DNA of 64,000 nucleotides from assembly GCA_964645795.1 (NCBI GenBank), contig CAZYCL010000001.1, positions 31,194 to 95,193 of the forward strand, in the 5' to 3' direction. The notes beneath the pieces were generated by a model. The model saw only the letters and a list, made by a program, of their open reading frames with translations. It did no database searches and had not been told where the DNA came from. Origin of the DNA: an uncultured Planctomycetales bacterium. Its GTDB lineage: Bacteria > Omnitrophota > Gorgyraeia > Gygaellales > Profunditerraquicolaceae. A program made the translations under genes and the position numbers. Below, in pieces: positions 1 to 64,000 of this stretch (within the stretch, counting starts at the first letter, position 1; every line of letters begins with the position of its first letter).

Positions 1-152
1 CTACCTCTAACTAGAATTATTATAAAATATACATAATTTACGGCTTAATTTCAATGGGACTAAATGGGACGGAATAGGACATTAGAGAATACGCTCTGGG
101 GAGGAAATCTAGCAGGAATTCTTTGGGATTGATAGCGTTCAGATAGGCTTAC

Positions 153-545
153 TTATAGATAAGAGATTTGTTCTTTAGTAATATCAAAAGTATTTTTGAT
201 ACATTTTATAATCTCATTCATTCTTTCTTCACGAATACAGTATCGAAATCTGAAACGTCCTTTTTTTTCTTTTTCTGTGCCTTCTGCGTAAGTAAAAGGA
301 TATATTTGATTAAACTTAATCCAAGTTGGCAGTGGAAATCCTTCAGTATTTGGCGCGATAAAAAAATAACCATTATCAGCGTAGCACCCGGGTCTGTCGT
401 ATCTGTCTTTTTGTTTTGAAGTAGTTAGAACAGCTATGAAGGGTTTTTCTGCTGTAGCGTTGTTTAAGATTACGAAAAGCTTATCGCCTAGTTCACCGTC
501 CGCGAATTGGAAGTCTTCGCAGAAGAAAACGTCGCCACGTTTCAC
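153..545 (-). CDS. Putative toxin of a type II TA pair. The N-terminal RGDV..G.E..K.FVIL...TTS pattern resembles the MazF/PemK (Kid) fold
   Basis: 130 aa ORF overlapping the upstream ORF's stop by 4 nt. The N-terminal motif arrangement resembles MazF/PemK. It lies downstream of a Panacea-domain gene in a low-GC segment. Confidence 0.5.
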   Translation of the reverse strand: MKRGDVFFCEDFQFADGELGDKLFVILNNATAEKPFIAVLTTSKQKDRYDRPGCYADNGYFFIAPNTEGFPLPTWIKFNQIYPFTYAEGTEKEKKGRFRFRYCIREERMNEIIKCIKNTFDITKEQISYL

Positions 546-1087
546 GTAAATATTTTCTCAAAAGTGTTAATTTCTTTTCGTAGCTCTTCGTAATCAGAAG
601 TGCTGATCGAATTTTTAGAACCGTCCAAAGCTAAAGCGTAGTCTATTTGAGCGCCTTGCCCCTTAGAATCAATTGTTTTTTTCCACGGTTCATTTTTTAA
701 ATGGCTTGAATCAACCATAAGATCGGCGTCTGCTTCTCTAAAGATATACGCTACGCGTTCAATGATCTTGAGCTCGCGTTTTGTGAAGTAAATATCGTCA
801 AATTTCTTTTTTACTACGAATTTCCAATTATCTACTGCACCGCAGACATCAATCTGTGCTTTAAGATCGTCTTTAGGCTTCTTGAATTCATAATATAATT
901 CACACGGCACGGGCCCGTGTTTCCAAGCCTCATAGACTTGTCCGGTAATAGATTTGCCAGTCTCTTTAAAGTGTAGGAAATCGGCAAAATAAAGTAACTT
1001 AAACAGCTTCGTCTTATGACACTTCTTCGTGTTCTTAACGAAGTAAACTATAAGATTTAGCAGTTTTTCTCTGTCTCTGTTAATCAT
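542..1087 (-). CDS. Panacea/DUF4065 domain protein (SocA-like antitoxin)
   Basis: 181 aa. The motif YFADFLHFKETGKSITGQVYEAWKHGPVP is typical of DUF4065 phage-associated/Panacea antitoxins. It sits directly upstream of, and overlaps, a small toxin-like ORF. Confidence 0.65.
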   Translation of the reverse strand: MINRDREKLLNLIVYFVKNTKKCHKTKLFKLLYFADFLHFKETGKSITGQVYEAWKHGPVPCELYYEFKKPKDDLKAQIDVCGAVDNWKFVVKKKFDDIYFTKRELKIIERVAYIFREADADLMVDSSHLKNEPWKKTIDSKGQGAQIDYALALDGSKNSISTSDYEELRKEINTFEKIFT

Positions 1088-1374
1088 AATCTTAAATATT
1101 TAATATCAATCTTAGATAAAGTATACACTAAACTAAGCAGTTAAGAAATAGCAAAAAGGACAGCTGAGAAAGCCCTTACTACACCCTCTATTGTTATTAT
1201 CGGCAGTTGGCAAGGTTAACTTTAGCATGGCCTCCCTGTCACCATTTTGTCACTACTTTTTGTCAGATTTAACTAATTTCAACTAACTTCAGCTAAATCA
1301 ATTATCTATCTAACCTATTACTGCTCAATGAACTATCAATGATTTCAATATGTTAGAGTAAGAACAAAATCGGG

Positions 1375-1412
1375 TTGCGAACGAGGTGCTCTCCCAGCTG
1401 AGCTACAGCCCC
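1375..1412 (-). pseudogene. Truncated tRNA-like 5' half (acceptor plus D-arm plus anticodon stem 5' side, tRNA-Ala-like GGGGCUGUAGCUCAGCUGGGAGAGC)
   Basis: The minus-strand sequence GGGGCTGTAGCTCAGCTGGGAGAGCACCTCGTTCGCAA matches a canonical tRNA 5' half. No complementary anticodon stem 3' side or T-arm follows. Confidence 0.45.
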
Positions 1413-1476
1413 GAATTTTTGCTGCGCAAAAATTCGGTCCTGCTGCTACCCGAAGCTTTTGTCCAGACAGCAGGAC
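1411..1476. repeat. Two adjacent perfect palindromes: CCGAATTTTTGC-TGC-GCAAAAATTCGG (1411-1437) and GTCCTGCTG...CAGCAGGAC (1437-1476)
   Basis: Read directly from the sequence. The pair abuts the tRNA-like fragment. Neither hairpin has a canonical terminator U-tract. Confidence 0.6.
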
Positions 1477-1566
1477 CTAAGATACATTAAAAATAAGGAA
1501 AATTTATAATCCGAATCAATGAAATATACGGCTTTCTACTTTACCACAATTCAAATAACTTGGCAA

Positions 1567-2217
1567 TTAATTCGTCGAAACGGATGGCATGTAGAGGCGG
1601 GCGTGCATCGACACCGAAGGATTCCCCATGGAACCGCAGCTTCCGCTTGCTCCCGTCGCATCCCAGCAAGCGGTAATCTTGACGTCAAGGTAATTATTGA
1701 CCGAATTATAGCGCAGCTGCGTAGGCTGGTTAAAATCGCCGCTGTTAATCACGCTAAAATCCCCCAGAATGAATGAATTTGTTGAGCCCGGCCTTCCTCT
1801 GGTCAAAACCTCATAAGACCCGGAACCGACGCTATCATAGTACCAGATCTGATAATTGGCGGGATGATACCTGTAACCAAGCTCTCTATCGGAGCCGTCC
1901 CGCATGCCGTTCGGGTTCTGGTCTACCCAGACCCTAAGCGAATTCTCCCCTGCGATAGCCGTAAAGTTCAACGGCGCAGCGCCCGGATCCCCCACCGCCC
2001 CTCCCGATGAAGCGGTGCCCGTAATGTTTTTTTTCATATGCTCGATCACGAACGTTAATACATTCTGAAGCTGCGCGCGCCTTTCACTGTCCTGGGCGTG
2101 GCCCCTGGTGAACAGGTCGATGCTAAAAAAGCTTAAGACCAAGACCCCCAAAAGCATGATCGCGATGACTAATTCGACAAGCGTAAATGAAGAATGGTTG
2201 AGGCGGCGCATAATCAT
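1567..2217 (-). CDS. Prepilin-type N-terminal cleavage/methylation domain protein (minor pilin/pseudopilin)
   Basis: N-terminus HSSFTLVELVIAIMLLGVL has the class III signal with the invariant Glu. Last gene of the pilin block. Confidence 0.7.
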   Translation of the reverse strand: MIMRRLNHSSFTLVELVIAIMLLGVLVLSFFSIDLFTRGHAQDSERRAQLQNVLTFVIEHMKKNITGTASSGGAVGDPGAAPLNFTAIAGENSLRVWVDQNPNGMRDGSDRELGYRYHPANYQIWYYDSVGSGSYEVLTRGRPGSTNSFILGDFSVINSGDFNQPTQLRYNSVNNYLDVKITACWDATGASGSCGSMGNPSVSMHARLYMPSVSTN

Positions 2218-2627
2218 GGGCTGACCTCTTCCCAGTTGAGAATAAGCTCAACCTTGCGCAGATCCAGCCCGTTTGTGCTGATATTGCTGATATCGTAACG
2301 AGCGTCATACAATACATTATTGACCCTCCTGTCCATACCGGAAGGGCAACTGGGATGTTGCGTGTGGCTGCCGTCACTATCGCAGTAATATGTGCCTGCG
2401 GTAAGAGGATTGCCGGCGCCACCCCAAGTATCCTGCCTGACGCCCATCTGCAGGGGGTCCAGGAACATCCGCCCCAAAACCCCGCCAGATCCCCGGTTGC
2501 GGGAGCGAAGGATAAACCTCTTGCCGGTAATGGAGAGGTTGACGAAGCCGGCCATGACAACCGCCAGGATGGTCATGGCTATCAATATCTCTACCAGCGT
2601 TACAGAATTTCGGTTGCGAGTATTCAC
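2214..2627 (-). CDS. Prepilin-type pseudopilin (minor pilin)
   Basis: N-terminus NSVTLVEILIAMTILAVV. Overlaps the downstream pseudopilin gene by 4 nt. Confidence 0.7.
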   Translation of the reverse strand: MNTRNRNSVTLVEILIAMTILAVVMAGFVNLSITGKRFILRSRNRGSGGVLGRMFLDPLQMGVRQDTWGGAGNPLTAGTYYCDSDGSHTQHPSCPSGMDRRVNNVLYDARYDISNISTNGLDLRKVELILNWEEVSP

Positions 2628-2645
2628 GATACTAAGAAAGGAAGA

Positions 2646-3056
2646 TTATGGACATCCGCTTCCGCTGCAAGCCGGATCGTCCTGGTTGATCAGCAGCCTC
2701 CAGACCCTTCCGCCGGCTCCAACGCGGGTTGCTACGCTGTCCGCGGTGGTCGCGGTTACGTTTTGGATGTCATAGCTCCATTTTGACGAAACAGGCAGGC
2801 TTAATTTCAGGGAAGAGTTTATTTGTGCTGCGCCGGTAGCGTCGTAGTAAGCGCCCATCTCCATCTTGTAGATCTTTTCGGCGGCCTGGATAAGCTTAAG
2901 GTTTGCCTTTGCCTCGTTATCAAAGGCCCTCTCGCGCGTATTGGCGAACTGAGGCAGGGCAAAGGTAACCAATATCGCTATGATGAGGACAACGACTATT
3001 ACCTCTACCAAGCTAAAGCCTTGCAGGCGATATTGGTTACCTGGTTTTAAATTCAT
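2646..3056 (-). CDS. Type IV pilin-like protein. The probable start is the internal Met (MNLKPGNQYRLQGFSLVEV), not the ORF's first Met at 3104
   Basis: GFSLVEVIVVVLIIAIL prepilin motif. The longer ORF would overlap the upstream pilin gene. Confidence 0.75.
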   Translation of the reverse strand: MNLKPGNQYRLQGFSLVEVIVVVLIIAILVTFALPQFANTRERAFDNEAKANLKLIQAAEKIYKMEMGAYYDATGAAQINSSLKLSLPVSSKWSYDIQNVTATTADSVATRVGAGGRVWRLLINQDDPACSGSGCP

Positions 3057-3075
3057 TATTTTAAGGAATCGGGGA

Positions 3076-3489
3076 TTACGGGTTGAACGTGCCGCCCCAA
3101 GCACCGCTTTCAGTAAGGGTCAGGGTTTCATTGGCATTAGGCCCGTCTATCCTGGTAGCTGTGGCCGTAAATGTAGAGGCGGTGACACCGGCAACGGCGT
3201 AGTTCCAATCGACATCGTTTGCAACATCCGCGAGTTCGACAAAAGAAGCAAGGTTGGTATTAATGGTGGCCTTATCGGCACCTGCGATGTAGGTATCGTT
3301 TTCCGCCCTGTACATCTTTTCGCCCTGGGCGATCAAAGCGAGGGCATGACGGGCCTTGCCGCCTTTGGCTCTTTCAACTGCCCGCAGGTATTGAGGAACG
3401 GCAACGGTCGCCAGGATACCGATAACGATAACTACGATAATCAACTCGATCAACGTAAAACCTTTACCGCTCCAGATTCTCTTTAACAT
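3076..3489 (-). CDS. pilA: Type IV major pilin (PilA/GspG-like)
   Basis: N-terminus KGFTLIELIIVVIVIGILATVAVPQY is a classic prepilin leader plus N-methyl-Phe/Glu5 helix. A good SD (AAGGAGAGG) lies upstream. Confidence 0.8.
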   Translation of the reverse strand: MLKRIWSGKGFTLIELIIVVIVIGILATVAVPQYLRAVERAKGGKARHALALIAQGEKMYRAENDTYIAGADKATINTNLASFVELADVANDVDWNYAVAGVTASTFTATATRIDGPNANETLTLTESGAWGGTFNP

Positions 3490-3531
3490 CTTGCCTCTCC
3501 TTTCTAATGATTCTTGATAAATATCTTATTA

Positions 3532-3561
3532 AATATACACCTAAAAAAGGCTACTTGTCAA
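3532..3561 (-). promoter_or_regulatory. Candidate sigma70 promoter for the major pilin gene (TTGACA-18-TATATT on the minus strand)
   Basis: Minus-strand sequence TTGACAagtagccttttttaggtgTATATT sits about 45 nt upstream of the pilin ATG. Confidence 0.3.
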
Positions 3562-3567
3562 CTATAA

Positions 3568-4806
3568 TTAACCACCCCCCATTTTGGCGATCTGGAATAT
3601 GGGCAAAAACATACCCACAACCATGATGCCGATGACCGACCCCATAAATATAAGGATAAAAGGCTCAAACATCGAGACGAACCGGTTAAGGAAGGTCTCG
3701 GAATACTCCTGGTAAAAAGCGTTGATCTTCTTGAACATCTGCGAGAGCTCTCCGATCTCCTCTCCGATGCCCACCATCTGGACGACCATCGGGTCAAAGA
3801 ACCCGCTTTTTGAAAAAGGCTCGATCAGGGGCTTGCCTTCCCTTATCCCTTCCTTGATCTGGCGGATGATATCGGCCATGGCAAGATTTCCCACGCTATG
3901 CTCCGAGATCTCAAGCGAATAAAGGATAGGCACGCCGCTTTCCAGGAGCGTGGCCATCTCTGAAGAAAACCGCTCGACGGTAAGGGAGCGGAAGAACTCG
4001 CCGAATACCGGCAGCTTGAACTCCAAGCGCTCCAGCTGCTTTCTGCCTTCTTTTGTCTTGAGGAAGTTTTTCAGCAGGAACCCGAGTACTATTGCGCCGA
4101 ATATTAGCAGGATGAAGTTTTTGCGCAGAAAATCGCTGACGAATATCAAAACGACCGTGAGAGGCGGCAGTTGGATATTCATTCCCTTGAATATTTCGGC
4201 AAACGCCGGAACGATCTTGATGGTCATGAACAACATCGCGCCCAAGCTGGCTAACAACAGGATCGCCGGATATATGAGCGATGAGATTATCTTGGCCTTG
4301 AAGGCGGCGTTCCTCTCAAGATAGCCGGCCAGGCGGTTTAAGACTACCGCCAGGTTCCCGCTGGCCTCACCGCTTTCCACCAGATTAATCCAGAGCTCCG
4401 AGAAGACATCGCGGTGCCTGGCCATAGCCTCATGAAAACTAAGGCCGGTTTCCATGCCTTTCTGCAAATCCTTGACCACTAAATAGAGCTTGCGGCTGGA
4501 AACCTGCTGAGAGATTATATCCAGGCTCTTTAAGATGGTAACTCCGGCTCCCAACAGAGTGGCAAGCTGACGGCAAAAAAGGACCAGATCGTTGCCTGTG
4601 ACGCGGCTATGTCCGCGCTTATGCCTTGAGCTGAAATCCGCTGCGGCCTTAGAGGGCTTAACTTCGTCCTGGGCGGAAGTAACGCTTACCACGACCAAGT
4701 CCCTGGACTGAAGCCTGCTGATGACCTCTTCCTGGCTGGCGGCCTCTTCAGTGCCGGTGCTTTTCTCGCCTGTCTTGCTGCGGACCGTATAAAAGAACTT
4801 GGCCAT
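3568..4806 (-). CDS. pilC: Type IV pilus inner-membrane platform protein PilC (GspF family)
   Basis: 412 aa with two T2SSF-like repeats and three TM segments. It lies between pilB and the pilin genes. Confidence 0.85.
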   Translation of the reverse strand: MAKFFYTVRSKTGEKSTGTEEAASQEEVISRLQSRDLVVVSVTSAQDEVKPSKAAADFSSRHKRGHSRVTGNDLVLFCRQLATLLGAGVTILKSLDIISQQVSSRKLYLVVKDLQKGMETGLSFHEAMARHRDVFSELWINLVESGEASGNLAVVLNRLAGYLERNAAFKAKIISSLIYPAILLLASLGAMLFMTIKIVPAFAEIFKGMNIQLPPLTVVLIFVSDFLRKNFILLIFGAIVLGFLLKNFLKTKEGRKQLERLEFKLPVFGEFFRSLTVERFSSEMATLLESGVPILYSLEISEHSVGNLAMADIIRQIKEGIREGKPLIEPFSKSGFFDPMVVQMVGIGEEIGELSQMFKKINAFYQEYSETFLNRFVSMFEPFILIFMGSVIGIMVVGMFLPIFQIAKMGGG

Positions 4807-6527
4807 TACTCGACTCCCATGGTGACGGAAAATGCCTCTTCAAGCGAGGAAAGGCCTTCTTCTACCTTGCTTATCGCCGATTCATAAAGCGTCAGCATGC
4901 CAAAGCTGCGTGCGGCGTCTTTGATCTTCTGAAATGATGCCCTTTGGTTAACCAGCTCTTTAAGCTGCTCATTGACTACCAGGGTTTCGGCGATACAAAG
5001 CCTGCCCTTATAACCCATATGATTGCATTTGGGGCACCCTTTTGCCTTATAGATAAGTTCGGATTTAAGATTCAAGTTCTTGCGTTGTTCAGGAGTAGGC
5101 TCATAAGCTTCTTTGCAGTCGGGGCAGAGCTTCCTCAATAAGCGCTGCGCGACAATCATCAACAAAGACGGAGCCAGCATATATGATTCTATGCCGATAT
5201 CGATAAGCCTGCTTACCGCAGAGGCCGCGTCATTGGTATGCAGGGTGCTTAAAACAAGATGGCCGGTAAGCGCGGAACGCACGCAGATCTGCGCCGTCTC
5301 AAGGTCCCTGACTTCGCCCACGAGCATGACGTCGGGGTCCTGGCGCAGGAAACTGCGCAGGGCCGCGGCAAAAGTCAGCCCGATTTCGGGTTTTACCTGG
5401 ACCTGATTGATACCTTCCAGCTTATATTCAACCGGGTCCTCGATTGTGAGGATATTCTTTGAAGGGTTATTTATCTCGTTTAATACTGCGTATAGCGTAG
5501 TTGTCTTTCCGCTTCCGGTAGGGCCGGTGATAAAAATGAGACCATAAGGCAGGTTTATGACCTTTCTCATGCTCTCCAGCTGCTTGCCGCTAAAACCCAG
5601 CTGGTTGAGGTCCAGGACCACCGAACTCCTGTCAAGGATCCTAAGGACGATCTTTTCCCCGTAAATAGTGGGCAAGGTAGATATACGTATGTCGATAGGC
5701 CGCTCTCCTATCCTGACCATGAACGCGCCGTCCTGAGGCAGCCTCTTTTCGGCGATATCAAGCTTTGCCAGAATTTTGATGCGGGACATGATCGGCAGAT
5801 GCATATGCTTGGCAGGAGGCGGTATTTCATAGAGCCTGCCGTCGATGCGGTAGCGCAGGGATATCTTATCCTTAAACGGCTCGACATGTATATCAGATGC
5901 GTGTTCGTCTATCGCCTGGCGTATTATCAGGTCAACGAGCTTAATGACCGGCGCCTCTTCGGCCCTGGCGATCAGCTTATCGAGGCTGAGCTCCTGCTCC
6001 GAATCTTCTGTATCCTGGCTTTGCGGTTCGATCGTCGCGGCAGATTCATAACTGGCCTCAACCGCCTGCTTGAACATCGCGGATTTGCCGTAAAAATTTT
6101 CAATAGCCTTAGTGATATCGTTCTTGGTGGCGATGACCAGGTTTATTTCGCAGCCGGTAAGCTTTCTGAGGTTATCTACCAGGATCAGGTCTAAGGGATC
6201 CGACATGGCAACGGTAAGGGAGCGCATGGTCCGAGAAAGCGGCAGGACCATGTTTTTAAGCGCGAACTCCTGGGAGACAAGCCGCTCCAGGCCCTGGTCC
6301 GGGGCGGGCTTAAGCTTTCCCACCCCAAAAGAAAAATAAGGGATATTAAGCTGCTTGCCCAGGACCGCGACCATCTGGTCTTCTTTGACCATCCCCAGTT
6401 TTACCAGCACCTCTCCGAGCCTGCCGCCTTCCCTGCGCTGCGAGCTGATAGCTTCTTCCAGCTGGGCGCTGGTTATAAGCCCCTCCTTGATGAGGAGCTC
6501 TCCTAATCTAAGGTACTTTTCTTTCAT
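4806..6527 (-). CDS. pilB: Type IV pilus assembly ATPase PilB (GspE family)
   Basis: 573 aa. It has a GSPII_E N-domain, a Walker A GPTGSGKTT motif and a C-terminal tetracysteine pair (CPDC...CPKC). Confidence 0.9.
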   Translation of the reverse strand: MKEKYLRLGELLIKEGLITSAQLEEAISSQRREGGRLGEVLVKLGMVKEDQMVAVLGKQLNIPYFSFGVGKLKPAPDQGLERLVSQEFALKNMVLPLSRTMRSLTVAMSDPLDLILVDNLRKLTGCEINLVIATKNDITKAIENFYGKSAMFKQAVEASYESAATIEPQSQDTEDSEQELSLDKLIARAEEAPVIKLVDLIIRQAIDEHASDIHVEPFKDKISLRYRIDGRLYEIPPPAKHMHLPIMSRIKILAKLDIAEKRLPQDGAFMVRIGERPIDIRISTLPTIYGEKIVLRILDRSSVVLDLNQLGFSGKQLESMRKVINLPYGLIFITGPTGSGKTTTLYAVLNEINNPSKNILTIEDPVEYKLEGINQVQVKPEIGLTFAAALRSFLRQDPDVMLVGEVRDLETAQICVRSALTGHLVLSTLHTNDAASAVSRLIDIGIESYMLAPSLLMIVAQRLLRKLCPDCKEAYEPTPEQRKNLNLKSELIYKAKGCPKCNHMGYKGRLCIAETLVVNEQLKELVNQRASFQKIKDAARSFGMLTLYESAISKVEEGLSSLEEAFSVTMGVE

Positions 6528-6545
6528 TATTTTCTCTAAAAGGGA

Positions 6546-8126
6546 TCAGCGTTTTATCGCGCTTTCAAAGTTGTCCAGCGATGTCCCGATCGCGGAGCTC
6601 CGGTCAAAACCGGAAACCGTCCCCTGCTCTCTGTCAGCAAACGATATGGCGTTCTGCGCCAGCCTTGCATTCCCTTCTTTGATGATCCTGGGCGTGATAA
6701 ATACTAACAGCTCCCTCTCCTTGCCTTTATCCCTGTTCTTATGCCTGAAAAGGCTCCCAAGGATAGGCACGTCTCCCAGAAGCGGGACCTTGGTAATGAT
6801 CTCGGTAGCCTCGTTACGGATGAGGCCGCCCAAAATCACCGTTTCGCCGTCCTTGACCCTTATCACGGATTTCGTAGTCCTCTCTTCCGGGTCCTTAAAG
6901 TAGGTGCTGGTGCTGCCGGATACCAGGAATGTGCTGGTGGATGTGTCCTTTACGGTCGGCACGACAAACATGGTCACTTCCCCTGTCTCCATGTTTATCT
7001 GAGGAGTTACCCTTAAACGCACGCCTGTTTCCATTCTCTCCGGCGTAGTGGTCTCGCTGGTAGAGCCGCCGGTAACAACCTGGGTCTGCACGCCTATCGT
7101 CTCCTGAGTGGCGATCTTGATCTCGGCGGTTTCGTTATTCAAAGTCAGAATTCTGGGACGGGCTAAATATTTTGTGTCGGTTTGCGTTTTCAAAAAATCA
7201 AGTATTATCTGATAACCCGAGCTGTTAACCGAGACGCTTCCGGCCTCAAAATGCCCGGGGACATCACTAGCAGCCTTGGAAACCTGGCTGCCTCCGGGTA
7301 TAAGGCCTCCGAACGGAAACTTGGTAAAACGCGTGGCCCCGGCAAGATTCAGGGTAAGCGGGGTCTGGCCGTATTTAAAACCCAGCTTGTCCACGAGGTT
7401 CTTGCTAACATCCAACATCTCAACCTCAAGCATGACCTGAGGCGCGGCCACGTCGATAGCGGCGATAGTAGTGGCTATAACATCCATCTTTGTTGGTGAA
7501 TCCATAACAATCAGGCTGTTGGTACGGTAATCTTCGATGACTATCCCGTCTTTAGACAGAAGTCTTTTGACAACGCTGGTTATACCCGACTCTTCAGCCG
7601 TCTTCCATCTTCCTTCCGTAGTCGTAGTCCCGCTCGACTCCTCTGATTCGGAAGAGCTTGAAGACGATGAGCCGGTTCCGCCTAACTGAGTGCCGAGTTC
7701 GCTCAACAATGACGAAGTTGAAACGCTGGCATATTTTAGGTAAAAGACCCTGGTGACTACTTCCGCCTGCGGTTTTCCGAGGTCCTTGACCAAGAATATC
7801 CTGGCATTTCTATCAAGCTCATAGGTCAGGTTATTGGCCTTAAAAAGCTTGTCCATGGCGTACTCAAGGGGCACCTTGTCCATATATAGCGTGACCTTCC
7901 TGTCTTCCACGTTCTGGGAGGCAATAAAATTCAGCCCCGATTGCATGGAAAACAGCTTAAGGATATCCTTAAGGCTGGCGTCTTTGAAGTCCATGGAGAT
8001 GGTAATCTTGTCGCCGGGGCCGAGCATATCCGACTCAGGCGGGTCGGCATTTATGGGATACCCGCCTGACACAAGGGAGAAGCTCAAGAATAATGCAAAA
8101 AAACGGTATAAGATCTTCATGTTCAT
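6546..8126 (-). CDS. pilQ: Secretin PilQ/GspD family. The probable start is the internal Met (MNMKILYRFF), because the ORF's first Met at 8231 would overlap pilP
   Basis: It has a signal peptide. The C-terminal secretin signature is ILGGLIRNE...VPLLGDVPILGSLFRHK...LLVFITPRII. A Ser/Thr-rich linker is present. Confidence 0.85.
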   Translation of the reverse strand: MNMKILYRFFALFLSFSLVSGGYPINADPPESDMLGPGDKITISMDFKDASLKDILKLFSMQSGLNFIASQNVEDRKVTLYMDKVPLEYAMDKLFKANNLTYELDRNARIFLVKDLGKPQAEVVTRVFYLKYASVSTSSLLSELGTQLGGTGSSSSSSSESEESSGTTTTEGRWKTAEESGITSVVKRLLSKDGIVIEDYRTNSLIVMDSPTKMDVIATTIAAIDVAAPQVMLEVEMLDVSKNLVDKLGFKYGQTPLTLNLAGATRFTKFPFGGLIPGGSQVSKAASDVPGHFEAGSVSVNSSGYQIILDFLKTQTDTKYLARPRILTLNNETAEIKIATQETIGVQTQVVTGGSTSETTTPERMETGVRLRVTPQINMETGEVTMFVVPTVKDTSTSTFLVSGSTSTYFKDPEERTTKSVIRVKDGETVILGGLIRNEATEIITKVPLLGDVPILGSLFRHKNRDKGKERELLVFITPRIIKEGNARLAQNAISFADREQGTVSGFDRSSAIGTSLDNFESAIKR

Positions 8127-8157
8127 CCTCCTGGGAATTAATCCCTTTACCAACGAT

Positions 8158-8616
8158 CTAACGCATCCCTTCCGAAACGGATAGATCAAACTTTGACCCC
8201 CTATAAAGAAAGACGATCTTATTCTTTTCAATGCTGACTATCTTTGCCCCCTCCACCGTATCCCCTTCCATCAGGACCCCCCCGTTAATGATTGCCTGAT
8301 TGAACCTGCCGCCCCATAATACACCTTGGACCTTCATCGCGGGGAGCTCAAGCTTCGGAGTTATCTCTCCGGGCCTAGGCTTGGCTACCACAGGCTTGGT
8401 ATTGATATCGTGGAACGGGTCCCTGTAGTTATCCGCCGTGTATTCATTTATCTGCCGGTTAATAATGCGCGGCTGGCTGGCGCGCGCGCTATCCGGCTGG
8501 TCCTGAGCCCTAAGATTGGCAGCGGGCAGGACCGACAAAACAACCGCGATGCAAAAAGCTATGCCAGGCGCCTTAAAATTCGGGATTACTCTTTGATGAC
8601 CCTGATTATCGCGCAT
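8158..8616 (-). CDS. pilP: PilP-like pilus assembly lipoprotein/periplasmic protein
   Basis: 152 aa. It has an N-terminal hydrophobic segment and a C-terminal beta-domain pattern (KVQGVLWGG...AIINGGVLMEGDTVEGAKIVSIEKNKIVF), and sits between pilO and pilQ. Confidence 0.5.
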   Translation of the reverse strand: MRDNQGHQRVIPNFKAPGIAFCIAVVLSVLPAANLRAQDQPDSARASQPRIINRQINEYTADNYRDPFHDINTKPVVAKPRPGEITPKLELPAMKVQGVLWGGRFNQAIINGGVLMEGDTVEGAKIVSIEKNKIVFLYRGSKFDLSVSEGMR

Positions 8617-8617
8617 G

Positions 8618-9130
8618 TTAATCCAGTACCTCGATACTGCTTAACTTTAAACTCGCGGTTAAGCCGCTTCCGTCCGGTGCCGGGGCTATACGCAGGCTCT
8701 CCACGGAGTAAAACACTTCCCTGTTAGCTTCCAGCTTGCTTATAAATTTACCTATGGCGTGAGAACCTGCTGCCTTAAGGCTCAGCATAAAGGGGACCTT
8801 CGCGTAGTCACCCAAACGCGCTTCCTGATCCGGCTTGATGGACAGGATGCTTACGCCCGACTCCTTAGCCAGCTCATTGATGGAGCTTATCACGGCGCTG
8901 GAATCCTTTCTTGCAAGGTCTTGCCTGTATTGATTAAGCTTATTCTCCAGCTCATCGATGGCTACCAAGACCTCACGCCTGCGCAACTCATTCTTCTTGT
9001 CTTCCTGTAGCCGCTTAATCTTCTCGCTCTGTATTTTAAAAATATGGTTGGCCACTACAAGCGCCAAAATGATTATCGCTGTGTTTATCAGCTTGTTCTT
9101 GTGTTTAGCGACTAAGTTATTTATGTCCAT
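8618..9130 (-). CDS. pilO: PilO-like inner-membrane pilus assembly protein (start probably MDINN)
   Basis: It has a single N-terminal TM helix, a coiled-coil segment and a C-terminal domain, and sits between pilM-N and pilP. Confidence 0.55.
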   Translation of the reverse strand: MDINNLVAKHKNKLINTAIIILALVVANHIFKIQSEKIKRLQEDKKNELRRREVLVAIDELENKLNQYRQDLARKDSSAVISSINELAKESGVSILSIKPDQEARLGDYAKVPFMLSLKAAGSHAIGKFISKLEANREVFYSVESLRIAPAPDGSGLTASLKLSSIEVLD

Positions 9131-9134
9131 AGTA

Positions 9135-10700
9135 CTATCCACCCTTGCAGGAAACAGTGAACTTGGCCACGGTGATTTCCTGTTCTTTGACCCTATCAAA
9201 AGCCTCCAGCTTTACTTCCTTGAAGTTACCCGAAAACCCCCTGTTCTCTCTGAGGTTGGCGACAAAACGATTGACGGCATCAAACTCCTTGTCGCTGTCG
9301 GCAAGGAACGCCGTCCCGAACATCCTCAACTCCATGCGCCCCTGGCTGTCCCTGTCCAGGTTGAAATCGGAAAGCCAGACGCCTTCGGGTATCGCCTTGG
9401 GGATGGCATCAAGGGTAAGAGTGATGCCTGTCTGGGCCTTCACCATATTCTCGAGGTTCTTGATCTTGTTCGAATATGTCGACCTCTTGCCCATCAGATC
9501 ATTGTAGCTGGCGTTAATATCTACGGTCTTGACGGCAGGCGTCTGCTTTACGATATCCTTTAGCTCCTGGCCGGCCTGCTGCACCCCGTAAAGACCGTAA
9601 CCGAACACGCCGCCCAGGATCAATATTCCGGCAGCGACCGCCCTATAGTCTATCCTGACCCCTTCCAGGAGAGCGGAGAGGTCGGTAGTGAAAGTCTTTT
9701 CCTTGACCGGCCTGGGCCGGTGCTTCAAGCCGACAATGTTTACCTTTACTTTAGTATGGACTACGCCGCGCAGCGCCGCGCTGTAAGCCCGGATGAGCCC
9801 GGAGGAGTAAACTCCCTGCTTGCCGATAAGCCTTGAAAGGTCCAGCGCGTGGATCCCGATGCCGGACTCGCTCATAAAAGCCTCTAATCCGGCTTTATGT
9901 TCGCTGCTGCCGTGGAAATAGATCTTTTTAATGTTTTTAGCGGGGTATTTGCGGTGATAGTAATCAAGGGATATGCGCAATTCGGTCTTGAGCTTATCTG
10001 AAAGGTCCCCCGGGCCGGATTGCTCAGGTACGGCTACGCTTTCCAGGAGCGGGTCAGCTCCGGCTATAAGGTTTATGTCGCGGCTGAATACCGGCAGTCC
10101 GCCTTCAAGTATGGTAAAGTTTATCTCCTCTTCGCTGTGAAGGTCGCCCTCCAGGACCCCTACGACCCCGGAGTCGTTGATACCGGCAAGCTTAAAGCTG
10201 CGCAGGACGCTGAAAGCCGAAAACTCAACTGCCGGGACCTTGATATTTAGCTGCGCCAGGAAGCTGAGGTGCCTTTCCAGGGCGTCTTTTTTTATTCCTA
10301 CAAATAGCACGCAGTTGCTCTTGCTGGACTTGTTAAACTCCGCCTGATAATCGGAAACCAGCTCATCGACCCTGAAAGGTATGTATTTCTTGGCTTCGAA
10401 GAACACCGCCTCGTGCAGCTCGTTTTTAGGCATCACCGGCATATCAAAGGTCCGGATTATCAGCTCCTTGCCCGGCAGGCAAAGCGTGGCTTCGCCGCCC
10501 TCTATCTTATTCTTTCTGAGCTCGCTCTTAAAAACGGCTATGGTTTCAATAGCGCTTATCTCGGCGTCCGATGAATCCTGCAGTTCATTAGATGGGGCCG
10601 CAGAAGGGGGCGTAATAAGAAAGCTGTTGAGCAGCTTTTTTGCTTTAGTCTCAACGATATGGACCTGCTTAGAACCAAAGTAAATACCTAAATGGTTCAT
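9135..10700 (-). CDS. pilMN: Fused PilM (actin-like ATPase) and PilN (TM plus periplasmic domain) protein
   Basis: 521 aa. The first ~330 aa have a PilM/FtsA-like pattern. A TM helix (AVAAGILILGGVFGYGLYGV) and a ~180 aa PilN-like periplasmic domain follow. Confidence 0.7.
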   Translation of the reverse strand: MNHLGIYFGSKQVHIVETKAKKLLNSFLITPPSAAPSNELQDSSDAEISAIETIAVFKSELRKNKIEGGEATLCLPGKELIIRTFDMPVMPKNELHEAVFFEAKKYIPFRVDELVSDYQAEFNKSSKSNCVLFVGIKKDALERHLSFLAQLNIKVPAVEFSAFSVLRSFKLAGINDSGVVGVLEGDLHSEEEINFTILEGGLPVFSRDINLIAGADPLLESVAVPEQSGPGDLSDKLKTELRISLDYYHRKYPAKNIKKIYFHGSSEHKAGLEAFMSESGIGIHALDLSRLIGKQGVYSSGLIRAYSAALRGVVHTKVKVNIVGLKHRPRPVKEKTFTTDLSALLEGVRIDYRAVAAGILILGGVFGYGLYGVQQAGQELKDIVKQTPAVKTVDINASYNDLMGKRSTYSNKIKNLENMVKAQTGITLTLDAIPKAIPEGVWLSDFNLDRDSQGRMELRMFGTAFLADSDKEFDAVNRFVANLRENRGFSGNFKEVKLEAFDRVKEQEITVAKFTVSCKGG

Positions 10701-10888
10701 TGTTCTCCTTCTGATTTCGAAACCCGCATCCTGCTCTTAAGCCAGGCATCGACCTGGCGGGTATCAAACCTCCAGACACCACCGACTTTTATACCGGTGA
10801 TCTTGCCCTGATGCAGCCAATTGTAGATAGTCTGCTTCTGGAGCTTTAAATAATCAGCTAATTCGTCTATATCGATCAACCTTTTCAT
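10697..10888 (-). CDS. Small helix-turn-helix DNA-binding protein (excisionase/AlpA/MerR-like HTH_17)
   Basis: 63 aa. The motif LADYLKLQKQTIYNWLHQGKITGIKVGGVWRFDTRQVDAWL is typical of Xis-type HTH proteins. The stop overlaps the pilMN start by 4 nt. Confidence 0.65.
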   Translation of the reverse strand: MKRLIDIDELADYLKLQKQTIYNWLHQGKITGIKVGGVWRFDTRQVDAWLKSRMRVSKSEGEQ

Positions 10889-10919
10889 AGTGGATTTCCC
10901 GAATCTTAATTGAACTCAA

Positions 10920-10948
10920 TTAAAACATAAAACAATTAACTTGTCAAG
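10920..10948 (-). promoter_or_regulatory. Candidate sigma70 promoter for the HTH-pilMNOPQBC operon (TTGACA-17-TTTAAT)
   Basis: Minus-strand sequence TTGACAagttaattgttttatgtTTTAAT lies in the AT-rich intergenic region. Confidence 0.3.
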
Positions 10949-10973
10949 TGTTTTTTTCTAAATATTTATCTAA

Positions 10974-11068
10974 ACTTACTTAGACTTACTTATGAGGTAA
11001 AAATAAAGCTAATTTGAATATAATCAAATGTAATATTAATATAATAGACTTACTTAGATTTACTTATC
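10974..11068. repeat. Two copies of a ~20-bp direct repeat, CTTACTTAGA(C/T)TTACTTAT, spaced ~70 bp apart upstream of the pil operon promoter
   Basis: ACTTACTTAGACTTACTTAT at 10974-10993 and GACTTACTTAGATTTACTTATC at 11046-11068. Each copy contains its own internal tandem half-repeat. Confidence 0.6.
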
Positions 11069-11124
11069 AAAATTGAAAGGTTTCGTATCTCTATGGGGAT
11101 TTCAATTAAAGGCGATAACGATAA

Positions 11125-11523
11125 CTAAGGAGTGTAGGTGTAAGTAGCGGTAGTCTTTATGCAGGCGGCGCTGCCGGCAGGGGCACTGGTGCAACCAGGC
11201 TGGCCAAGGGCGATAATCTGAATTGCTACTTGTTTACCGACCACTGATGACGGAAAGCTGGCATCGGAAAGGTTGCAGTCTCCGGGGGACGGACAGCTGG
11301 CCAAGGTGTAACCGTTTGGCGAGCCGATCCTGAGCATGTCCAGGGTATAAGCAATGCCTGCCTGAGCGGCATAATACGCTTGGACCCTGCTAACCTGATG
11401 ATGAGTCAACCTTGTCTGGCTGGTCATGGTATTAAGCACGACCAGCGCAAGGACAAAAACGATCGTAACGGTGACAAGGACAAAAAAGATCGCTATGGAG
11501 CTTCTGCTCCTTATATCAATCAT
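11125..11523 (-). CDS. PilX N-terminal domain-like pilus-associated membrane protein
   Basis: 132 aa. The N-terminal TM helix is followed by TSQTRLTHHQVSRVQAYYAAQAGI, resembling the PilX_N pattern. It is adjacent to the pil operon. Confidence 0.4.
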   Translation of the reverse strand: MIDIRSRSSIAIFFVLVTVTIVFVLALVVLNTMTSQTRLTHHQVSRVQAYYAAQAGIAYTLDMLRIGSPNGYTLASCPSPGDCNLSDASFPSSVVGKQVAIQIIALGQPGCTSAPAGSAACIKTTATYTYTP

Positions 11524-11722
11524 TCTTTCTTAGGGATATCCTGTAATCACCGTTGCCTTTGACAACGATGACGTGACCTTCTCTGGCCAACCACCCCAGG
11601 CTCATAAGGACGTTATCCCGGGGCCGGTCTATGCCTCCTGTCAGCTCGCCAAGCCCTACTTCGCCTCGCTGGTCCAAAAAATGCCAGATCTCCCCTGCCA
11701 CGATACCTATCTCGGTAATCAT
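11516..11722 (-). CDS. Small winged-helix DNA-binding-like protein
   Basis: 68 aa with a wHTH-like pattern (LGELTGGIDRPRDNVLMSLGWLAREGHV). Confidence 0.4.
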   Translation of the reverse strand: MITEIGIVAGEIWHFLDQRGEVGLGELTGGIDRPRDNVLMSLGWLAREGHVIVVKGNGDYRISLRKND

Positions 11723-11790
11723 TTGACCTCCGTAATACTACTATGTTGTTATATATTATAGAGTTAAAGAAATTACAGGTCAACAGGTTT

Positions 11791-12087
11791 TTAAGCGCCG
11801 GCTTCTTTCTTGTTGTAATTCGAGCACCTTGGGCACTTCGAAATAACCTCGTCCTTGACTGAAATATAGGTATAGGCACAGATCAAGCAGTGCCATACAA
11901 ATCTCTTCTCGATCTTAAACGCAGGTTTTTTAAGGTTTTCATAATAGATAAGCGATATGAAAGCCGCCGTGACGATCAATGTGAACGCTGATATTGCCCA
12001 ATAGAAGTCCAGTTTAATCATTGCCTTCCGAGAGTTCGATCTTAACCGTCTGCCACTCTGAAGCCTTAAAAGCTTCCCTATGGGCAA
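11791..12087 (-). CDS. Small membrane protein with a C-terminal zinc-ribbon (C..C...C..C). The start is possibly the internal MIKLDF
   Basis: It has a TM helix and the motif WHCLICAYTY...CPRCSNYNKK. Confidence 0.35.
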   Translation of the reverse strand: MPIGKLLRLQSGRRLRSNSRKAMIKLDFYWAISAFTLIVTAAFISLIYYENLKKPAFKIEKRFVWHCLICAYTYISVKDEVISKCPRCSNYNKKEAGA

Positions 12088-12676
12088 AGAGGTAGTTGAG
12101 GATATAGCGCTTGCACAGCAGGTCAGCTTCCAGATTGCCGGAAGATACCTTTCTCTTTACCACAGGTAGCATCATTGATTCGGAAACCGTAAGCATATTA
12201 AAAGCCAGCTCTACGTGGGCCGTCTGCCGGTCCTTGAAGTAAAGCCTGAAGCTCGACGGAAGAATGGGGTGGAAAACAAATACCGGAGGCCTTGCCTTCT
12301 GCCTGACGAAATATTCAAGAGACTCACTAAAGGCATGATCCTGCTTGACACTACCCGTATCAACGAAATAAAGGGGCTTGAGTACATAAGCAGCCATTAT
12401 CCTGGTGTGCTCCCGGTATTTTCGGCCCGCAACGGACCGGTCCATGAGCTTCAGGCTTATTGACCGCAGGAAATCTGAAGCCGGCCCTTGCCTTGCTGTA
12501 TATGAACCGGTTCCGGCAGATTCTTTCAGTTCGAAATCAGGCAGGATCCTGCCAAGAAACCGCACGCTTAGGGCCCGGGGAAGAGGTGGCCTGACAAATG
12601 AAAAAGCCAGGAGGCTGAATACCGACAGATGGACGAACAAAGAAAAAGACAGGGCGTTCTTCAAGAAAAGCTTCAT
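12014..12676 (-). CDS. Hypothetical N-terminally anchored protein in the position of TonB/TolA, next to exbBD
   Basis: 220 aa with an N-terminal TM/signal segment. It shows no recognisable TonB C-terminal signature. It directly follows exbD. Confidence 0.45.
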   Translation of the reverse strand: MKLFLKNALSFSLFVHLSVFSLLAFSFVRPPLPRALSVRFLGRILPDFELKESAGTGSYTARQGPASDFLRSISLKLMDRSVAGRKYREHTRIMAAYVLKPLYFVDTGSVKQDHAFSESLEYFVRQKARPPVFVFHPILPSSFRLYFKDRQTAHVELAFNMLTVSESMMLPVVKRKVSSGNLEADLLCKRYILNYLFAHREAFKASEWQTVKIELSEGND

Positions 12677-12677
12677 C

Positions 12678-13082
12678 TTAACGGTTAGTAGCGATGTTTA
12701 GGTGTGTGATGCCTTTGGCTTTAGCCAGATCGCAGATCTGAGAGATCCTGCCCAGCGAAGCCTTCTTATCGGATTTGACTAACAAGGCGTACTTCCTGGC
12801 GCAGAGCTGCTCAAAAAGACGGCCAAGCTCTTCAATGCTGACCTGCCTGCTGTTTAAGTATATGTCATCCGCTGAGTTTACGGACAATACTATATTCTCG
12901 TAGATCATGCCGTCCGAGGTTACAACTCTGGGCAGGCCAAGCGAAAGACCCCCTCCTAACAGCATAAGGCCGCAGGCCATCGCCAGAAAGATCAGCAGCA
13001 GAAAGACTGTATTGATGAACGGGATAACGGACACCTGGCTTGGTCCCGGTAGGTTTTGAGCCCTGGGTCTAAACCTCATCAC
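12678..13082 (-). CDS. exbD: Biopolymer transport protein ExbD/TolR
   Basis: 134 aa with a single TM helix (VIPFINTVFLLLIFLAMA) and a periplasmic domain. It is downstream of exbB. Confidence 0.75.
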   Translation of the reverse strand: MMRFRPRAQNLPGPSQVSVIPFINTVFLLLIFLAMACGLMLLGGGLSLGLPRVVTSDGMIYENIVLSVNSADDIYLNSRQVSIEELGRLFEQLCARKYALLVKSDKKASLGRISQICDLAKAKGITHLNIATNR

Positions 13083-13091
13083 AACCCCCGA

Positions 13092-13718
13092 TCATTCCGT
13101 TATCAGGTTCAGAAAATCCGAAGACGCCATCTCTATGTCGCGCGCTATCGACTGGACGCGGCCGGAAAAATAAGCGTGGGCCACAAATACCAGGATAGCC
13201 AGAGTAAGACCGGAGATCGCCGGTATAAAAGCTTCCCATATGCCGAGGATAAGGCCTGCGGCCAGGACAACATCATTACCCTGGATACGTGCGCCTACTG
13301 CTTGAAAGCACCTGGCCAAAGCAGTCAAGCTCCCCAGAAACCCTAAAAGCGGCAAGATGTTGAAGATTATCGCCAGAATATTAAGGTTCTTTTCAAGCCC
13401 CGGGAGCTCGTAATCCGCGCTGTCTTCCATCGCCTCCCTTATCTGGGAACGCGGCTGGTCGTACCTGAGGAGCCCGGCCTTAAGGATATTGGCCAAAGGC
13501 AGCCTTGCCTTTTCGCATAGATCCAGGGCTTCTTTTATATCGTGCCTCTTGATCTTCTCGAGGACATCGCCCAGGAACCGGGGCGTATGTTTTTTCAGGT
13601 AATAAAAATATCCGAACTTGTCTATTATCGCCGCAAGCGCCAGAACCGAACAGAGCAGGATCGGCCACATAAACACCCCGCCCATAAGCATCAGCCTCCA
13701 TAGATTCACTGTCTCCAT
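13092..13718 (-). CDS. exbB: MotA/TolQ/ExbB proton-channel family protein
   Basis: 208 aa with three TM segments and the conserved C-terminal region (LTALARCFQAVGA...GIWEAFIPAISGLTLAILVFVAH). Confidence 0.75.
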   Translation of the reverse strand: METVNLWRLMLMGGVFMWPILLCSVLALAAIIDKFGYFYYLKKHTPRFLGDVLEKIKRHDIKEALDLCEKARLPLANILKAGLLRYDQPRSQIREAMEDSADYELPGLEKNLNILAIIFNILPLLGFLGSLTALARCFQAVGARIQGNDVVLAAGLILGIWEAFIPAISGLTLAILVFVAHAYFSGRVQSIARDIEMASSDFLNLITE

Positions 13719-13733
13719 GATCGCACCTCGCCT

Positions 13734-16232
13734 CTATTTATATTTGGTGTTCGCAGTTATCCAATCAACGCGCTCTTCGGCGTACTTAGACTCCTCTGCC
13801 CCGCTGGAAATCACCTTCCTGTAAACAGCCAGCGCCTCACGGAACTTCTCCCTGGACTCATGGATCTGAGCGACCCTTAGGAGCGCCTTCACATTCAGGG
13901 AATCGTCTTCCCCATGAAGATAGGTAACCTTCAAATACTCCTCTACGGCTTCATGGAACATGTTCTGCGCCTGCAGTACCTCGGCTATTTTGAACTGCAG
14001 GACCGGCATCTCCTTAAGCGGGGCCATCTCCAGACTCTTGCGATAGTAATCGAGAGCCTCTCGGTAATTTCCGAGTTTGAAGTATATATCCGCCATTTTC
14101 GGATAAATGATATGCGCAAAGTTAGGATAGGAGCTCAAGACATCTTTGTAAGAATTCAAGGCGTAGTCGGTACTGCCTTGCCTTAAATGGATGTCAGCGA
14201 TGGCAATGGAAGCCTTGGCCGCCGAGTCCGCTCCGGAGAGGCTTACAACCATATTAAGCTTCTCTATGGCCTCGCCGAACCGCCCCTCCTCTGCCAGTAT
14301 CGAACCAAGGACGTAATAAGCATCAACGAGCAGGTTACTCTGCCCAAAATCGTTTATCAAGGAGGAAAAATACCTTTTGCTTACATCTAAATCGTTATGC
14401 CTGTAATAGTATTCTCCGAGCCACCAGATGACCTCCGCGGTAAGACCAGACTGCGGATACTTGGTCCGTAAGGACTTAAAACGTTTTAAGGCTTCCTCCT
14501 CCTGCCCCATCTGATAATAGCAGTCGGCGATCTCGTATTCGGCTTTCTGCATCAGCTCGTTATCCTGGCCGAACTTCTTCATAACGTTCTCAAAGGCCGT
14601 TATCGCCTCGGGGTACTTGCCGAGGTTGAAAAAGCTCGACCCCAATAGATACAGGGCCTGAGGCTTTAAGCTGCTGTCTTTAAAATCGGCCTGAAACCCT
14701 TCGAATACTTCGCGGCTGGCATTGTAATCCTGTTTCTGGAAATAAGCCAGGCCAAGGGCATAAACGCCTTCGTCTAAAAGCTTAGACCCGGGGAAATTGT
14801 TCTTCAAGGCAAGGAACATGGTGATAGCCGCATCGTAATTTGAAGATTTAAGCATGCTTATGCCCAATTGATACTGGACATAGTCGCCGTAAAAGCTGTC
14901 GGGGTAGTCGATCAGTATGGCGTTGTAAGTTTCCCTGGCCTTCTCATAATCTCCCGAGTCCTGATAGGCATCGCCTATCTGACAAAGCGCGCTTACTTTT
15001 ATTATCTTGTCATCGGTTCCTTTGACGATCTTCTGGAACTCTTTTATCCCCTCCCTGAACTCGCCCTGCTTTAAGTAAGCCCAGGCAAGCCCGTAATGCA
15101 ATTTATCGACAAGGTCGGTCGCTATGCCCGGGCCCCATTCTTTTTTCAAGGCCTCTTTATAGGTATTTACCGCTTCTTCGTAAGAAGAGAGATTATAAAG
15201 CGCGTTGGCCTTGCCGGAGTAGGCCTCTAAAAGGATCGGCTGATCGCCCAGCCCCGCATCCAGTATCTTATCATATAGCTCCCTAGCCTCCGATGACCTG
15301 CCGGTATCCGTAAGGAGCGTCGCCTTTGCTAACATCAAAATGTACCTGCTCCTGTCGTCGAGCTGTGCGGCCTTTATTTCTTCGAGCGATCTTTGAGCGT
15401 CATCGTAACGCTTTAACTTAATATACGACCAGCCCATGCCCAGGCCGCAAAGGGCTTTAAGCTTAACGTCTTTTGTGGAAGCGATCGCCTTTGAGTAAAG
15501 ATTGACGGCCTCGTTAACATTATTGAGGTAATACTCGGCCTCAGCCAGGTAAAAGTTGACATACTCCAAACGCTGGCCATCCCTGGAATACGTCTTTAAG
15601 TGGGTCATGGCTTTTTCTCTGAGGCCCGGGTAGTCTTTTAGATTATAAAGGCATTCGATGGTCTTGAACGAAGAATCCTGGGCCTGTGACTCCTTAGGAT
15701 ACCTGTCCTCAACAATCTTGAAATAGCCGCAGGCCTCGGCGAATTTACCTTCCTGGAACAGGCACCAGCCCAGCGAATAATACGAAGCGGGGACATAGGC
15801 CGAGTTGGGGAACCTTTCGGTTATTTGCTTATAGTAATCAGCGGCTTTTTTCAGGTTATTGCCTTTAAAGTGGGTCTCCGCCAGCCAATACAGGACGGCA
15901 TCCTCCAGGCGGCCGGCATACTTTTGATCCAGCAGGCCTTCAAGCCTGCTCAGGGCTTCGCTGTATTTGTTCTGCTGGAACAGGGACCTGGCAATCAGAA
16001 GCTCGACCTCTGCCTTACGGCTTGAAGCCGGATAATTCTTAAGGAAACGCTCCAGCAGCCCTATGCTTACCTCATAAAAACCGTCCTCAAAGGCCTTTTT
16101 GGCGACGAACAGCGACTCTTCCTCTTTGGCGTTATTTACCTGGGCATAACAGGTCTTGACCGGGACCTGCTGCGCCACAGGCAGCAAAAGCATGAGCGTA
16201 AAACAACATAATATGGCTGCGAGTCGATTCAT
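13734..16232 (-). CDS. Secreted multi-TPR repeat protein (YbgF/CpoB-like context)
   Basis: 832 aa with a signal peptide and more than 15 TPR-like units throughout. It is upstream of exbBD. Confidence 0.85.
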   Translation of the reverse strand: MNRLAAILCCFTLMLLLPVAQQVPVKTCYAQVNNAKEEESLFVAKKAFEDGFYEVSIGLLERFLKNYPASSRKAEVELLIARSLFQQNKYSEALSRLEGLLDQKYAGRLEDAVLYWLAETHFKGNNLKKAADYYKQITERFPNSAYVPASYYSLGWCLFQEGKFAEACGYFKIVEDRYPKESQAQDSSFKTIECLYNLKDYPGLREKAMTHLKTYSRDGQRLEYVNFYLAEAEYYLNNVNEAVNLYSKAIASTKDVKLKALCGLGMGWSYIKLKRYDDAQRSLEEIKAAQLDDRSRYILMLAKATLLTDTGRSSEARELYDKILDAGLGDQPILLEAYSGKANALYNLSSYEEAVNTYKEALKKEWGPGIATDLVDKLHYGLAWAYLKQGEFREGIKEFQKIVKGTDDKIIKVSALCQIGDAYQDSGDYEKARETYNAILIDYPDSFYGDYVQYQLGISMLKSSNYDAAITMFLALKNNFPGSKLLDEGVYALGLAYFQKQDYNASREVFEGFQADFKDSSLKPQALYLLGSSFFNLGKYPEAITAFENVMKKFGQDNELMQKAEYEIADCYYQMGQEEEALKRFKSLRTKYPQSGLTAEVIWWLGEYYYRHNDLDVSKRYFSSLINDFGQSNLLVDAYYVLGSILAEEGRFGEAIEKLNMVVSLSGADSAAKASIAIADIHLRQGSTDYALNSYKDVLSSYPNFAHIIYPKMADIYFKLGNYREALDYYRKSLEMAPLKEMPVLQFKIAEVLQAQNMFHEAVEEYLKVTYLHGEDDSLNVKALLRVAQIHESREKFREALAVYRKVISSGAEESKYAEERVDWITANTKYK

Positions 16233-17407
16233 TATCGTATCTTTCTGGCGGGCCTATTTCTCGAAATAGATTTCTGCAGACCAAGGACCTGGCCGTGCCG
16301 CCATTCTTTTTCCTCCTTTAAAACATCATCGGCCAAACGATATGCCGCGGTATGCGGCCGGGGTGAGTATTTGAAGATAAAGGCGGCGTCGAACTTGACG
16401 CTTTCGACCAATACGCAAGTCTTGCGGAAATCATCCTGCGTCTCTCCCGGAAAACCCACGATAATATCGGTCGTCAGGACGCCTCCAGTTACAATTTTAC
16501 GATACTTATCGCATAAATCCAAGTAGATTTTTCTGCTGTATCCCCGGTTCATCGCCCTGAGAATCCTGTCAGAGCCTGATTGCACCGGCAGATGAAGGTA
16601 TTTTTTAAGGTTCGGGGTGTCGCGCATGAGCTTGAAAAGTTCCTCGGTCGTATCTTTAGGGTGGGAAGTAATGAACCCGAGCTCTTCAACCCCCGAAATC
16701 GCGCTTACTTTTCTCAAGAGGCCCGTAAAGTTAATCCTGGCCTGGCGCCAGGCGTTCACGTTCTGACCAAGGAGCGTAAATGAACTGATGCCTTTGGCTG
16801 CCCCTTCCTTTACCTCAGCGATAACATCGTTGAGCCTGCGATGACGCAGCGGCCCGCGGACATAAGGGACTATGCAATATGAACAATGGTTGGAGCAGCC
16901 TTCCGAAACCACTACAAAAGCATGGCGTTTATCTTCATGAAAACCGGTATGATATATATGATCGGGCCTAGACGCACCGTCAGTCTCCCTGATCCCGGGT
17001 CCAAGGCGCCGCCTGTTATTGCCGCCTCCAGCGGCTGCTGCGGCGGCGGACCGGCCAGGCGCATCAAAGATCCTTCTTATCAGATGCGGGATCTTATCTA
17101 TATCGGATGGGCCGCTCACAAAATCCAGGCTGCGGCAAAGCTTGAAAGCATCATCTTTATGGCTCTGCGCCATGCATCCGGCAAGGCCGATCACGGGCTT
17201 ATTCTTAAGCTTAGCAACCCTTCCAATCTCAGACCAGACCTTATCCTCGGCGTGCTGACGGACAGAACAGGTGTTAAAGATAACGGCATCCGCCCTGGCC
17301 GGATCATCGCATAACCGAAAACCTTCTTTCTTTAGCAGGCCGCGGATGACCTCCGAATCCCGCACGTTCATCTGGCAGCCGAAAGTCCGGATAAAGACTT
17401 TTTTCAT
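16232..17407 (-). CDS. MiaB/RimO-family radical SAM methylthiotransferase (start likely MKKVFIRTFGCQMN)
   Basis: It has a UPF0004 N-domain (FGCQMN, NTCSVR) and a radical SAM CSNHCSYC motif. A poly-Ala/Gly low-complexity insertion is present. The C-terminal TRAM region is short. Confidence 0.75.
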   Translation of the reverse strand: MKKVFIRTFGCQMNVRDSEVIRGLLKKEGFRLCDDPARADAVIFNTCSVRQHAEDKVWSEIGRVAKLKNKPVIGLAGCMAQSHKDDAFKLCRSLDFVSGPSDIDKIPHLIRRIFDAPGRSAAAAAAGGGNNRRRLGPGIRETDGASRPDHIYHTGFHEDKRHAFVVVSEGCSNHCSYCIVPYVRGPLRHRRLNDVIAEVKEGAAKGISSFTLLGQNVNAWRQARINFTGLLRKVSAISGVEELGFITSHPKDTTEELFKLMRDTPNLKKYLHLPVQSGSDRILRAMNRGYSRKIYLDLCDKYRKIVTGGVLTTDIIVGFPGETQDDFRKTCVLVESVKFDAAFIFKYSPRPHTAAYRLADDVLKEEKEWRHGQVLGLQKSISRNRPARKIR

Positions 17408-17444
17408 ACCTTTATGCATCCCGTTTCCTTGCGATATTACGCGG

Positions 17445-18206
17445 CTATTTTTGCGCAACGACAAGCATTTGAAAATCTTCGGGGGTCAGCTTATCGCCCC
17501 TTGAGAACGCCCCAAGCTTTGCGCCGAAGATCTCGATCTTAGCGAACCCGAGGCTTTTAAGAAGCCCGGTTATTTCGCTGGGCACGTAATAACGCTCACT
17601 GCACTTAAGCTCCCGCTTATTGCCGGAATCGTCCTCAAAAACAACGGTGTTATGATCACGGAAAGTCATCAGATCAAAGGAACAGTCCTTGCATTGGGAC
17701 TGGCCTTCTTTGTGCGCCGACTCATAGAATTCCTTGACCGAATGAAACAGCGGGAACAATCCGTTTAATGTGTTAAATATCAATTTACCGTTATCTTTTA
17801 ATGCCTTCTTAGCGCTCTTGAGAATATCAAAATTCATTTCGTCCGTTTCCATAAGAGAAAACCCGCCTTCGCATATCATAATTGCCAGATCGAATTCACC
17901 TTCAAACGCAAGATTGCGGGCATCTTGTGTTTGGAAGTCGATGGTCAAGTGCGCGTCTTTGGCTTTCTGCCTTGCCCTTCTGATCTGATTCTCGGAAAGA
18001 TCAACACCGGTAACATTATATCCCCTCTTTGTCAACTCAATCGCATGACGGCCGGTACCGCAGCCGATATCCAATATTTTTAGCGATTTATCGCGACTTA
18101 TTTCTTCTTCGATAAAATCGCATTCGCCCACAGTGCCCTGAACAAAAGGTTCTTTGTCGTATTTGTGGGCATAATTTTCAAATAATGATTCGTACCATTG
18201 CTTCAT
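17445..18206 (-). CDS. Class I SAM-dependent methyltransferase
   Basis: Motif I ILDIGCGTGRH. 253 aa. Confidence 0.7.
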   Translation of the reverse strand: MKQWYESLFENYAHKYDKEPFVQGTVGECDFIEEEISRDKSLKILDIGCGTGRHAIELTKRGYNVTGVDLSENQIRRARQKAKDAHLTIDFQTQDARNLAFEGEFDLAIMICEGGFSLMETDEMNFDILKSAKKALKDNGKLIFNTLNGLFPLFHSVKEFYESAHKEGQSQCKDCSFDLMTFRDHNTVVFEDDSGNKRELKCSERYYVPSEITGLLKSLGFAKIEIFGAKLGAFSRGDKLTPEDFQMLVVAQK

Positions 18207-18240
18207 CGCCGTCTCCCCTGTTTAAGCATATAACAGATGA

Positions 18241-19731
18241 TCATAAACCTGATTCATGCCCCTTGGGGCTTATTATGGAAAATAATCCCCGGTCTATTCT
18301 CTTCACGATAAACTTACGCTCCAATTCACTGTCCGTTATCAAAGAAAATATGGGTTTATCAGGATTTAAAACATTATTGCTTATGTATTCATGCCAGGAG
18401 AAGGACTGTATCTGATTTCCTATTTTATAGTTTCTTGGCTGGCTCGCGGCTTCGAATATCCTGATATCGGGTCTTTGTTTCAGGATCACCTGTAAACATA
18501 AAAAAGAGGAAAGCTTATCCCAGGGGCAAAACAAAACAGAATCTTGCGGCAGTTTACCCAGGACCCGCTGACATTCGCTAAAGACGGAGTCACTGCTGGG
18601 CTTCGCAGGGATCAAATCATATGCTATTTTTAATGACGCCGGATAAAACCTCATTGTCATTACCGCCACCAATGCCCCCAAACAAATATATTGGACCCCT
18701 TTGAGGCTTATTTTCTCATAATATAGCTTGTCAAGGCCCAGACTTATAAAAATAGTGAGCACCAAAAATGAAGGCTCCAGCATCATATAGGAATCAGCGA
18801 CCCGATAATAACAGGAGTAACAGAAGTTAATTGCGCCGATCGATAATAAGAGCAGCGCGTAGCCCTTTCTTAGCTTCAACTGCGAGACCATTCCCTTAAA
18901 GGCGAAGAATATGAAAATACCGGTGAGGCTGACCATGAATAGCGACGAATAAAGGCTGATCCGTTCCAATAAAAATGCCCAGCCCCGGAAATACGTTGTC
19001 CCGTATTGCCTTCCGCTCAGGTATAGCAGAAGGTTATTTAAATTATCCGGGTTGTAATAGGTCCCTATCGGCGGCAGGTGCTTAGAGCGAAAATAAATAT
19101 ACAAGACCGGGGCTGCCGCGCCAATCAATACCGACGCAAGCAAAATCAATATATTCCTACCATGCTTTATCCTTTCTCTGCGGCATTCATAGAGGACGAA
19201 AACAATTAAAGGGGCAATAAAGAGGATGTTTGCGAAATAAACACCCAGGCTCAGGCCATAAATAAGGCCGCATGCGGACAAAATCCGGGTTTGGTGTTTC
19301 TGGCTCCAGCGATAGAACAAATAGAGGGCCAAGGCTACGATGAAGATATTTACGTTATGCACCTCGGACTCCATGGCAAACCTGAAGAATACGGGAGAGA
19401 AAGAAAATACCAGGACCGAAGTGATCGCAGCCGGGGCATTAACGCCGAGCTTTCGCAAAAAGAAATACAAAAAAACCAAGGTAAATGCGGAAAAAAACAA
19501 TGAAACGATATTCATACTATTTAGCCCGTTGCTGGTCATCAATAAGGCGATCTTGCCGATCCATAGATAGACCGGATAGCCGCAGGGATGCGCAATACCC
19601 GCCTGATAAGCTTGCAGTAAATATTCATCTCCATCGCCGCCTACCAGGGAGGGCTCTAAACCCAGGATATAAATAACAACCGGGATGAGTAACAGCGACA
19701 GAATGCTAAATTCTCTTTTTTGCATCGACAA
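18241..19731 (-). CDS. Polytopic membrane protein, GT-C fold glycosyltransferase-like (DUF2723/PMT_2-like)
   Basis: 496 aa with more than 10 TM segments. A GDGDEY acidic motif lies in the first loop. Confidence 0.5.
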   Translation of the reverse strand: MSMQKREFSILSLLLIPVVIYILGLEPSLVGGDGDEYLLQAYQAGIAHPCGYPVYLWIGKIALLMTSNGLNSMNIVSLFFSAFTLVFLYFFLRKLGVNAPAAITSVLVFSFSPVFFRFAMESEVHNVNIFIVALALYLFYRWSQKHQTRILSACGLIYGLSLGVYFANILFIAPLIVFVLYECRRERIKHGRNILILLASVLIGAAAPVLYIYFRSKHLPPIGTYYNPDNLNNLLLYLSGRQYGTTYFRGWAFLLERISLYSSLFMVSLTGIFIFFAFKGMVSQLKLRKGYALLLLSIGAINFCYSCYYRVADSYMMLEPSFLVLTIFISLGLDKLYYEKISLKGVQYICLGALVAVMTMRFYPASLKIAYDLIPAKPSSDSVFSECQRVLGKLPQDSVLFCPWDKLSSFLCLQVILKQRPDIRIFEAASQPRNYKIGNQIQSFSWHEYISNNVLNPDKPIFSLITDSELERKFIVKRIDRGLFSIISPKGHESGL

Positions 19732-19736
19732 GACCT

Positions 19737-21263
19737 TTAGGGTGCCCTATTGTTTGTGAAATCAAAAAGATAGGCGGAGGCCCGAACATCATGGAAAGAA
19801 TCGATCCTGTTCCCGATCGATTCCAGATAATTAACCATGTACGCTTCTTCGGAATCCCCGTTATGAGAATAGACATGGGAAAAAATAAACCATACCCTCT
19901 TTCCCTTTTTAAACCGGGAAAGCTCTTCTTTGTATCTTTCGCGCTCAACCCTCGAAGCGACCCCCTTAACATAGGGCCTCTCCTTAAAGCCGTACGAATC
20001 CGAATAATACTCAAATGCGCCTAGCGCGCCATAGTATACATAAACCTGATCTTCCTGGCGAATATTGGTTTCCAGATACCTTAAAATCGGCTTGATCTCT
20101 TCGCGGTAGACCATTTTCCCGTCAAGAAGTCTGCCGACCGAAGCAAGCGCCGGGTATAGGATTAAAACCAGGAAAACGAATCCAAGCACCCGGGGGAAAA
20201 TTGACTTGCGTTGCAAAAGAAACGACAATCCGCAGGCAATGAACAAATATAAAAACGGTACGTAAAACAGGAGCAATCTTCCTTCGAAAGGATACTTATG
20301 AAAACCGCTGGCCAATAATGCGAGCAAGGCAGGAAGCAATAACAAATAAAATATTTTGCGCTGCCTCTTGAACATCGAATATGCGCCGATAACGAACAAG
20401 ACTGAGCCTACCAAGGCAAAATGGATCATCCCGGGATAATGAAAAATGCCTACAAATGATCTCGCAAACCATAGCTGGTCTTCAATGGTAAGCGGCGGAA
20501 ACGGCATGAAACCTTGAGCCCAATAGTTTTGCATGGACATATCCAGCGCGTAGGTTTTCAGGAAGAACATATACAATAATATGAAGCTGGCGCCCCAAAA
20601 CATGATACTTACAGTTAAATTTATTGCTTCTTGGCGCCTTTTCTCGGCAATATAGGTAAAGAACAGGACAGCCGCGGCTGCCCCCAATACAAAAACAGCA
20701 GGAAAAGAAAACCACAGCACAAAAGCTCCGGCGATCCCGAAAATAACGCCTTTTTTGAGGGTATATTCCCGGCCTAACAGGGAAATGGCGTAAAGCGCTA
20801 TGACCAAAGCCAAAAGGAGATCGCTTGAATACGGCTTAAATTCCGTGGAATAACGCAACATTTCTGCGGAAGTGGCGGCCAAAAACAAAACAAACACGGC
20901 ATAGCTTCTTGAACAGCATATAACCGATAAACGATATAATGCAAGAAACGCAACAAGGCTGCATAAAAACGGTATAAGCCTGAACGCGTACTCGCTCTTT
21001 CCTAATAGCTGAACGATCAATTTTGTCAATAAAACAAAAAAGAACGGGGCAGTGTAACGGGGCGAATATCCTTTAGAAACCAGATCAAGAAACGGCGTAT
21101 TGTGGACCTCGATCGCCATGTAAGCCTCGTCAAGCCAAATCGAACGGCTCCCAATGTATTCCGCTGTGCGCGCATAGATACCGAAAGCCAATACAAACGC
21201 CAGAGACATCCATACCAGCCACCGGGTCATTTTCCTTGCTTTCGAAAATTTTAATCTATGCAT
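19737..21263 (-). CDS. Glycosyltransferase family 39/83-like (ArnT/PMT-type GT-C) membrane protein
   Basis: 508 aa, polytopic. A WLDEAY motif lies in the first periplasmic loop. Confidence 0.6.
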   Translation of the reverse strand: MHRLKFSKARKMTRWLVWMSLAFVLAFGIYARTAEYIGSRSIWLDEAYMAIEVHNTPFLDLVSKGYSPRYTAPFFFVLLTKLIVQLLGKSEYAFRLIPFLCSLVAFLALYRLSVICCSRSYAVFVLFLAATSAEMLRYSTEFKPYSSDLLLALVIALYAISLLGREYTLKKGVIFGIAGAFVLWFSFPAVFVLGAAAAVLFFTYIAEKRRQEAINLTVSIMFWGASFILLYMFFLKTYALDMSMQNYWAQGFMPFPPLTIEDQLWFARSFVGIFHYPGMIHFALVGSVLFVIGAYSMFKRQRKIFYLLLLPALLALLASGFHKYPFEGRLLLFYVPFLYLFIACGLSFLLQRKSIFPRVLGFVFLVLILYPALASVGRLLDGKMVYREEIKPILRYLETNIRQEDQVYVYYGALGAFEYYSDSYGFKERPYVKGVASRVERERYKEELSRFKKGKRVWFIFSHVYSHNGDSEEAYMVNYLESIGNRIDSFHDVRASAYLFDFTNNRAP

Positions 21264-21270
21264 GGGCGTT

Positions 21271-21990
21271 TTAGCCGGCGATCCTAAACTGCGGGTAGAA
21301 ACTCAAGACGTCTTCGGGCGTACCGAGGACATGCACCGACTCCTCAGGTATAATGCTGGTATATACGCTAAAGCGCGGGTCCCTTATCAGGACATTGTAG
21401 AGAGGCGCAGTATACTGCTCTTTATAAGCGCTAAAATCAAAGTTCTTATAACAGTGCTTGTAGAGCTCAAACGATTTAAAATAATACAGGCCGACCGTGC
21501 CGAACTCGCTTATCCTGACCTTCTCTTCTGCCTCGAGCACCCTGAAATCATTATTGAACCTGATAAAGCTCCATCTGTCTCCCTGCGCCTTGAACGCAGG
21601 CAGCCAACCGTCGCCTTTAATATATTCAGGCTTTAGGAAATCGCGCTCGACGTAAGTATCGATATTGTATACCAGGATCTCCTCGCCGGGTTCCGTAATC
21701 ATGTCTGCGGCCAACAAAACGGTGGCCGCCTGCCCCTTGGTCAAGTAATCAACCTCGATGACTCTGATACTTTCTATGCCCAGCTTAGCGGTTTTATTGA
21801 AGATAAAACTCTCGGTATTGTCGGATTTCCTGCAGATAAAAATAAAATCGTTTGCGAAAAAATGGGTCAGGCTCGTTACGGCCCACTCAAAAAGCGTCAT
21901 CCCTTTTACTTCGATCTCATGCTTAGGACAGGAAAATCCCGCGTCCCTGAACCTGCTGCCAGCGCCAGCCATCGTGATTATGACTTTCAT
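21271..21990 (-). CDS. Sugar-phosphate nucleotidyltransferase-like protein
   Basis: The N-terminus ITMAGAGSRF resembles the GxGTR(L/F) nucleotidyltransferase loop. 239 aa. Confidence 0.45.
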   Translation of the reverse strand: MKVIITMAGAGSRFRDAGFSCPKHEIEVKGMTLFEWAVTSLTHFFANDFIFICRKSDNTESFIFNKTAKLGIESIRVIEVDYLTKGQAATVLLAADMITEPGEEILVYNIDTYVERDFLKPEYIKGDGWLPAFKAQGDRWSFIRFNNDFRVLEAEEKVRISEFGTVGLYYFKSFELYKHCYKNFDFSAYKEQYTAPLYNVLIRDPRFSVYTSIIPEESVHVLGTPEDVLSFYPQFRIAG

Positions 21991-22043
21991 GTGACCTTTT
22001 CGGTAAGCATAAATAGCCTATACCTTACGCCAAAATAGCCAGC

Positions 22044-22080
22044 ATAAAAAAGCCCCGCACCTATTGAGTAAATGCGGGGC
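22044..22080 (-). terminator. Rho-independent terminator (GCCCCGCA ... TGCGGGGC plus U-tract on the minus strand)
   Basis: A run of six A precedes the hairpin on the plus strand, which gives a U-tract after it on the minus strand. It lies immediately downstream of the gene ending at 22099. Confidence 0.7.
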
Positions 22081-22098
22081 GGAAAACGTCAATGCTGG

Positions 22099-22776
22099 CT
22101 ACTTCTTCTTGAACTTCTCTATCAACTCGCTGACAAACCTTCCGGCAATATCCTTGCAGCCTAACCCAAAGGCAAGCGCCAGCCCCAGGCCTAAGGCGCC
22201 AAGGAGTATGGAGAGGGTAAGTTCCGTTATTCTTATTCCGATCTGCAGCTGCTCAAGGGCCACAAATATCGCGAAAGCTATGACCACGGTTTCGACGATG
22301 CTGCTAAGGAGCTTGCTCTGAGAAACTCCCGCGTTATTGGCCGCGGTAAAAACAATATTCTTGAGCAATGTGGCGATGAACATCCCGATGATCAGGATGA
22401 AAATAGCGGCGATTATATTGGGGATATACAGCACAACTCTGTTCAAAAGGTCGGCCGCTACGGTCAGCCCAATGGCGTTGATAGCCACCATAAAGGTGAC
22501 CAAAAGCAGAAGCCAGTAACAAAGCACGCCGATCAGCTCCGAGAATGAATAACCGATCCCGCCTTTTTCAAGCATGCCGTCCAGGCCGATACGGTCGGAA
22601 AGATCATCGAGCTTAAGGCTCCTTAAGCCCTTGGTAACTATGGAGCGGGCGACTTTCGCGATAATCCAGCCGATGATGAGTATCAAAACCACCAGAAGTA
22701 TGTTAATAAAGAACTGTCCTACCTGGGAAAGGGCCTGCCTTGCGGGTTCTAATAATACGATCTGCCAATTGCTCAT
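22099..22776 (-). CDS. Membrane protein with repeated conserved TM-helix motifs (MscS N-terminal-like TM_helix repeats)
   Basis: 225 aa with 4-5 TM helices and a repeating VxxxIxxIIxAIxIL pattern. Confidence 0.45.
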   Translation of the reverse strand: MSNWQIVLLEPARQALSQVGQFFINILLVVLILIIGWIIAKVARSIVTKGLRSLKLDDLSDRIGLDGMLEKGGIGYSFSELIGVLCYWLLLLVTFMVAINAIGLTVAADLLNRVVLYIPNIIAAIFILIIGMFIATLLKNIVFTAANNAGVSQSKLLSSIVETVVIAFAIFVALEQLQIGIRITELTLSILLGALGLGLALAFGLGCKDIAGRFVSELIEKFKKK

Positions 22777-22834
22777 CAGCGCCTCCTTGTTAGTTTATAA
22801 CTCTAACATATAACAAGAGTTGTGTCAAGCCACT

Positions 22835-23620
22835 TTAAAAACTTATGGTCATGCCGTCGGCTGCCGCAATGACTTCGCAATCAAAGGCCTTGCTTAAGCG
22901 GCGAGCCTGCAGATGTGGCGCAGCCTTGAGCATGTTCATGCCGAAGTGCGTCAGCACGGTCTTCTCAGGCTTTAAATCCCTTATAAGCAGCTCGGCTTCA
23001 GAGAGGCTCAGGTGATCAATGCCCTGCCTGGGCTCAGGGAAGACGACCGGCAGTATCAGAGTATCGCTTTTATAAAAATCCTCCAACTCCTTAAAATACC
23101 TGGTATCAGCCAGTAACGCTACGGACTTTACTCCGATATTGAATTTGATACCGTAAGTCTCTACGGGATGAATATGCCTCATGGAAGTGATAAAAGCGAA
23201 ATTGCCAACACTGTAGCGGCTGTTAGGCTGGAGCGTTTCTATCCGCTCGGGGAATCCGCGCAAATACCTGAATATTACGGGGTCTTCGCCGATGGCGTCA
23301 GAAGGACAGAAGACTGCCCCTCTCTTTTTAAACCCCCCTTCTGTCATTGCCTCGATCATCACGTTAATATCTCCGGAATGATCGAGGTGGCGGTGCGTCA
23401 GTATCAACGCATCAAGGCTGGAAGGGTCAAGCCTTGGCCGGCTTGAGGCACAGCGGACAATACTTCCCGGTCCGGGATCAATGAGCACGTTGGTCCCCGC
23501 GCAAGATATCCATATCCCACCCGAAGCGCGCAGCTGCCTGATCATCACAAAACGCGCCCCTGATGTCCCAAGGAACTTAATAAAACCGGCTTCGGGCGGT
23601 GTATTTACGGCTTTAGCCAT
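22835..23620 (-). CDS. MBL-fold metallo-hydrolase
   Basis: HRHLDHSGD motif. 261 aa. Confidence 0.75.
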   Translation of the reverse strand: MAKAVNTPPEAGFIKFLGTSGARFVMIRQLRASGGIWISCAGTNVLIDPGPGSIVRCASSRPRLDPSSLDALILTHRHLDHSGDINVMIEAMTEGGFKKRGAVFCPSDAIGEDPVIFRYLRGFPERIETLQPNSRYSVGNFAFITSMRHIHPVETYGIKFNIGVKSVALLADTRYFKELEDFYKSDTLILPVVFPEPRQGIDHLSLSEAELLIRDLKPEKTVLTHFGMNMLKAAPHLQARRLSKAFDCEVIAAADGMTISF

Positions 23621-24111
23621 AATCTAATCAACTCCTGGTTTATAGCCTGCTTCTGAGAGTAGCTGAGCGCTTCTGCGTCCCCTTCGCGGGCAAGCTTATC
23701 CGGCGCGCGCCCGGTCCTGGCGGGCCGCGACAGAAAATCCTCAACGCTCATCCACCTGCCCAGATGTGAGCGCACAAGGAACTTTATCTCTTTATCGTCC
23801 GATACCACTACGGTATTCCTGTTATTTGCGCCTGACTCAAGGATATCCCTTATCTTTTCGTCGGCGCTGCCCTTACCGGAAAATATTATATTTATCTGCC
23901 GGCGCTCTTTGAGCATATCCGCAACCATATCTTTAGAGGGAAAACCGTCAAAAACCACCACTACCATGTTTTTGGGGCTGCCGGTAAGACCGTTATCGTT
24001 GATATACTCTAGGAGTAATAAACGCTTATCTTGGGGACTGGCGCTTCTTTTCCGGCTGAAGATGGGGTTGTGGATTATGTTGCAGCCGTCGATGATGAAC
24101 CGTAAGGACAT
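23605..24111 (-). CDS. NYN/YacP-like predicted RNase domain protein
   Basis: N-terminus [11 protein letters not shown]...VVVFDG matches the YacP/NYN pattern. Confidence 0.55.
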   Translation of the reverse strand: MSLRFIIDGCNIIHNPIFSRKRSASPQDKRLLLLEYINDNGLTGSPKNMVVVVFDGFPSKDMVADMLKERRQINIIFSGKGSADEKIRDILESGANNRNTVVVSDDKEIKFLVRSHLGRWMSVEDFLSRPARTGRAPDKLAREGDAEALSYSQKQAINQELIRLWLKP

Positions 24112-25042
24112 AGATGAGTCCTCCTATGGCTCCGTATAGCACTATAAAAGAGAAGTTCAAGAGCGACATGGCGAAGGCCGGGTCGCGCGCCACGCCTACC
24201 TTAGCAAAAAAGTAGACTACTGTCGCATCCCTTAGGCCCAGGCCGCCTATGGAGATCGGTAGCAGCGTAATAGCGCCGATGATGGGCAGGAATATGAAGA
24301 AATAAAGGATGTCGATCTTCAACCCCAAAGACAAAGAGATCAGATAAAAAGTAACCGGAGTGACCATCTGGATTATCACGGATATGATGATATTAACGGT
24401 AAGGGTGGGGATCTTGTCCCTGAAAATGTGTATCTCGTGATGCAGGTTGGTAATAAGCTCCCGCAGCCTGCCGGCGGTCGGGGAGTCAAGCATCTTGTTT
24501 ATCCTTTTGTAGCTGGCCTTGTCAAAGAACACTAACAGCACCAGGATCAGCAATAAAGTAATGATCGCCACCGGCAAAAGGATGCCCGGATCAGCCAACA
24601 GTCTCCAGCCGCACAATAAGGCCGCGATGGTCAGGATTACCAGGCCTATATAACCGCTTAGCCTGTCCACGAATACCGTGGCCAGGACCTCCTTGGTCTT
24701 TTTGGTATGCGCTGCCATGTCTACGCTGCGCATGACATCTCCGCCGATGGTTGAAGGCAGAAAAAGGCTGAAAAATACCCCTCCGGAGTAAGAGATGATG
24801 ATCCTGGTGATGGGGATGCGGATCCCTACGGCACCCAACAGCATCGACCAGCGGTATATACAGAGTGCGTATGTCAACAGATATACGGCAAGAGAACTGA
24901 ACAAGAGAGGCTTATCCGCGCTTTTTACGATCTCAAACAAGCTCTTCTCGTCAACCTGCCTGAATACCAGCAATAGGAGGACCGCGCTTATTCCGAAACG
25001 CAGGAATACAAAAAGAAGCTTCTTGGCGAAAGCCTTTATCAT
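24026..25042 (-). CDS. UPF0104/lysylphosphatidylglycerol-synthase-TM-region-like flippase-like membrane protein
   Basis: 338 aa with ~8 TM segments. The N-terminal pattern is [16 protein letters not shown]...YRWSMLL. Confidence 0.5.
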
Positions 25043-25932
25043 AAGAGATCCTTGCCGACCAGCCTTTTATAGGCTTCGCGGTATTTGGCGCTGGTCTTCT
25101 CGATAATCTCGGCAGGCAGCTTTGGGGCAGGCGGCGTCTTGTCCCACTTAAGCGTCTCCAGGTAATCCCTGACGAACTGTTTATCAAAGCTAGGCTGAGG
25201 GGCGCCGGGAAAATACTGGTCCTTTGGCCAAAACCGGGAAGAATCCGGGGTAAGCACCTCGTCAATGAGGATCAACGACCGGCCGTCCAGCCCGAATTCG
25301 AACTTCGTATCCGCGATAATGATCCCCCTGGAAAGGGCATGCTCGCTTGCCTTGCGGTAAATATTGATGCTTAACCCTGCGACTTCGTCAGCCAGATCCT
25401 TACCGATGAGCTTCTTCACGTGGTCGTTAGTGACGTTTATATCGTGGCCGACATCGGCTTTGGTGGAAGGGGTGAATATTATCTGGGGCAGCTTATCGGA
25501 CTCCGCCAACCCCGCGGGCAGCTTAATACCGCATACCGACTGATACTTTAAATACTCTTTCCATCCCGAGCCGGAAAGGTAGCCCCGCACTATACATTCT
25601 ACCGGCAGCGGCTTGGTCTTTAAAACCAGCATCGACCTTCCTTTCAGCTGGTCATTATACTTGTGCAGCTTCTGGGGGTAAGCCTCTACGTCATCGGTAA
25701 TAAAATGGTGGGAGGCGATATCTTTTATATGTTCGAACCAGAAACGGGAAAGCCCTGTCAGGACCCTGCCCTTATGCGGGATCCCGCAGGGCAGCACCAC
25801 GTCAAAACAGGATATCCTGTCGGTCGAAACGATAAGCAGCTTATCACCCAGATCATAAACATCCCTGACTTTGCCCCTGCGGAAAAGCTTCAGATCCGGA
25901 AATTCGGTCTTCAGCAGAACAGGCTCAACCAT
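25039..25932 (-). CDS. purC: Phosphoribosylaminoimidazole-succinocarboxamide synthase
   Basis: GKVRDVYDL...[17 protein letters not shown] signature. 297 aa long form. Confidence 0.9.
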
Positions 25933-27718
25933 CGTTATTCACTCGGTTTGAAAGCATCTTAAGCTCCTGCCTCATCTCTTTGGGGAGATCGCTGCCGAAC
26001 TGCTTGAAAAACTGCTCTATATCCTTTACCTCTTCGAACCACTCTTCTTTATTGACTTCCAGGAGCTTTTCAAGAGTGCCCTCCACCAGGTACAACCCGG
26101 TCATGTCTATATCCTGGACGCGCGGCACATAACCGATGGGAGTCTTGTTGGCATCAACCTTATTATTACACCTGTCAAGTATCCATTCAAGGACCCTGAG
26201 ATTCTCCCTGAATCCCGGCCACAGGAACCTGCCTTTCTCGTCGATCCTGAACCAGTTTACGTGAAAGATCTTTGGGGCCCTGGACATACGCTTGCCCATA
26301 TCAAGCCAATGCCTTAAATAATAACCCATGTTGTAGCCGCAAAAAGGGAACATCGCCATCGGGTCGCGTCTTACCTGTCCGAGCTTGCCTACCTGGGCCG
26401 CGGTCAGCTCTGAGGCCATGGTGGCCCCTACAAATACGCCGTGCTGCCAATTAAATGATTCATAGACTAAAGGGGCCAGATGCGCCCTGCGCCCTCCAAA
26501 GACAATGGCCGAAATAGGAACACCGTGATGCTGCTCAAGCCTGAAGGATGCCGATGGACAGTTGGAGATCGGGGCGGTAAAACGGCTGTTGGGATGCGCC
26601 CCTAAAACAGGATTTCCTTGGGCGTCAAGCATCCCGGGTTTCCAGGGCCTGCCCTGCCAGTCAATACCCTCGCTGGGGACCGCTCCGTCCGCGCCCTCCC
26701 ACCAAACAGTACGATCGGGCTTTTGCAGGACATTGGTAAAAATCGTATTCTTCTTCACCGTTTCTACCATGCTGGGATTAGTGTGAGAGTTGGTGCCGGG
26801 CGCAACGCCGAAAAACCCTGTCTCCGGATTGATCGCCCAAAGCGCGCCGTCGGAATCAACGCGCATCCAGGCGATATCGTCGCCTACCGTCCAGATGCGA
26901 TAGCCCTTGATCTTGAGCCCGTCGGGCGGGACAAGCATGGCAAGGTTGGTCTTGCCGCAGGCGCTGGGGAAGGCCGCGGCGATATATTCGATGTGACCGT
27001 TAGGTTCCTCGATCCCCATAATCAACATGTGCTCCGCAAACCACTTCTCTTTTTTACCCAGATAACTGGCAATCCGAAGGGAAAGGCATTTCTTGCCCAA
27101 AAGGACGTTGCCTCCGTAACCCGAGCCCACGCTCCAAATGGTATTATCTTCCGGAAAATGAAGGATCAGCCGGTTGTTGATATCAAGCTTGGCCTTCGAG
27201 TGCAGGCATTTGGTAAAACCATCTCTCTTCTCGAGCTCCCGCAGCACGGCCGTGCCCACCCGGGTCATGATCATCATGTTAAGCACCACATAACGCGAAT
27301 CCGTCAGCTCCACTCCGATCTTGCTGAACTCAGAGCCTACCGGCCCCATGGAAAACGGGATCACATACATCGTCCTGCCGCACATGGCCCCCTTAAAAAT
27401 AGCCGCGGCTTTCCTGTAAGCGACACCGGGAGACATCCAGTTGTTAAAAGGCCCGGCGTCGCGCTTCTTGCGCGTGCAGATAAAAGTAAGATGCTCGGTC
27501 CTGGCCACATCATCGATCGCCGTCCTGTGGAGGACGCAGCCCGGAAGCTTTTCTTTATCCAGTTCGATCAGCTCACCCGTAGAAAAAGCCTCTTTTTGAA
27601 GAGCGGCCTTTTGTTCGTTTGAACCGTCTATCCAGACGATATCATCCGGCTGGCACATCTTTGCCATCTTGCCGACCCAATCTTTCAATTTTTTATTGGT
27701 TGTTGGCGCCTTTTTCAC
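25925..27718 (-). CDS. pckG: Phosphoenolpyruvate carboxykinase (GTP)
   Basis: 597 aa with PEPCK-GTP motifs (FPSACGKTN kinase-1a, WMSPG region). Confidence 0.9.
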
Positions 27719-28632
27719 TTAACGCTCCTGGCTGTTACGTACTTATACGCCGCTTCGGCGGCAACCGCCCCTTCGGAACAGGCGGTGATCACCTGATACA
27801 GGCTTTTCTTCCTGCAGTCGCCGCAGACAAAGACTCCCGGCGCCGAAGTAGACATGTCTTCGCCGGCCTCTACAAACCCCGCGTCATCAAGGACAACCTC
27901 GCCTTTGAAGATGGCGGTATCGGGATCATAGCCTATAAAGACGAATATACCGTTGCAGGCGATAATGCTTTCTTTGGCCGTAAGGAGGTTCTTGACCCTG
28001 ACCGACTCGACCCTGCCGGTGCCGTTTATCTCTTCGACCACGCTGTTCAGGATAAAATCTATCTTGTCGCTTTTCTCCTGTAGTCTTTTTTGAAGAAGAT
28101 GGGAAGCGCGCATCTCGCCCCTTCGGTGGATGATGCCCACAGAAGAAGCGAACCGCGCCAGATACAAGGCTTCTTCGGCCACGGTGTTACCGCCTCCGAC
28201 TACCATTACTTTTTTATTCTTAAAGAACGGCGCGTCGCATACGGCGCAGTAAGAAACCCCCTTGCCGGTAAGCCTGTCTTCGCCGGCTACGCCCAGCTTT
28301 CGCGATACTGCCCCGGTAGCGATGATCACGGCCTTGGCCTGATAGGTACCGGAGCCGGTCTTTACTTTCAGGCCGCCGGCATCCAATCCCACGACTTCTT
28401 CATTGACGATTTTGACTGGCAGCCCCTCAAGCTGATCCTGCATGCGCTTCATAAGCTCCTGGGTCGTTATGCCTGCGGGAAATCCGGGATAATTCTCAAT
28501 GATATCGCTGGCGAGGATCCTGCCTCCGACAAGCATCTTCTCCAATAACAATGTATCCAGGCCTGCCCTGCCGGCATAGAGGGCCGCCGTCAGGCCGGCC
28601 GGTCCCGCACCTATGATGACTAGATCCTGCAT
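27715..28632 (-). CDS. trxB: Thioredoxin-disulfide reductase
   Basis: FAD motif IIGAGPAG. The redox-active site is CAVCDA. Confidence 0.9.
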   Translation of the reverse strand: MQDLVIIGAGPAGLTAALYAGRAGLDTLLLEKMLVGGRILASDIIENYPGFPAGITTQELMKRMQDQLEGLPVKIVNEEVVGLDAGGLKVKTGSGTYQAKAVIIATGAVSRKLGVAGEDRLTGKGVSYCAVCDAPFFKNKKVMVVGGGNTVAEEALYLARFASSVGIIHRRGEMRASHLLQKRLQEKSDKIDFILNSVVEEINGTGRVESVRVKNLLTAKESIIACNGIFVFIGYDPDTAIFKGEVVLDDAGFVEAGEDMSTSAPGVFVCGDCRKKSLYQVITACSEGAVAAEAAYKYVTARSVK

Positions 28633-28649
28633 CGATGACTCCGAAAATA

Positions 28650-28853
28650 TTAAAACTTCTTTTTAGACCTTATAAAAGCGGCTACGCTACGATCATAGCT
28701 TTTTTCCGCTTCGGGAGAGAAGAAACATCCGGGGATTTCGCCGCGATCGCGGTGATAGGCGACGCACTCACAGCAGATCCCTTTGCGCGAACAAGGCTCG
28801 TAACTACAGGTGCACTCTGCAAGTCTTTGTTTCTGATTCGGACAGCTTGCCAT
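28650..28853 (-). CDS. Small Cys-rich protein (CxC...C...CCxC)
   Basis: 67 aa with 8 Cys. It overlaps the def 3' end. Confidence 0.35.
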
Positions 28854-29352
28854 CTATTGACTTTTTCCTTAATTCCTGCAGCTTCTGCTTGTACTTTACC
28901 TTATCGAGAAACCCGGCATAATCTATGATAAGCTTTCCGCGTAAATGGTCCATCTCATGCTGTATGACGCAGGCAAACAGTTCTTCAGCCTCTACCTCTA
29001 TTTCTTTGCCCCTCTCATCCAGGGCCTCTACCAGGATCTTCCTGGAACGCGGCACCTTGATGCAGACACCCGGGACGCTCAGGCACCCCTCTTCGATGGA
29101 ATAATCGCCCTCCCTGCGCCTGATCGCCGGGTTGATGAGCTTATAAAGCCCGCCGCCTATATCCACAACGATCATATTAAGGTTCACCCCCACCTGCGGG
29201 GCAGCCAGGCCTATGCCCTGGTCCGCGTACATCAGCTGCGCCATCGAGCTTAACAGGGCGCGGTGCTCATCGGTAACCTTCTTTACGGCAACGGACTTTT
29301 TTCTCAATACGGGGTCGCCGTACCACCTAATTTTTAATCCGGTTTTTTCCAT
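28804..29352 (-). CDS. def: Peptide deformylase
   Basis: [18 protein letters not shown] and QHEMDHL motifs. Confidence 0.9.
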
Positions 29353-29677
29353 TAACTTTTACTATCCTGGGCTTAAGGCCGGCATACTCATTCTCGTCCA
29401 AAAGGACATAGGAGAGGATTATCACCTCGTCCCCCACGCATGCGCCTCTGGCCGCGGCTCCGTTAAGACATATGATACCGCTGGAGGCCTTGCCTTTTAT
29501 GGCATAGGTCTCGATGCGGCTGCCGTTGTTAAGATTGAGGACCTCCACCTTTTCAAACTCTTTGATGTCGGCGGCCTTCATCAGCCTCTCATCTATGGTT
29601 ATGCTGCCTTCGTATCGCAGGTTGGCATCGGTAACAAAGGCCCTGTGTATCTTTGACTTCAGGATTATCCTCAACAT
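29327..29677 (-). CDS. panD: Aspartate 1-decarboxylase
   Basis: MLRIILKSKIHRA...YEGSITID is the PanD proenzyme signature. Confidence 0.9.
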   Translation of the reverse strand: MLRIILKSKIHRAFVTDANLRYEGSITIDERLMKAADIKEFEKVEVLNLNNGSRIETYAIKGKASSGIICLNGAAARGACVGDEVIILSYVLLDENEYAGLKPRIVKVNGKNRIKN

Positions 29678-29678
29678 C

Positions 29679-30749
29679 TTACTTCTCCTTGCGCGATTTT
29701 ACCACCCGGTAGCTCTGGCGGGCGATCATCAGCTCTTCGTTGGTAGGGATCACCAGTATCCTTGGGCGCTTTTTAAGGTGCTCGAAAGCCCCCTTGCAGA
29801 TCCTGTCCCTGATGCTCTGCTGATTTTCTCCGATACCGGCGGTAAAGACCAGCGCATCGCAGCCTCCCATCACCGCGATGTAGGCGCCGATATACTTCTT
29901 GATCCTGTAGGCGAAGATATCGCGGGCAAGCTTTGCACGGCCGTTGCCGGAGCGCTCTTTAGACTCCAGCACCCTCATATCGTTGCTTATCCCGGAGACG
30001 CCTTTTAGCCCGCTGGACTTGTTAAGCACGCTGTCTATATGATGGGCGTCGATGCGCTTCCTGTGCATAATATAGGTGACCAGCGCCGGGTCGATATCCC
30101 CGCAGCGCGTGCCCATCACCAGGCCTTCCAGGGGGGTAAAGCCCATGCTGGTATCTACGGACCTGCCTTTATCTACGGCAGTGATACTGCAGCCATTGCC
30201 CAGATGGCAGGTTATCAGCTTTAATTTATTTAGGGGCCTTGCGAGTATCCTGGAAGCGTCATGCGCAACAAACTCGTGGCTGGTCCCGTGGAAACCGTAC
30301 TTCCTTATCCCGTATTTCTTATAATACTCGTAAGGCAGGCCGTAAATAAAAGCCCGCTCGGGGATGGTCTGGTGGAAGGCCGTATCGAAGACCGCGACCT
30401 GCCTGACATGAGGCAGGAGCTTCTTGCAGGCCATGATACCGGCAAGGTTTGCGGGATTATGCAGTGGGGCGATAGAAAAACAGTGCCGTATATCCCTGAT
30501 GACCTCCTTATTTACCAGCACCGGCTTCTTGAACTTCTCCGCGCCGTGCACTACCCTGTGGCCGACGCAAGAAACCCCGTCTACCTTTTCCATTATCATC
30601 TTCAGGCCCGTGTAATGGTCGCGGATGGCCGAGCCCTCTTCGCCGATATGCTCGATAAGGCCTTTGGAGATGAGCTGCTCGCCGGGCATCTCAAAAAGCT
30701 TATACTTGATAGAAGAGCTGCCGCTGTTGATTACCAGGATCCTCATCAT
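29679..30749 (-). CDS. ackA: Acetate kinase
   Basis: ILVINSGSSSIKYKLF N-terminus. 356 aa. Confidence 0.9.
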   Translation of the reverse strand: MMRILVINSGSSSIKYKLFEMPGEQLISKGLIEHIGEEGSAIRDHYTGLKMIMEKVDGVSCVGHRVVHGAEKFKKPVLVNKEVIRDIRHCFSIAPLHNPANLAGIMACKKLLPHVRQVAVFDTAFHQTIPERAFIYGLPYEYYKKYGIRKYGFHGTSHEFVAHDASRILARPLNKLKLITCHLGNGCSITAVDKGRSVDTSMGFTPLEGLVMGTRCGDIDPALVTYIMHRKRIDAHHIDSVLNKSSGLKGVSGISNDMRVLESKERSGNGRAKLARDIFAYRIKKYIGAYIAVMGGCDALVFTAGIGENQQSIRDRICKGAFEHLKKRPRILVIPTNEELMIARQSYRVVKSRKEK

Positions 30750-31678
30750 TGCGCCCTTATAGCCGTGACTGCCGCACAGTCAACGATATCTTCTACGCTG
30801 CATCCGCGGGAGAGGTCGCTGGCCGGCTTCTTTAGGCCCAACATCAGCGGCCCTAAAGCCCTGGCCTTTGCCAGGCGTTCCGTAAGTTTATATCCTATGT
30901 TGCCGGCTTCCAGGTTTGGAAAGATCAAAACGTTGGCTTTACCGCCAACGGGGCTGTCAGGGAATTTTATTTGCGCCACCTCCGGCACGATCGCCGCATC
31001 CACCTGCAACTCGCCGTCTACCAGTATGCCGGAGGACATCTCCTTCAGGGAAACGATCGCCTCATGGATCTTTTCGGCTGACTTGGTCCTTGCCGAGCCT
31101 TTCGTGGAGTAACTTAAGAAGGCGACTCTCGGCACAAGGTCAAGGACCTTCCCGGCCAGCTCCGAAGCCGCCAGGGCAATACAGGACAACTGCCTGGAGT
31201 TGGGCTCAGGTATGACCCCGCAATCGGCAAAGATAAATGTGCCGTTGTCTCCGTGGGGGCAGTCGGGAACGGTCATGATAAAACAGCTGGAAACCAGCGT
31301 AATGTGTTCATCTACTCCGATGCAGCGGATCGCGGCCCTTACCATATCGGGGGTGGTGTGGCTGGCCCCGGCGACCAATCCGTCGAACTTGCCGTGGCGG
31401 GTCATCATCGCCGCATAATATAGCGTATCCTGGTCAAAGAGCTTTTTTACCGTCTCCAGGTCCATGTCCTTGCTGCCGTGCATCTCGAAGAACTGGCGGA
31501 CGAACTCCTCCTTCTGGGATTTATCGACCATCTCCGGAGTGACCACAACAGGCCGGGCTATACCTTCCTTCTCGATTATGTGGCCGGCCTCGATCGTGCG
31601 CTTGTCCTCGAACTCCGGCAGAGCGATGGTCTTTAAGCTCCTCTTTGCCCTATCCCTTATCTTCGAAATGGTATCCAT
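30746..31678 (-). CDS. pta: Phosphate acetyltransferase (catalytic PTA_PTB domain only)
   Basis: 310 aa Pta-like. Its stop overlaps the ackA start. Confidence 0.85.
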   Translation of the reverse strand: MDTISKIRDRAKRSLKTIALPEFEDKRTIEAGHIIEKEGIARPVVVTPEMVDKSQKEEFVRQFFEMHGSKDMDLETVKKLFDQDTLYYAAMMTRHGKFDGLVAGASHTTPDMVRAAIRCIGVDEHITLVSSCFIMTVPDCPHGDNGTFIFADCGVIPEPNSRQLSCIALAASELAGKVLDLVPRVAFLSYSTKGSARTKSAEKIHEAIVSLKEMSSGILVDGELQVDAAIVPEVAQIKFPDSPVGGKANVLIFPNLEAGNIGYKLTERLAKARALGPLMLGLKKPASDLSRGCSVEDIVDCAAVTAIRAQ

Positions 31679-31683
31679 TGATA

Positions 31684-32772
31684 TTACATTCCTTTCAGTA
31701 TCGCATTCAAGTCAGTATAATCCTTAACGAGATTGACCACCGCTTCGATCTTGTCCTTATCGCAGGGGCGGATCTTGACCGTCATGTCGTGGATCCTGGT
31801 GGCCACGTCATAAGTATCCGATTTGGCCAGGAGCACCGGCACGCCCGATTTCTTCAGCAGATTCATGATCGGCTGGTCCGGCATGATGCCGCCGGAGAGG
31901 ATTATGCCGCAGACCTTGAGCCTCTTTTCGTCAACTTCGCGAAAACATCCCAGGGCCGTCATGATCATGTCTTCCCTGTCGCCGGGGGTGATCATAAGGC
32001 TGTCGTCGCTGATATACTTGATGGCATCGTGGGGCTCCATCGCGCCCACGATCACCTGGGAAACCTGGCACTCCAGGCACTCTTTGCCGCTCAAAAACTC
32101 AAAATCCCTTTCTTCCAGGATCTGTTCGATCGTCGGCCTTGAAAGCATGGGGTTGTAAGGGATAACACCCAGGACTTTGATCCCCTTCCTCTCAAGCCCC
32201 TTCCTCACAAGGCTGTTTACCTTATCAAACTTATCCGGCAGGACCTTGTTGATTATCACGCCGAGGAGCTTGACGCCCTCTCTCTCGAAGAGCGCCTTAT
32301 TCAGGACTATCTCATCGATAGGGCGGCCCACTCCGCCGGAAGAAATGATGATGACCTTGGAACCCAGGAGCTTGGCTACCCTGGCATTGGAGTGGTCAAA
32401 CACCGAACCGACTCCGGCGTGCCCCGTCCCCTCGATTATAAGCAGGTCGCTGGCCCTGGAGACCCTGCGAAAGGACTCCATGATCTGCTTGGTTATCGCC
32501 TCTTTATCCGGACGCGAGACGTATTTTTCGGTGAACCCCTTCTCCACCGCTATGGGGCTCATGTCTTTGAGCCCGCACCTTATCCCGCAGATCTTCTCGA
32601 TAAGGATGGAATCCTCGTCGATCTTCAGCCCCTCTTCTTCAAGGTAGCGCTGGCCTATGGGCTTAATGAAGGTAACTTTCTCAAACTTCTGCTGGAAATT
32701 GCGCAAAAGACCGAGGGAAACGGTTGTCTTGCCGTCATTTTGCTTGGTGGCGGCAATAAAGATCTTCTTCAT
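31684..32772 (-). CDS. Pta N-terminal-domain-like protein (BioD/CobQ-like P-loop domain plus DRTGG domain), encoded separately
   Basis: 362 aa. N-terminus IFIAATKQNDGKTTVSLGL is a P-loop of the AAA_26/BioD type. A C-terminal DRTGG-like region is present. It lies directly upstream of pta. Confidence 0.55.
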   Translation of the reverse strand: MKKIFIAATKQNDGKTTVSLGLLRNFQQKFEKVTFIKPIGQRYLEEEGLKIDEDSILIEKICGIRCGLKDMSPIAVEKGFTEKYVSRPDKEAITKQIMESFRRVSRASDLLIIEGTGHAGVGSVFDHSNARVAKLLGSKVIIISSGGVGRPIDEIVLNKALFEREGVKLLGVIINKVLPDKFDKVNSLVRKGLERKGIKVLGVIPYNPMLSRPTIEQILEERDFEFLSGKECLECQVSQVIVGAMEPHDAIKYISDDSLMITPGDREDMIMTALGCFREVDEKRLKVCGIILSGGIMPDQPIMNLLKKSGVPVLLAKSDTYDVATRIHDMTVKIRPCDKDKIEAVVNLVKDYTDLNAILKGM

Positions 32773-32778
32773 TGACCT

Positions 32779-33099
32779 TTAAAGGTTCTCTTCGATCTTG
32801 CGCTTAAGCTCCTCACGGCTCAAGGCCCCCACCGCCTGATCCATGACCTTGCCGTTCTTAAAGAACATAAGCGTAGGGATAGACATAATCCCGTAATCGG
32901 TAGCGGTCTGAGGGTTGTTATCCACGTCGATCTTGCCGATCTTCACCTTGCCGGCATACTCATTGGCCAGCTCCTCTACTATCGGGGCGATCATCTTGCA
33001 CGGCCCGCACCAGGCAGCCCAGAAATCTACGACTACCGGTTGCTTGGAGACAATGACCTCCTCTTTAAAATTTGCATCGCTAAAATGTTGTAAGCTCAT
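32779..33099 (-). CDS. trxA: Thioredoxin (start likely MSLQHF)
   Basis: WAAWCGPCK active site. Confidence 0.9.
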
Positions 33100-33216
33100 A
33101 CTCCCTTCCTTATTTGGATTAAATTTGGGTAGGCAATTTTCTAAAATATCATAAAGAAGCGCGAATTGCAAGGGATTTCACTCTTTCGGGCGCATGCCGC
33201 GGGAAAACAGGAAGGT

Positions 33217-33624
33217 TTACTTCTTATTGGTATTTGAGGAGACCTCAAAAGACAGCTTTGTGAAATCTCCTTTATTATTGGCTATCTTAAAGGAGTTCTT
33301 GGAGAAGGTCCCGTCTTTATTGGCGATGGTGAAGGAGTTCTTGGAGAAGGTCCCGTCGTTATTGACTATGGAAAAGGAGTTCCGGGAAAACTCTCCTTTG
33401 GTATCGGCTATGGTAAACGAATTCTTGGAAAACTCGTTGGTGCCGGATTTAACCGAAAAGGAAGGCTTTAGCGATATCGAAGGCTTGACTGAAAAGGAAG
33501 GCTTGACCGAAAAAGATAATTCGGTAAACTCTCCCGTGGCAAAAGCCGCTGCCCCTGATAGCCATAAAATCAGCGCTGTGAATATGAGAAAAGAGAGGAA
33601 TTTGCCCATAGTTAAAGATATCAC
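33217..33624 (-). CDS. Secreted tandem-repeat protein (signal peptide, PSFSVK x3, then a 14-aa unit G-x-FSKNSFxIAN-x-D x4)
   Basis: Signal peptide with an AFA-TGE cleavage site. There is a 42-bp DNA-level tandem repeat. The antisense ORF lacks a signal peptide and would be the lone plus-strand gene here. Confidence 0.5.
   Translation of the reverse strand: MISLTMGKFLSFLIFTALILWLSGAAAFATGEFTELSFSVKPSFSVKPSISLKPSFSVKSGTNEFSKNSFTIADTKGEFSRNSFSIVNNDGTFSKNSFTIANKDGTFSKNSFKIANNKGDFTKLSFEVSSNTNKK
33245..33420. repeat. 42-bp tandem repeat array (about 4 units) encoding the 14-aa protein repeat
   Basis: Units at 33290-33331 and 33332-33373 are near-identical. Flanking units are degenerate. Confidence 0.7.
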
Positions 33625-33658
33625 GCCAAGACAAAAATTGCAACATTCTTTGAGGATT

Positions 33659-33695
33659 GGGGACGGTTCTGGGACCTGTCCCCGGAACCGTCCCC
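33659..33695. repeat. GC-rich 11-bp perfect inverted repeat (GGGGACGGTTC ... GAACCGTCCCC) with a nested sub-hairpin
   Basis: It lies between the propeller-protein stop and the repeat-protein start. No U-tract follows it. Confidence 0.5.
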
Positions 33696-33699
33696 GATC

Positions 33700-35292
33700 C
33701 TAATTCTTGATGGAGCTGGAGAAGTAGCCGCCGGTCATGGCGTCAAGCAGGGCGGTCAGCTCCCGTATCCCCAACTCCTTATCAAGCCGTTTTTTCCTAT
33801 CCTCTATCGGCAGATTCAAAAGTTCGATCTTACGCCTGATCCTTTCAAAATATATCTTGGTCACTTCATCAAGGATGTCCTCGCGTAACTGCACCATGAG
33901 CCGCGACCGTGTATCTATTGAGGTCTGGTCGTTATTCCAGATGATATCTCCCAACTCCCAACTTATGGCTATATCCCAATCGACGCTTTCTTTTCCGCGC
34001 CTTAGCAGATCGTCTTCGCCCTTGGTAGTCGATCCCGTCTCCCAATGCCAAAGGTCCGTTGTGTTTCGGTCCAACCCGACACTTAAACGCGGCAGCAATG
34101 CTTTTCGGCAAGCCTGCCTCCTCCATTTAGCGATCTTCTCCGGCTCAACTTCCGCATATTTCATGGCGGCCCTGTGCACCTCATTTATAGACGGCTCTCC
34201 CTGACAATAAAACTCCAGCGCCGAATATTCGTGCATCGTATCAGCAAAGCTGCGGCTTGCGAAAAACAACCCTTGATCCGTAGCCAGATATATACCTGAG
34301 GCCTCATCAAAAGCTATCGCGTTATACTTCTTAGACATCACTTCGATTGATAACTCCTGCCACCGGTCAGATATGAACATGAATACACCGGATCCCGAAA
34401 GGCTGTAAAGGACACCCTGTTTGGATATTGCAAGAGCCTTAATATCCCGCGAAAGCAATCCTCTCATTGTCAAGCCTTCCCAGCTTTCTGCGCCGTTCTG
34501 AGTAAAATACAGTCCCCTGTTCGTGGCTAAATATAAAAACCCGGGCAAGAACGGATGTTGCGATATCGCAGTTATGCCGAAAGAACCGTCTTTTTCCATA
34601 TCGATATCGCCGTCGTAGTTGTCCTCGATCTCTACAGCGTCATTTTCAGCTGCAGATGATGCAAAGAATACCTTTATGGGCCCAAAGCCTGCTTCCTGAG
34701 AAATGCTGAAAACCCCTTCACGGCTTGCCACAAACACTTGTTTTCGCAAACGGGAAGAAACGCATATATCGATTATCGGGGATTCTCCAAGGGCTCCTTC
34801 GATCCTCCTCCAATGCCTGCCTTCATTCAAGCTCACGAACAATCCTGCCCGCGTGCCTAAATAAAGCCTGCCTTCGCAAGAAGCGAATGCGGTCGCGCTC
34901 TGCCGGGGGGTCCAGCCGCCCCTGAATATCCTCTTCCATGAATCTCCCCGGTCAGAGGTAACGAATATGCCTTTTTCGCTGGCCGCGTAAATTTTTTCTG
35001 CGCCGGGTCCGGGTTCGACCAGCAACCTGATAAACCCGCCAGGCGATCTGCTGCGCAAAGAGATATCCCATGTTTTTCCCCGGTCTATGCTCTTATATAC
35101 TCCGTCTTCGCAGCCGATATAAAGGTCATCTTGACCGGTCAAAAGCACTGATTTTACCCCGTTTTTTACGGTGAATACCCTCTTCCACTCAATCTCCTCA
35201 GACAACCCGCTTTTTACAGAAAAAATACCCGATGATATCAAAAACGCAACAAACGTCAAAACCCCGGATAAACGCATATTTCCTCCTTTCAA
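33700..35292 (-). CDS. Secreted BNR/Asp-box-like beta-propeller protein with a C-terminal helical domain
   Basis: It has a signal peptide and repeated S-x-D-x-G-x-(T/S)-W-like motifs (SIDRGKTWD, TSDRGDSW, SLNEGRHW, TQNGAESW). Confidence 0.55.
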   Translation of the reverse strand: MKGGNMRLSGVLTFVAFLISSGIFSVKSGLSEEIEWKRVFTVKNGVKSVLLTGQDDLYIGCEDGVYKSIDRGKTWDISLRSRSPGGFIRLLVEPGPGAEKIYAASEKGIFVTSDRGDSWKRIFRGGWTPRQSATAFASCEGRLYLGTRAGLFVSLNEGRHWRRIEGALGESPIIDICVSSRLRKQVFVASREGVFSISQEAGFGPIKVFFASSAAENDAVEIEDNYDGDIDMEKDGSFGITAISQHPFLPGFLYLATNRGLYFTQNGAESWEGLTMRGLLSRDIKALAISKQGVLYSLSGSGVFMFISDRWQELSIEVMSKKYNAIAFDEASGIYLATDQGLFFASRSFADTMHEYSALEFYCQGEPSINEVHRAAMKYAEVEPEKIAKWRRQACRKALLPRLSVGLDRNTTDLWHWETGSTTKGEDDLLRRGKESVDWDIAISWELGDIIWNNDQTSIDTRSRLMVQLREDILDEVTKIYFERIRRKIELLNLPIEDRKKRLDKELGIRELTALLDAMTGGYFSSSIKN

Positions 35293-35326
35293 CGGTAATT
35301 GACGGAAATACGCGGTATTTCTAACA

Positions 35327-35355
35327 TAAAAACCTTCGTTTGCACGAAGGTTTTT
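35327..35355 (-). terminator. Bidirectional rho-independent terminator (CCTTCG-TTTGCA-CGAAGG flanked by A and T runs)
   Basis: A perfect 6-bp GC-containing stem with U-tracts on both strands. It lies directly downstream of the CHAT gene. Confidence 0.7.
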
Positions 35356-35391
35356 ACGGGTCTTTTGACCTTGATACCGGCTAAAAAGCTT

Positions 35392-37593
35392 CTATTCTAA
35401 GCCGGAAATATCTCTGTTGAACTGCTCTTGGTCGTAATCTTCGTTTGCCTTGTAGATCTCATAGGCCTTGCGCAGAAAATCAAGAGCCTTTGGTTTATCC
35501 AAAATCTTTTTATATAACAGCCCGAGGTTTCGATAGGCAACTGCCAACTCCGGTTGCGCGCCTATCTCTTTACTGATATTAACACTGGTAATAAACGAGC
35601 TTTGCGCATCTTCATGCCTGTCCATTTCGACATAAAGCTCGCCCAGCATGTTATAGTCGCTTGCCAGGCTTAATCTGTTGTTATGCAACAGATCGGTTTG
35701 CAGGCCCTTTTTATAGTAATCCAGGGCTTTTTGATACTGCTTCTCAAACAAGTAAATCTCTCCGATGTTAAAATAGCAATCGCTCAGCTCTGCCTTAAGG
35801 TTGGTCTTCTCAAAAATATCGAGGCTTTTCAAATAGAAGTGTTTGGCCGCTTCAAAATCTTCCTTGTTGGAGAACAAAAGACCCATATCGAAATAGTCAC
35901 AGGCGAGATTATACCTGTGCTCGTAGATCCTCTGCCTTTCGCGATTTATTTCAGAGCTTTTAGTAAGCAACTCGATGGCCCCGGCATAATCCTTCTTATC
36001 TATGTATAAAACGGCCGTCTTCCTTAGCGCTATTGCCTCGCCAAGCTTATCGCTTATCTGCCGGCTTAGTTTTAGGGCCTTCTCATAAAACTCGAGCGCT
36101 TTTTTAAGCTGCCCTTCGCCGTGGTAGAACCATCCGATAGAGGCATAGGCTCTTGAAAGGTCGGTGATGCTGTTCTCTTTTTCACTTTGCAGCGCGTAGC
36201 GGTAGTAATTTTGTATCGCCTCCTGCTTATTCCCAACCCTCCTGTAAGCCTGGGCCAAAACTGGATAAACCGCCAGGTATCCGGGGTCAGAAGTTGAGGC
36301 TCTTTTTAATACTTCAATCGCCGCCTGATTATCCCCCCGTAAATATGAAGCCTTGCCTTTAAGAAAGAAATAATAACTTGTCGGCTTCAAAGTGGGCGTC
36401 TTGACAAAAATATACGAGCCCAGGGCAATTATGCACATCGAAACAAAGATCGCCGCCATAATCTTAGGCTTAAGATGCATTTTCTTCTTTTCGGGGAAAG
36501 CCACACGCTTGTTCCTGACCTTAAGCAGTATGAAATTCGGGTCTCCGTATAGAACATAACTTGCCCAGGCGATATTGGATAAGCCATACTCCCGGCATAG
36601 CTTCAGGCGGGCCAAACGCATGCTCTCGCCTACGGACCTGCCGATGACCAAATGGTGATAAAACTCCCTGGCAAAGCTTAAGCTCGACTCATCGTCAAGC
36701 CTGCGTATTGAACCGATATAGTGCCTGACTCCGGAAAATAAGAATGCCGAAGCCAGGCTGTAATTTTTCTCCCTGAAGCTTGCCCGCGTCAGGTCAAGTT
36801 CGTTTTTAGCGGAATAACAGGCGTTTGAAAAAACAAGGCTGGGCAGCGGCGCGCTTTGGCCGAGTAGCGTTATGTCGTGCGAGGTAAACCTTCCATCCTT
36901 TAATAACCATCCGGTATTATCGGGCTTATTGAAATCATATTCGCAATGTCCGGCGAAATGCACGACATCGTAATCGCATATGGCTTTTTTGACAAACAGC
37001 CTGTCTACCGAAGACGATTTTAAATCGATATGGATGTTTGATCGTTTTGCGTCAAACTGGTCGCGGATATCTACTCCTTCCAGGTAAGATGATTTGAGGT
37101 CGCCGGTAGGGTCGGCCAATATCAGCATCCTCATCACATCCGAGAAACTCCTGACCCCCGAAGAATAGACCTGCTGCGTGGTCCTTATTGACCTGCCCAG
37201 GTTATACTTTAAACAGATGAAATTGTCACCGTCATAAAGCAGCTCCCAGGGCAGGTTTACCAGCCCCTCATCCACCAAAAGCACCAGATTCTGGTTTAAC
37301 TGTCCGGCCAATTTTTCCTTGATCGAGCGCGGTAACAGATGCTCCCAAAGAAACTGGCCGCTTTTTTTCAGCCCTTTGAGGAATACCGGATCGGGGTCTT
37401 TGCTGCGGTTGACCTTATTTACTAAAGCCGAAATTTCGCGGCAGACTATATCCAGCTCGACAAATGATACCTTGTGACGGTTGTAGTATCTGACGGTAGA
37501 AACGGCCTTTTCTTCACCGTACAATCCGACCGAAAGACAATCCTCCTGCCTGGCAATCTCGAGAAACTGCGTCTTCTCTGCTCTATCCTGCAT
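35392..37593 (-). CDS. CHAT-domain (caspase-like) protease with a central TM helix and C-terminal TPR repeats
   Basis: 733 aa. VVHFAGHCEY and LVFSNACYSA are the CHAT His/Cys dyad motifs. A TM helix (IMAAIFVSMCIIALGSYIFV) and ~8 TPR units follow. Confidence 0.8.
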   Translation of the reverse strand: MQDRAEKTQFLEIARQEDCLSVGLYGEEKAVSTVRYYNRHKVSFVELDIVCREISALVNKVNRSKDPDPVFLKGLKKSGQFLWEHLLPRSIKEKLAGQLNQNLVLLVDEGLVNLPWELLYDGDNFICLKYNLGRSIRTTQQVYSSGVRSFSDVMRMLILADPTGDLKSSYLEGVDIRDQFDAKRSNIHIDLKSSSVDRLFVKKAICDYDVVHFAGHCEYDFNKPDNTGWLLKDGRFTSHDITLLGQSAPLPSLVFSNACYSAKNELDLTRASFREKNYSLASAFLFSGVRHYIGSIRRLDDESSLSFAREFYHHLVIGRSVGESMRLARLKLCREYGLSNIAWASYVLYGDPNFILLKVRNKRVAFPEKKKMHLKPKIMAAIFVSMCIIALGSYIFVKTPTLKPTSYYFFLKGKASYLRGDNQAAIEVLKRASTSDPGYLAVYPVLAQAYRRVGNKQEAIQNYYRYALQSEKENSITDLSRAYASIGWFYHGEGQLKKALEFYEKALKLSRQISDKLGEAIALRKTAVLYIDKKDYAGAIELLTKSSEINRERQRIYEHRYNLACDYFDMGLLFSNKEDFEAAKHFYLKSLDIFEKTNLKAELSDCYFNIGEIYLFEKQYQKALDYYKKGLQTDLLHNNRLSLASDYNMLGELYVEMDRHEDAQSSFITSVNISKEIGAQPELAVAYRNLGLLYKKILDKPKALDFLRKAYEIYKANEDYDQEQFNRDISGLE

Positions 37594-37598
37594 AGACC

Positions 37599-38306
37599 TT
37601 AGGCATTGATATCCAGGGCCACAAAGGCGATCTTTTCTTTGACCTCGGATATCTCTATCCGGTACTTTCCCAGCAGCATATTCTCGAAAGTCACGATACC
37701 GGCGCTTGATACATACGACTCCAACTCCCTGTCTTCCCTGAAAAGACTGACCCTGACGTCCTTGACCGCTTTATGAGTGCCTTTTTTCTTAATTACAACC
37801 GTGCAATCGAAGCGTTTTCCGGGCTTATTCGAGATCTTGACCTCGATAACCACATCCCTGAAATCCTTTAGGATAGTGACCTCATCCTTAAAATCCTTGA
37901 TCTGCCTGGAGCGCAACAGGACAGCGGCAACCAACTCCTGACCGACAAGGACTTCTCCGGTTGTATTAATGACCTCGATCATCCTTTCTTTGACCTTCAA
38001 AAGAATCTTCAGGGCCTGGCTGATAGCCTGTGCACCAAACTTTTCTCTTAGCATCCTAAGCGCTTCATCGGGAACGCTCTCTTCAGGCCCGACAGCTCCC
38101 GCCCTAATATCAAAGGCAAGCCTTTGAGCGCAGATCCTGCAACTCAAGATGTGCCTCTCAAACACCTCCTCCTGCCTTTCATTGAGCTTCCCGTCTAAAT
38201 AGCAACAGAAGGCTTCCTCTGCGGGATGAGAATCGCCTACGCCGGATTCGCTTCCCGGAAAATCCGCCAGAAGCCTTTTGATGAAAATGTCGATTTTCTC
38301 AGTCAT
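37599..38306 (-). CDS. Putative zinc-finger (ZAS, H-x3-C-x2-C) anti-sigma factor, no TM segment
   Basis: 235 aa with the HILSCRICAQ motif. It lies immediately downstream of an ECF sigma gene. Confidence 0.55.
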   Translation of the reverse strand: MTEKIDIFIKRLLADFPGSESGVGDSHPAEEAFCCYLDGKLNERQEEVFERHILSCRICAQRLAFDIRAGAVGPEESVPDEALRMLREKFGAQAISQALKILLKVKERMIEVINTTGEVLVGQELVAAVLLRSRQIKDFKDEVTILKDFRDVVIEVKISNKPGKRFDCTVVIKKKGTHKAVKDVRVSLFREDRELESYVSSAGIVTFENMLLGKYRIEISEVKEKIAFVALDINA

Positions 38307-38338
38307 GTTTTGGCTCCTTACTAATAGACGAAATAATC

Positions 38339-38947
38339 TTAAATATCTAACATAAATCCTTTGCTTTTAAAACACTGCCTTAGCTTGTTAACAATGCGGT
38401 TTTTTTGCATATCTACGGCCCCCCTGGAGGCCTTAAATATATCTTGCAACAAAGCCAGGCTTATGCCTTGATTGATGTGCAATTCAATAAAATAGCGCTC
38501 CTGTGGAGTCAGTGACCGCAGGCAGTCTTTTAAGCCGTCAAGTAATTCAGCCCGGCTTGCGGCATCGTAAGCAGAGACGGAGCCGGCATCGGCTATCTTG
38601 TCGCCTAAAACCGAGCCCCGGCTATCCTCATGATCCAGGGAAATGCTCATTTTTCGCGCCCGGACAAAATCGACGGTAAAGTGGATAGTAACTACCCTGA
38701 GCCAGGTGGCAAGCGAAGAGCCATTTTTGGCCTTGAAAGATTTTAATTTGCGGCAACCGTCTTTAAATAACAGGCAGAATATATCGTTGAATACTTCGTT
38801 AACCAGGTCTCTTGGCACAGGAACAGCGGACTTTTGGAAAACAGTTAGAATGTAGTTATATATAAGGCGGGAGTAACGGGAAATGAATTCTTCTAAGGAG
38901 TGTTTATCGCCGTTGGAGCAGCTCTGGATTAACTCCAGATCGTCCAT
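38339..38947 (-). CDS. ECF-type RNA polymerase sigma factor (sigma-70 regions 2 and 4)
   Basis: 202 aa. A region 2 pattern is present. Region 4 is LTPQERYFIELHINQGISLALLQDIFKASRGAVDMQKNRIVNKLRQCF. Confidence 0.75.
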   Translation of the reverse strand: MDDLELIQSCSNGDKHSLEEFISRYSRLIYNYILTVFQKSAVPVPRDLVNEVFNDIFCLLFKDGCRKLKSFKAKNGSSLATWLRVVTIHFTVDFVRARKMSISLDHEDSRGSVLGDKIADAGSVSAYDAASRAELLDGLKDCLRSLTPQERYFIELHINQGISLALLQDIFKASRGAVDMQKNRIVNKLRQCFKSKGFMLDI

Positions 38948-39024
38948 AATGAGATAATTATAGCATCTTTACTGAAGAAAACTAACAAAAAACGAGGGTT
39001 AATATAAGGATAAGGCGGCAGGGC

Positions 39025-40731
39025 TTACTTGCCGAATACCTCTTTTAGGATGGTGCGGGCGGCGTTTTCGGCAATCAGCCTGTTGCCTTTATCCGTGCAG
39101 TGGCCGAAGACGCCTGCGAACATATCCCTAAAGTATTCTTTTGAAGGGCTTTCCCTAAGGGCATCTTTAAATACCTGTTCGTTGTCCACAAAGACAACCC
39201 CGTCTTCCCTGCCCCGAAAGATGCTCTTTAGGGGGACCAAACTGCGCACAGGATACTGCATACACACCAGCCTGATCCCCCTCTCATCGCAGGCCCGCTT
39301 AAGGCTAAGGTAATTATCGGAGGTCATTTTATCGTAATACATCGTTGTTTTACGGGCTGACCTCTTCTCATATTGTTCGGCCAGCTCAGGCTTTTTCATA
39401 TCTCTATAGAGCCCGGATATCAAAAGCAGCAGCCACCTGTCGTTCGAATTCAGCCCCAATGCTTTCTGCAAAAATAACTCTGCCTCAAGGAACCTGCCTT
39501 GAAACCTGAGGACCTCCCCCATCCTCATATGCCCTTCATACCTTTCGGGGTCCATTGCTATCAGCTTCCTGAACAAGGTTTCGGCTTGCGCCGGATCCCC
39601 CCTGGACAAATAACAGCATCCCATATCCAAATTTCCTTGATAGTCCCCGGGGTTCAACCACGCTGCTTTCGCCAGTGCAGCATCGGCTTCACTGCGTTTA
39701 ATTAAAGATTTCGTATAAAGACTCTTGGCTTTTGCTAAATTACCCGCATCCTTCTCAAGCAAATGCTCATCATCCAGGATAATAGCCTGTTCGTTGCAGG
39801 CCAACGTGAGATTAATGAATGCGAGATAATTATCCGGCTCTAACTCCGCAGCCTTTCTATAGGCTTGCTCTGCCTGGCCAAAATCTCCGTATCGTATATA
39901 AAATTCACCCAATTTCATATATGAATCAAAAACCGGCTCTGACTCTATTGGTTTCTTCAATTCGGCTTCAGCCTCGCGGATCCTGTTCATCAGGCAATAC
40001 AGATTCCCTAGTTCGGCATATCCTTCATAACGATTGGGCCATACTTCTATGGCCTTCTTCAATGCGGCTTCGGCGGAAGAAAAATCCCCGCGATCGCGAT
40101 GGCCTCTGCATTCTTCCAGGTATTCATCGAAGCCCTTATCAGGAGCTTGCGGGCGACTTTCATCGTTGTGTTTACCGGGTTTCCTGCTTGACGAATAGGC
40201 ATATTGCGCATCTCTGAACTTGGCGGCAATGTGCATCTTAAGAAAGTTTAAGAGCCGGTATAGCTTAAGCGACATGTAAAAATGGCGGTCCCGGGAAGCA
40301 TCCGACAGATTAACGGGTATGTGCGGACCAAAGTCGTTTATCCCCATCATGACAACGATCATGTCCGGCTCATAATGGTCGAGGCTTGATTGCAAGGATT
40401 GCACTATGCGCAGGGAGTTAGCGCCACTAATGCCCTTATCGATAACGCTGAATTTTATCCCGATATTGCTCTGATTGAGTATCTCTTCCAGGGGCCCCGG
40501 CCATTGTCCCTGGGTAGTGGATTCACCCAGGCACATGATACGGTAGGAGCCTTTTTGCCTAGAAGACCGAAGGTTCTTGTATTCCTGCAGTGAGACGATG
40601 AAAAATCCGGCCAGGCGCATCCCCGCCTCTACGATAATCAGAACAAGGATCAGCCCGAAGAATGACAAATATGCTTTCTGTCTTAAAGAAGTCCTGGCTT
40701 CGGTAGCCTTAGATGCAGTCATTTGGAACAA
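39025..40731 (-). CDS. Membrane-anchored SGNH/GDSL-hydrolase-like protein with central TPR repeats
   Basis: It has an N-terminal TM helix. RIMCLGESTT (GDS-like block I) and MMGINDF (block III-like) are present. TPR units lie between aa ~190 and 440. Confidence 0.5.
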   Translation of the reverse strand: MFQMTASKATEARTSLRQKAYLSFFGLILVLIIVEAGMRLAGFFIVSLQEYKNLRSSRQKGSYRIMCLGESTTQGQWPGPLEEILNQSNIGIKFSVIDKGISGANSLRIVQSLQSSLDHYEPDMIVVMMGINDFGPHIPVNLSDASRDRHFYMSLKLYRLLNFLKMHIAAKFRDAQYAYSSSRKPGKHNDESRPQAPDKGFDEYLEECRGHRDRGDFSSAEAALKKAIEVWPNRYEGYAELGNLYCLMNRIREAEAELKKPIESEPVFDSYMKLGEFYIRYGDFGQAEQAYRKAAELEPDNYLAFINLTLACNEQAIILDDEHLLEKDAGNLAKAKSLYTKSLIKRSEADAALAKAAWLNPGDYQGNLDMGCCYLSRGDPAQAETLFRKLIAMDPERYEGHMRMGEVLRFQGRFLEAELFLQKALGLNSNDRWLLLLISGLYRDMKKPELAEQYEKRSARKTTMYYDKMTSDNYLSLKRACDERGIRLVCMQYPVRSLVPLKSIFRGREDGVVFVDNEQVFKDALRESPSKEYFRDMFAGVFGHCTDKGNRLIAENAARTILKEVFGK

Positions 40732-40752
40732 GCGAAGCGTTTTAACACAAAA

Positions 40753-41010
40753 CTACTCCATCACTTCCGCATCGGTGTCAATGGCCTCATTCGGAGCTTT
40801 AGGCTGTCCTGCCGCCATTCTCCGAATCCGCAGCTTGATGAGAAAGGACGTCAGAAAAAGCAGAATAATAAGGAACACTTCGATTACCAACCATGCAGAA
40901 AGCCTGAAGAACATCCATCCGAAAAAGGAGTTTAGGAAGATAAGCAGCGGCAGCAGGCAGCCTGCCCCGCTTAAGACCAGTATCTGGCGATGCCCGAACG
41001 CAGCCGGCAT
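40753..41010 (-). CDS. Small membrane protein (two TM helices)
   Basis: 85 aa, hydrophobic. Confidence 0.35.
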   Translation of the reverse strand: MPAAFGHRQILVLSGAGCLLPLLIFLNSFFGWMFFRLSAWLVIEVFLIILLFLTSFLIKLRIRRMAAGQPKAPNEAIDTDAEVME

Positions 41011-41360
41011 CAGGTATTGTTCCTTAACAGAACCAGGATAGCCGAGTGCGGAACGACGATGAACTTCTTCTGCTCAAACTCCAGCTCAATGCCTGCGCTG
41101 CGAAGGAATATGCAGTAATCGCCTTCCTGGGCCTGAAGGGGAAAGTATTTATTTTCGTGCCTCGGGGCCTGCCAGGGCTCGCCATCAATTGCCTGGGGGT
41201 CCGGAACCGGATACCCCGGCCCAACCTTGCTTACCCTGCCGCCCTGGACCTTCTCTTTCTCTTTTACCCCTTGCGGAAGATACAGGCCGGTATCGGTGCG
41301 GTCCCCTTCTTCGCTCGGCTCTATCAGGACCCTGTCGCCGACTACTATCAATTCTTTATC
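41010..41360 (-). CDS. GroES (Cpn10)-family co-chaperone-like protein with an insertion (start likely MDKELIVVGDRVLI)
   Basis: VGDRVLIEP...TGLYLP...QGGRVSKVGPG...GDYCIF pattern. No groEL is nearby. Confidence 0.55.
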   Translation of the reverse strand, partial: DKELIVVGDRVLIEPSEEGDRTDTGLYLPQGVKEKEKVQGGRVSKVGPGYPVPDPQAIDGEPWQAPRHENKYFPLQAQEGDYCIFLRSAGIELEFEQKKFIVVPHSAILVLLRNNT

Positions 41361-41367
41361 CATTTGG

Positions 41368-41877
41368 CTAAAACCTCTCCCAATGCAATAATTCTGCCAG
41401 CGGCTTTTTATCCTTATGCGAAGGCCCGGCTGCATCAGGGTAGCCGAGCGCGATGAGGCTTACAAGCTTAAGCCTCGCTGGCGCAGCCACAAGGGCTGAG
41501 ACCCTTGAGCAGTAATCCTTCTTATCCCCGGCTATCCAGCAGGAACCGACCCCCAGCGCCTGAGCCGCCAGCAGGATGTTCTGGGTGGCTGCCGAGCCGT
41601 CTTCCAAGTAATACTTGGTGTCATCGCAAAAAACCATGACACAGGCAGCAGCCCCGGAAACGAACCTGCCGTTCTCGGCGAGCCCGGAGATCTCTGACAT
41701 CACCTTTTTATCCGTCACCGCCACAAACTGCCAGGGCTGGACATTCCTGGCGGTAGGGGCCAAACGCCCCGCATCGCAGATCTGCTCCAGAACGTCTTTG
41801 GGGATTGGCTTATCTTTAAAACTGCGGCTGCTGCATCTTTTCCTGATCGCCTCCAAAGCATCCATTATCCCTGCCAC
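41368..41877 (-). CDS. Nitroreductase family protein
   Basis: RCSSRSF...PTARNVQPWQFV signature. Confidence 0.8.
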   Translation of the reverse strand: MAGIMDALEAIRKRCSSRSFKDKPIPKDVLEQICDAGRLAPTARNVQPWQFVAVTDKKVMSEISGLAENGRFVSGAAACVMVFCDDTKYYLEDGSAATQNILLAAQALGVGSCWIAGDKKDYCSRVSALVAAPARLKLVSLIALGYPDAAGPSHKDKKPLAELLHWERF

Positions 41878-42248
41878 CTCTCTTTCAGCTTCTCATCCAG
41901 GGCTTGAGGCTTCAAACTCCTATCTACGCAGACCATGGTAGTCTTTGCCCTGACAATAAGCTTGCCGTGCTGATTGGTTATCTCGTGCTCAAACTCTATG
42001 CGTACGCTCGTCATATTGGCTATGCGCACGCTTACCTCCAATGTATCTCCGTATAAAGCAGGCGCCTTATAATCAACCTCCTGACGCGCCACCACAAACA
42101 ACGTCCCGCTATCCGCCAACTCCTTTACCGGCGTGCCCCTTTCAGCGAAAAACTCAGTGCGCGCTTCTTCCAGGTATTTAAGATAATTGGCATAGTAAAC
42201 CACTCCCCCGCAATCGGTATCGTGGTAATAGATACTTATCTTCATCAT
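41865..42248 (-). CDS. Acyl-CoA thioesterase (YbgC/4HBT hotdog fold)
   Basis: YYHDTDCGGVVYYANYLKYLEEAR N-terminus. Confidence 0.8.
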   Translation of the reverse strand: MMKISIYYHDTDCGGVVYYANYLKYLEEARTEFFAERGTPVKELADSGTLFVVARQEVDYKAPALYGDTLEVSVRIANMTSVRIEFEHEITNQHGKLIVRAKTTMVCVDRSLKPQALDEKLKERWQG

Positions 42249-42397
42249 CCCTCCCGATGCTGTATTATATAGCTATTTGGAAAATAATCAAGCTTGGAGA
42301 AATGCAAAACTCCTCATATCTGACGGTGCAATAACGGGATGGGTTACTTAACCCCTTGATATAAAGAAAGTTGCGAACATTTTCCATATAAATCATA

Positions 42398-42425
42398 TTG
42401 ACAAAATCCGCCCGGACGCTATAAT
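42398..42425 (+). promoter_or_regulatory. Near-consensus sigma70 promoter (TTGACA-16-TATAAT)
   Basis: TTGACAaaatccgcccggacgcTATAAT lies about 165 nt upstream of the 42589 start codon. Confidence 0.55.
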
Positions 42426-42500
42426 TAGATTAACCAAATGACATAGCAATTTCGAATGGCGTGAAAATCTCATATTCGATCCCGCAATGCATTTGTTCAT

Positions 42501-42531
42501 CCCCGCTGTTAATGGCGGGGTTTTCCTTTTT
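42501..42531 (+). promoter_or_regulatory. Intrinsic terminator within a 5' leader (CCCCGC-TGTTAATG-GCGGGG plus TTTTCCTTTTT), a candidate attenuator or riboswitch expression platform
   Basis: A perfect 6-bp GC stem is followed by a plus-strand U-tract. It lies between the promoter and the SD/ATG of the 753-aa gene. No plus-strand gene lies upstream of it. Confidence 0.5.
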
Positions 42532-42588
42532 AAAAGCATTGATCCGGCAAGTTAATCGTAAAATAAACACATTCGGCAGCCAAAGGCG

Positions 42589-44850
42589 ATGAAAGAGGAT
42601 ATTTTTACATTTGCCAGGAACATAATAACGCTCCTGCCCGGTGCGCCTGATGATCCTGCCTTCCGGCAAACCGCAAACTCTTTTATCTTGCTGCTTCAAG
42701 CGGATGCGCAAATAAAGAAAAAGGTCTTTGGTTTATCGCCGGCCGCGGACGAAACAGCGTTCAAGAATAAAATCCTCCCCTTTTTCGAAGAACAAACCGG
42801 GATTAAAAAGACCCCTTTATCTGAGGAAATACTGCGGTTCCTGGCCTGTGCAGCTGCATATATCATCGTATTCTGCGACACTCAAACCTGCGCAATAGAA
42901 AGATTCCTCTTTATCGAGAATGCGGCTTTGGGCAATAAAAACAATTACTACCTGCAAAACGCCATTAAGGAGGTAACCGGCGTCCTTTCGGATATGTCTT
43001 CGAAGAATTTCATAATTAATGAATCCAGCCGCTCCGAGAAGCTCTCGCCGGTCTTAACATACCTTCCAAGGATCCATATGCGCTCCCCTATTAACGCCCA
43101 CCTTTCATATTTATCGGTAACCCGCGATGGATACCACGATTCTGTATTTTTTCCAGAGAAAATATCGGAAAAGGATGAGGTTGAATATTTAAAAGCATTT
43201 TATGATTTTGCCGACTTCTACCCAAAAATAGAGCTGTGGAAAGAATCTGCCTGCCTGGCAGCGGTTAAAGTTGCCTTTAGGATCATCAAAGATTCGCCCG
43301 GGAAGAATTTAAAGCTGCTGAAGAGGCGCATGGATATGATTTGCAAAAAAGATGCTGGCTACTTAAAGGTCTGGAGGCAGATTGAAAATATGCAACCGGA
43401 CATGATCGCCGGTAAGTTCGGCTTTGAATCATTAAAGATAAGGGAATTAAAGACCGTGCTTGATTTCTGCTTGCTGCTTATAGCTGTGGCATTGTGGTCC
43501 GCAGGCGGGCCCCGCATGCAGTCAACCGCAAGGCGCACGATAGAAAGATTCCGGCAGAAGTATAAAAACAATTCCTCGATTATCAAAAAAACGGCTTTAT
43601 GCCTGCTCTCCATGGATTTCGCTTTCATGCAAAATAACGCAATCGGGGCATTAATGCACGATGAACACCGCTCAATACTCAATGCGCTCAAAGCCATCAA
43701 CCCTGAAACTCATGTCCGGCCTCTTGTCGGACTGCAGCCGTGGGCCAGAGACAGCTTTGCGTGGCTTGATGAAGAGTTCCGCCTGTTTCTGCAACCCAGC
43801 CTCGGGAATTTGCAAAAGATCAACTACCGCGGGAATCTTACCGAAGGAGGTAATATCGTCTTCGGTACCGCGAAGGGAAAATTTATACTGGTATCAAGAG
43901 AATCGTCTAAAGATGAAATTGAGCTCATCCAGCTCTACCTGGAAACTAGAAATCGGCGAATACAGATGTACGTCTTGCCCGGCGGCTTTACCTGGACAAG
44001 AAACACGCGCACAAAAGAAGATATTATCCTGAACTCCAGCCATATAGACTCGGTGATCAATATTGTCCCCTCCGGCTGCACGATGGACAACAGAATTAAG
44101 GTTATCGTCGACCCGCATTACTATGGCATGGTAAAAGAGGAGCCAGAATTCAGCCGTTTTATCAGGGAGCAGGAAATTTGGCCTGAAGACGTGGTCATAA
44201 TTGACGAAAGGGAAAAATATCTCAACCTTGCGAATTTTAGCATTGTCATTGACCAAAAAAACCGAAAAATGGCCCTATTCAACAATGACAAGGGGTATAC
44301 CCTGCACCGCCTGAAAATTAAAAAAGAGTGCCTCTTTAAAACAGGCATTGAAATTACCAACATATCGGCGTTCAACGGCAGCATCCGCTGCGTTACTAAT
44401 GTCTTCCCTTCCTCTCAGCTCAAAAATGAAGGGCAGCTCTTAATTGCCGTAGGCGCCGGAATACCCCAGGAATCGGAAGCGCGAATACTGGCCCTTTTCG
44501 CCGATAAGAAACACCTGCTAAAACATCTCAAGCGCTCATGGATATCGTGTTTATTTATTCGCCATTATACTGGGAAAAGCTACTCTGAATTCGACGGCTT
44601 GAGCCTGACCTTATTGATCGGCCTTAACAGAAGCGACCTTGACAACCCTGAACGCGCACGTATTTTCATTGAGCGCAACATCAACCGTTACTGCTCTCAC
44701 TTAAAAAGGAAAATGGGAGTATCATCTTGCGGGGAAACCATAACCGACGCCCCATCCGCCTCCCCTGGAATCGATTGTTTTATACGGCGCGGCTCAGGGC
44801 AAACAATAAGCTATGATGAGTTCATCTCCATGCCTCAGGGAAAACCCTGA
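42589..44850 (+). CDS. Large hypothetical protein with a ~380-aa N-terminal domain of unknown function and a C-terminal agmatine deiminase/PAD_porph-like guanidino-modifying domain
   Basis: 753 aa with a good SD (AAAGAGGA). The C-terminal half carries W-A-R-D-S, TEGGNIVFG and a terminal NGSIRCVTN motif. In agmatine deiminase/PAD-type enzymes the corresponding motifs are WxRD, EGG(S/N)I..DG and GGGNIHCIT with the Cys nucleophile. Confidence 0.6.
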   Translation: MKEDIFTFARNIITLLPGAPDDPAFRQTANSFILLLQADAQIKKKVFGLSPAADETAFKNKILPFFEEQTGIKKTPLSEEILRFLACAAAYIIVFCDTQTCAIERFLFIENAALGNKNNYYLQNAIKEVTGVLSDMSSKNFIINESSRSEKLSPVLTYLPRIHMRSPINAHLSYLSVTRDGYHDSVFFPEKISEKDEVEYLKAFYDFADFYPKIELWKESACLAAVKVAFRIIKDSPGKNLKLLKRRMDMICKKDAGYLKVWRQIENMQPDMIAGKFGFESLKIRELKTVLDFCLLLIAVALWSAGGPRMQSTARRTIERFRQKYKNNSSIIKKTALCLLSMDFAFMQNNAIGALMHDEHRSILNALKAINPETHVRPLVGLQPWARDSFAWLDEEFRLFLQPSLGNLQKINYRGNLTEGGNIVFGTAKGKFILVSRESSKDEIELIQLYLETRNRRIQMYVLPGGFTWTRNTRTKEDIILNSSHIDSVINIVPSGCTMDNRIKVIVDPHYYGMVKEEPEFSRFIREQEIWPEDVVIIDEREKYLNLANFSIVIDQKNRKMALFNNDKGYTLHRLKIKKECLFKTGIEITNISAFNGSIRCVTNVFPSSQLKNEGQLLIAVGAGIPQESEARILALFADKKHLLKHLKRSWISCLFIRHYTGKSYSEFDGLSLTLLIGLNRSDLDNPERARIFIERNINRYCSHLKRKMGVSSCGETITDAPSASPGIDCFIRRGSGQTISYDEFISMPQGKP

Positions 44851-44926
44851 CGCATGAATGATCGCACATATTTCTTGAAATAAAATCCATGTCGGGATAG
44901 AATATAGGCTACGAAAGGGAGCGGAT

Positions 44927-45079
44927 ATGGAAGAAAACAATCCTGTTCTGGAAAAAAAGCTTCAGGAAATTGACCAGCGCATTGACAAAAAGTTTGAGCC
45001 TTTTAAGGAACAGCCGATCATGCAGCATATCGCTGGGCTTGCAAAAGACTATCTTAAGAAAAAGATAAAACTATCCTGA
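44927..45079 (+). CDS. Small ORF (50 aa, charged/helical), absent from the ORF track
   Basis: It has a strong SD (AAAGGGAG) 7 nt upstream of the ATG. Its stop lies 4 nt before the HDOD gene ATG, which suggests translational coupling. Confidence 0.4.
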   Translation: MEENNPVLEKKLQEIDQRIDKKFEPFKEQPIMQHIAGLAKDYLKKKIKLS

Positions 45080-45083
45080 TACG

Positions 45084-45935
45084 ATGAAGCGCGAAGAGAT
45101 AGAACATTCGCTGACGCAGGTAAAAGAGCTTCCCACGCTGTTTAAGAATTATTCGGAGCTGCGCCTGAAACTCCAGAACCCGGATGCATCGTTCGCGGAA
45201 GTAGCCAAGCTCATTTCCCTGGACCAGACGCTCACCACCAAGATCCTGCGCAGCGCCAACTCCCCCTTCTACGGCCTGATGAACAGGATCTCAACCGTCC
45301 AGCACGCAATAGTCATCATAGGACTGGAGGGAGTGCAGTATCTGGTGCTTAACACCGCGGTGCTCAATTTCTTCACCAAAGGCTTGGCGGCCGTGGAAGG
45401 CTTTGACATTACATCCCTCTGGGAACACGCGCAGGGCGCGGCGATATTCTCCAGGCTTATCGCCAAAAAAATCCGCCACCCTTCACCGGAAGAGATGTTT
45501 ACCGCAGGGCTCATCCATGACATCGGCAAACTATTTGTTTACAAGTACTTTCCCAAAGACTTCGCGCAGATAATCGTAGAGGTAAAAAAACAGAACGCCT
45601 ACATACTAGACGTGGAAAACCAGGTACTGGGGATAAACCATGCCGAAATCGGCGAAAAACTATTGAAGCAGTGGAACTTCCCCGAAAACCTGGCGCTCAT
45701 CACCGCCTTCCACCATGACCCATCCCTTGCCGGCGAACAGATGAAGAACGCCAGCATTGTGCATCTTGCCAACATAATGTGCTGCGCCTTCGAGATAGGC
45801 TCGCGCGGCGACAACAACATCCCGATCTTCCGGGAGAACGCCTGGCAGGGACTCGGTCTGAACACCCAATCACTTAACGAAATCGCCAGTGAATTTGAAC
45901 AGGAGATCAACAACTTCAATTTCATCGGCACTTAA
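45084..45935 (+). CDS. HDOD domain signal-transduction protein
   Basis: It has FAEVAKLISLDQTLTTKILRSANSPFYGL and GLIHDIGKL patterns of HDOD (HD-related output domain). Confidence 0.75.
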   Translation: MKREEIEHSLTQVKELPTLFKNYSELRLKLQNPDASFAEVAKLISLDQTLTTKILRSANSPFYGLMNRISTVQHAIVIIGLEGVQYLVLNTAVLNFFTKGLAAVEGFDITSLWEHAQGAAIFSRLIAKKIRHPSPEEMFTAGLIHDIGKLFVYKYFPKDFAQIIVEVKKQNAYILDVENQVLGINHAEIGEKLLKQWNFPENLALITAFHHDPSLAGEQMKNASIVHLANIMCCAFEIGSRGDNNIPIFRENAWQGLGLNTQSLNEIASEFEQEINNFNFIGT

Positions 45936-46817
45936 ATGCTCTCCCTTGTCGCCCCCAATATAATCAATGACACATCATTCGAATACCTGATCAACCAGCT
46001 GCCGGAGCCGGAGAAGATCCAGGAAAAAGACCTGCTTATTGACCTGGGCATAACCGAAGCCGTATACCCTTACGGGCTGCTTGGAACGCTAGAGTTAGGT
46101 ATCCACCTTAAAAATATGGGCTTGAATCCCAGGCTTAACCTCCCAAAAAATGAAAGCGTGCTGCAAAACATGAAAAGCAGCGGGTTCATAGAAATGGCAA
46201 GCCTGGCCTTCAAGGAACTTATGGGAGCGTGCACAAAACCCGCCGAAGACCCCTCGGTGCTGCTTAAGGTGACTCCGGTTGAAAGTTTCAAGGACGTGCA
46301 CAATATCGTATCCAGCGTAAGAAACAGGATAAAAGAGAACAATTATAGCGAAGACGATTACACCTGGGACAACATTATCGTAGCCATATCCGAAATCTGC
46401 CAGAACATACCCGAACACAGCAAAGACAAGGGTTTTGCGCTCATAAACATTTTATTCAACAAGGCCCACAAGAAGCATCTGGTCAATATCGTGGTAATGG
46501 ACCTGGGCGTAGGCATCAGAAGCTCGCTGGATAACAAGTTCTCTCCGATATTCAGAGATAGGTGGGGTGACCGCCTGGCCATACATAAGACGCTCTTTGA
46601 GGGCGTATCGCGTTATGATGACCCCGGAAGGGGCAACGGGATCATCAGGACGAGGGAGCTGGTAGTGGAGAAATTCAAAGGAAATATGAGCCTGCGCTCA
46701 GGGACTGCCAAGCTCTGGGGCAAGATCCCCGGCTGGGAAATAGAGAGGCTATTTAGAAAACCTTTGGTTTTCTTGCCCGGCGCCCAGGTCAATATCACCA
46801 TACCCCTTTCCCAATAG
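45936..46817 (+). CDS. GHKL (HATPase_c-like) ATP-binding protein, anti-sigma-regulatory-kinase-like, with an N-terminal domain of unknown function
   Basis: N-box-like EICQNIPEH, G1-like VVMDLGVGI and G2-like GRGNGIIRTRE motifs. Its start abuts the HDOD stop. Confidence 0.5.
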   Translation: MLSLVAPNIINDTSFEYLINQLPEPEKIQEKDLLIDLGITEAVYPYGLLGTLELGIHLKNMGLNPRLNLPKNESVLQNMKSSGFIEMASLAFKELMGACTKPAEDPSVLLKVTPVESFKDVHNIVSSVRNRIKENNYSEDDYTWDNIIVAISEICQNIPEHSKDKGFALINILFNKAHKKHLVNIVVMDLGVGIRSSLDNKFSPIFRDRWGDRLAIHKTLFEGVSRYDDPGRGNGIIRTRELVVEKFKGNMSLRSGTAKLWGKIPGWEIERLFRKPLVFLPGAQVNITIPLSQ

Positions 46818-46820
46818 GAC

Positions 46821-46880
46821 AGGCAGCTTAAAAAAATACGCAGATTTACGCGCGACGGTTCGGTTGTTGCGTTAAATCTG
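46821..46880. terminator. Bidirectional terminator hairpin (14/15-bp stem ACGCAGATTTACGC...GCGTTAAATCTGCGT) between convergent genes
   Basis: An A7 run precedes the hairpin and a T-rich run follows it. It separates the plus-strand island from the minus-strand giant gene. Confidence 0.65.
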
Positions 46881-46890
46881 CGTTTATTCT

Positions 46891-49800
46891 TTACTGAAGG
46901 GGTTTTTCCCAGGCCGCGATATAACGCTTGGCCTGCTCTACATCCGGATCGTTCGGGGCAAGGGTTATATACTTCCTTAGGTGCATCAGCGCCCTGGTGC
47001 GGTCCTGCATCTGCTCGCCGTATAAAACTCCCAGGTTATAAAGCGCCTCGGCATCTTCCGGGTTAGCCAATAGCACCTTCTCAAACTCCGCAACTGCCTT
47101 CATGTAATCCCGGTTCTGGCTATAAAGGACGCCGAGGTTATAGTGAAGAGTGGCATTCTCCTTAAGGGCGCTGGTCTCCTTCATCAGCTTATACTCGTGC
47201 TCCAACAACCTATAAGCTTTATGCAACTGCTCGTAATCCGTCCTCATCTTCTTAATGGTATCGGAGAGCACCCTGTTCTGGCTTTCTGATTCCCTGGCCA
47301 GCTGGTTATACTCCTGCATGCGGCTATTCTTTTCCATCTGCGCGCCGTCCAACTCGCTCTTTAAGAACGCTGCCTTTTGCTGAAGGGCTTGGTTGGTCTC
47401 TTCAAGCGCCAGCCTCTTGTTCTCAAGGCTATCCTTCTGCTGATTTAACCAGCGCAGCGACTCCTGGGCGTTCTGCAGGTCCTTGCGTAACTTTTCCAGC
47501 TCGCTGCTTAAGCCAGCGGTGACCGCTTCCTTCTGGGCCTTTAACTGTATCATCTGGGTGTTCAGCGCTACATTCGACTCTTCTTTCTCCACCCGCAGCT
47601 TGGCTAACTCAGCGTTCAGGCGGTTTATCTCGGAATCTTTCTGGAGGAGGTTCTCGTCCTTCTGGGCCTGCAGTTCGTCAAGCTCCTGTGCGCGCATAGC
47701 CTTGAATTGCGAAAGGGTCTCCTTAGCCTGTGCGGCCTCCCTCTGGAGAGCGGCGACCTGCTGATTCAGGCTCAATAGCTGGTTATTGGAGTCCTGCTTC
47801 TGACGGGTCATCTCGACTATTTGCGCCTGAAGGGCGACCACCTGATCGGATAACTTAGCATACTCCTTGCGCAGCGACTCTTCCTGTATGGCCGTAGTCT
47901 GGAACCTGCGTTCGGCATCGCTTGAGCGCTTCTCCAGCTCTATGAACTTATCCATCAGCTCTTTCTTTTCCCTTGCCCAGCCCTCGCCTGTCCTTGATAA
48001 ACCCGAAAGCTTGTCTTCCGCGGTCTTTGCTGCATACTGCAGGACCTGGGCCTGAGTTTCCAGGGCAAGCTTCTGATTCTCTAAATCCTTGATCGTTGCC
48101 AGCAGGTCGCGCTTCTCTCCTTCAACATCGTCTTTCTGCCGGCTGTATTGAAGCATGGAATCCTGCATATCCTGGACCGCTTTCTGATAACGCGCGATCT
48201 CCGAAGTAAATCCGGCGGCCTCCGCATCTCTCTGCTGCTTTAGTTGATTGAGCTGGGTGAGGAGATTGGTAACATCCTCTTGCCTCTTTGCCTTAATCTC
48301 ATCGCGCTGCTGCCGCAGCTGCGCCAGTTCGTCCTCACGCTGCTGTAGCCTGCCTGCCAGCCTCTCCAGCTCCTGATCCTTCTGCTTCTTCGTATCGTCC
48401 AGACGGCTCTTTAGGATAGCCGACTCTTCCTTCTTCTGGCCCCTAAGCTGCACAAGCTGCTCATTGAAGAACTCCTGGGTGCTCTGAAGGTCTTTCTGCA
48501 TCTGGGCGTTTTCCGCAGCCAGCGCCTTCAAATCGGCTTCTCTGCGCTCAGCCAACAGCTGCATCTGGGCTTTCAGCTGGGTTATCTCCTGTTCCTTCTC
48601 GGCGTACTGCTGGGCCTTTTCCTGCTTGGCTGCTGCCAGCTCCTGGCTTAGGATATCCAACTGCCCCTGCGTTTCCTGAAGGCTTGCGACTATGTCGCCC
48701 TTTTCTTTTTCAGCCGCTTTAAGCTGCTCGACCAATACGCTTACCTGCTGATTCAAATCCTGGCCCTGCTTATCCAGGCCCGCCTTCTGATCACACAGCT
48801 CCTGGTGTTTAACCATCAGCTGACGGTAGTTATTATCGATATCGTTCTTTTCGTTGTTAAGCTGGCTGAGTAATTCGGTCTTCTCCTTGACGTCTTTGCG
48901 CAGCTTGAATATCTCCTCGTTGAGGTCCCTGAGCATTGTTTCTTTCTGGCTGTTGAACTGTGCCAGCTCGGCGTCACGCTGCTTCTCTAATGCTGCGATA
49001 TCGCCGTCCCTCTTTTCTCGCGCAAGGCTTACCTGTTCCTTAAGCTCTGTGATCAGGGCCTCGCTCTGAAGGCGCAAGTTTGCCAGGTCCTGCTCGATCC
49101 TTGCCTTGGCGTCGCCGGTCCTTACCATCTCCTGATTAAGCTTCTCTATCTGCTTCTGCCTGTCGTTCAATAGAGTCTGGAACTCCTGCTCTTTCTGGCT
49201 GCCGGAACGCGAAAGCTGCTCATTACGTTTAGTGATATCCGCGAAATCCTTTTCCAGCTGCGCGAGCCTGGTTTTCAAGGCCAGGTTTTCCTGCTGCACT
49301 GAGTCTTTTGACGAAGAAACGGTGTTGACCTTGGTTTCCGCGGCTATGAGCGCATCACGCAGGTCTTTGACCTGCTTCTCAAGCGTAGCTTTCTCGGGGA
49401 CAAGCTGCGCTATCCTGTTGTGCAGGGAAAGCTTCTCCTGTTGGCCGGATTCGTAGTTCGCGGAAACCGTCTTTATCTTCTCATCCGAAAGCTTAACCGC
49501 TTCCTGAAGCCCCTTGATTTGTTTTTCCAGAAGAGACTTCTCCTGTGCGAGGTTAGCTGCCTGGAGCCTGGTATCATCGAGCTCTTTCTGCTGCCTGATA
49601 AGCGAATCCCTTAAAGCCCTGGTATCGGACTCCTGACGGCTCTTTAGCTGCGCCAGCTCTTGGTCTTTCTGGGATTTGAGCTTAGCAAGCTCGAGCCCGA
49701 GCCTGGTCAAGTCCTGTTCTTTTTGCGCTCCTGACTGGACAAGCTGGTCGTGCCGCTTAAGGGCCTCGGAGAGCTGCCTATTCAGCTGCGACACCTTATC

Positions 49801-52596
49801 CTCTAACCCCAACTTCTCCTTAAGCGCTGATTCGTTGGCTTTGGAGATAGCGGTGAGCTTTGCCTGGCCTTCCTTCAGGGAGCTGCGGGTTTCCATTATC
49901 TGTTTCTCAAGGTCCGCCTTTTCGCGCTCCAGCCTTGCTGTCGTTTCCCGGCTGTCATTAAGTTGCCTGCGCGCCTTTGACAGGTCATCCTTTATTCCTT
50001 TTACTCCGGCTTCCATACCCTTCTTTAACCGCAGTAACTCATCGTCATGGGCAGATTTTAATCTTGCTATCTGATCAAGCAGGCGTGAAGCCTCGGTCTC
50101 CTTCTGATTCTTTAACTGCGCCAGCTCATTGCCCACTTTACCCAGCTCATTGGAAAGGGCTTCAATCTTCTTAGAACGCACTGCCAGTTCATCGGCCAGC
50201 TCTTTTTCGCTATTGCGGCTTAAAATCTTAAGATTCTCCTGGTCCCGGCGCAGCCCTTCGATGGTCGTCTTCTGCACTTCAAGCAGCAAATTAAGCTCTT
50301 GTTCTTTCTTGGCGGCCCTGGATACCAGGTCTTCATTGCGCTTTAGCGCATCGGCAAGATTGCTTTCTGCCTGCGTAAGCTTGCCTTGCAAGGCGGATTT
50401 CTCCTGGTTGGCGGCCTCTTTGGCATTAGAAAGCATGCCCGCGTTGTCTTCGGACTCCTTTAGCGCGCCCTTAAGGTCGCCGATAGCCTTCTCTGCCCTG
50501 CCCTTTTCCTGCGTAAGCTGCGCGTTTGCCTGCCGCAGCTGGTTTATATCATTGCGTAAACCGGCGATCTCGTCTTTGAGCTTAGCGGACTGGGCATCAA
50601 AGCCGGAATTAAGCTTAAGCAGATCCTCGTCCCTCTTGGACTTAAGCTTGGCTATCTGATCAAGCAGCCCCGATACCTCGGAGTCCTTCTGGATCTTTAG
50701 CTGTGAATAATCTTTCTGGGAACGCTGCAACGACTCCCTGGTATTGGCCAACTCGCGGCGCAGCTCGTCAAACTCTTTGCCGGACTTCTGCGATTCCAGA
50801 GCCAGCGAGTCCTTCTGCCGGATAAGCTCGTTAAACCTGGACTGGGAATCGGCTAATTGGGTAGATACCTTCCTGAGGTCATCCTGTAAAGACTGGCGTT
50901 CCCGGGAAGATGTTTCAGACTGTTTCTGGGCTTGCTGCAGCTTATTGTTTAGATCGGCTATTTCCCTGCGCAGTGATGAATTCTCCTGGCTGAGGGCATC
51001 GTTGGTCCTATTGAAACCGGCCATTTTCTCTTCCAAGGGTTTCATCGAAGATTTCAATGACTGGACTTGTTTTTCCAAAGAAGACTTCTGGCCTTCAAGC
51101 TCCCTGATACTGGCGTTAAGCTGCGACTGCAGTTTCTCAGAAACGTCACGCTGCTGCACGGCCTTGACCAGGGCGTCCTTAGCTGAATCCAGATCTCTCT
51201 TTACAGCCGACAGCTCTGCACCCATATTTTTGGATTCTGAGGCGAGCCTATTCTTTAACGAATCGATCTCCTGTCGAAGCTGGCTGGCAAGTGATTCTTT
51301 TTGCGCGCTAAGACTGGCGTTTTCCTCTCTTGCCCTGGCCAGATCTTCCTTATATTGGGATTCTAACTGGGAGTACTTGCGGCCAGAATCCTGGTCCTGT
51401 TTCTCAAGCCTGGCCTTTTGCTCGGAAAGGTCCTTTAGCCGCAGCGTCAACTCTCTCTGCTGCACATCCTGATACTCCTTATCTTTTTTAATCCGGGCAA
51501 GCTCATCCTGCGCATCCCTTAAGCCCTTACGCAGGGCCAATACCTCTTCCTCTGATTTCTGAAGCTGGCTTGATCTTTGTTCCCTGATTTTAACCTGCTC
51601 CCGTTCATGCTGCTGCTTTAACTGCTGCACTTCCTGCTCTTTTTGGCCCTTCAGCTGGGTAAACAACGCAGTTAACTCATCCAACTGCTTCTTCGTCTTT
51701 AAAAGCTCTTCTTTAGACTGGGAGCCGGATTTATTAGCCGCATCCAGCTGTTGCCTAAGCTCGGCTATTTGATTGCGAAGCTCCTGAGAAAGCTGTCCGG
51801 ACTCCTGGTCCTTCTGGCTTTTTATCTTGGCGATCTCATCAAGAAGGCGGCCAGACTCATCCTCCTTCTCTTTTGCCAGCTGGTCATTGCGGTCTCTCAA
51901 CCGCCCTATCTCCTGGCTAAGAAGCTCTACTTGATTGCGCGCCTGCATCAAGGAAGAGTTAAGCGCATCGTTATCCCTTAAGGCAGCCAGCCCCCTGCTT
52001 TCCTTGGCGTCGATATCCTGTTTTAAGGCGCTGTTCTGGTCCTCAAGGCTGCGCGCTCTCTGGGCCAGCTCCTGGAGCTGGCCATTGAGGCCGGAGACCT
52101 CATTCTGCAGGAGATTGACGCTATCCTGGAGCTGGCGCTTCTCCTGGCTGCCGGCTTCGATGATCTTGTTTAATTCGGGAAGCTTCTGCTCAAACTCATT
52201 TAACGCGTCTTTTAAATTCTTGTTTTGCTGGGAGAGACTTTCGTTCTTTTGCTCAAGGCTGCGCATGGAAACTGCCAGGTCCCGATTTTCAGAGACGGCT
52301 GAGCCGGTATAGCGCATGATCTGCGCCAAGGTATCTAACGCCCCTTCCAGCCCCTGCCTGATCCGGGACAGCTCTACACCGAGGCTTTGCAAAAGCACGC
52401 TGTCAGAGCCTCCGCTCGACTTCAAGGTCTGCTCAAGCAGGCTTATATCTTGGGCAACGGCTTTTAACTGGATAGCAAGCTTGGATTCATTTTTGGATGA
52501 TGAGGGTTGAGCGCAGCAATGACGGGGACAGACAAATACGGCGGGAATAAAAAATAGAGCAAAAAGAATAAAGTAGGGGGATTTCTTCATCAACAT
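46891..52596 (-). CDS. Giant secreted coiled-coil protein (1901 aa) with internal ~150-200 aa repeat modules and C-terminal TPR repeats
   Basis: It has an N-terminal hydrophobic signal and ~1750 aa of Q/E/K/L-rich heptads with a recurring LLDQIAKLKSQKDQE motif. The C-terminal TPR region is NATLHYNLGVLYSQ...AEALYNLGVLYGEQ. Confidence 0.8.
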   Translation of the reverse strand: MLMKKSPYFILFALFFIPAVFVCPRHCCAQPSSSKNESKLAIQLKAVAQDISLLEQTLKSSGGSDSVLLQSLGVELSRIRQGLEGALDTLAQIMRYTGSAVSENRDLAVSMRSLEQKNESLSQQNKNLKDALNEFEQKLPELNKIIEAGSQEKRQLQDSVNLLQNEVSGLNGQLQELAQRARSLEDQNSALKQDIDAKESRGLAALRDNDALNSSLMQARNQVELLSQEIGRLRDRNDQLAKEKEDESGRLLDEIAKIKSQKDQESGQLSQELRNQIAELRQQLDAANKSGSQSKEELLKTKKQLDELTALFTQLKGQKEQEVQQLKQQHEREQVKIREQRSSQLQKSEEEVLALRKGLRDAQDELARIKKDKEYQDVQQRELTLRLKDLSEQKARLEKQDQDSGRKYSQLESQYKEDLARAREENASLSAQKESLASQLRQEIDSLKNRLASESKNMGAELSAVKRDLDSAKDALVKAVQQRDVSEKLQSQLNASIRELEGQKSSLEKQVQSLKSSMKPLEEKMAGFNRTNDALSQENSSLRREIADLNNKLQQAQKQSETSSRERQSLQDDLRKVSTQLADSQSRFNELIRQKDSLALESQKSGKEFDELRRELANTRESLQRSQKDYSQLKIQKDSEVSGLLDQIAKLKSKRDEDLLKLNSGFDAQSAKLKDEIAGLRNDINQLRQANAQLTQEKGRAEKAIGDLKGALKESEDNAGMLSNAKEAANQEKSALQGKLTQAESNLADALKRNEDLVSRAAKKEQELNLLLEVQKTTIEGLRRDQENLKILSRNSEKELADELAVRSKKIEALSNELGKVGNELAQLKNQKETEASRLLDQIARLKSAHDDELLRLKKGMEAGVKGIKDDLSKARRQLNDSRETTARLEREKADLEKQIMETRSSLKEGQAKLTAISKANESALKEKLGLEDKVSQLNRQLSEALKRHDQLVQSGAQKEQDLTRLGLELAKLKSQKDQELAQLKSRQESDTRALRDSLIRQQKELDDTRLQAANLAQEKSLLEKQIKGLQEAVKLSDEKIKTVSANYESGQQEKLSLHNRIAQLVPEKATLEKQVKDLRDALIAAETKVNTVSSSKDSVQQENLALKTRLAQLEKDFADITKRNEQLSRSGSQKEQEFQTLLNDRQKQIEKLNQEMVRTGDAKARIEQDLANLRLQSEALITELKEQVSLAREKRDGDIAALEKQRDAELAQFNSQKETMLRDLNEEIFKLRKDVKEKTELLSQLNNEKNDIDNNYRQLMVKHQELCDQKAGLDKQGQDLNQQVSVLVEQLKAAEKEKGDIVASLQETQGQLDILSQELAAAKQEKAQQYAEKEQEITQLKAQMQLLAERREADLKALAAENAQMQKDLQSTQEFFNEQLVQLRGQKKEESAILKSRLDDTKKQKDQELERLAGRLQQREDELAQLRQQRDEIKAKRQEDVTNLLTQLNQLKQQRDAEAAGFTSEIARYQKAVQDMQDSMLQYSRQKDDVEGEKRDLLATIKDLENQKLALETQAQVLQYAAKTAEDKLSGLSRTGEGWAREKKELMDKFIELEKRSSDAERRFQTTAIQEESLRKEYAKLSDQVVALQAQIVEMTRQKQDSNNQLLSLNQQVAALQREAAQAKETLSQFKAMRAQELDELQAQKDENLLQKDSEINRLNAELAKLRVEKEESNVALNTQMIQLKAQKEAVTAGLSSELEKLRKDLQNAQESLRWLNQQKDSLENKRLALEETNQALQQKAAFLKSELDGAQMEKNSRMQEYNQLARESESQNRVLSDTIKKMRTDYEQLHKAYRLLEHEYKLMKETSALKENATLHYNLGVLYSQNRDYMKAVAEFEKVLLANPEDAEALYNLGVLYGEQMQDRTRALMHLRKYITLAPNDPDVEQAKRYIAAWEKPLQ

Positions 52597-52654
52597 TTAA
52601 GGGCCGCGAAGCTGCCGAGTAAAATATAAGCTTATTTCAAATGTTTCAATTGAA

Positions 52655-52682
52655 ATTATATCACTCAAGCCTTCCCTGTCAA
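52655..52682 (-). promoter_or_regulatory. Consensus sigma70 promoter (TTGACA-16-TATAAT) driving the giant coiled-coil gene
   Basis: Minus-strand sequence TTGACAgggaaggcttgagtgaTATAAT lies about 58 nt upstream of the ATG at 52596. Confidence 0.6.
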
Positions 52683-52699
52683 GCAATTTCTTGCTTTTT

Positions 52700-54223
52700 T
52701 TAGCGAAGTTTGGACTTCACAGCAGGCGCAGGTGGCTCGCTTACCGATGCAGCAGGAGCATCTGCGGCCGGGACAGAAGGCTCTGTTGACAAAACAGGGG
52801 TCCCGCCTACTGGTGCAGGGGGTTCGCTAGCGGCTAAGGCGGGGTCCTTTGGCAAATCTACGGCAATAGCCGGGACCGTAACCACGGTGCCGGTATCTCT
52901 GGATATCAAGATCGCTGAAGCAGCCTGATCACCCTCAACAACCGCAGGCTTTACTTCAGGCCAAGGCTTGACCTCGGCTAAAGGCTTTATTTCGGGGGAG
53001 GGCTTGATTTCAGGCAGCGGCTTTATTTCGGGCGAGAAGGCGGAGGCGGCTGCCGGAGGTATATCTTTGGCTGCCTTCTTTAGCTTACTCTTTATCTGTA
53101 TCTCGGCTACGGCAGGCGGGCCTTTTAAATCCGTTATTGCCCGCTCAAGCCTCGTCTTTATCTCAAGCAGATAAAATTTGGCCTGTGTGTTATAAGGGTC
53201 GAGCTCCAGCACATACTTGAATTCGCCGGTAGCCTCTAAGAACCTGTTTTCTCGGAAAAACTCAATCCCTTTATCAAAGTGCGACTGAATATCACGCAGC
53301 CTTTTTTCTTCGGCGGCCTTGGCCATATCTTCCTGGCGCTTTCTCTCCTTCTCGGCAGCCAGCCTTGCATCCTCTTCCCGCTTCTTGGCCAGATACTTGT
53401 CCCGCTCGATCTTTTTGTTGGCCTGGTCGATCACGTCCCTGGCCTTAGGATTGCCTTTATCGATGACAAATACCTTCTCGGCCTGTCTGATGGCCGCCGG
53501 GTAATCGCCGTTCTTGATCATCTCGCGGGCCAGATATAGAAGGCTGTCGATCTCCATCTGTTTCTTGGCAAACTCAAGCTTTTTAATCTCAAGCTCTGCG
53601 TCTATTATTACTTTCTTGGCCGCGATCTCGGACTCAAGCGCCGCCCTTCTTTTAGCCAGCTGCGGATCAAGTTCTGTGATCTGCGGCTGGACAGACTCCT
53701 GGACAAGCTCCTTAGCAGGTTGTTTTGCTGGCGCTGCGGACCGAGGAGCAGCTGCCTTATCGGCTGGCGCCGGTACTACAGGCTTAGGACGAATAAGAGA
53801 AGACAGTATCCTCTGTGACCCCCTTTTCCTCCTGTCAATGCTTTGTTTGAGGAGCCCGCCGAGTTCATGCTTGATATCCTCGTTGAGCTTCTCGTCTATC
53901 TCGCTAATGAGCTTTTTGGCTTCATTGGTGAAAGTCTTCTCTTTCATTCCGGATTCCAAGTTTACGATATCACGAAAGCAGACGATAGCCGCGGCGTAAT
54001 CATTATTAACCATATAATTCCTGCCCATCTCCATGTATATCTGGACGTCCTGCTTGGCAGCTTCCTCCCTAGCCTTGGCATCCTGCTCCTTAATGTAGGA
54101 CTTTTCGGTCTTGAACCATAAGGAACGGAAATCTTTTTCAGAGTGGACCTGGGCAAAGCAAAGTAAAGGAAAAGTAACCAAAACTAAGAATATGGTGGCC
54201 GCTAAGGACCTTGCTGTATTCAT
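52700..54223 (-). CDS. Secreted TPR/coiled-coil protein with a C-terminal Pro/Ala-rich (EIKP)n repeat region
   Basis: It has a signal peptide, TPR-like units and a coiled coil. The C-terminus is PEIKPLPEIKPSPEIKPLAEVKPWPEVKP followed by a PA-rich tail. 15-bp DNA repeats lie at ~52955-53045. Confidence 0.7.
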   Translation of the reverse strand: MNTARSLAATIFLVLVTFPLLCFAQVHSEKDFRSLWFKTEKSYIKEQDAKAREEAAKQDVQIYMEMGRNYMVNNDYAAAIVCFRDIVNLESGMKEKTFTNEAKKLISEIDEKLNEDIKHELGGLLKQSIDRRKRGSQRILSSLIRPKPVVPAPADKAAAPRSAAPAKQPAKELVQESVQPQITELDPQLAKRRAALESEIAAKKVIIDAELEIKKLEFAKKQMEIDSLLYLAREMIKNGDYPAAIRQAEKVFVIDKGNPKARDVIDQANKKIERDKYLAKKREEDARLAAEKERKRQEDMAKAAEEKRLRDIQSHFDKGIEFFRENRFLEATGEFKYVLELDPYNTQAKFYLLEIKTRLERAITDLKGPPAVAEIQIKSKLKKAAKDIPPAAASAFSPEIKPLPEIKPSPEIKPLAEVKPWPEVKPAVVEGDQAASAILISRDTGTVVTVPAIAVDLPKDPALAASEPPAPVGGTPVLSTEPSVPAADAPAASVSEPPAPAVKSKLR

Positions 54224-54237
54224 CTCTTCCTCGCTCT

Positions 54238-54678
54238 TTAGTAACGCGGGATGTCCAAGATCGTTTCCGGGTATATCTTGTTAGGATCCGTTATCTGGCG
54301 GATGTTGGCCTTGAAGATCCAGCGCCATTTAAAAGGATCGTTGTAATACTTCCTGGCTATCTTCCAAAGTGACTCTTTCTTCTGCACGCGATGCACGGGC
54401 ATCTTCGCACCCTTAGCCCCGAGCTGTGCGGCGCGGTACCTTTCCCTTTCAAGCTCTGCCTGGGCCATCTTTGTTTCGGTCTGCGACCTGATCAATTCAT
54501 CCTGCATCTTAAGCAGGTCCTGGTTGAGCTTTATCCAGGCCGCCTCTTCAACCTCGATCATCCGGGGCTTTGCGCTTCCGCCCCGTATCTGGGCATAGGC
54601 GATCGCGCTTGAAAATACCAGCCCCAGGCATATGCATAAGACCAGAAATCCCGACCCGCTTAAAACATTCTTCTTCAT
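54238..54678 (-). CDS. LysM domain protein with a signal peptide and coiled-coil
   Basis: The C-terminus HRVQKKESLWKIARKYYNDPFKWRWIFKANIRQITDPNKIYPETILDIP is a LysM-like pattern. Confidence 0.65.
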   Translation of the reverse strand: MKKNVLSGSGFLVLCICLGLVFSSAIAYAQIRGGSAKPRMIEVEEAAWIKLNQDLLKMQDELIRSQTETKMAQAELERERYRAAQLGAKGAKMPVHRVQKKESLWKIARKYYNDPFKWRWIFKANIRQITDPNKIYPETILDIPRY

Positions 54679-54680
54679 CT

Positions 54681-55463
54681 CTACCCCCCTAATATAAGTG
54701 TAGCGCTTTCAACGGATTTACCCTTATTCTGCTTCATCTCTTCTTTTTGCCTCACCCTCTCAATACGCTCTTGTCCCAGCGCCTGAAATTCGGCATCCCT
54801 GGCCTTCTTCTCTTCCAGCCGCTCGGCCCTGAGCTGCTCTTCCATCTCTTTCTGGTCCAAAATCATCTTTTCTTTTATCGCGGCTTCAAGGGTATCCACG
54901 ACCGTGCTCAGGGCGTATTCCGTGAACTTATTTATCGAGATCAGATAAAGCTTGTGCCCCATAATGGGATTTCTCTTATCAACCTGGCCGCGGTAATAAT
55001 AGTTAACGCTCTCCGTCAGCTTGACGCTGGCTGCATCAAAGACCTCCTGGGCGCTCCAGATGGTCTCTTTGGTATTGATATCCAAAAGGGCCAGCTTAAC
55101 TCCCAGCTTCAACGGCTCAACATCCCGGTAATCGAATACGCTGCCCTTAAGGACCGCGTCTATATTGGAAAGCTTCTCGGGAGAAGCAAGGTCGCTTTCG
55201 TTGATCATGTGTATGACGTACCAGCCGCGCTTATTTAACTCCGTAGCCAACTGCTTAGTAACCTGCGCAGCAATATCCTTTCTAAATGCAGTATCGTTCT
55301 TAAGGGGGACCAGGCCTATGTCGTGAAGCTCAAATCTCCTGAATTCGGGGTGGGAGTATTTATTGGAGAGTTTGTAACTTTTTAAAAAAGAGTTGATTTC
55401 TGCGCAACCGCAAAGGCCCAACAGGAGCGTTATGGCTGTGGCAAAATTTAGGATTTTTTTCAT
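54681..55463 (-). CDS. Putative lipoprotein with a C-terminal E/K-rich coiled-coil
   Basis: Signal peptide ending LLGLCGC (lipobox-like). 260 aa. Confidence 0.55.
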   Translation of the reverse strand: MKKILNFATAITLLLGLCGCAEINSFLKSYKLSNKYSHPEFRRFELHDIGLVPLKNDTAFRKDIAAQVTKQLATELNKRGWYVIHMINESDLASPEKLSNIDAVLKGSVFDYRDVEPLKLGVKLALLDINTKETIWSAQEVFDAASVKLTESVNYYYRGQVDKRNPIMGHKLYLISINKFTEYALSTVVDTLEAAIKEKMILDQKEMEEQLRAERLEEKKARDAEFQALGQERIERVRQKEEMKQNKGKSVESATLILGG

Positions 55464-55504
55464 GGCTCTTGACTTTTCACTCCGTCTAGTGTAACTTATT
55501 CTTA

Positions 55505-55969
55505 ATGAGAATACGCCGCCCGGAAAACAGAGTTACGCTCGAGAAACCCGCCGCCCTTGAAAGAAAGAGCATCGCCATAAAAGGGGCGCTTAGAAAAGAA
55601 ACCAGCCTTTTCCAACAGGAGCTGCAAGCCTCGCAGAAGCAACAGCTTACGGAAAAATTAAAGGCCGTAGTCATCGAGATCGATGAGCTAGGCCAAAAGC
55701 TTGTCAAGACGCGCACCGTAGATATCTTAACCCAATACAAAGAACTTATCAAGAACTTTCTGAAAGAAGTCGTCCAGAACCTGTATTTATTGAAGGAAGA
55801 AATGCACTTTGACACCAAGGGCAAGCATAAGGCCATGATCCTGGTCAAATCCGTCAATAAAAACCTTGAGGAGCTTGTTAAAATGGTCCTGGATAAAGAA
55901 ATCAGTAATCTTAAGCTTCTGGAAAAGGTCGGTGAGATCAAAGGCATGCTCATTGATCTATACTCCTAA
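55505..55969 (+). CDS. Hypothetical helical protein (possibly DUF327/YaaR-like)
   Basis: 154 aa, K/E/L-rich and helical. The opposite-strand ORF is low-complexity Ser/Leu-rich, which is typical of an antisense artefact. No clear SD is present. Confidence 0.35.
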   Translation: MRIRRPENRVTLEKPAALERKSIAIKGALRKETSLFQQELQASQKQQLTEKLKAVVIEIDELGQKLVKTRTVDILTQYKELIKNFLKEVVQNLYLLKEEMHFDTKGKHKAMILVKSVNKNLEELVKMVLDKEISNLKLLEKVGEIKGMLIDLYS

Positions 55970-56858
55970 ACTCCAGTAACTCCTGCGCCCTCTGACGGAC
56001 CTTCTCTGAAGAGTCATCCCTGGCTAACGATTCGATAAAATCAGCCTCGCTCCTGCCGCCCAAGGAATCCAAAACCGACAAGGCCGTAAGACGCACGTCT
56101 TCGTCGGGATCCACCATTAGTGCGGTTTTTACCACCGCGATGGCCTCGTGTTTTGCGCTGTAAAACAGCCCGAGTATAGCGTTTATCCTGATTTTCGGAT
56201 TATTATAGTTATTGACGATCTCGTCTTTTAATAAAGCGATGGCGCTGTCACCGTTCTTCTCAATACCCATCACGGCATAGCTTATATCTCCTTCATTTCC
56301 GCCGGCAACCGCTTCCTTCAGTATCTTGGCAAGCGAATCTGTATCCGTAGGCCTCTTAGGTGCCCTCTTTCTCGCAGGCCGGATATAGGGCGCCGGCTCT
56401 TCAACTGCCGCAGTCACGGCTGCCGCTTCCTTCTCAAGCTCTTCGGTCGTGATCTCATCAGACGGCTTCCGGGCCTGATCTGCAGGCTTAAGGGGTTCTC
56501 CTACCATCTCTTCTTCGCGCTTGAGCACATCCGCAGGCTTGGTAGGCTTTGTCGAATCGGCAAGCAACTCCACCTGCTTCTTCTCCTCCTGCGCTTCTTT
56601 AAGCATGGCCTCTTTATGCTTTTTTGAGGCCTTAAGAGATGAGGAGATCACCTTTATAACGCCAAAGATAAGGGCGAGCCCCACCACACCTGCGGCTACC
56701 ATCATAATCAGCTTATTCTGCAAAATAGCTTGTAATGGGTTTGGTTTTGGCGCGGGCTTGGGACGAGTTTTGGCAAAAACGACGTTTCCTGCCACTTCTT
56801 TTTCCTTGCCCTGACCGGCGCCCGGCCCTTGCGGATTCTGCTGTTCTATAGCCGCCAT
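55950..56858 (-). CDS. Membrane-anchored HEAT/PBS-lyase-like repeat protein
   Basis: It has a TM helix (LIMMVAAGVVGLALIFGVI), a charged linker and C-terminal HEAT-like repeats (DEDVRLTALSVLDSLG, DSSEKVRQRAQELL). Confidence 0.5.
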   Translation of the reverse strand: MAAIEQQNPQGPGAGQGKEKEVAGNVVFAKTRPKPAPKPNPLQAILQNKLIMMVAAGVVGLALIFGVIKVISSSLKASKKHKEAMLKEAQEEKKQVELLADSTKPTKPADVLKREEEMVGEPLKPADQARKPSDEITTEELEKEAAAVTAAVEEPAPYIRPARKRAPKRPTDTDSLAKILKEAVAGGNEGDISYAVMGIEKNGDSAIALLKDEIVNNYNNPKIRINAILGLFYSAKHEAIAVVKTALMVDPDEDVRLTALSVLDSLGGRSEADFIESLARDDSSEKVRQRAQELLEFRSIDQ

Positions 56859-57979
56859 GATCGCCTCCTAATTTTGCATATATTCTTTATGGTTTGGCAA
56901 ATCGAGTGGATGTCTTTTTCTCTCATATGGGAATAAAACGGTAAGCACAGAATGTTTTCCGACAACCATTCGGTATTCTTTAACGCGCCCCCTTTATGAT
57001 ATTTGCGATAGGCTGCCTGTTTATGCACGGGAGGCGCAAAGTAGCGTTTTGCCTGTATGCCTTTCTCAAGCAGCTTCTTCAACAAAACAGCAGCGCTAAC
57101 CCCTAACCTGCCGGCGTCTATGACCAACCCGAAATAATTATGCGTGCTCAGGTCCTTTTCGTCAACATGCTGGTAACTTATCCCGGGAAGCTGGCGCAGG
57201 GAATGTTTATATAGGACGACAAACCTCTGCCTTAACCTCAAGAATTTATCAAGACCCCTAAAACAAATTATGCCCAGAGCAGCGTGTATCTCGGACAGGC
57301 GGGCATTAAAACCGATATCCCTGCAGTTATAATCAGGGGGGTTCCCGTAATTCCTGAGCAGCCTTAAACGCTTGGCCAAATGGCTGTCGTCGGTAACTAT
57401 CAGGCCGCCTTCGGCACTGGTGACTATTTTCGTAGGCGCCAGGCTAAAAACCGTAGCATCTGCGAAACAACCTACGCTCCTGCCTCGGTATCTTGAACCC
57501 AGGGCATGGGCGCCGTCAATAAGGACTTTAAGCTTATGCCTTGATGCGATACGCTGCAGCCTGGCCATATCAATGGGGTTGCCGAAAACATGTACGGCCA
57601 CTATGGCCGATATTTGCGGAGTAATCTTCTTTTCCAGATCAGAAAAATCGATATTAAAGGTCAGTGGGTCGCAGTCGACAAAGACCGGTTTGATGTTATT
57701 CCAGATTAAAGCCCCTGCAGTAGCATTAAACGTAAAACTGGGGACCAGTACCTTGCCTTTCAGGTTCATCGCATGCGCACAAAGCATCAGGCCGGTGGTG
57801 GCGTTGGATACCGCAACCACTTCTTTTACCCGTAAATAATCCTGAACCTCTTTCTCAAAAACCGATACAAAGCGGTTATTGGTTATAGACCTGCTGGAAA
57901 AAATCTTTTTAAGAAGTGGCGAGTATGACTTTAAGTCAGGCAGGGTAGGTTGATTAATCGGATATCTGTAAACGTTCAT
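56846..57979 (-). CDS. DegT/DnrJ/EryC1/StrS-family PLP-dependent sugar aminotransferase
   Basis: 377 aa with a family pattern that includes the SLAPTKIVTSAEGG lysine region. Confidence 0.85.
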   Translation of the reverse strand: MNVYRYPINQPTLPDLKSYSPLLKKIFSSRSITNNRFVSVFEKEVQDYLRVKEVVAVSNATTGLMLCAHAMNLKGKVLVPSFTFNATAGALIWNNIKPVFVDCDPLTFNIDFSDLEKKITPQISAIVAVHVFGNPIDMARLQRIASRHKLKVLIDGAHALGSRYRGRSVGCFADATVFSLAPTKIVTSAEGGLIVTDDSHLAKRLRLLRNYGNPPDYNCRDIGFNARLSEIHAALGIICFRGLDKFLRLRQRFVVLYKHSLRQLPGISYQHVDEKDLSTHNYFGLVIDAGRLGVSAAVLLKKLLEKGIQAKRYFAPPVHKQAAYRKYHKGGALKNTEWLSENILCLPFYSHMREKDIHSICQTIKNICKIRRRSWRL

Positions 57980-58437
57980 CCTCGGCGGTCAAAAAACTTC
58001 ACGCCGTCACCGGCGGCGTAGCTGATCTTTATCTTCTTAAGCTTAACCCGTGTATCGTCTATCTGGCCAACCTCTTTTCCAAGTGATTCCCTGGTCTTCA
58101 GTATAAACTCCCTGTCGGAGGATTCAACAGACATTATTTTCTCGATTATATCCTGGCATTCTTTCTGAAGGGATAAGGCGAACTCCTTGGCATCGGACTT
58201 ATCGGCATCCTTGCCTTCCGTTCTGATATAGTCCAATTTTTTCTGTATTTGAGCGGTGATCTCATTAATGATCTCCATCTCTTCGGATTTATCCCTGACG
58301 TAATTGTTGATTTCCTTGACGGCAGAATTTGCGACGATCTCTCTCTGCCTCCGGGAAAGAAAATACAACTGCCCAAAAGCATCGATAAGGGCTTTTTTGT
58401 CTTTGGACAAAGAAGCAAACGTCTCTTTTACGGACAC
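57976..58437 (-). CDS. Hypothetical helical protein embedded in the sugar-modification/fliS cluster
   Basis: 153 aa with no recognisable motif. Confidence 0.4.
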   Translation of the reverse strand: MSVKETFASLSKDKKALIDAFGQLYFLSRRQREIVANSAVKEINNYVRDKSEEMEIINEITAQIQKKLDYIRTEGKDADKSDAKEFALSLQKECQDIIEKIMSVESSDREFILKTRESLGKEVGQIDDTRVKLKKIKISYAAGDGVKFFDRRG

Positions 58438-59420
58438 AGCAGCCCCTCCTTTTCCAAAAGCCCTTTTATCGCCTCTTTACTCAACGTTGCCTGATTATTG
58501 GACGCGTAACGGAATGGTTTCTGGTTGTGGCCATTGTTATAGTTAATCACGTACATATCGTCAAGGTCGGTGGCGTAAACCGATTCTTCTTCCGATAGCA
58601 AATCCTCATGCACCTTCTCGCCCCTTCTCAGGTCGATCCTGCTGAACTTGATGCTTTTAGGATCGCGTCCGTATTTAGGGGCGAGCTCCTCCACCAAAAC
58701 CTCAAGCAAATCCATGATCTTCATGGTCGGCATTTTCAGAACAAAAATCTCTCCTCCCCTGGTAAGGATTCCGGCCTTAAGCACGAGGCTGACGGCTTCC
58801 TTAATGCTCATTACAAACCTGGTAGACTCCTCGTCGGTGATCGTCACCGGCCCGCCGTCTTTGATCTGCTGCTTGACCAGCGGGATAATCGAACAGCGCG
58901 ACCCCAGCACGTTTCCGAACCTTACGCAACAAAGGCGCGTATGCGGCAGGCCTTTGTAGAAATTTGCGGCTGTCACCAGCCTCTCAGCAAGAAGCTTGGA
59001 GGCCCCCAGCGTATTGGTAGGCAGGCTTGCCTTGTCGGTGCTGACAGAAACAACACGGCTGACCTTTTCGTCCATGGCCACTTCTATCACGTTCTCTGTG
59101 CCCAGGACGTTGGTCTTTACGGTCTCAAAGGGATTGTATTCGCAGGCCGGCACCTGTTTAAGGGCGGCGGCATGAAAGACAATATCCACCCTTTCCATAG
59201 CCCAGTAGAGGCGCTCTTTGTCCCTTACGTCCCCGATCAGGTATCGGACGTTTTCGTGGCCTTTTAGCTCATACTGCAGCTGGAACTGCTTGGCTTCGTC
59301 GCGGCTGTAGACCCTGACTGCGGCCGGCTGGTAATTCAAGATCTGCCGCACTATCTCGGAACCGATCGAACCCGTACCTCCCGTGACTAATATGGTTTTA
59401 CCCTGGAAGAATTCGTTCAT
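58428..59420 (-). CDS. pseB: UDP-N-acetylglucosamine 4,6-dehydratase (inverting), PseB/FlaA1-like (CapD family)
   Basis: GKTILVTGGTGSIGSEIV Rossmann motif. The LIGDVRD motif is characteristic of PseB/CapD-type dehydratases. 330 aa. Confidence 0.75.
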   Translation of the reverse strand: MNEFFQGKTILVTGGTGSIGSEIVRQILNYQPAAVRVYSRDEAKQFQLQYELKGHENVRYLIGDVRDKERLYWAMERVDIVFHAAALKQVPACEYNPFETVKTNVLGTENVIEVAMDEKVSRVVSVSTDKASLPTNTLGASKLLAERLVTAANFYKGLPHTRLCCVRFGNVLGSRCSIIPLVKQQIKDGGPVTITDEESTRFVMSIKEAVSLVLKAGILTRGGEIFVLKMPTMKIMDLLEVLVEELAPKYGRDPKSIKFSRIDLRRGEKVHEDLLSEEESVYATDLDDMYVINYNNGHNQKPFRYASNNQATLSKEAIKGLLEKEGLLCP

Positions 59421-59442
59421 AAATTCATCCTTTTATTTTGAA

Positions 59443-59877
59443 CTAAACATTGAAATCCAGCTTGTCTCTCTTGCCCGAAGCATGGGCCGGTTGTTCCGGC
59501 GGCTTATTTTTAGGAACGATGTTCTCCCATGATTCTTTTAGCTTCACAAGCAGCCCCGTTATCTCGGCGATTATTTCAGGTGCCTGCCTGACCCCGTAAC
59601 TGGCCACGGTAAGCCGGGCATTGAAATACGAGTAGAGCTCCGCTAAATTACGGGCCATCTCGCCGCCCTCTTTATAATTAAGGATGCTGCGCATTCCCAG
59701 TATGATCTTTTGGGCATGGGCTATATTGGACTTGTATTCGCTGTTTTTTTCGGCAAAGCTCTCTTTTGCCTTGTTCAATAGGTCAATGGCTTCCGTATAA
59801 AGAAGAACGACGGCCTCCAGATCGGAGGTCACCGCTAAAGAATGTTTCTTAAATTGGGTATATGCGCGCGCGTTCAT
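59443..59877 (-). CDS. fliS: Flagellar export chaperone FliS
   Basis: 144 aa, collinear with the FliS family: YTQFKKHSLAVTSDLEAVVLLYTEAIDLL, then AQKIILGMRSILNYKEGGEMARNLAELYSYFNARL, then ITGLLVKLKESWENI. Confidence 0.75.
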   Translation of the reverse strand: MNARAYTQFKKHSLAVTSDLEAVVLLYTEAIDLLNKAKESFAEKNSEYKSNIAHAQKIILGMRSILNYKEGGEMARNLAELYSYFNARLTVASYGVRQAPEIIAEITGLLVKLKESWENIVPKNKPPEQPAHASGKRDKLDFNV

Positions 59878-61103
59878 ATGTTTTTTAGAGAGTGCTTTCT
59901 GTAATAGTTAATAACTCTGGCAACCGCCCTGATGACATCCTGAGTATCCTTATCAGACATATCCGCAAAAAGCGGCAGGGATATAAGCCTGTCCGATGCG
60001 TACTCAGCGCATGGGAATATGCCTTTCTTAAAACCAAAACGTATGCGGTAAAAAGGATGCAGGTGTATGGCCCTGAAATGGACACCTAAACCTATATTCT
60101 CGTCCTGAATAGCATCCATAATCCTGTCACGGCCCACCCTTAACATCTCGGTTTTTACTATTATCGGATAAAGATGATACGCGCTCTCTATCCCTCTCTC
60201 TTTTTCATCGCATATAATCTGTATTTCCGGGATCTGCGAAAAAGCGCGGTTGTACATCTGGACAATATCTTTCCTTCTCTTCAGGAAACGATTAAGCTTC
60301 TTGAGCTGCTCCAGTCCAAGGGCTGCCTGGATATCGAACATATTATACTTATAGCCAGGATACAAAATATCCCAATGACGGTAACTTTCCTGCGAATAAC
60401 GCTTGTAGGCGTCGCGGCTTATGCCGTGCAGGCTTAAAATATCGATCTTCTCGGCGACCTTTGGGTCATTGGTAGTAAGCATCCCGCCTTCGCCTGTAGT
60501 TATATTCTTAGTGGCATAAAAACTGAATATGTTAAAATCGGATATGCTGCCGATCTTTCTTCCATTATACTTTGCGCCCAGCGCGTGACACGCATCTTCT
60601 ATTACCGCAAACCCGTGCTTCTTGGCCAGCATATTTATCTCTTTCATCTGTGCAGGGTATCCATACATATGCACCAGTATAACCGCCTTCGTCCTTTTGG
60701 TGATTCTTTTCTTTAGGTCTTGGGGGTCGATGTTCAGCGTATCCGGCCTTACGTCTGCAAATACGGGTTTTGCGCCCACATGCATTATTACATTCGCATC
60801 AGCGGCAAAACCGATCGCCGGAGTTATTACTTCATCGCCGCGGCCTATCCCCAAGGCCACCAACGCCAAATGCAGGCCCGCGGTGCCGGAATTCAACCCC
60901 ACTGAGTATTTAGCGCCGGTATACTCGCAAAACTTCGCTTCAAATCTCTTGGTAAGAGCGCCTTTGGTGATCCAGCCGGTTTCTAAAACACGGCTTACGC
61001 TGCGTATCTCTTCTCTACCGATTGTCGGCCGGTGAAAAAATAGGTACTTCTTTCTTATCGGCCTTGCCCCTGCGCAGGCCGGCCTGTCTTTGCCGATTGT
61101 CAT
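59874..61103 (-). CDS. DegT/DnrJ/EryC1/StrS-family PLP-dependent aminotransferase (PseC-like)
   Basis: 409 aa with a family pattern (LNSGTAGLHLAL, FYATKNITTGEGGML). Confidence 0.85.
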   Translation of the reverse strand: MTIGKDRPACAGARPIRKKYLFFHRPTIGREEIRSVSRVLETGWITKGALTKRFEAKFCEYTGAKYSVGLNSGTAGLHLALVALGIGRGDEVITPAIGFAADANVIMHVGAKPVFADVRPDTLNIDPQDLKKRITKRTKAVILVHMYGYPAQMKEINMLAKKHGFAVIEDACHALGAKYNGRKIGSISDFNIFSFYATKNITTGEGGMLTTNDPKVAEKIDILSLHGISRDAYKRYSQESYRHWDILYPGYKYNMFDIQAALGLEQLKKLNRFLKRRKDIVQMYNRAFSQIPEIQIICDEKERGIESAYHLYPIIVKTEMLRVGRDRIMDAIQDENIGLGVHFRAIHLHPFYRIRFGFKKGIFPCAEYASDRLISLPLFADMSDKDTQDVIRAVARVINYYRKHSLKNI

Positions 61104-62138
61104 TTAATGGTATTCCTTGTTCCCGCTTGCCGTAATGATCGGCACCGACCGCATCCAAAGCTGATTATCCCACCACTTGCGGTTATCCACATACCACTCA
61201 ATGGTCTTATCAAGCCCGGAAAAGAAATCAGTATTTGCTTGCCATCCTAAAAGCCTCTTTGATTTATCCGTAGAAGAAACGTGTTTAAACACCTGCCCCG
61301 GACGGTCGCCGATGTATTGGATCAGGGATTTCGGGGCCTTCATCCTGTCGGTGATAATATTGGCGATATCAATGATGCTGCGCGGATTTCCCGAACCGAT
61401 ATTAATAACTTCTCCGCGGATCTTTTCTATATCAATATGCATAATTTTATCGACCGCCTCACAGAAATCCTCAACATAAACCCAATCACGCATGCTTGAG
61501 CCGTCTCCGTGAACGCTAAGAGGCTCATTCAAAATACAGCTGGTTATAAAACGGGGTATAACCTTTTCCAGGTGCTGGTATGGCCCATAGTTATTAAAAG
61601 GGCGGATAATTACCGCCGGAATTCCGTATGTCTCCCAGTATGAATATACCAGCCTGTCGGCGCCGCATTTTGCCGAAGCATATGGTGAAGGCGGGCATAA
61701 AGGATGGTTCTCGTCCATAGGCTCATAGCGGGCGCTTCCGTATACCTCGGAGGTAGAAATATGGATGAACCTTTCTATGTGGTCTTTCTGGTTGGCAACC
61801 GCGTTGGAGATGGCCTGCGTGCCCAGGACATCGGTCTCAAAAAATAGCCTGTTATCAAAGATAGAGCGCGTTACATGCGTCTCGGCGGCCAAATGGATTA
61901 CAGTATCACACTGCTCAATCAGCTTAGAAACGAGTTCCGGATTACCGACATTTCCGTACCAGAAGGAAAACCTGCCGTTGGAGCGCTTCATATGCTCGGG
62001 TATATTGCTTCCGTTATTGCCGGCATAGGTCATGGAATCAAGCACCGAAATATGGTAGTCGGGATATTTTTTATACAGGTAGCGGACAATATTGCTGCCC
62101 ATGAATCCTAGCCCGCCGGTGATAAATATTTTCTTCAT
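61104..62138 (-). CDS. dTDP-glucose 4,6-dehydratase-like NAD-dependent sugar dehydratase (start likely MKKIFITGG)
   Basis: GGLGFMGSN, DSMTYAGN and YASAKCGAD (YxxxK) motifs. Confidence 0.8.
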   Translation of the reverse strand: MKKIFITGGLGFMGSNIVRYLYKKYPDYHISVLDSMTYAGNNGSNIPEHMKRSNGRFSFWYGNVGNPELVSKLIEQCDTVIHLAAETHVTRSIFDNRLFFETDVLGTQAISNAVANQKDHIERFIHISTSEVYGSARYEPMDENHPLCPPSPYASAKCGADRLVYSYWETYGIPAVIIRPFNNYGPYQHLEKVIPRFITSCILNEPLSVHGDGSSMRDWVYVEDFCEAVDKIMHIDIEKIRGEVINIGSGNPRSIIDIANIITDRMKAPKSLIQYIGDRPGQVFKHVSSTDKSKRLLGWQANTDFFSGLDKTIEWYVDNRKWWDNQLWMRSVPIITASGNKEYH

Positions 62139-62139
62139 C

Positions 62140-62835
62140 TCAATTGCCTCTCCCCGAATCCAACAAGATATCGAGGCTCTCCTTGCCGCAATTAAATAAT
62201 AAATCGACGATTGACATATACGGCAGAAAATCACCGTACAGCTGCCGGTACTGCGGATGACGGTAATTCTGGTATTCCAGTTTTATGGAATTTTTAGCGA
62301 ACATATCTTCCTGAAGATAATCCTTTGCCGCATCCCCGGTCAAATAGCAGTCGGCGCCCAAATGCTTGCAGATATTGACCAGCCTTTCCGTCCTTTCTCC
62401 GAATATATTAAGTCCGGAGGCAAAGAAAAATTTTCTTTTAAGCCCCATCATCCCGCATATTTCCTTGATTACATAAATACTTAATTCGACCAGGTAATGC
62501 CAATCTCGAGCATACAAATCGGTGAAAAAACCGTGAAAATCTTCAAAATACCGGGCCTTGGTGTAGTTGATCTCCAAGGAAGCCAAGTGTTTTCTTCTCC
62601 AATTCTGCCCATTATCTATCTCTATCTTATTTATCGGCAATTCCATGTGATTCTTTAGTTTAACCGGGACCGTCAGCCACTGCTCGCCCTTTGGCGTCTT
62701 TATCTTGTTGCGGTTGCGCCAGCCGTTTTTATCGAACTGGACGTCATCATAAAACACAAAATTATCGGCTCTGGCTATTTGGTCAAAATAGCCGAGCCAG
62801 GGCAAATAACTGGGCTGAAGCACCACTACCTTCAT
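62140..62835 (-). CDS. WbqC-family protein
   Basis: N-terminus MKVVVLQPSYLPWLGYFDQIARADNFVFYDDVQFDKNGWRNRNKI is the WbqC pattern. Confidence 0.7.
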   Translation of the reverse strand: MKVVVLQPSYLPWLGYFDQIARADNFVFYDDVQFDKNGWRNRNKIKTPKGEQWLTVPVKLKNHMELPINKIEIDNGQNWRRKHLASLEINYTKARYFEDFHGFFTDLYARDWHYLVELSIYVIKEICGMMGLKRKFFFASGLNIFGERTERLVNICKHLGADCYLTGDAAKDYLQEDMFAKNSIKLEYQNYRHPQYRQLYGDFLPYMSIVDLLFNCGKESLDILLDSGRGN

Positions 62836-62849
62836 ATCGGCCTCATCTC

Positions 62850-63968
62850 CTAAAAACGCGCCTTAACTTTTCCCTGATAAAGCTCAACAGCTAAATCCTC
62901 GAAAGCCTTAACCATACGCTGAGGAGAAAATACCGTCTCATAACGCCTGCGCATCTCCTGGCCGACCTTATTACGCAATTTTTCGTCTTTAATAAGCCGA
63001 TAGGCAAAATCCCGGTAGGCGGCAAAATCTTTTGACTTTATGGAAAATTCTTCGCCCACATGGCTGGCACCGGCAGAGGAAGTCACAATCCCACCGTAAT
63101 CCATAGCCACTACAGGCTTAGAGGCTGACATTGCCTCAAGCACCACGTGGCCTCCCCCTTCAGGAAATTCATTCAGATAGATATCGCAAATTTTTATTAA
63201 CTGCGCCGCGTCCTTGCGAAAACCGGTGAATATAACGCGATTAAGAAGTCCATGCTGAGAAAGAAGTTCTTTAAACGTCGAGAAATCGCCTTTACCGATA
63301 ACCAAATAGTAAGCGGTATGATCTGACTTAAGCAAAGCAATAACTATATCTTGAAATTCCCTACTCATCCTTTGTGGTAAAAGATTACCGCAAGTAACAA
63401 GTAGTTGGGCTTTTTGCGGGACATTTAGTTGATTCCGCAAGGGTACTGCGGTGTCATCATCACTATAATCAACACCTGAAGGCATAAATTGACTTCTGAT
63501 GCCATTTTGATCCCAATATTCTTTTTCAGTCTGCCAAGATCCTTTGGTAAAATGCGTCACGCAATCAAGGCTCTTGACAAACATAGAGGCGCCGATGTTC
63601 ATATTAATCTGAATAGGGGCGGGCTTGAGATAAGAGACGAGGCAAGAAACCGGACACATGATACTCCCGGAATAGATCAAAACATCGACATTGTCTGCGT
63701 AAATTTTATTTGCTAAATCTTTTGCTGTATCAAGTTGGGAACCTGCAAGCGAAGGCATATAATAGGGCACTTTAAACGAATCTAAAAACGACATCGTTTC
63801 TCCAGAACAGTCCTTGCTTGGGGGAAGCGGTGAAGCCAATATGAAATGCGGTTCAGGCCTAAGCACTAAATCTTCAGAATTGTACACATAGACATCAAAA
63901 TTATGGTAATCGTGATATTTTATGAATGTTCGTAAGAGTCTTGTGGGAGAATGACCTTCATCGTACAA
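62850..63968 (-). CDS. Glycosyltransferase family 4 (GT-B)
   Basis: EFPEGGGHVVLEAMSASKPVV matches the GT4 EX7E motif region. Confidence 0.7.
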   Translation of the reverse strand: MYDEGHSPTRLLRTFIKYHDYHNFDVYVYNSEDLVLRPEPHFILASPLPPSKDCSGETMSFLDSFKVPYYMPSLAGSQLDTAKDLANKIYADNVDVLIYSGSIMCPVSCLVSYLKPAPIQINMNIGASMFVKSLDCVTHFTKGSWQTEKEYWDQNGIRSQFMPSGVDYSDDDTAVPLRNQLNVPQKAQLLVTCGNLLPQRMSREFQDIVIALLKSDHTAYYLVIGKGDFSTFKELLSQHGLLNRVIFTGFRKDAAQLIKICDIYLNEFPEGGGHVVLEAMSASKPVVAMDYGGIVTSSAGASHVGEEFSIKSKDFAAYRDFAYRLIKDEKLRNKVGQEMRRRYETVFSPQRMVKAFEDLAVELYQGKVKARF

Positions 63969-64000
63969 TCTGAATATAACATGACCTATGCGTAGATTGG

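What the first reader, a model, noticed from the sequence alone, without database searches (positions are those of the whole stretch)
1..1500. Low-GC segment at the window edge with a Panacea-domain antitoxin/MazF-like toxin pair, a truncated tRNA-like 5' half and twin palindromes: probable mobile-element or island boundary
The first 1.5 kb is markedly AT-richer than the remaining 62 kb. It encodes an overlapping two-gene cassette. The upstream 181-aa protein has the DUF4065/Panacea signature (SocA-like antitoxin). The downstream 130-aa protein has a MazF/PemK-like N-terminal pattern (RGDV..G.E..K.FVIL...TTS). Panacea antitoxins are known to pair with many unrelated toxin folds, so this toxin partner may be an uncharacterised pairing. 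Immediately beside the cassette lies a 38-nt tRNA 5' half (GGGGCUGUAGCUCAGCUGGGAGAGC...) with no 3' half. Two perfect palindromes abut it. This is the kind of scar left at integrase att sites. It argues that the TA cassette arrived on an integrative element bordering the conserved pilus operon.
Basis: partly seen in the sequence, partly recalled or inferred. Interest (0 to 1): 0.55.

Follow-up and report, generated by a model that had tools for sequence, protein, structure and literature searches.

The report
Integrated element edge in tRNA-Ala gene
The left 1.4 kb of the window is the edge of foreign, AT-rich DNA that was inserted by site-specific recombination into the anticodon loop of a tRNA-Ala gene of an Omnitrophota bacterium. 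It carries an already-known kind of toxin-antitoxin pair, so the finding is real but largely ordinary.

Summary

- **Composition:** bases 1-1374 have 35.7% GC against 49.4% for the rest. An identical public contig extends the low-GC DNA at least 1.4 kb further left.
- **Antitoxin:** the 181-aa protein is a Panacea (PanA) antitoxin.
- **Toxin:** the overlapping 130-aa protein fails the Pfam PemK cut-off, but its confident model matches only MazF/Kid structures.
- **tRNA piece:** bases 1412-1374 (minus strand) are positions 1-39 of tRNA-Ala(CGC). No 3' half lies in the window or the extension.

Comparison supports the island reading. In Omnitrophota relatives the same pilus operon is followed by an intact tRNA-Ala(CGC) and a conserved gene block. 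Two independent metagenome contigs break the tRNA at the same point (positions 38-40). One of them runs into 31%-GC DNA with a tyrosine integrase, and its flank is homologous, in register, to window 1237-1354.

This is an att junction of the minority type that displaces the 5' tRNA fragment. The far end, with the predicted regenerated tRNA and any integrase, lies outside the window.

Two claims fail. PanA paired with a MazF-like toxin is published and widespread. The palindromes belong to the host spacer and are not integration scars.

The parts
153..545 (-). PanT toxin, 130 aa, GTG start, MazF/Kid fold. It belongs to a family that has no Pfam or NCBIfam model.
   Evidence: Pfam PemK_toxin gives only E 0.029, and NCBIfam and PADLOC give nothing. 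Exhaustive phmmer finds 395 cluster representatives at E<=1e-3. The AF2 model has pLDDT 96.7, and the top 50 Foldseek PDB hits are all MazF/Kid/YdcE/MoxT, with TM 0.55-0.73. K22 and T42, conserved in at least 90% of members, align with Arg25 and Thr48 of B. subtilis MazF in hhalign.
542..1087 (-). PanA antitoxin, 181 aa: a Panacea domain (residues 28-136) plus a C-terminal extension that ends in a helix at 163-180.
   Evidence: Pfam PF13274 at E 2.1e-21. The NCBIfam SocA equivalog scores 58 bits, below its 190-bit cut-off. It has 156 homologues, some named SocA family, Panacea or phage-associated protein. The AF2 model has pLDDT 91, and no solved structure matches it.
1088..1373 (-). Non-coding element-side arm of the att junction (P'-type arm). 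Bases 1237-1354 are homologous to the arm of the L140 element.
   Evidence: blastn shows 74.6% identity over 118 nt, at the same offset from the tRNA break, E 4e-15 (alignment A2). L148's 43-nt flank shares TTTTTC.TAAC..ATTGA.
1267..1296 (-). Three tandem 10-nt repeats (TAGTTGAAAT-like) inside the arm. They are candidate arm-type binding sites for integrase or an excision factor.
   Evidence: TRF reports period 10 and 3.1 copies. L140 has the equivalent array at 7670-7696. The binding role is inferred.
1237..1253 (-). Direct repeat GTGACA-N5-GTGACA inside the arm.
   Evidence: Read from the sequence. L140 has GGTTACA-N4-GGTTACA at the aligned position, which TRF reports as period 11.
1374..1412 (-). 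Displaced 5' fragment of tRNA-Ala(CGC), positions 1-39. The break lies just 3' of the anticodon loop.
   Evidence: Searches give exact identity to the 5' part of intact Omnitrophota tRNA-Ala(CGC) genes. ARAGORN and Rfam call no tRNA here. L140 and L148 have the same break point.
1411..1437 (-). AT-rich perfect palindrome (12-bp arms, 3-nt loop) that overlaps G1 and G2 of the tRNA. It is a feature of the host spacer.
   Evidence: L154 has an analogous palindrome abutting an intact tRNA.
1436..1477 (-). GC-rich hairpin (10-bp stem, 22-nt loop) followed on the minus strand by GAAUUUUUG. It is a likely terminator of the pilus operon or a structure in the tRNA leader.
   Evidence: The consensus terminator scan did not call it (its definition allows loops of only 3-8 nt). 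The function is inferred.
1567..2217 (-). Last pseudopilin gene of the conserved type IV pilus-like operon. This is the host flank.
   Evidence: N_methyl motif. Synteny with L006, L047, L084, L102 and L120. Operon content from L123: PilM/N/O, secretin, PilB, PilC and pilins.

Best explanation
Window 1-1412 is one junction (BOP'-type) of a genomic island or prophage-like element. A tyrosine integrase inserted it into the anticodon-loop region of the tRNA-Ala(CGC) gene, which in Omnitrophota sits just downstream of a type IV pilus-like operon.

**Anatomy.** The host's original 5' part of the tRNA (positions 1-39) stayed next to the pilus operon. It is followed directly by the element's arm, which is about 290 nt long and carries phased 10-nt repeats. 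The first cargo is a panA-panT toxin-antitoxin operon. More low-GC DNA with PEP-CTERM protein genes follows.

**What follows from the rule for tDNA islands.** The element should carry its own copy of the tRNA 5' part at its other end. The intact tRNA would then be rebuilt there, next to the conserved AmmeMemoRadiSam/RsmE/MiaB block. This step is predicted and was not seen.

**The cassette.** The TA pair most likely works as published PanAT modules do. PanT is a MazF-fold endoribonuclease, with Lys22 and Thr42 at the catalytic Arg and Thr positions, that blocks translation. PanA binds and neutralises it. The module stabilises the element or acts in phage defence.

**Shown and inferred.**
- Shown: the truncation, the synteny break, the homologous arm, the integrase in the parallel element, the domain and fold assignments, and the conserved gene pairing.
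- Inferred: RNase activity, neutralisation, the role of the arm sites, and regeneration of the tRNA.
For: **Ancestral state.** Five GTDB loci (four labelled Candidatus Omnitrophota, one labelled Planctomycetales) and 12 metagenome loci have the pilus operon followed by an intact tRNA-Ala(CGC) on the same strand. In all 10 metagenome loci with enough downstream sequence, the conserved memo/RsmE/MiaB block follows at unchanged GC.

**Recurrent break.** The window, L140 and L148 all lose tRNA identity at positions 38-40.

**The L140 parallel.** GC drops from 42% to 31% at the break and stays low for at least 8 kb. The region holds a Phage_integrase protein (E 5e-24; PHROG integrase, 1e-32) and a phage-type HNH endonuclease.

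**Homologous arm.** The element-side flanks of the window and L140 are homologous in register. They share tandem-repeat arrays.

**Composition.** GC is 0.357 against 0.494 and extends leftwards.

**Known configuration.** Islander mapped 159 islands with a displaced 5' tDNA fragment and 3760 with a 3' fragment. Anticodon-centred attP sites are common.

**The TA cassette.** The toxin family lies directly downstream of PanA in L127, L128, L234 and L237 and in 41 of 54 viral contigs. These contexts include integrases, primases, restriction-modification systems and phage portal genes.
Against: - No integrase, second att copy or tRNA 3' half appears in the 2.8 kb of island that can be read.
- The visible cargo to the left is PEP-CTERM/HAF-repeat secreted proteins, which are not typical of phages.
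- The first 20 or so nt after the break are not conserved between the window and L140, so no core-type site is evident.
- No free-element attP was found in viral contigs.
- The toxin misses the Pfam PemK threshold and has Lys where MazF has the catalytic Arg.
- Logan k=31 contigs break on both sides of the 39-nt segment. The link from pilus operon to fragment to island therefore rests on the window's own assembly and on the two parallel contigs.
Confidence: 0.75

Rival explanations
1. The tRNA gene simply decayed through a random deletion or rearrangement. The low-GC DNA to the left is native, AT-rich accessory DNA of this genome, and the TA cassette is an ordinary chromosomal module. No site-specific integration took place.
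For: No integrase or att repeat is visible in 2.8 kb. PEP-CTERM genes look like host envelope genes. This genome is rearranged relative to its relatives: the thioesterase/nitroreductase pair lies 40 kb upstream instead of downstream.
Against: Three independent lineages break at tRNA positions 38-40. Two of them share a homologous flank at the same offset, and one holds an integrase. A random deletion would not repeat the same end point and the same flanking sequence.
Confidence: 0.1
2. The element integrated as proposed but does not rebuild the tRNA. Lysogeny therefore inactivates tRNA-Ala(CGC), and GCG codons are read by another isoacceptor. Alternatively, the island is an old remnant whose integrase and distal junction have been deleted.
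For: Neither L140 (8 kb of element) nor the window plus L001 (2.8 kb) contains a 3' half or a second core copy. The visible cargo in the window is not phage-like.
Against: tDNA islands as a rule restore the target gene (PMC4383910). In every sample, the Logan graph branches at both ends of the 39-nt segment. This fits a second copy that continues into G40, although another species could also supply that copy.
Confidence: 0.13
3. The junction is an assembly artefact. Two unrelated contigs were joined at the 39-nt tRNA segment that they share.
For: Logan contigs from 4-5 runs stop exactly at window 1383 (pilus side) and 1403 (TA side). The segment is therefore a repeat in the k=31 graph.
Against: The order pilus operon, then 5' fragment, then low-GC element is seen in two further independent assemblies, L140 and L148. 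The junction of fragment plus CCGATTTTG is itself present in four Logan runs. The pilin, PanA, toxin and PEP-CTERM proteins all map to one NCBI contig of 352,447 nt.
Confidence: 0.02

Closest known systems
tDNA-integrated genomic islands and prophages, 5'-fragment and anticodon-centred class (Islander; Williams 2002 sublocation classes)
   Same: A tRNA gene is split at the anticodon loop. A displaced tRNA end fragment marks the island edge, composition shifts abruptly, and a tyrosine integrase lies in the parallel element L140. The arm carries tandem repeats similar to the lambda P' arm sites (the lambda comparison is from my own knowledge).
   Different: The displaced piece is the 5' part, as in 159 of 3919 mapped islands. 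The regenerated tRNA and an integrase have not been seen for this genome. The target, tRNA-Ala(CGC) next to a pilus operon in Omnitrophota, appears in none of the papers I read, and I did not search for it specifically.
PanAT toxin-antitoxin systems with MazF-like PanT (Kurata et al. 2022, clusters T5/T6, e.g. the Pseudomonas moraviensis pair)
   Same: A stand-alone Panacea antitoxin with no N-terminal domain sits upstream. A small 'hypothetical' toxin overlaps it by 4 nt, and its MazF relationship shows only through profile or structure comparison.
   Different: I could not compare sequences with the published T5/T6 members, so membership of those clusters is untested. This family has Lys at the MazF catalytic Arg position and two invariant cysteines, C54 and C115.
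MazF/PemK/Kid endoribonucleases (PF02452)
   Same: The fold matches (Foldseek TM 0.55-0.73, top 50 hits). The N-terminal RGDV..G...K..V(I/L)L and TTS motifs align with the MazF catalytic loop regions.
   Different: The protein scores below the Pfam threshold. Its partner is PanA rather than a MazE/AbrB-type antitoxin. Lys replaces Arg.
SocAB (type VI TA of Caulobacter)
   Same: The antitoxin contains the SocA/Panacea domain.
   Different: The NCBIfam SocA equivalog scores 58 bits against a cut-off of 190. The toxin has a MazF fold, whereas SocB is, from my knowledge, a replication-clamp-binding toxin.

Membership tests
Panacea (PanA) antitoxin, PF13274 | Panacea domain scoring above the Pfam gathering score | tested here: met
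   77.4 bits against a cut-off of 25.7, E 2.1e-21, covering profile positions 1-113 of 113
Panacea (PanA) antitoxin, PF13274 | Encoded in a conserved two-gene unit with a toxin gene | tested here: met
   The genes overlap by 4 nt in the window. The same toxin family lies directly downstream in L127, L128, L234 and L237 and in 41 of 54 viral contigs.
Panacea (PanA) antitoxin, PF13274 | Neutralises the cognate toxin | not testable with these tools
   This needs a co-expression assay. No complex prediction was available.
MazF/PemK toxin, PF02452 | Sequence match above the Pfam gathering score | tested here: not met
   15 bits against a cut-off of 23.1, E 0.029. None of the 101 other family members hits PemK_toxin at E<=0.1. 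A profile search against PDB sequences finds nothing.
MazF/PemK toxin, PF02452 | MazF/Kid/CcdB-type SH3-like barrel fold | tested here: met
   The AF2 model has pLDDT 96.7. The top 50 Foldseek PDB hits are all MazF/Kid/YdcE/MoxT, with E from 3e-4 and TM up to 0.73.
MazF/PemK toxin, PF02452 | Catalytic Arg and Thr/Ser (Arg25 and Thr48 of B. subtilis MazF, from my knowledge) | tested here: inconclusive
   hhalign (probability 44%) aligns T42 with Thr48 and K22 with Arg25. K22 and T42 are each conserved in at least 90% of the family.
MazF/PemK toxin, PF02452 | Sequence-specific endoribonuclease activity and toxicity | not testable with these tools
   Requires experiment.
tDNA-integrated genomic island (Islander definition) | A tRNA end fragment at one island boundary, in the orientation of the tRNA gene | tested here: met
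   The fragment 1374-1412 matches positions 1-39 exactly. It sits where relatives have the intact gene.
tDNA-integrated genomic island (Islander definition) | An intact, regenerated tRNA gene at the other boundary | not testable with these tools
   The far end lies left of the window. Only 1431 nt more could be recovered, and no tRNA lies in them.
tDNA-integrated genomic island (Islander definition) | A tyrosine integrase gene inside the island | tested here: inconclusive
   None lies in the 2.8 kb visible for this genome. One is present 4.5 kb inside the homologous-arm element of L140 (E 5e-24).
tDNA-integrated genomic island (Islander definition) | Breaks in synteny and composition against relatives with an empty site | tested here: met
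Group I intron in a tRNA anticodon loop, or a split tRNA | Intron RNA structure and a 3' exon downstream | tested here: not met
   Rfam finds nothing relevant at E<=10 in 1-2000. No 3' half lies within 2.8 kb (window) or 8 kb (L140). The break lies outside the anticodon loop proper.
Intrinsic terminator (hairpin 1436-1477) | A GC-rich stem followed by a U-run | tested here: inconclusive
   A 10-bp stem followed by GAAUUUUUG, in a stable fold. The consensus scan did not call it (its definition allows loops of only 3-8 nt, and this loop is 22 nt).

The most novel reading that the evidence does not exclude
Omnitrophota may host a lineage of phage-like elements that target the anticodon loop of tRNA-Ala(CGC) and leave the 5' part behind without rebuilding the gene. 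Lysogeny would then remove a tRNA isoacceptor. The orphan 5' fragment, still behind its native leader hairpins, would be expressed as a tRNA-half-like RNA beside a MazF-fold RNase module. That module belongs to a clade that is not annotated in Pfam or NCBIfam and has Lys at the catalytic Arg position and two invariant cysteines.
Probability: 0.1. Interest if true: 0.55.

Novelty: new member of a known kind. Interest (0 to 1): 0.3.

Why it matters
- **Mobile elements of an uncultured phylum.** The window adds a clear case of an integrative-element family in Omnitrophota, where mobile elements and their att sites are poorly mapped. The case rests on comparison across three independent lineages.
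- **A practical marker.** A pilus operon followed by tRNA-Ala(CGC) is a conserved landmark. A break at tRNA position 39 flags an insertion.
- **An annotation gap.** A MazF-fold toxin family with about 395 clusters at 50% identity is almost always found next to PanA and often on viral contigs, yet it has no Pfam or NCBIfam model and is annotated as hypothetical.
- **Limits.** None of this changes current understanding of TA systems or of tRNA-targeted integration.

Tried and rejected
- **Intron or split tRNA.** Rfam at E<=10 gave only noise. No 3' half or T-arm motif turned up anywhere.
- **Walking left.**
  - Exact-protein look-ups of PanA, the toxin and the PEP-CTERM protein returned only short Logan contigs. 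All of them stop at the same points.
  - The 352-kb NCBI contig that carries these proteins was not returned.
- **Metagenome scan with the last pseudopilin.** No relatives were found. The PilC scan then succeeded.
- **Free-element attP in IMG/VR.**
  - The 17-nt arm motif gave 65 hits, none with further arm or tRNA similarity among the 15 best-ranked that I read, so I take them as chance.
  - The L140 integrase and its capsid-like protein had no viral relatives.
- **A second att copy.** None lies in L140 or in the window plus L001.
- **A conserved third gene upstream of PanA.** The roughly 195-aa ORFs in L127 and L128 are unrelated to each other.
- **Toxin sequence searches.**
  - The word-index search found only the toxin itself.
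  - PDB sequences, NCBIfam, PADLOC, PHROGs, and tblastn against GenBank phages and PLSDB plasmids all gave nothing.
- **PanA model against the PDB.** No match.
- **Palindromes as att scars.** Rejected, because a like palindrome abuts an intact tRNA in L154.
Full report
**1. What is in the sequence**

Bases 1-1374 have 35.7% GC, against 49.4% for bases 1413-64000. No other 1374-nt window falls below 42.9%.

Two overlapping minus-strand genes fill most of the segment:
- The 181-aa gene (542-1087) is a clear Panacea/SocA-like antitoxin: Pfam PF13274, E 2.1e-21. It falls far below the NCBIfam SocA equivalog cut-off.
- The 130-aa gene (153-545, GTG start, 4-nt GTGA overlap) hits PemK_toxin only at E 0.029, below threshold. 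It hits nothing in NCBIfam, PADLOC, PHROGs or the PDB sequences.

On the minus strand, bases 1412 to 1374 read GGGGCTGTAGCTCAGCTGGGAGAGCACCTCGTTCGCAAC. This covers the acceptor strand, the D arm, the 5' anticodon stem, the loop TTCGCAA (anticodon CGC, alanine) and C39. The sequence then departs from any tRNA. ARAGORN finds no tRNA in the whole window. Rfam finds nothing relevant.

Two perfect palindromes lie just upstream of the fragment, at 1411-1437 and 1436-1477. The only correction is that the fragment is 39 nt long, not 38.

**2. The low-GC DNA continues beyond the window**

Exact-protein look-ups found Logan contigs from several sequencing runs. L001 is identical to window 1-1403 and runs 1431 nt further left. 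That stretch encodes a 385-aa PEP-CTERM beta-propeller-like protein and the start of a HAF-repeat-like secreted protein, at 33-39% GC.

The pilin, PanA, toxin and PEP-CTERM proteins are all recorded on one NCBI contig of 352,447 nt. That contig could not be fetched.

The Logan contigs stop at window 1403 on the TA side and at 1383 on the pilus side. This is what a k=31 graph does when tRNA positions 1-39 occur a second time in the sample with different flanks. The second copy may be in the same genome or in another species; the data cannot tell which.

**3. What the site looks like in relatives**

Every copy that could be read continues as an intact tRNA-Ala(CGC).
- In five of these loci the same type IV pilus-like operon (PilB, PilC, pseudopilins) lies directly upstream of the tRNA on the same strand. 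Four are labelled Candidatus Omnitrophota and one Planctomycetales. PilB and PilC are 60-74% identical to the window's proteins.
- A metagenome scan with PilC gave 37 more loci. Twelve have an intact tRNA-Ala(CGC) 0.8-3.6 kb downstream of PilC.
- In all ten with enough downstream sequence, a conserved block follows at unchanged GC: an AmmeMemoRadiSam radical-SAM gene, a memo-like gene, RsmE and a MiaB-like gene.
- The ancestral arrangement is therefore pilus operon, then tRNA-Ala(CGC), then that block.

**4. Two independent parallels to the window**

L140 and L148 have the pilus operon followed by a truncated tRNA-Ala(CGC). It ends at position 39/40 in L140 and at position 38 in L148.

In L140:
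- GC drops from 42% to 31% exactly at the break and stays there for the 8 kb available.
- The low-GC DNA encodes a tyrosine recombinase (Pfam Phage_integrase, E 5e-24; PHROG integrase, 1e-32) and a phage-type HNH endonuclease.
- None of the conserved downstream block is present.

The element-side flanks of the window and L140 are homologous at the same offset from the break: 74.6% identity over 118 nt, E 4e-15, window 1237-1354. Both flanks contain about three tandem 10-nt repeats and an adjacent direct repeat. L148's 43-nt flank shares the first conserved words.

The same break point in three lineages, a shared arm and an integrase together argue for site-specific integration, not random decay. 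They identify window 1088-1373 as the element's arm.

**5. Which kind of att junction this is**

The Islander paper states the rule. The island's attP carries a fragment of the target tRNA gene, so integration rebuilds the gene and displaces an end fragment. Of 3919 mapped islands, 3760 displace the 3' fragment and 159 the 5' fragment. A 5' fragment lies upstream of the rebuilt gene. Anticodon-centred sites are common (PMC4383910).

The window fits the minority 5'-fragment configuration. The prediction is that an intact tRNA-Ala(CGC), and then the conserved block, lie at the island's far (left) end. I could not test this:
- No second core copy, 3' half or integrase occurs in the 2.8 kb visible here or in the 8 kb of L140.
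- Walking further left failed.
- No free-element attP was found in viral contigs.

A decayed remnant, or an insertion that leaves the tRNA broken, remains possible.

**6. The palindromes**

They lie between the last pseudopilin gene and tRNA position 1, which is the host side. L154 has an intact tRNA, yet it carries a very similar AT-rich perfect palindrome ending in G1 and G2 of the tRNA, with a GC-rich hairpin upstream. The palindromes are therefore native spacer features. They are most likely a terminator of the pilus operon or structures in the tRNA leader (the consensus terminator scan did not call them). They are not integration scars.

**7. The toxin-antitoxin pair**

*Family size and conservation.* An exhaustive phmmer search found 395 cluster representatives of the toxin at E<=1e-3. 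In an alignment of 102 of them, C54 and C115 are invariant. G4, G17, K22, T42, G53, F70 and T74 are each at least 90% conserved. No other member hits any relevant Pfam family.

*Fold.* The AlphaFold model is very confident (pLDDT 96.7). Its top 50 PDB matches are all MazF, Kid, YdcE or MoxT.

*Catalytic positions.* Profile alignment to B. subtilis MazF puts K22 on Arg25 and T42 on Thr48. The template sequence and the catalytic roles of those residues are from my own knowledge.

*Pairing.* The toxin family sits directly downstream of a PanA gene in L127, L128, L234 and L237 and in 41 of 54 IMG/VR contigs that encode a PanA relative. The surrounding genes include integrases, a D5-type primase, restriction-modification systems and a phage portal. 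One locus, L236, has PanA alone.

*PanA itself.* It models well (pLDDT 91), with a C-terminal helix at 163-180 beyond the Panacea core. No solved structure resembles it.

*Likely mechanism (inferred).* The pair is a PanAT module in which a MazF-fold RNase is held in check by direct binding of PanA. It serves to stabilise the element or to defend against phages.

**8. Comparison with the literature**

Kurata et al. 2022 (PMC8832971) list PanA paired with PemK toxins. They also list toxins with no CDD hit that HHpred places in the EndoA/PemK/MazF family. The P. moraviensis and B. ruminantium toxins specifically inhibit protein synthesis, and the P. moraviensis T6 pair is marked as a validated TA.

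Their clusters T5 and T6 contain such toxins. The T6 rows I read have PanA without an N-terminal domain, antitoxin-toxin gene order and spacings of -4, -1 or +6. This matches the cassette here. The kind of pairing is therefore known. Whether this family is T5, T6 or a further cluster could not be checked without their sequences.

**9. Verdict**

The finding is real, and its main interpretation is supported by independent comparative evidence. It belongs to well-understood categories: a tRNA-targeted integrative element with a TA cargo.

The less common points are:
- the displaced 5' fragment;
- a target site not mentioned in the papers I read, in an uncultured phylum;
- a sizeable MazF-fold PanT family without a Pfam or NCBIfam model.

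Interest is modest.

Noticed in passing
window 41368-42248 (- strand): A thioesterase-like gene and a nitroreductase-like gene are 61-63% identical to the genes that lie about 4 kb downstream of the tRNA in L102; the thioesterase is also matched in L067. Here they lie about 40 kb upstream of the pilus operon. RsmE and memo-like genes are absent from the window. This genome is therefore rearranged around the site.
   Followed up: partly
window 1421-1439 and 1699-1717: A 19-nt inverted repeat (17 of 19 complementary) links the AT-rich palindrome to the 3' part of the last pseudopilin gene. By rough estimate this is more than chance would give in 2 kb. It is unexplained.
   Followed up: no
L154 about 14690-14797: An intact tRNA-Ala(CGC) is preceded by a perfect AT-rich palindrome (TAAAAATTTTGT-TTC-ACAAAATTTTTA) that ends in G1 and G2, with a GC-rich hairpin upstream. 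The layout matches the window. It may be a conserved terminator or leader device in this spacer.
   Followed up: partly
L140 7594-15563: This is a phage-like element of about 31% GC with an integrase (12080-12865), an HNH endonuclease (12913-13479), a DUF6941 protein and many ORFs with no family. No relatives were found in IMG/VR.
   Followed up: partly
window 153-545 (toxin family, alignment A1): Two cysteines, C54 and C115, are invariant in 102 family members. Canonical MazF has no such pair, as far as I know. They could form a disulfide or a metal site.
   Followed up: no
L236 8001-8567: A PanA gene has no toxin ORF downstream (a 340-nt gap). It lies in a prophage-like region with a portal gene and a YafQ toxin, so it is an orphan antitoxin.
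   Followed up: no
L237 7372-9013 and L238: A NYN-domain (RNase-like) gene sits 5 nt upstream of PanA-PanT, at the edge of an element with a D5-type primase. It may be a third component in some versions of the module.
   Followed up: no
window 46891-52596 (- strand): A 1901-aa ORF is almost entirely coiled coil, with a signal-like N-terminus and TPR repeats at the C-terminus.
   Followed up: no
window 1-64000: ARAGORN calls no tRNA gene anywhere in the 64 kb. The only tRNA-like sequence is the truncated fragment.
   Followed up: yes
L001 1468-2834 (left of window position 1): The low-GC DNA beyond the TA cassette encodes a PEP-CTERM protein with repeated W/N-rich blades and a HAF-repeat-like secreted protein. 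This is unusual cargo for a phage-like element. The window contains no paralogues of them.
   Followed up: partly

Follow-up and report, generated by a model that had tools for sequence, protein, structure and literature searches.

A minus-strand cluster encoding an ECF-type sigma factor, a ZAS anti-sigma factor and a membrane protein with a CHAT protease domain raises the question of whether the CHAT protein controls the sigma factor encoded beside it. The initial annotation of this DNA read the cluster as a CHAT-to-sigma signalling module, a reading that is partly supported. A variable dyad, broken synteny and a periplasmic CHAT, which would have counted against it, were each looked for and none was seen. 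The gene trio is a real observation and its gene content is confirmed. There is a slightly better than even chance that it forms a three-protein transmembrane sigma switch conserved across the sampled Omnitrophota genomes. The switch would probably be a protease-controlled variant of sigma/anti-sigma regulation, in which CHAT would cut the anti-sigma. If this cutting is true, it would represent an envelope-to-transcription route undescribed outside CRISPR systems.

Gene content and layout

Checking of the open reading frames placed all three genes on the minus strand of the window, the whole 64-kb stretch analysed, at the positions in Table 1. The gaps are 32 nt between sigma and anti-sigma and 5 nt between anti-sigma and CHAT, confirming the tight linkage first described. 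The term operon holds for this linkage but not for a single promoter, as a conserved promoter-like motif (motif A) sits between the sigma and anti-sigma genes. ECF identity of the sigma factor is supported by NCBIfam TIGR02937 (sigma70-ECF, 57.3 bits; cutoff 42.9), but the annotated regions 2 and 4 gave only sub-threshold matches to Pfam Sigma70_r2 and r4.

Table 1. Features of the cluster and its surroundings (nt, window positions; aa, residues of the protein named)
Feature	Position	Strand	Basis
ECF-type sigma factor, 202 aa	38339..38947	-	TIGR02937 match, ortholog synteny
ZAS anti-sigma, soluble, 235 aa	37599..38306	-	zf-HC2, H/H/C/C motif, no TM
CHAT-TM-TPR protein, 733 aa	35392..37593	-	Pfam CHAT and TPR_12
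Extended -10 element TGcTATAAT	38957..38965	-	9 nt 5' of sigma ATG
Motif A: GTTAGA (38351-38346), N15, CGTCTA (38330-38325)	38325..38351	-	Pattern search and PWM
Motif B: GTTAGA (35325-35320), N15, CGTCAA (35304-35299)	35299..35325	-	Pattern search and PWM
Terminator-like hairpin and U-tract	35327..35356	-	-20.1 kcal/mol, z=-7.4
Beta-propeller, Ycf48/BNR-like, exported, C-terminal extension, 525 aa from ATG at 35277	33700..35277	-	Profile and PDB BNR matches
Anti-sigma domain, predicted 4-helix, H27/H52/C56/C59	N-terminal part of anti-sigma	-	Predicted model
Anti-sigma variable linker	aa ~63-98	-	Alignment conservation
Anti-sigma conserved segment	aa 99-141	-	Alignment conservation
Anti-sigma residues 115-141 (TTGEVLVGQELVAAVLLRSRQIKDFKD)	37884..37964	-	Top conservation, lowest model confidence
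Anti-sigma Ig-like beta-sandwich	aa 142-233	-	Predicted domain
CHAT domain	aa 77-351	-	Pfam CHAT
CHAT dyad His H216 (HFAGH216C)	nt 36946-36948	-	Invariant in orthologs
CHAT dyad Cys C259 (FSNAC259)	nt 36817-36819	-	Invariant in orthologs
TM helix, single	aa ~378-397, nt 36403-36462	-	Hydrophobicity
TPR superhelix, predicted extracytoplasmic	aa ~404-729, nt 35407-36384	-	Pfam TPR_12, AF2

From the position of the extended -10 element, the sigma mRNA is expected to have little or no leader and to lack a Shine-Dalgarno sequence. All 43 loci with an assignable sigma start have a -10-like hexamer 2–10 nt before it (6–9 nt in 40), with exact TATAAT in 35 and TGn in 37. Judged by its sequence, this TGnTATAAT promoter is of the housekeeping type.

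The annotated clean bidirectional terminator corresponds to a stable, terminator-like hairpin downstream of CHAT. Read on the minus strand it runs into UUUUU, and the A and T tracts on its two sides could allow termination in both directions. It is not conserved, however, being specific to this genome, and 9 of 47 loci have less than 150 nt between CHAT and the following gene, leaving no room for such a hairpin.

Conservation and distant variants

A relative of the CHAT-TM-TPR protein is encoded in 320 species-level genomes. Among Omnitrophota loci with enough upstream DNA for the gene in question, sigma is found directly 5' of CHAT, and co-oriented with it, together with the anti-sigma in 77/77 cases, and the anti-sigma in 78/78. 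The sigma orthologs (median identity 46%) adjoin the anti-sigma on its upstream side in all 77, and the median distance from anti-sigma to CHAT is 5 nt. An exhaustive search of 1.84 billion proteins returned only 211 representatives of the anti-sigma C-terminal module, nearly all of ~230–248 aa and with the same layout.

Eight distant anti-sigmas of the same architecture, at 26–34% identity, were chosen for look-up, and each has both an ECF sigma and CHAT next to it, extending the synteny of the trio. One locus (L087) has a permuted gene order, with CHAT upstream of sigma and hence not behind motif A. The CHAT partners include CHAT-TM-TPR proteins of 732–733 or 766 aa and versions with longer TPR regions of 873, 1246 and at least 1499 aa. 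Others are arranged as Guanylate_cyc-CHAT-TM-CsgG/LpoB-like or Guanylate_cyc-CHAT-TM-TPR-CsgG-like proteins. In all eight the Cys motif follows 43 residues after the His motif and a TM helix with a K/R-rich N-side flank comes directly after CHAT; the His motif HxxxH[GCAS] itself is matched in seven, the exception being L084. The outer domain thus differs between variants that all keep sigma, anti-sigma and CHAT-TM, and this modularity, a constant core with a variable input domain, lends support to the switch reading.

The CHAT-TM-TPR protein

The domain assignment of the 733-aa protein was upheld. Pfam CHAT matches over its whole model length (E=8e-31), TPR_12 matches at 1.7e-37, and a single TM helix separates the two. 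H212, H216 and C259 are invariant in alignments of 30 and of 31 orthologs, confirming conservation of the His/Cys dyad and making catalytic competence likely. No signal peptide was found in the protein, and K+R number 5.7 in the N-side flank of its one TM helix but 1.4 in the C-side flank. By the positive-inside rule CHAT is therefore predicted to be cytoplasmic, in the same compartment as the soluble anti-sigma, which agrees with the topology that the initial annotation needed.

The AF2 model is of high confidence in the TPR region and of low confidence in CHAT, with pLDDT <50 at aa 242–300, so the geometry and completeness of the active site cannot be read from it. Similarity of the CHAT half to solved CHAT structures is marginal (E 0.016–0.76).

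The anti-sigma factor

The 235-aa protein falls just short of the Pfam zf-HC2 cutoff (21.9 vs 22.2 bits). Its ZAS signature, H27-x24-H52-x3-C56-x2-C59, is invariant in alignments of 34 and of 40 orthologs. Hydropathy shows no TM segment (maximum KD19 averages 1.1 in the family), and the annotation as an H-x3-C-x2-C anti-sigma lacking a TM segment is thus sustained. By these sequence features it is a canonical ZAS. Its profile weakly matches the anti-sigma domains of DdvA and RsiW, while the beta-sandwich has a weak Pfam match to the prealbumin-like (SpaA) family.

Conservation peaks at residues 115–141, where the major-residue frequency is 0.91, compared with 0.65 in the anti-sigma domain and 0.45 in the linker. 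The same residues have the lowest confidence in the model (pLDDT 41–47), and the motif is kept in the distant variants. This combination makes the segment a candidate docking or cleavage site for CHAT.

CHAT might instead act on the complex without cutting the anti-sigma, either as a scaffold that tethers it through the beta-sandwich and releases sigma by conformational change, or as a protease that acts on itself or on sigma, with autoprocessing freeing a cytoplasmic fragment. The generic, Ig-like protein-binding module of the anti-sigma would suit such a role, the CHAT model is not good enough to reveal a substrate cleft, and the proposed target of DdvA is DdvA itself, in trans, and not a separate substrate (PMC11506125). 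This alternative is nonetheless considered distinctly unlikely. The invariance of His and Cys in the 30–31 orthologs, with the Cys motif in 8/8 distant variants and the His motif in seven, argues for catalysis. Furthermore, the CHAT-TM linker (aa 352–377) and the sigma2-sigma4 linker are both poorly conserved and have no motif comparable to that at anti-sigma residues 115–141.

Promoter-like motifs and the putative regulon

Motif A overlaps the end of the sigma coding sequence and the spacer that follows, and would serve as a promoter for the anti-sigma and CHAT genes. It occurs at this position in 74/77 loci, always with a 15-nt spacer, and is retained even where it falls wholly in non-coding DNA. 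Motif B lies ~20 nt 5' of AGGAGG, the ribosome-binding site for the beta-propeller, and an equivalent precedes the beta-propeller ortholog in 44/48 loci, irrespective of whether CHAT is 55 bp or 3.4 kb from that ortholog. The consensus and 15-nt spacer are identical at the two positions. A pattern search gave two matches in the window against 0.23 expected. The PWM scores 30.7 for motif A and 15.0 for motif B, two matches in the window where 0 are expected, and has none in shuffled sequence. In 916 kb, 125 PWM matches scored >=18, and every one either precedes a co-oriented gene or lies at a contig end. In the distant loci the motif co-varies with the trio.

Position and co-conservation, which are the whole basis for the assignment, suggest that the motif is an ECF-type promoter read by the sigma of the trio. 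Against this, the AAC core common in ECF -35 elements is absent from its -35 element, and RAYT-like transposase genes are also preceded by the motif.

The exported beta-propeller is a candidate output of the regulon. It has a signal-peptide-like N-terminus and matches the Sortilin-Vps10/BNR and F510_1955 profiles as well as BNR structures in the PDB. Its homologs number 815, of about 520 aa; those named by taxon are all from Omnitrophota, some annotated as YCF48-related. An ortholog lies downstream on the same strand in 47/80 loci, or 48/80 when one on the opposite strand is included.

As the anti-sigma and CHAT genes sit behind this ECF-type motif, CHAT is likely a regulon member too, and could be a target of sigma instead of, or besides, its regulator. 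This bears on a different reading, in which the anti-sigma itself senses a redox or cytoplasmic cue through its zinc site or beta-sandwich and CHAT is merely a co-regulated output, such as an envelope protease. TM-less ZAS anti-sigmas whose C-terminal domains sense directly are known, for example RsrA and ChrR, as is sensing by thiol oxidation. In addition to the position of motif A, a thioredoxin gene is a conserved neighbour, found nearby in 28 loci. The zinc site points the other way. The zinc of ChrR is structural and that of RsrA a redox switch, and with His as first ligand (HHCC in the main family) the site resembles ChrR more closely. The ECF classification work holds that context alone cannot separate regulators from targets (PMC7826278). 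However, CHAT remains the neighbour in 8/8 distant relatives despite changes of order, length and outer domain, including the L087 locus, as expected of a cognate partner. Other outputs vary by lineage (beta-propeller vs small ORFs, SIMPL or DUF3857) and CHAT never does, while the 5-nt coupling also ties it to the anti-sigma. Direct sensing by the anti-sigma is hence judged unlikely, and CHAT is retained as the preferred regulator.

Genomic context

All characterised systems in which a CHAT or other protease acts via a sigma/anti-sigma pair are linked to defence (PMC11506125, PMC10028731, 10.1101/2024.05.08.593097). The trio could by analogy be an anti-phage sensor like DdvA or Craspase, its outer TPR sensing phage and its sigma turning on immunity genes. 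The surroundings make this very improbable. Searches of the 64-kb window found no CRISPR array, cas gene, Rfam match or specific defence HMM match, in agreement with the absence of CRISPR/Cas components noted initially. Around the trio lie housekeeping genes (trx, pta, ackA, def, groES-like, nitroreductase, thioesterase), several of them syntenic across the phylum. The 80 retrieved loci come from 80 different assemblies at a uniform identity of ~46–53%, so that the distribution appears vertical and phylum-wide, unlike that of a patchy island. Lastly, the only local motif targets in a PWM scan of the window are the trio itself and the Ycf48-like beta-propeller.

Proposed mechanism

In the proposed switch, sigma would be made constitutively from its leaderless mRNA behind the TGnTATAAT promoter and kept inactive by the soluble zinc-binding anti-sigma. 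The CHAT-TM-TPR protein would be anchored in the inner membrane by its single helix, with CHAT facing the cytoplasm and the TPR superhelix the periplasm. A signal, in all likelihood a protein or peptide, would bind the outer domain and switch on the protease. The protease would then dock on or cut the anti-sigma at residues ~115–141, an unstructured stretch with the sigma-binding domain on one side and the Ig-like beta-sandwich on the other. This would free sigma to read the GTTAGA-N15-CGTCTA promoters. One of these would yield the exported beta-propeller as output, while the other, within the cluster, would supply more anti-sigma and protease, providing negative feedback and a reset. We infer the binding of sigma by the anti-sigma, the proteolysis and its site, the nature of the signal and the reading of the motif from sequence and context.

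Comparison with known systems

Craspase had been named as the only described parallel, which does not hold given DdvA (PMC11506125), CalpL/T/S (10.1101/2024.05.08.593097) and the ECF54 context (PMC8999054). In the type III-E Craspase axis, cleavage of Csx30 by Cas7-11/Csx29 releases CASP-sigma, which is ECF-like (PMC10028731). As proposed for the trio, it sets a cytoplasmic CHAT (Csx29) against a soluble two-domain inhibitor, and the cut falls in a flexible loop that is not part of the sigma-binding domain. In both, 43 residues separate the dyad positions (H615/C658 in Csx29, H216/C259 here). Craspase is, however, activated by crRNA-guided target RNA via Cas7-11, whereas no CRISPR component was found in the window. 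No Csx30-like match to the anti-sigma was found in PDB or Pfam searches, and it is by those searches only that the two are set apart.

DdvA of Myxococcus xanthus joins a ZAS anti-sigma and a periplasmic TPR-CHAT in one protein (PMC11506125). DdvA-DdvS shares with the trio an ECF sigma, a zinc anti-sigma domain, one TM helix, TPRs and a CHAT His-Cys dyad, and in both CHAT is proposed as the proteolytic step that frees sigma. Matches to DdvA are weak, at E 0.056 for its anti-sigma domain (8rlz) and, for the full-length protein (8rot), 1.7 with the anti-sigma profile and 0.76 with the CHAT-half profile. DdvA is a single ZAS-TM-TPR-CHAT polypeptide with CHAT last and periplasmic, whereas in the trio the ZAS is separate, soluble and has its own beta-sandwich, and CHAT is predicted to be cytoplasmic. 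For DdvA, self-cleavage in the role of site-1 protease is proposed to precede the action of RseP, while the trio would need no intramembrane step. DdvA also controls a CBASS/CRISPR island and is narrowly distributed (Myxococcota), in contrast to the Omnitrophota-wide trio with its housekeeping context.

CalpL cleaves CalpT to free CalpS (10.1101/2024.05.08.593097, PMC11417357) and, like the trio as proposed, combines a signal-activated cytoplasmic protease, a soluble anti-sigma and an ECF sigma. CalpL is a Lon-type protease linked to type III CRISPR and responding to cyclic tetra-adenylate via SAVED, whereas the trio has a membrane-bound CHAT and a predicted extracytoplasmic sensor. The ECF54 context holds CHAT, subtilase and carboxypeptidase-regulatory-like proteins (PMC8999054, PMC7826278). 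It is likewise a bioinformatic association of ECF sigma and CHAT with proposed proteolytic control, and the weak SpaA match of the anti-sigma recalls its carboxypeptidase-regulatory-like fold. ECF54 is described as actinobacterial and lacking an anti-sigma, while the trio has an invariant ZAS, a distinction drawn from the description rather than from an ECF model.

Classical RIP (DegS/RseP-RseA-sigmaE; PrsW/RasP-RsiW-sigmaW) also proceeds from an extracytoplasmic signal through anti-sigma proteolysis to ECF sigma release. Its anti-sigmas span the membrane and are cut by at least two sequential proteases. In the trio a single cut could suffice, since the membrane-spanning element is the protease itself and the anti-sigma is soluble. 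The inverted CHAT-TM-TPR order noted initially stands relative to Csx29 (which lacks a TM helix) and DdvA, where TPR precedes CHAT, but the outer domain of distant members can be something other than TPR.

Components of the trio

The reading of the locus best supported by the data is a pathway in which an outside signal passes through a membrane-bound CHAT protease to a soluble anti-sigma factor and from there to an ECF sigma factor. In the proposed mechanism, a signal at the outer domain would activate a cytoplasmic CHAT protease, which would dock on or cut the zinc-binding anti-sigma (ZAS) in a conserved unstructured segment and so free the sigma. The freed sigma would then transcribe a neighbouring beta-propeller gene as output and re-supply anti-sigma and protease, giving negative feedback. 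The initial annotation had described the three genes as encoding an ECF sigma factor, a zinc-finger anti-sigma lacking a transmembrane (TM) segment, and a CHAT protease with an intact His/Cys dyad followed by a TM helix and a TPR array, and these assignments held up in profile searches and alignments.

Coordinates of the trio, its flanking features in the window and the CHAT partners of distant anti-sigma relatives
Feature	Location	Position	Strand	Length	Remarks
Sigma gene	window	38947-38339	-	202 aa	position as in the initial annotation
Extended -10, TGcTATAAT	window	38965-38957	-		9 nt before sigma ATG; no Shine-Dalgarno
Site A	window	38351-38325	-		overlaps final sigma codons and sigma/anti-sigma spacer; 74/77 loci
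Anti-sigma gene	window	38306-37599	-	235 aa	ZAS signature
CHAT-TM-TPR gene	window	37593-35392	-	733 aa	full-length Pfam CHAT match, then long TPR array
Hairpin and U-tract	window	35356-35327	-		after CHAT gene; -20.1 kcal/mol, z -7.4
Site B	window	35325-35299	-		just before beta-propeller ribosome-binding site; 44/48 loci
Beta-propeller gene	window	33700-35277	-		exported, Ycf48/BNR-like; candidate output
Hairpin, GC-rich	window	33654-33700			20-bp stem; directly after beta-propeller stop codon
Small ORF	window	33217-33624	-	135 aa	between beta-propeller and thioredoxin genes; signal-peptide-like N-terminus
Thioredoxin gene	window	32779-33171	-		PF00085, 7e-36; downstream of trio, same strand
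GDSL-lipase-like/TPR gene	window	39025-40731	-	568 aa	before sigma; N-terminal hydrophobic segment
Large ORF	window	46891-52596	-	1901 aa	weak coiled-coil PADLOC matches
CHAT partner	L081			733 aa	CHAT-TM-TPR
CHAT partner	L082			873 aa	CHAT-TM-TPR
CHAT partner	L083	2060-4792	+	910 aa	Guanylate_cyc-CHAT-TM-CsgG/LpoB-like
CHAT partner	L084	1660-4887	+	1075 aa	Guanylate_cyc-CHAT-TM-TPR-CsgG-like; GC 0.63
CHAT partner	L085			1246 aa	CHAT-TM-TPR
CHAT partner	L086			732 aa	CHAT-TM-TPR
CHAT partner	L087			766 aa	CHAT-TM-TPR; order permuted: CHAT, sigma, anti-sigma
CHAT partner	L088			at least 1499 aa	CHAT-TM-TPR

The sigma matches the NCBIfam sigma70-ECF model TIGR02937 over aa 17-192 (57.3 bits, cutoff 42.9) and consists of sigma2 and sigma4 domains only; the Pfam models of regions 2 and 4 were both detected below cutoff. 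No NCBIfam equivalog or subfamily model reached its cutoff, the top match being BldN-family at 46.6 against 206.

The anti-sigma scores 21.9 bits against a cutoff of 22.2 with Pfam zf-HC2 (E 1.9e-4), and some of its orthologs carry a precomputed PF13490 match. Its zinc ligands, H27-x24-H52-x3-C56-x2-C59, are invariant in alignments of 34 and of 40 orthologs, and the protein has the ZAS class I pattern of H/C-x23-26-H-x3-C-x2-C, an N-terminal helical domain and a gene beside an ECF sigma. The family has no TM-like segment (mean of maximum KD19 hydropathy 1.1), and against PDB sequences its profile gave weak matches to the anti-sigma domains of DdvA and RsiW. Judged by sequence, it is a putative ZAS inhibitor that would bind the adjoining sigma. 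In the AlphaFold2 (AF2) model, four helices at the N-terminus lead through a low-confidence linker to a helix at 92-114; then come a stretch of low confidence at 108-137 and, confidently modelled, a beta-sandwich at 142-233. The segment aa 115-141, TTGEVLVGQELVAAVLLRSRQIKDFKD, is the best conserved part of the protein, with a major-residue frequency of 0.91 compared to 0.65 in the sigma-binding domain and 0.45 in the linker, and it is also lowest in pLDDT (41-47). Comparable conservation was not found in the sigma2-sigma4 linker or the CHAT-to-TM linker. Conserved yet predicted to be unstructured, aa 115-141 has the look of a site where a conserved partner docks or cuts, and is the candidate site of CHAT action.

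The 733-aa protein aligns over aa 77-351 with positions 2-289 of the 289-position Pfam CHAT model (PF12770; E 8.2e-31, 107.9 bits, cutoff 24). Two independent alignments, of 30 and 31 orthologs, show no variation at H212 and H216 (HFAGHC) or at C259 (FSNAC). H216 and C259, 43 residues apart, were named catalytic from motif and spacing, and the protein is a predicted CHAT peptidase with a His-Cys dyad. An AF2 model from a 30-sequence alignment leaves the catalytic half at low confidence (pLDDT < 50). Foldseek with this model matched only TPR proteins (LGN/Pins, NprR) and did not illuminate the active site, and a profile of the CHAT half showed marginal likeness to solved CHAT structures among PDB sequences. 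That CHAT serves as a non-proteolytic scaffold, or cuts itself, appears improbable.

A single hydrophobic helix follows the CHAT domain at about aa 378-397, and there is no N-terminal hydrophobic segment. The character of this helix is conserved across orthologs while its sequence is not. Over 30 orthologs, the 15 residues before the helix contain a mean of 5.7 K+R and the 15 after it 1.4, which by the positive-inside rule predicts a cytoplasmic CHAT domain and a TPR array outside; a periplasmic placement of CHAT is not indicated.

Conservation and gene neighbourhood

Relatives of the 733-aa protein are encoded in 320 genomes of GTDB at one genome per species. The 120 best homologs are ~705-743 aa long and 49-60% identical over their full length, and their named sources are almost always Candidatus Omnitrophota/Omnitrophica, with one labelled Margulisiibacteriota. 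The best 80 loci of the 320-genome scan are likewise nearly all labelled Omnitrophota; the few labelled Planctomycetales, Margulisiibacteriota or Patescibacteria may be mislabelled. No window protein exceeds 60% identity to any other, so the window represents a divergent lineage.

ORFs were called in these 80 loci and searched with the window proteins. Each assembly holds one trio locus, and the trio is intact wherever upstream DNA suffices: a sigma ortholog lies directly upstream on the same strand in 77/77 loci (E 1e-41 to 1e-64) and an anti-sigma ortholog in 78/78 (E 1e-40 to 1e-63, apart from one truncated copy at 3e-15). The only loci without them start at the CHAT gene. The anti-sigma gene directly follows sigma in 77 of 78, the exception (L029) having too little upstream DNA. 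Median gaps are 39 nt between sigma and anti-sigma and 5 nt between anti-sigma and CHAT, compared to 32 and 5 nt in the window. Dyad conservation, synteny and predicted topology, the three points on which the initial annotation could have failed, all agree with it.

Genes for thioredoxin, DRTGG-Pta, acetate kinase, 4HBT thioesterase and nitroreductase flank the trio in both the window and the Omnitrophota loci. It is from this shared gene order and from the names of homologs that the window is assigned to Omnitrophota. Given the species-level genomes, at least 320 in number, the single locus per assembly (80) and the housekeeping neighbourhood, the trio is probably central to the biology of Omnitrophota, a phylum almost wholly uncultured. 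A role as a defence sensor is most improbable, as the neighbours of the trio are housekeeping genes. The absence of CRISPR components, noted in the initial annotation, extends to the whole 64-kb window, which contains no tandem or CRISPR array and no Rfam CRISPR family, and in which the PADLOC defence scan gave only generic TPR matches. A defence-island reading was rejected on this context.

The GDSL-lipase-like gene before sigma, which also encodes a TPR array, was considered as a system member and rejected, being beside the trio in only 2 of 80 loci.

Predicted promoters and output

A bipartite ECF-type motif, GTTAGA(TT)-N15-CGTCTA(TTA), occurs at two fixed positions around the trio, between sigma and anti-sigma (site A) and before the beta-propeller gene (site B). 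The two consensus sequences are alike, and the 15-nt spacer is found in 66/66 A sites and 39/42 B sites. Site B is kept at distances between CHAT and the beta-propeller gene as different as 55 bp and 3.4 kb. The idea that motif A merely reflects the coding of the sigma C-terminus was rejected: in loci where sigma ends earlier, the -35 part of site A persists in non-coding DNA, so the signal lies in DNA and not in protein. A weight matrix finds only sites A and B in the 64-kb window, shuffles giving none, and 125 sites in 916 kb of loci, all before a co-oriented gene or at a contig end. Fixed spacing and a CGTC -10 element are typical of ECF promoters. From its position and co-conservation, the motif is presumably read by the trio sigma.

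The promoter of sigma itself is of a different kind. A -10-like hexamer lies 2-10 nt before the start in all 43 loci where the sigma start codon was placeable (6-9 nt in 40), with an exact TATAAT in 35 and TGn in 37. AGGAGG sites are strong for the anti-sigma and beta-propeller genes, in contrast to the sigma gene. As its start sits just after TGnTATAAT, the sigma mRNA is probably leaderless, a conserved trait of the first gene of the cluster, with a promoter of probable housekeeping type. Classical positive autoregulation of sigma is not supported, since only this housekeeping-type element and no ECF-type motif lies upstream.

The internal promoter at site A favours the main rival explanation, that the anti-sigma itself senses the signal and CHAT is only an output of sigma. 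The nearby thioredoxin gene, which has a homolog no more than 6 kb from the trio in 28 loci, also favours it and could be relevant if the zinc anti-sigma is redox-sensitive. Against it, the CHAT neighbour is invariant across deep divergence and permuted gene order while other outputs change. On balance this rival is considered unlikely.

Distant variants and proposed modular input

When 1.84 billion representative proteins were searched exhaustively with the C-terminal module of the anti-sigma (aa 99-235), only 211 matches were found. Almost all of them measure 221-248 aa and carry the module at the same position, apart from some very long proteins in which just the sandwich is matched, as repeats. 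The eight distant members of the same architecture whose genomic context was looked up (L081-L088, 26-34% identity) all adjoin an ECF sigma and a CHAT protein. Their anti-sigmas keep HxxxCxxC and a TGD...P.P.LRS segment, with Cys instead of His as first zinc ligand in the four sequences read (L081-L084), and the promoter motif lies between sigma and anti-sigma in 5/8 loci.

In all eight CHAT partners the Cys motif is present and a TM helix immediately follows CHAT, its N-side flank rich in K/R. The His motif HxxxH[GCAS] lies 43 residues before the Cys in seven and is unmatched in L084, which may come from outside Omnitrophota given its 63% GC. The outer domain, by contrast with this core, is exchanged. 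Constancy of the core (sigma, anti-sigma and cytoplasmic CHAT-TM) combined with exchange of the outer domain is the signature of modular-input signalling, and it is the strongest argument that the signal travels from the outer domain to the anti-sigma by way of CHAT.

The trio may represent a new class of transmembrane signalling, a proposal that we hold at slightly less than even confidence. Here a single-pass membrane protein with cytoplasmic CHAT as its output domain and an exchangeable sensor outside (TPR, CsgG/LpoB-like, or with an added cyclase-like domain) would destroy a dedicated soluble zinc anti-sigma in one proteolytic step and thereby activate an ECF sigma. The pathway would be a vertically inherited, Omnitrophota-wide core system, possibly for envelope or host-contact sensing, and independent of CRISPR/phage defence and of intramembrane proteolysis.

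The cyclase-like domain of L083 and L084 is of the adenylate/guanylate-cyclase type and N-terminal to CHAT. To our knowledge, a cyclase fused to a CHAT protease within a sigma/anti-sigma trio has not been described. The Ycf48-like beta-propeller is replaced in L082 (6192-6834), L085 (5435-5879) and L087 (6827-10080), where the downstream promoter copy stands before two or three small ORFs (30-86 aa) and, after them, SIMPL (PF04402) and DUF3857 proteins, so the predicted regulon differs between lineages.

Comparison with known systems

ECF sigma factors are among the main routes by which information crosses the bacterial membrane. Known ECF routes comprise regulated intramembrane proteolysis (RIP) of a transmembrane anti-sigma, conformational or redox sensing, partner switching, phosphorylation and C-terminal extensions. 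If the proposed pathway is correct, ECF control by a caspase-like protease in the membrane, which senses the outside and itself cleaves a soluble anti-sigma, would be a distinct and simpler mechanism. In DegS/RseP-type RIP systems the anti-sigma spans the membrane, whereas here it has no TM segment.

Craspase had been named in the initial annotation as the only described parallel. This is too narrow, as DdvA, CalpL-CalpT-CalpS and the ECF54 context are also parallel. In Craspase, cutting of Csx30 releases CASP-sigma, and the H615/C658 spacing of its protease Csx29 is 43 residues, as for H216/C259 (PMC10028731). However, Craspase comprises Cas7-11/gRAMP and a CRISPR array, whereas the window trio has neither and lies among housekeeping genes; its protease is soluble with TPR preceding CHAT, in contrast to the CHAT-TM-TPR order with one TM helix found here. 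The CalpL-CalpT-CalpS system consists of a protease, a soluble anti-sigma and an ECF sigma (10.1101/2024.05.08.593097). The trio would resemble Craspase and CalpL in targeting a soluble inhibitor, but differ in taking its input from outside the cell with no CRISPR link.

DdvA of Myxococcus is a single polypeptide in which a cytoplasmic ZAS anti-sigma is joined by a TM helix to a periplasmic TPR-CHAT, and self-cutting ahead of RseP action has been proposed (PMC11506125). The same modules occur in the trio, split and inverted: ZAS and CHAT are on separate proteins, and CHAT is N-terminal and predicted to be cytoplasmic. ECF54 factors have CHAT proteins in a conserved context and, by description, no anti-sigma, a subtilase and CarboxypepD_reg nearby, and Actinobacteria as hosts (PMC8999054, PMC7826278). 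The trio instead has a canonical ZAS anti-sigma, no subtilase and Omnitrophota hosts.

The trio thus belongs with protease-controlled anti-sigma/ECF signalling but is without the defining features of the DdvA, Craspase, CalpL and ECF54 systems. Literature searches on Omnitrophota with sigma factors, or with CHAT/caspase, found no linking paper, and those on CHAT with ECF and anti-sigma found only CRISPR and DdvA papers. With those features lacking and no linking paper found in these searches, the trio is judged to be a new form of this known type of signalling. If the pathway is correct, the CHAT-to-sigma logic of Craspase and DdvA would be an older, general design and not a defence speciality. 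The predicted promoter motif, output gene, cleavage segment and defined catalytic residues are open to heterologous testing, and the modular protease/substrate pair could serve as an orthogonal proteolytic switch.

Further observations on the loci

The motif GTTAGA-N15-CGTCTATTA also precedes RAYT/IS200-like Y1 transposase genes of 160-226 aa, a finding for which no part of the proposed model accounts; these genes may belong to the regulon or may have captured the promoter. Such sites occur in L003 (~3616, -), L013, L038 (~4469, -), L044 (~4492, -), L060 (~4508, -), L037 (~233, -), L057 (~8270, +) and L081 (3694-4176, -, PF01797). In several genomes the RAYT-like genes are placed divergently, either immediately before sigma or after CHAT; no such gene was found among the window ORFs at 24-48 kb. 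In L075 (8434, +), a GIY-YIG-like 87-aa ORF lies behind the same GTTAGA-N15 motif.

REP-like, hairpin-rich inserts of ~50-120 nt lie between promoter B and the beta-propeller ribosome-binding site in L032, L025, L021, L044, L017, L076, L037, L041, L048 and L075. These inserts, for example ...AACTTATG...CATAAGTT..., follow CGTCTATTAAG directly within the 5' untranslated region. They could form a structured leader, or could be REP elements connected with the RAYT genes nearby.

In the window, tandem repeats of 42 nt and 18 nt at 33275-33513 underlie degenerate repeats, …FSKNSFTIANKDGT…, in the 135-aa ORF. Rfam families scanned over the whole 64 kb all stayed below gathering score, and with them every tRNA, rRNA and riboswitch model. 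The window has a GC content of ~49% and a steadily negative GC skew, and almost every long ORF in it runs on the minus strand. Some Omnitrophota are noted for large proteins; the 1901-aa ORF of the window gave weak SMC/JetC/LmuB-like coiled-coil PADLOC matches (best E 1e-9).

Follow-up and report, generated by a model that had tools for sequence, protein, structure and literature searches.

A predicted premature intrinsic terminator behind a consensus promoter in the leader of an inserted gene of an uncultured Omnitrophota species

The premature 5′-leader terminators and attenuators catalogued by Term-seq consist of a promoter, a structured leader, a G+C-rich hairpin with a U-tract, and an open reading frame whose expression depends on read-through. 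In classical attenuators and riboswitches, the leader also holds either an antiterminator that overlaps the 5′ arm of the terminator or a leader peptide with its own Shine-Dalgarno sequence (SD). The dfn and mln leaders of Bacillus velezensis are built differently: a small hairpin is followed by an intrinsic terminator, there is no RNA-encoded antiterminator, and read-through is set by the protein factor LoaP, for whose action in the dfn leader the small hairpin is essential (PMC12691694). A terminator also separates the two products of the type III toxin-antitoxin systems ToxIN, CptIN and TenpIN (PMC3401426) and of the AbiF-RCd22 pair (PMC12373285), in which a promoter, a non-coding RNA, a terminator and a gene reached by read-through make up a compact, probably mobile cassette. 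The locus described here has the promoter, structured leader, hairpin with U-tract and read-through-dependent reading frame of the Term-seq-catalogued leaders; however, it differs from the classical attenuators and riboswitches in having neither an overlapping antiterminator nor an SD-bearing leader peptide. With the guanidine riboswitches (ykkC, mini-ykkC, ykkC-III and mepA) it shares only the presence of a terminator in the 5′ leader, whereas no covariance model of these classes matches it at E<=10 and the encoded protein belongs to no detectable guanidine or arginine family.

The locus lies within a 64,000-nt stretch of DNA, all of which was analyzed and which we call the window. On its plus strand, a preliminary description had placed a TTGACA-16-TATAAT promoter at 42398-42425, and this assignment was borne out: the site matches the sigma-70 consensus at 12 of 12 positions, with the -35 hexamer TTGACA at 42398-42403, the -10 hexamer TATAAT at 42420-42425 and a spacer of 16 nt, so placed that transcription would be expected to start at A42432/33. 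When sigma-70 promoters were defined as TTGACA and TATAAT hexamers 16-18 nt apart and facing a gene, the site qualified; two such 12/12 matches occur in the window, against 0.03 expected (the mean of block-shuffled sequence), and both face a gene. The second of them, at 52682-52655 on the minus strand, has a 16-nt spacer and a TG extension and lies about 60 nt 5′ of a gene for a 1901-aa coiled-coil/TPR protein.

The leader downstream of the promoter contains an intrinsic terminator (42501-42531, plus strand) with the three features by which we defined such elements, namely a G+C-rich stem, a short loop and a U-tract that follows at once on the transcribed strand. The hairpin CCCCGCTG-TTAA-TGGCGGGG occupies 42501-42520, and TTTTCCTTTTT stands directly 3′ of it at 42521-42531. 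Its stem comprises six G-C pairs and a U-G pair, after which comes UUUUCCUUUUU. These seven pairs are stable, the G-C pairs reaching probabilities of 0.98-1.0 when the ensemble was computed for the 100-nt transcript, while an eighth, closing G-U pair is marginal (p 0.23); the predicted free energy of the hairpin is -12.7 kcal/mol. The U-tract opens with four U residues and has nine U in the next 11 nt, with an interruption by CC. Both the hairpin with its U-tract and the spacings given in the preliminary description could be confirmed: the hairpin begins about 70 nt from the expected start, and the U-tract ends 57 nt 5′ of the ATG at 42589. The element is unidirectional, as the minus strand has no T-run, and no second copy of the hairpin is present in the window. 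Terminators of the same type stand at real gene ends, at 22080-22052 on the minus strand, 19 nt past a stop codon, and at 35356-35327 on the minus strand, so that the organism evidently uses them. Comparable sites number only two or three in 64 kb, and the others are at gene ends. It was also correctly noted before that there is no upstream plus-strand gene that this terminator could serve, the upstream neighbor being a thioesterase gene on the minus strand (41865-42245).

The gene that follows encodes a protein of 753 aa (42589-44850, plus strand). To place its leader in context, we fetched six homologous loci (L002-L005, L027 and L028), whose proteins are 30-37% identical to it. A 12/12 TTGACA-16-TATAAT promoter was found in L002 (37%) at 3906-3933, 68 nt 5′ of the ATG, followed by an unstructured leader without a terminator. 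An 11/12 promoter, TTGACA-16-TATTAT, is present in L027 (36%) at 1447-1474, 93 nt 5′ of the ATG and in the same TTGACAAAAT context as in the window, again with no canonical terminator. The context TTGACAA(A/T) and the 16-nt spacing are thus common to the promoters of the window, L002 and L027; the start codons of the L002 and L027 homologues lack an SD, and the gene contexts are unrelated. The loci L003-L005, which come from Fibrobacterota/Chitinivibrionales MAGs (30-35%), have neither the promoter nor a leader terminator. In L028, the family member (P0006) stands directly after a tRNA-Leu(GAG) gene and that gene's own terminator (L028 2381-2512). Genes for tRNAs are typical integration sites, and this position would fit mobility of the 753-aa family. 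None of the six loci has a leader terminator 3′ of its own promoter. Judged from these sequences, a near-consensus promoter recurs within the gene family, and only the window has a leader terminator.

Because near-consensus promoters with 16-nt spacers also precede the homologues in L002 and L027, the comparison indicates that the promoter at 42398-42425 is that of the 753-aa gene itself, which would place the terminator within that gene's leader, as a premature one. Between the terminator and the ATG no recognizable sigma-70-like promoter was found: the sole -10-like hexamer in this interval, TAAAAT at 42559, has no TG extension and is accompanied, at spacings of 15-19 nt, by at most one of the six -35 positions. 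On this reading of the sequence the 753-aa gene must depend on read-through of the terminator for its expression. Both the promoter and the terminator presumably work in vivo.

Promoter, leader, terminator and gene together make up an insertion of about 2.6 kb (42296-44866, plus strand). It is bordered in the window by the promoter block of the thioesterase gene (...TATTATA...AATCAAG, 42261-42295) and by that of an operon encoding an HDOD protein (TTGAAA...TA(A/G)AAT, 44869-44903), and the same two blocks lie 9-48 nt apart, with the insertion absent, in L020 and L030. In L020 (thioesterase and HDOD protein each 73% identical), the thioesterase gene and an operon of a small open reading frame, the HDOD gene and a 294-aa gene are divergent and 150 nt apart, and in L030 (HDOD protein 69% identical) about 9 nt separate the two promoter blocks. 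Since the divergent promoters are thus adjacent in two related Omnitrophota species, we regard the unit between them in the window as a lineage-specific insertion. The closest thioesterase homologues, which place the organism in Candidatus Omnitrophota, are 60-73% identical, several of them being named Omnitrophica or Omnitrophota; of the loci reached through these homologues, three (L021, L029 and the P0054 contig) showed no upstream synteny. The insertion includes 100 nt 5′ of the promoter, its other end lies no more than about 16 nt from the stop codon of the 753-aa gene, and no flanking repeats were found around it. With a GC content of 0.453 it is slightly below the window as a whole (0.492), and the GC3 of the 753-aa gene is the lowest of 10 genes tested. 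It appears most likely that the cassette was inserted horizontally, that this was recent and that the gene is foreign.

We then considered how the leader folds. The RNA that starts at A42432/33 is predicted to form three independent modules, namely hairpin 1, the terminator and a start-codon hairpin, with gaps of 5 nt between the first two and 9 nt between the last two. Hairpin 1 (42435-42495, plus strand; 61 nt) has an imperfect stem of 21 bp, which is interrupted by internal loops and capped by an apical loop of AAAUC. Taken alone it has a minimum free energy (MFE) of -16.4 kcal/mol (z = -2.4), it adopts the same fold in all predictions, with or without the terminator, and the two together reach -29.8 kcal/mol (z = -3.75). 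Neither constrained nor suboptimal folding gave the 5′ arm of the terminator an upstream partner. When the terminator pairing was forbidden, the 5′ arm was left unpaired at a cost of 11-13 kcal/mol, and all suboptimal folds within 7 kcal/mol retained the terminator. Reading of the sequence agrees with this: a partner for the 5′ arm would need GGGG, which the leader has nowhere but in the 3′ arm of the terminator itself. The preliminary description had pointed to a CCCGC at 42481 that could pair alternatively with the 3′ arm. The motif is there; it does not qualify as an antiterminator, however, because its pairing with the 3′ arm still gives a hairpin, with a larger loop, in front of the same U-tract. 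The mutually exclusive terminator and antiterminator folds that mark a riboswitch or an RNA-encoded attenuator were accordingly not found among the predicted structures.

Ribosome-mediated attenuation would call for a short upstream open reading frame with its own SD. The leader contains four short upstream frames, starting at ATG 42438 (2 codons), ATG 42456 (2 codons), ATG 42487 (22 codons) and GTG 42461 (43 codons), and on reading the sequence we found no SD-like sequence 5′ of any of them. The 43-codon frame (42461-42592), likewise without an SD, has an in-frame ATG at 42511 within the terminator loop, and its stop codon, TGA, shares bases with the main start codon (ATGA). An ATGA overlap is a layout typical of translational coupling.

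The third module, the start-codon hairpin (42540-42622, plus strand), encloses the AUG at 42589 together with a weak SD, AAGG, at 42583-42586. A strong SD had been described here, and we did not find one: AAGG is the only candidate, it ends 2 nt before the ATG, and it is both weak and badly spaced. The hairpin has an MFE of -20.2 kcal/mol (z = -2.9), a stability reached by 1 of 200 shuffled sequences; it recurs when folded in a 189-nt context, and it is predicted to pair the 5′ UTR with codons 4-12 of the 753-aa gene. From these models it is probably a translational brake.

The leader was also compared with known RNA families. A search of the whole window with Rfam 15 at the gathering score gave no hits. 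At E<=10, the region 42250-42750 gave only three noise matches, which scored 15-16 bits where the gathering thresholds are 40-55 bits. Two of these, the Pseudomonas rnk leader (15.9 bits) and the anti-hemB sRNA (15.2 bits), are on the transcribed strand and rest on the terminator stem, and the third is a snoRNA on the minus strand. The cmscan search that had been proposed for this leader therefore returned nothing beyond terminator-driven noise; guanidine-I to -IV, other riboswitch classes, the T-box and other leaders were without a match in 42250-42750 at the same threshold. Agmatine, arginine and guanidine, which had been suggested as ligands, have no basis in the protein, which matches no Pfam, NCBIfam or PDB family, and a link of the 753-aa gene to amidinotransferases or arginine could not be substantiated. 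Two further candidates were rejected: a MITE or other repeat element, since the 64 kb contain no further copy and flanking repeats were not found, and a tRNA-like or integration relic, as ARAGORN finds no tRNA in the window.

A covariance model built from the single leader sequence (R1) and run over the window and the six homologous loci found only itself, a scan across metagenomes for the pattern of the hairpin stems returned five chance matches without a promoter or terminator, and a scan of viral contigs returned none. No homologous leader was found in any sequence reached, and with the closest homologue of the protein at 37% identity neither alignment nor covariation was available. Same-species contigs from six further samples match the leader at 100% identity throughout and hence show no variation; the species is present in the metagenomes ERR14964780, ERR14964774, ERR4524290 and ERR4519285. 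The preliminary description had named a lack of conservation at orthologous loci as grounds for giving up its reading; no such conservation was found, but at 37% identity to the nearest homologue this is a weak test. Of that reading, the view of promoter, structured leader, terminator and gene as one unit stands, whereas the proposed riboswitch or other conditional termination found no Rfam match, no antiterminator fold and no homologous leader. Nothing suggests that the leader senses a metabolite.

These observations lead us to propose, with about even confidence, that the leader of the inserted cassette carries a default-on, leaky premature terminator that, together with the start-codon hairpin, damps the consensus promoter, the RNA of about 100 nt being a by-product. 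In this scheme, RNA polymerase would start at about 42432 from the consensus promoter, and the nascent RNA would fold as hairpin 1 (42435-42495). The terminator hairpin would form 5 nt further on, and most polymerases would release an RNA of about 90-100 nt at the U-tract (42521-42531). A minority would read through and yield the mRNA of the 753-aa protein, on which the SD would be weak and badly spaced and the AUG buried in a hairpin of -20 kcal/mol. No terminator was found between the 753-aa gene and the promoter of the HDOD operon, and read-through transcripts could thus continue into that operon, a run-on that the leader terminator may limit. The net effect of leaky termination and occluded translation initiation would be a constitutive brake on a very strong promoter. 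We infer termination as the default state and, likewise, the fraction of read-through. In favor of the proposal, the promoter and the terminator match their consensus far beyond chance, and neither an RNA-binding antiterminator nor a NusG paralogue was found among the 38 open reading frames of the window that were scanned. Against it, there seems to be waste in putting a constitutive brake after a perfect promoter, and premature-terminator arrangements behind strong promoters are often regulated. Moreover, the proposal gives no role to hairpin 1, which is stabler than chance both alone and with the terminator. On present evidence, the leader is a further example of a predicted premature intrinsic terminator, found in a single uncultured Omnitrophota species; with neither conservation nor a sign of a switch, it teaches little by itself. 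It may nevertheless be a case of a newly inserted gene that brings a consensus promoter and is held low by a leaky terminator and an occluded start codon.

The main rival, which we consider unlikely, is factor-dependent antitermination. Here hairpin 1 would bind a trans-acting protein (a NusG paralogue of the LoaP kind, an N/Q-like protein or another) or an RNA, and the polymerase would ignore the terminator under some condition, with no need of an RNA-encoded antiterminator. A stable hairpin directly 5′ of an autonomous terminator, in a gene with no promoter 3′ of that terminator, is what such a mechanism would require, and the layout resembles that of the LoaP-dependent dfn leader (PMC12691694). 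LoaP targets have a UNCG tetraloop, head long polyketide operons and have loaP nearby (PMC12691694), whereas the loop of hairpin 1 is AAAUC, a single gene follows, and the scanned open reading frames of the window include no NusG/KOW protein or other RNA-binding regulator. The single-gene insertion brought no regulator with it, and the hairpin and the terminator are both absent from the other family members.

Somewhat less probable still is that the RNA of about 100 nt is itself functional, either as a trans-acting sRNA or as a partner or antidote of the 753-aa protein, with the terminator setting the ratio of RNA to protein as it does in type III toxin-antitoxin systems and in AbiF/RCd22. A strong promoter, a structured RNA, a terminator and a protein gene in a compact mobile cassette are the architecture of type III systems (PMC3401426) and of RCd22-AbiF (PMC12373285), and the terminator here does stand between the RNA and the protein gene. 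Type III loci have tandem nucleotide repeats 5′ of the terminator (PMC3401426), whereas Tandem Repeats Finder (minimum score 30) gave 0 arrays in 42200-42700, and there is no abiF or other Rfam motif. The protein, at 753 aa, is unrelated to the endoRNase toxins of about 170-200 aa (ToxN, CptN and TenpN) and to AbiF (Abi_2); nothing in Pfam, NCBIfam, PADLOC or the PDB sequences matches it, and no PDB structure reached E<0.001 in a fold comparison that would link it to those toxins. As expected of a trans-acting sRNA, the RNA has its own promoter and its own terminator. Conservation independent of the gene would also be expected, yet the syntenic site of L020 and L030 lacks the RNA, as does the rest of the window, R1 finds only itself, and none of the other family members is preceded by an RNA and terminator of its own. 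Pairing of the RNA with the region of the gene start was no better than that of shuffled RNA (59 of 500 shuffles).

The nature of the protein bears on the same question. A word-index search with the 753-aa sequence found only itself, and HMMER, run in full against 1.84 billion cluster representatives, found about 50 relatives, all distant, the nearest of them 37% identical. The core of the family spans approximately residues 355-715, with invariant residues that include H485/D487, D534/D539/E542 and R600-C601, and it also occurs inside giant proteins of 2,000-7,600 aa from Omnitrophota and Fibrobacterota. Embedding in giant proteins is a context typical of effector and toxin domains. An AlphaFold (AF2) model built from 11 sequences has a pLDDT of 83.4 and a pTM of 0.83, and when it was compared by Foldseek with solved structures (PDB) and viral ones (BFVD), none matched at E<0.001; the top match, which is not significant, is the glucosyltransferase domain of TcdB (E = 0.1). 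The giant-protein context and the TcdB match both speak for a functional RNA. Even so, we think it improbable that the RNA is dedicated to the 753-aa protein as its partner, whether a type III-like or AbiF-like antidote or a regulator, or that it is the target of an antitermination factor. Such a role would make the cassette a new RNA-controlled effector or RNA-protein module.

It is equally improbable that the terminator has no function, the hairpin and U-tract being fortuitous or a relic of the insertion and terminating poorly in this organism. The leader is conserved in no relative and the U-tract is interrupted by CC, as such an origin would allow; yet a run of six G-C pairs that leads straight into four U, with nine U in the next 11 nt, is rare in 64 kb, and its placement between a perfect promoter and a gene would be hard to obtain by chance. 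A metabolite riboswitch of a new class, with hairpin 1 as aptamer and the terminator as expression platform, is the least credible reading and very improbable, since, although the predicted structure of the leader exceeds that of shuffled sequence and the downstream gene may encode an uncharacterized enzyme, no Rfam class down to E<=10 matches, the would-be aptamer is a plain bulged hairpin that neither overlaps the terminator nor offers a mutually exclusive fold, the CCCGC pairing leaves a hairpin before the U-tract, and a leader unique to one species, with no homologue found, provides no covariation.

Apart from the constitutive brake that we propose for its leader, the 753-aa protein may be the more interesting part of the cassette: it represents an uncharacterized family, its model is confident and matches no fold in PDB or BFVD, and its core domain recurs in giant proteins. 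Among contigs from other metagenomes that carry the flanking genes (L007-L011 and L015-L019), several end inside the 753-aa gene, at differing positions; low coverage or strain heterogeneity could account for these breaks.

Two smaller features of the window deserve mention. Downstream of the insertion, the promoter of the HDOD operon, TTGAAA-17-TAGAAT (44875-44903, plus strand), aligns with the promoters of L020 and L030 and precedes a 50-aa open reading frame (44927-45079) directly 5′ of the HDOD/HD gene. This frame is conserved at the protein level in the two Omnitrophota loci, L020 and L030. Because of this conservation, its strong SD and its own conserved promoter, it probably encodes a real small protein. 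Elsewhere, a 47-nt hairpin at 33654-33700, with a 20-bp stem that includes 13 G-C pairs and without a U-tract, starts 30 nt past the open reading frame 33217-33624 (minus strand), and its final base falls at the stop codon of a 530-aa gene (33700-35292, minus strand); it may be a REP-like or processing element.
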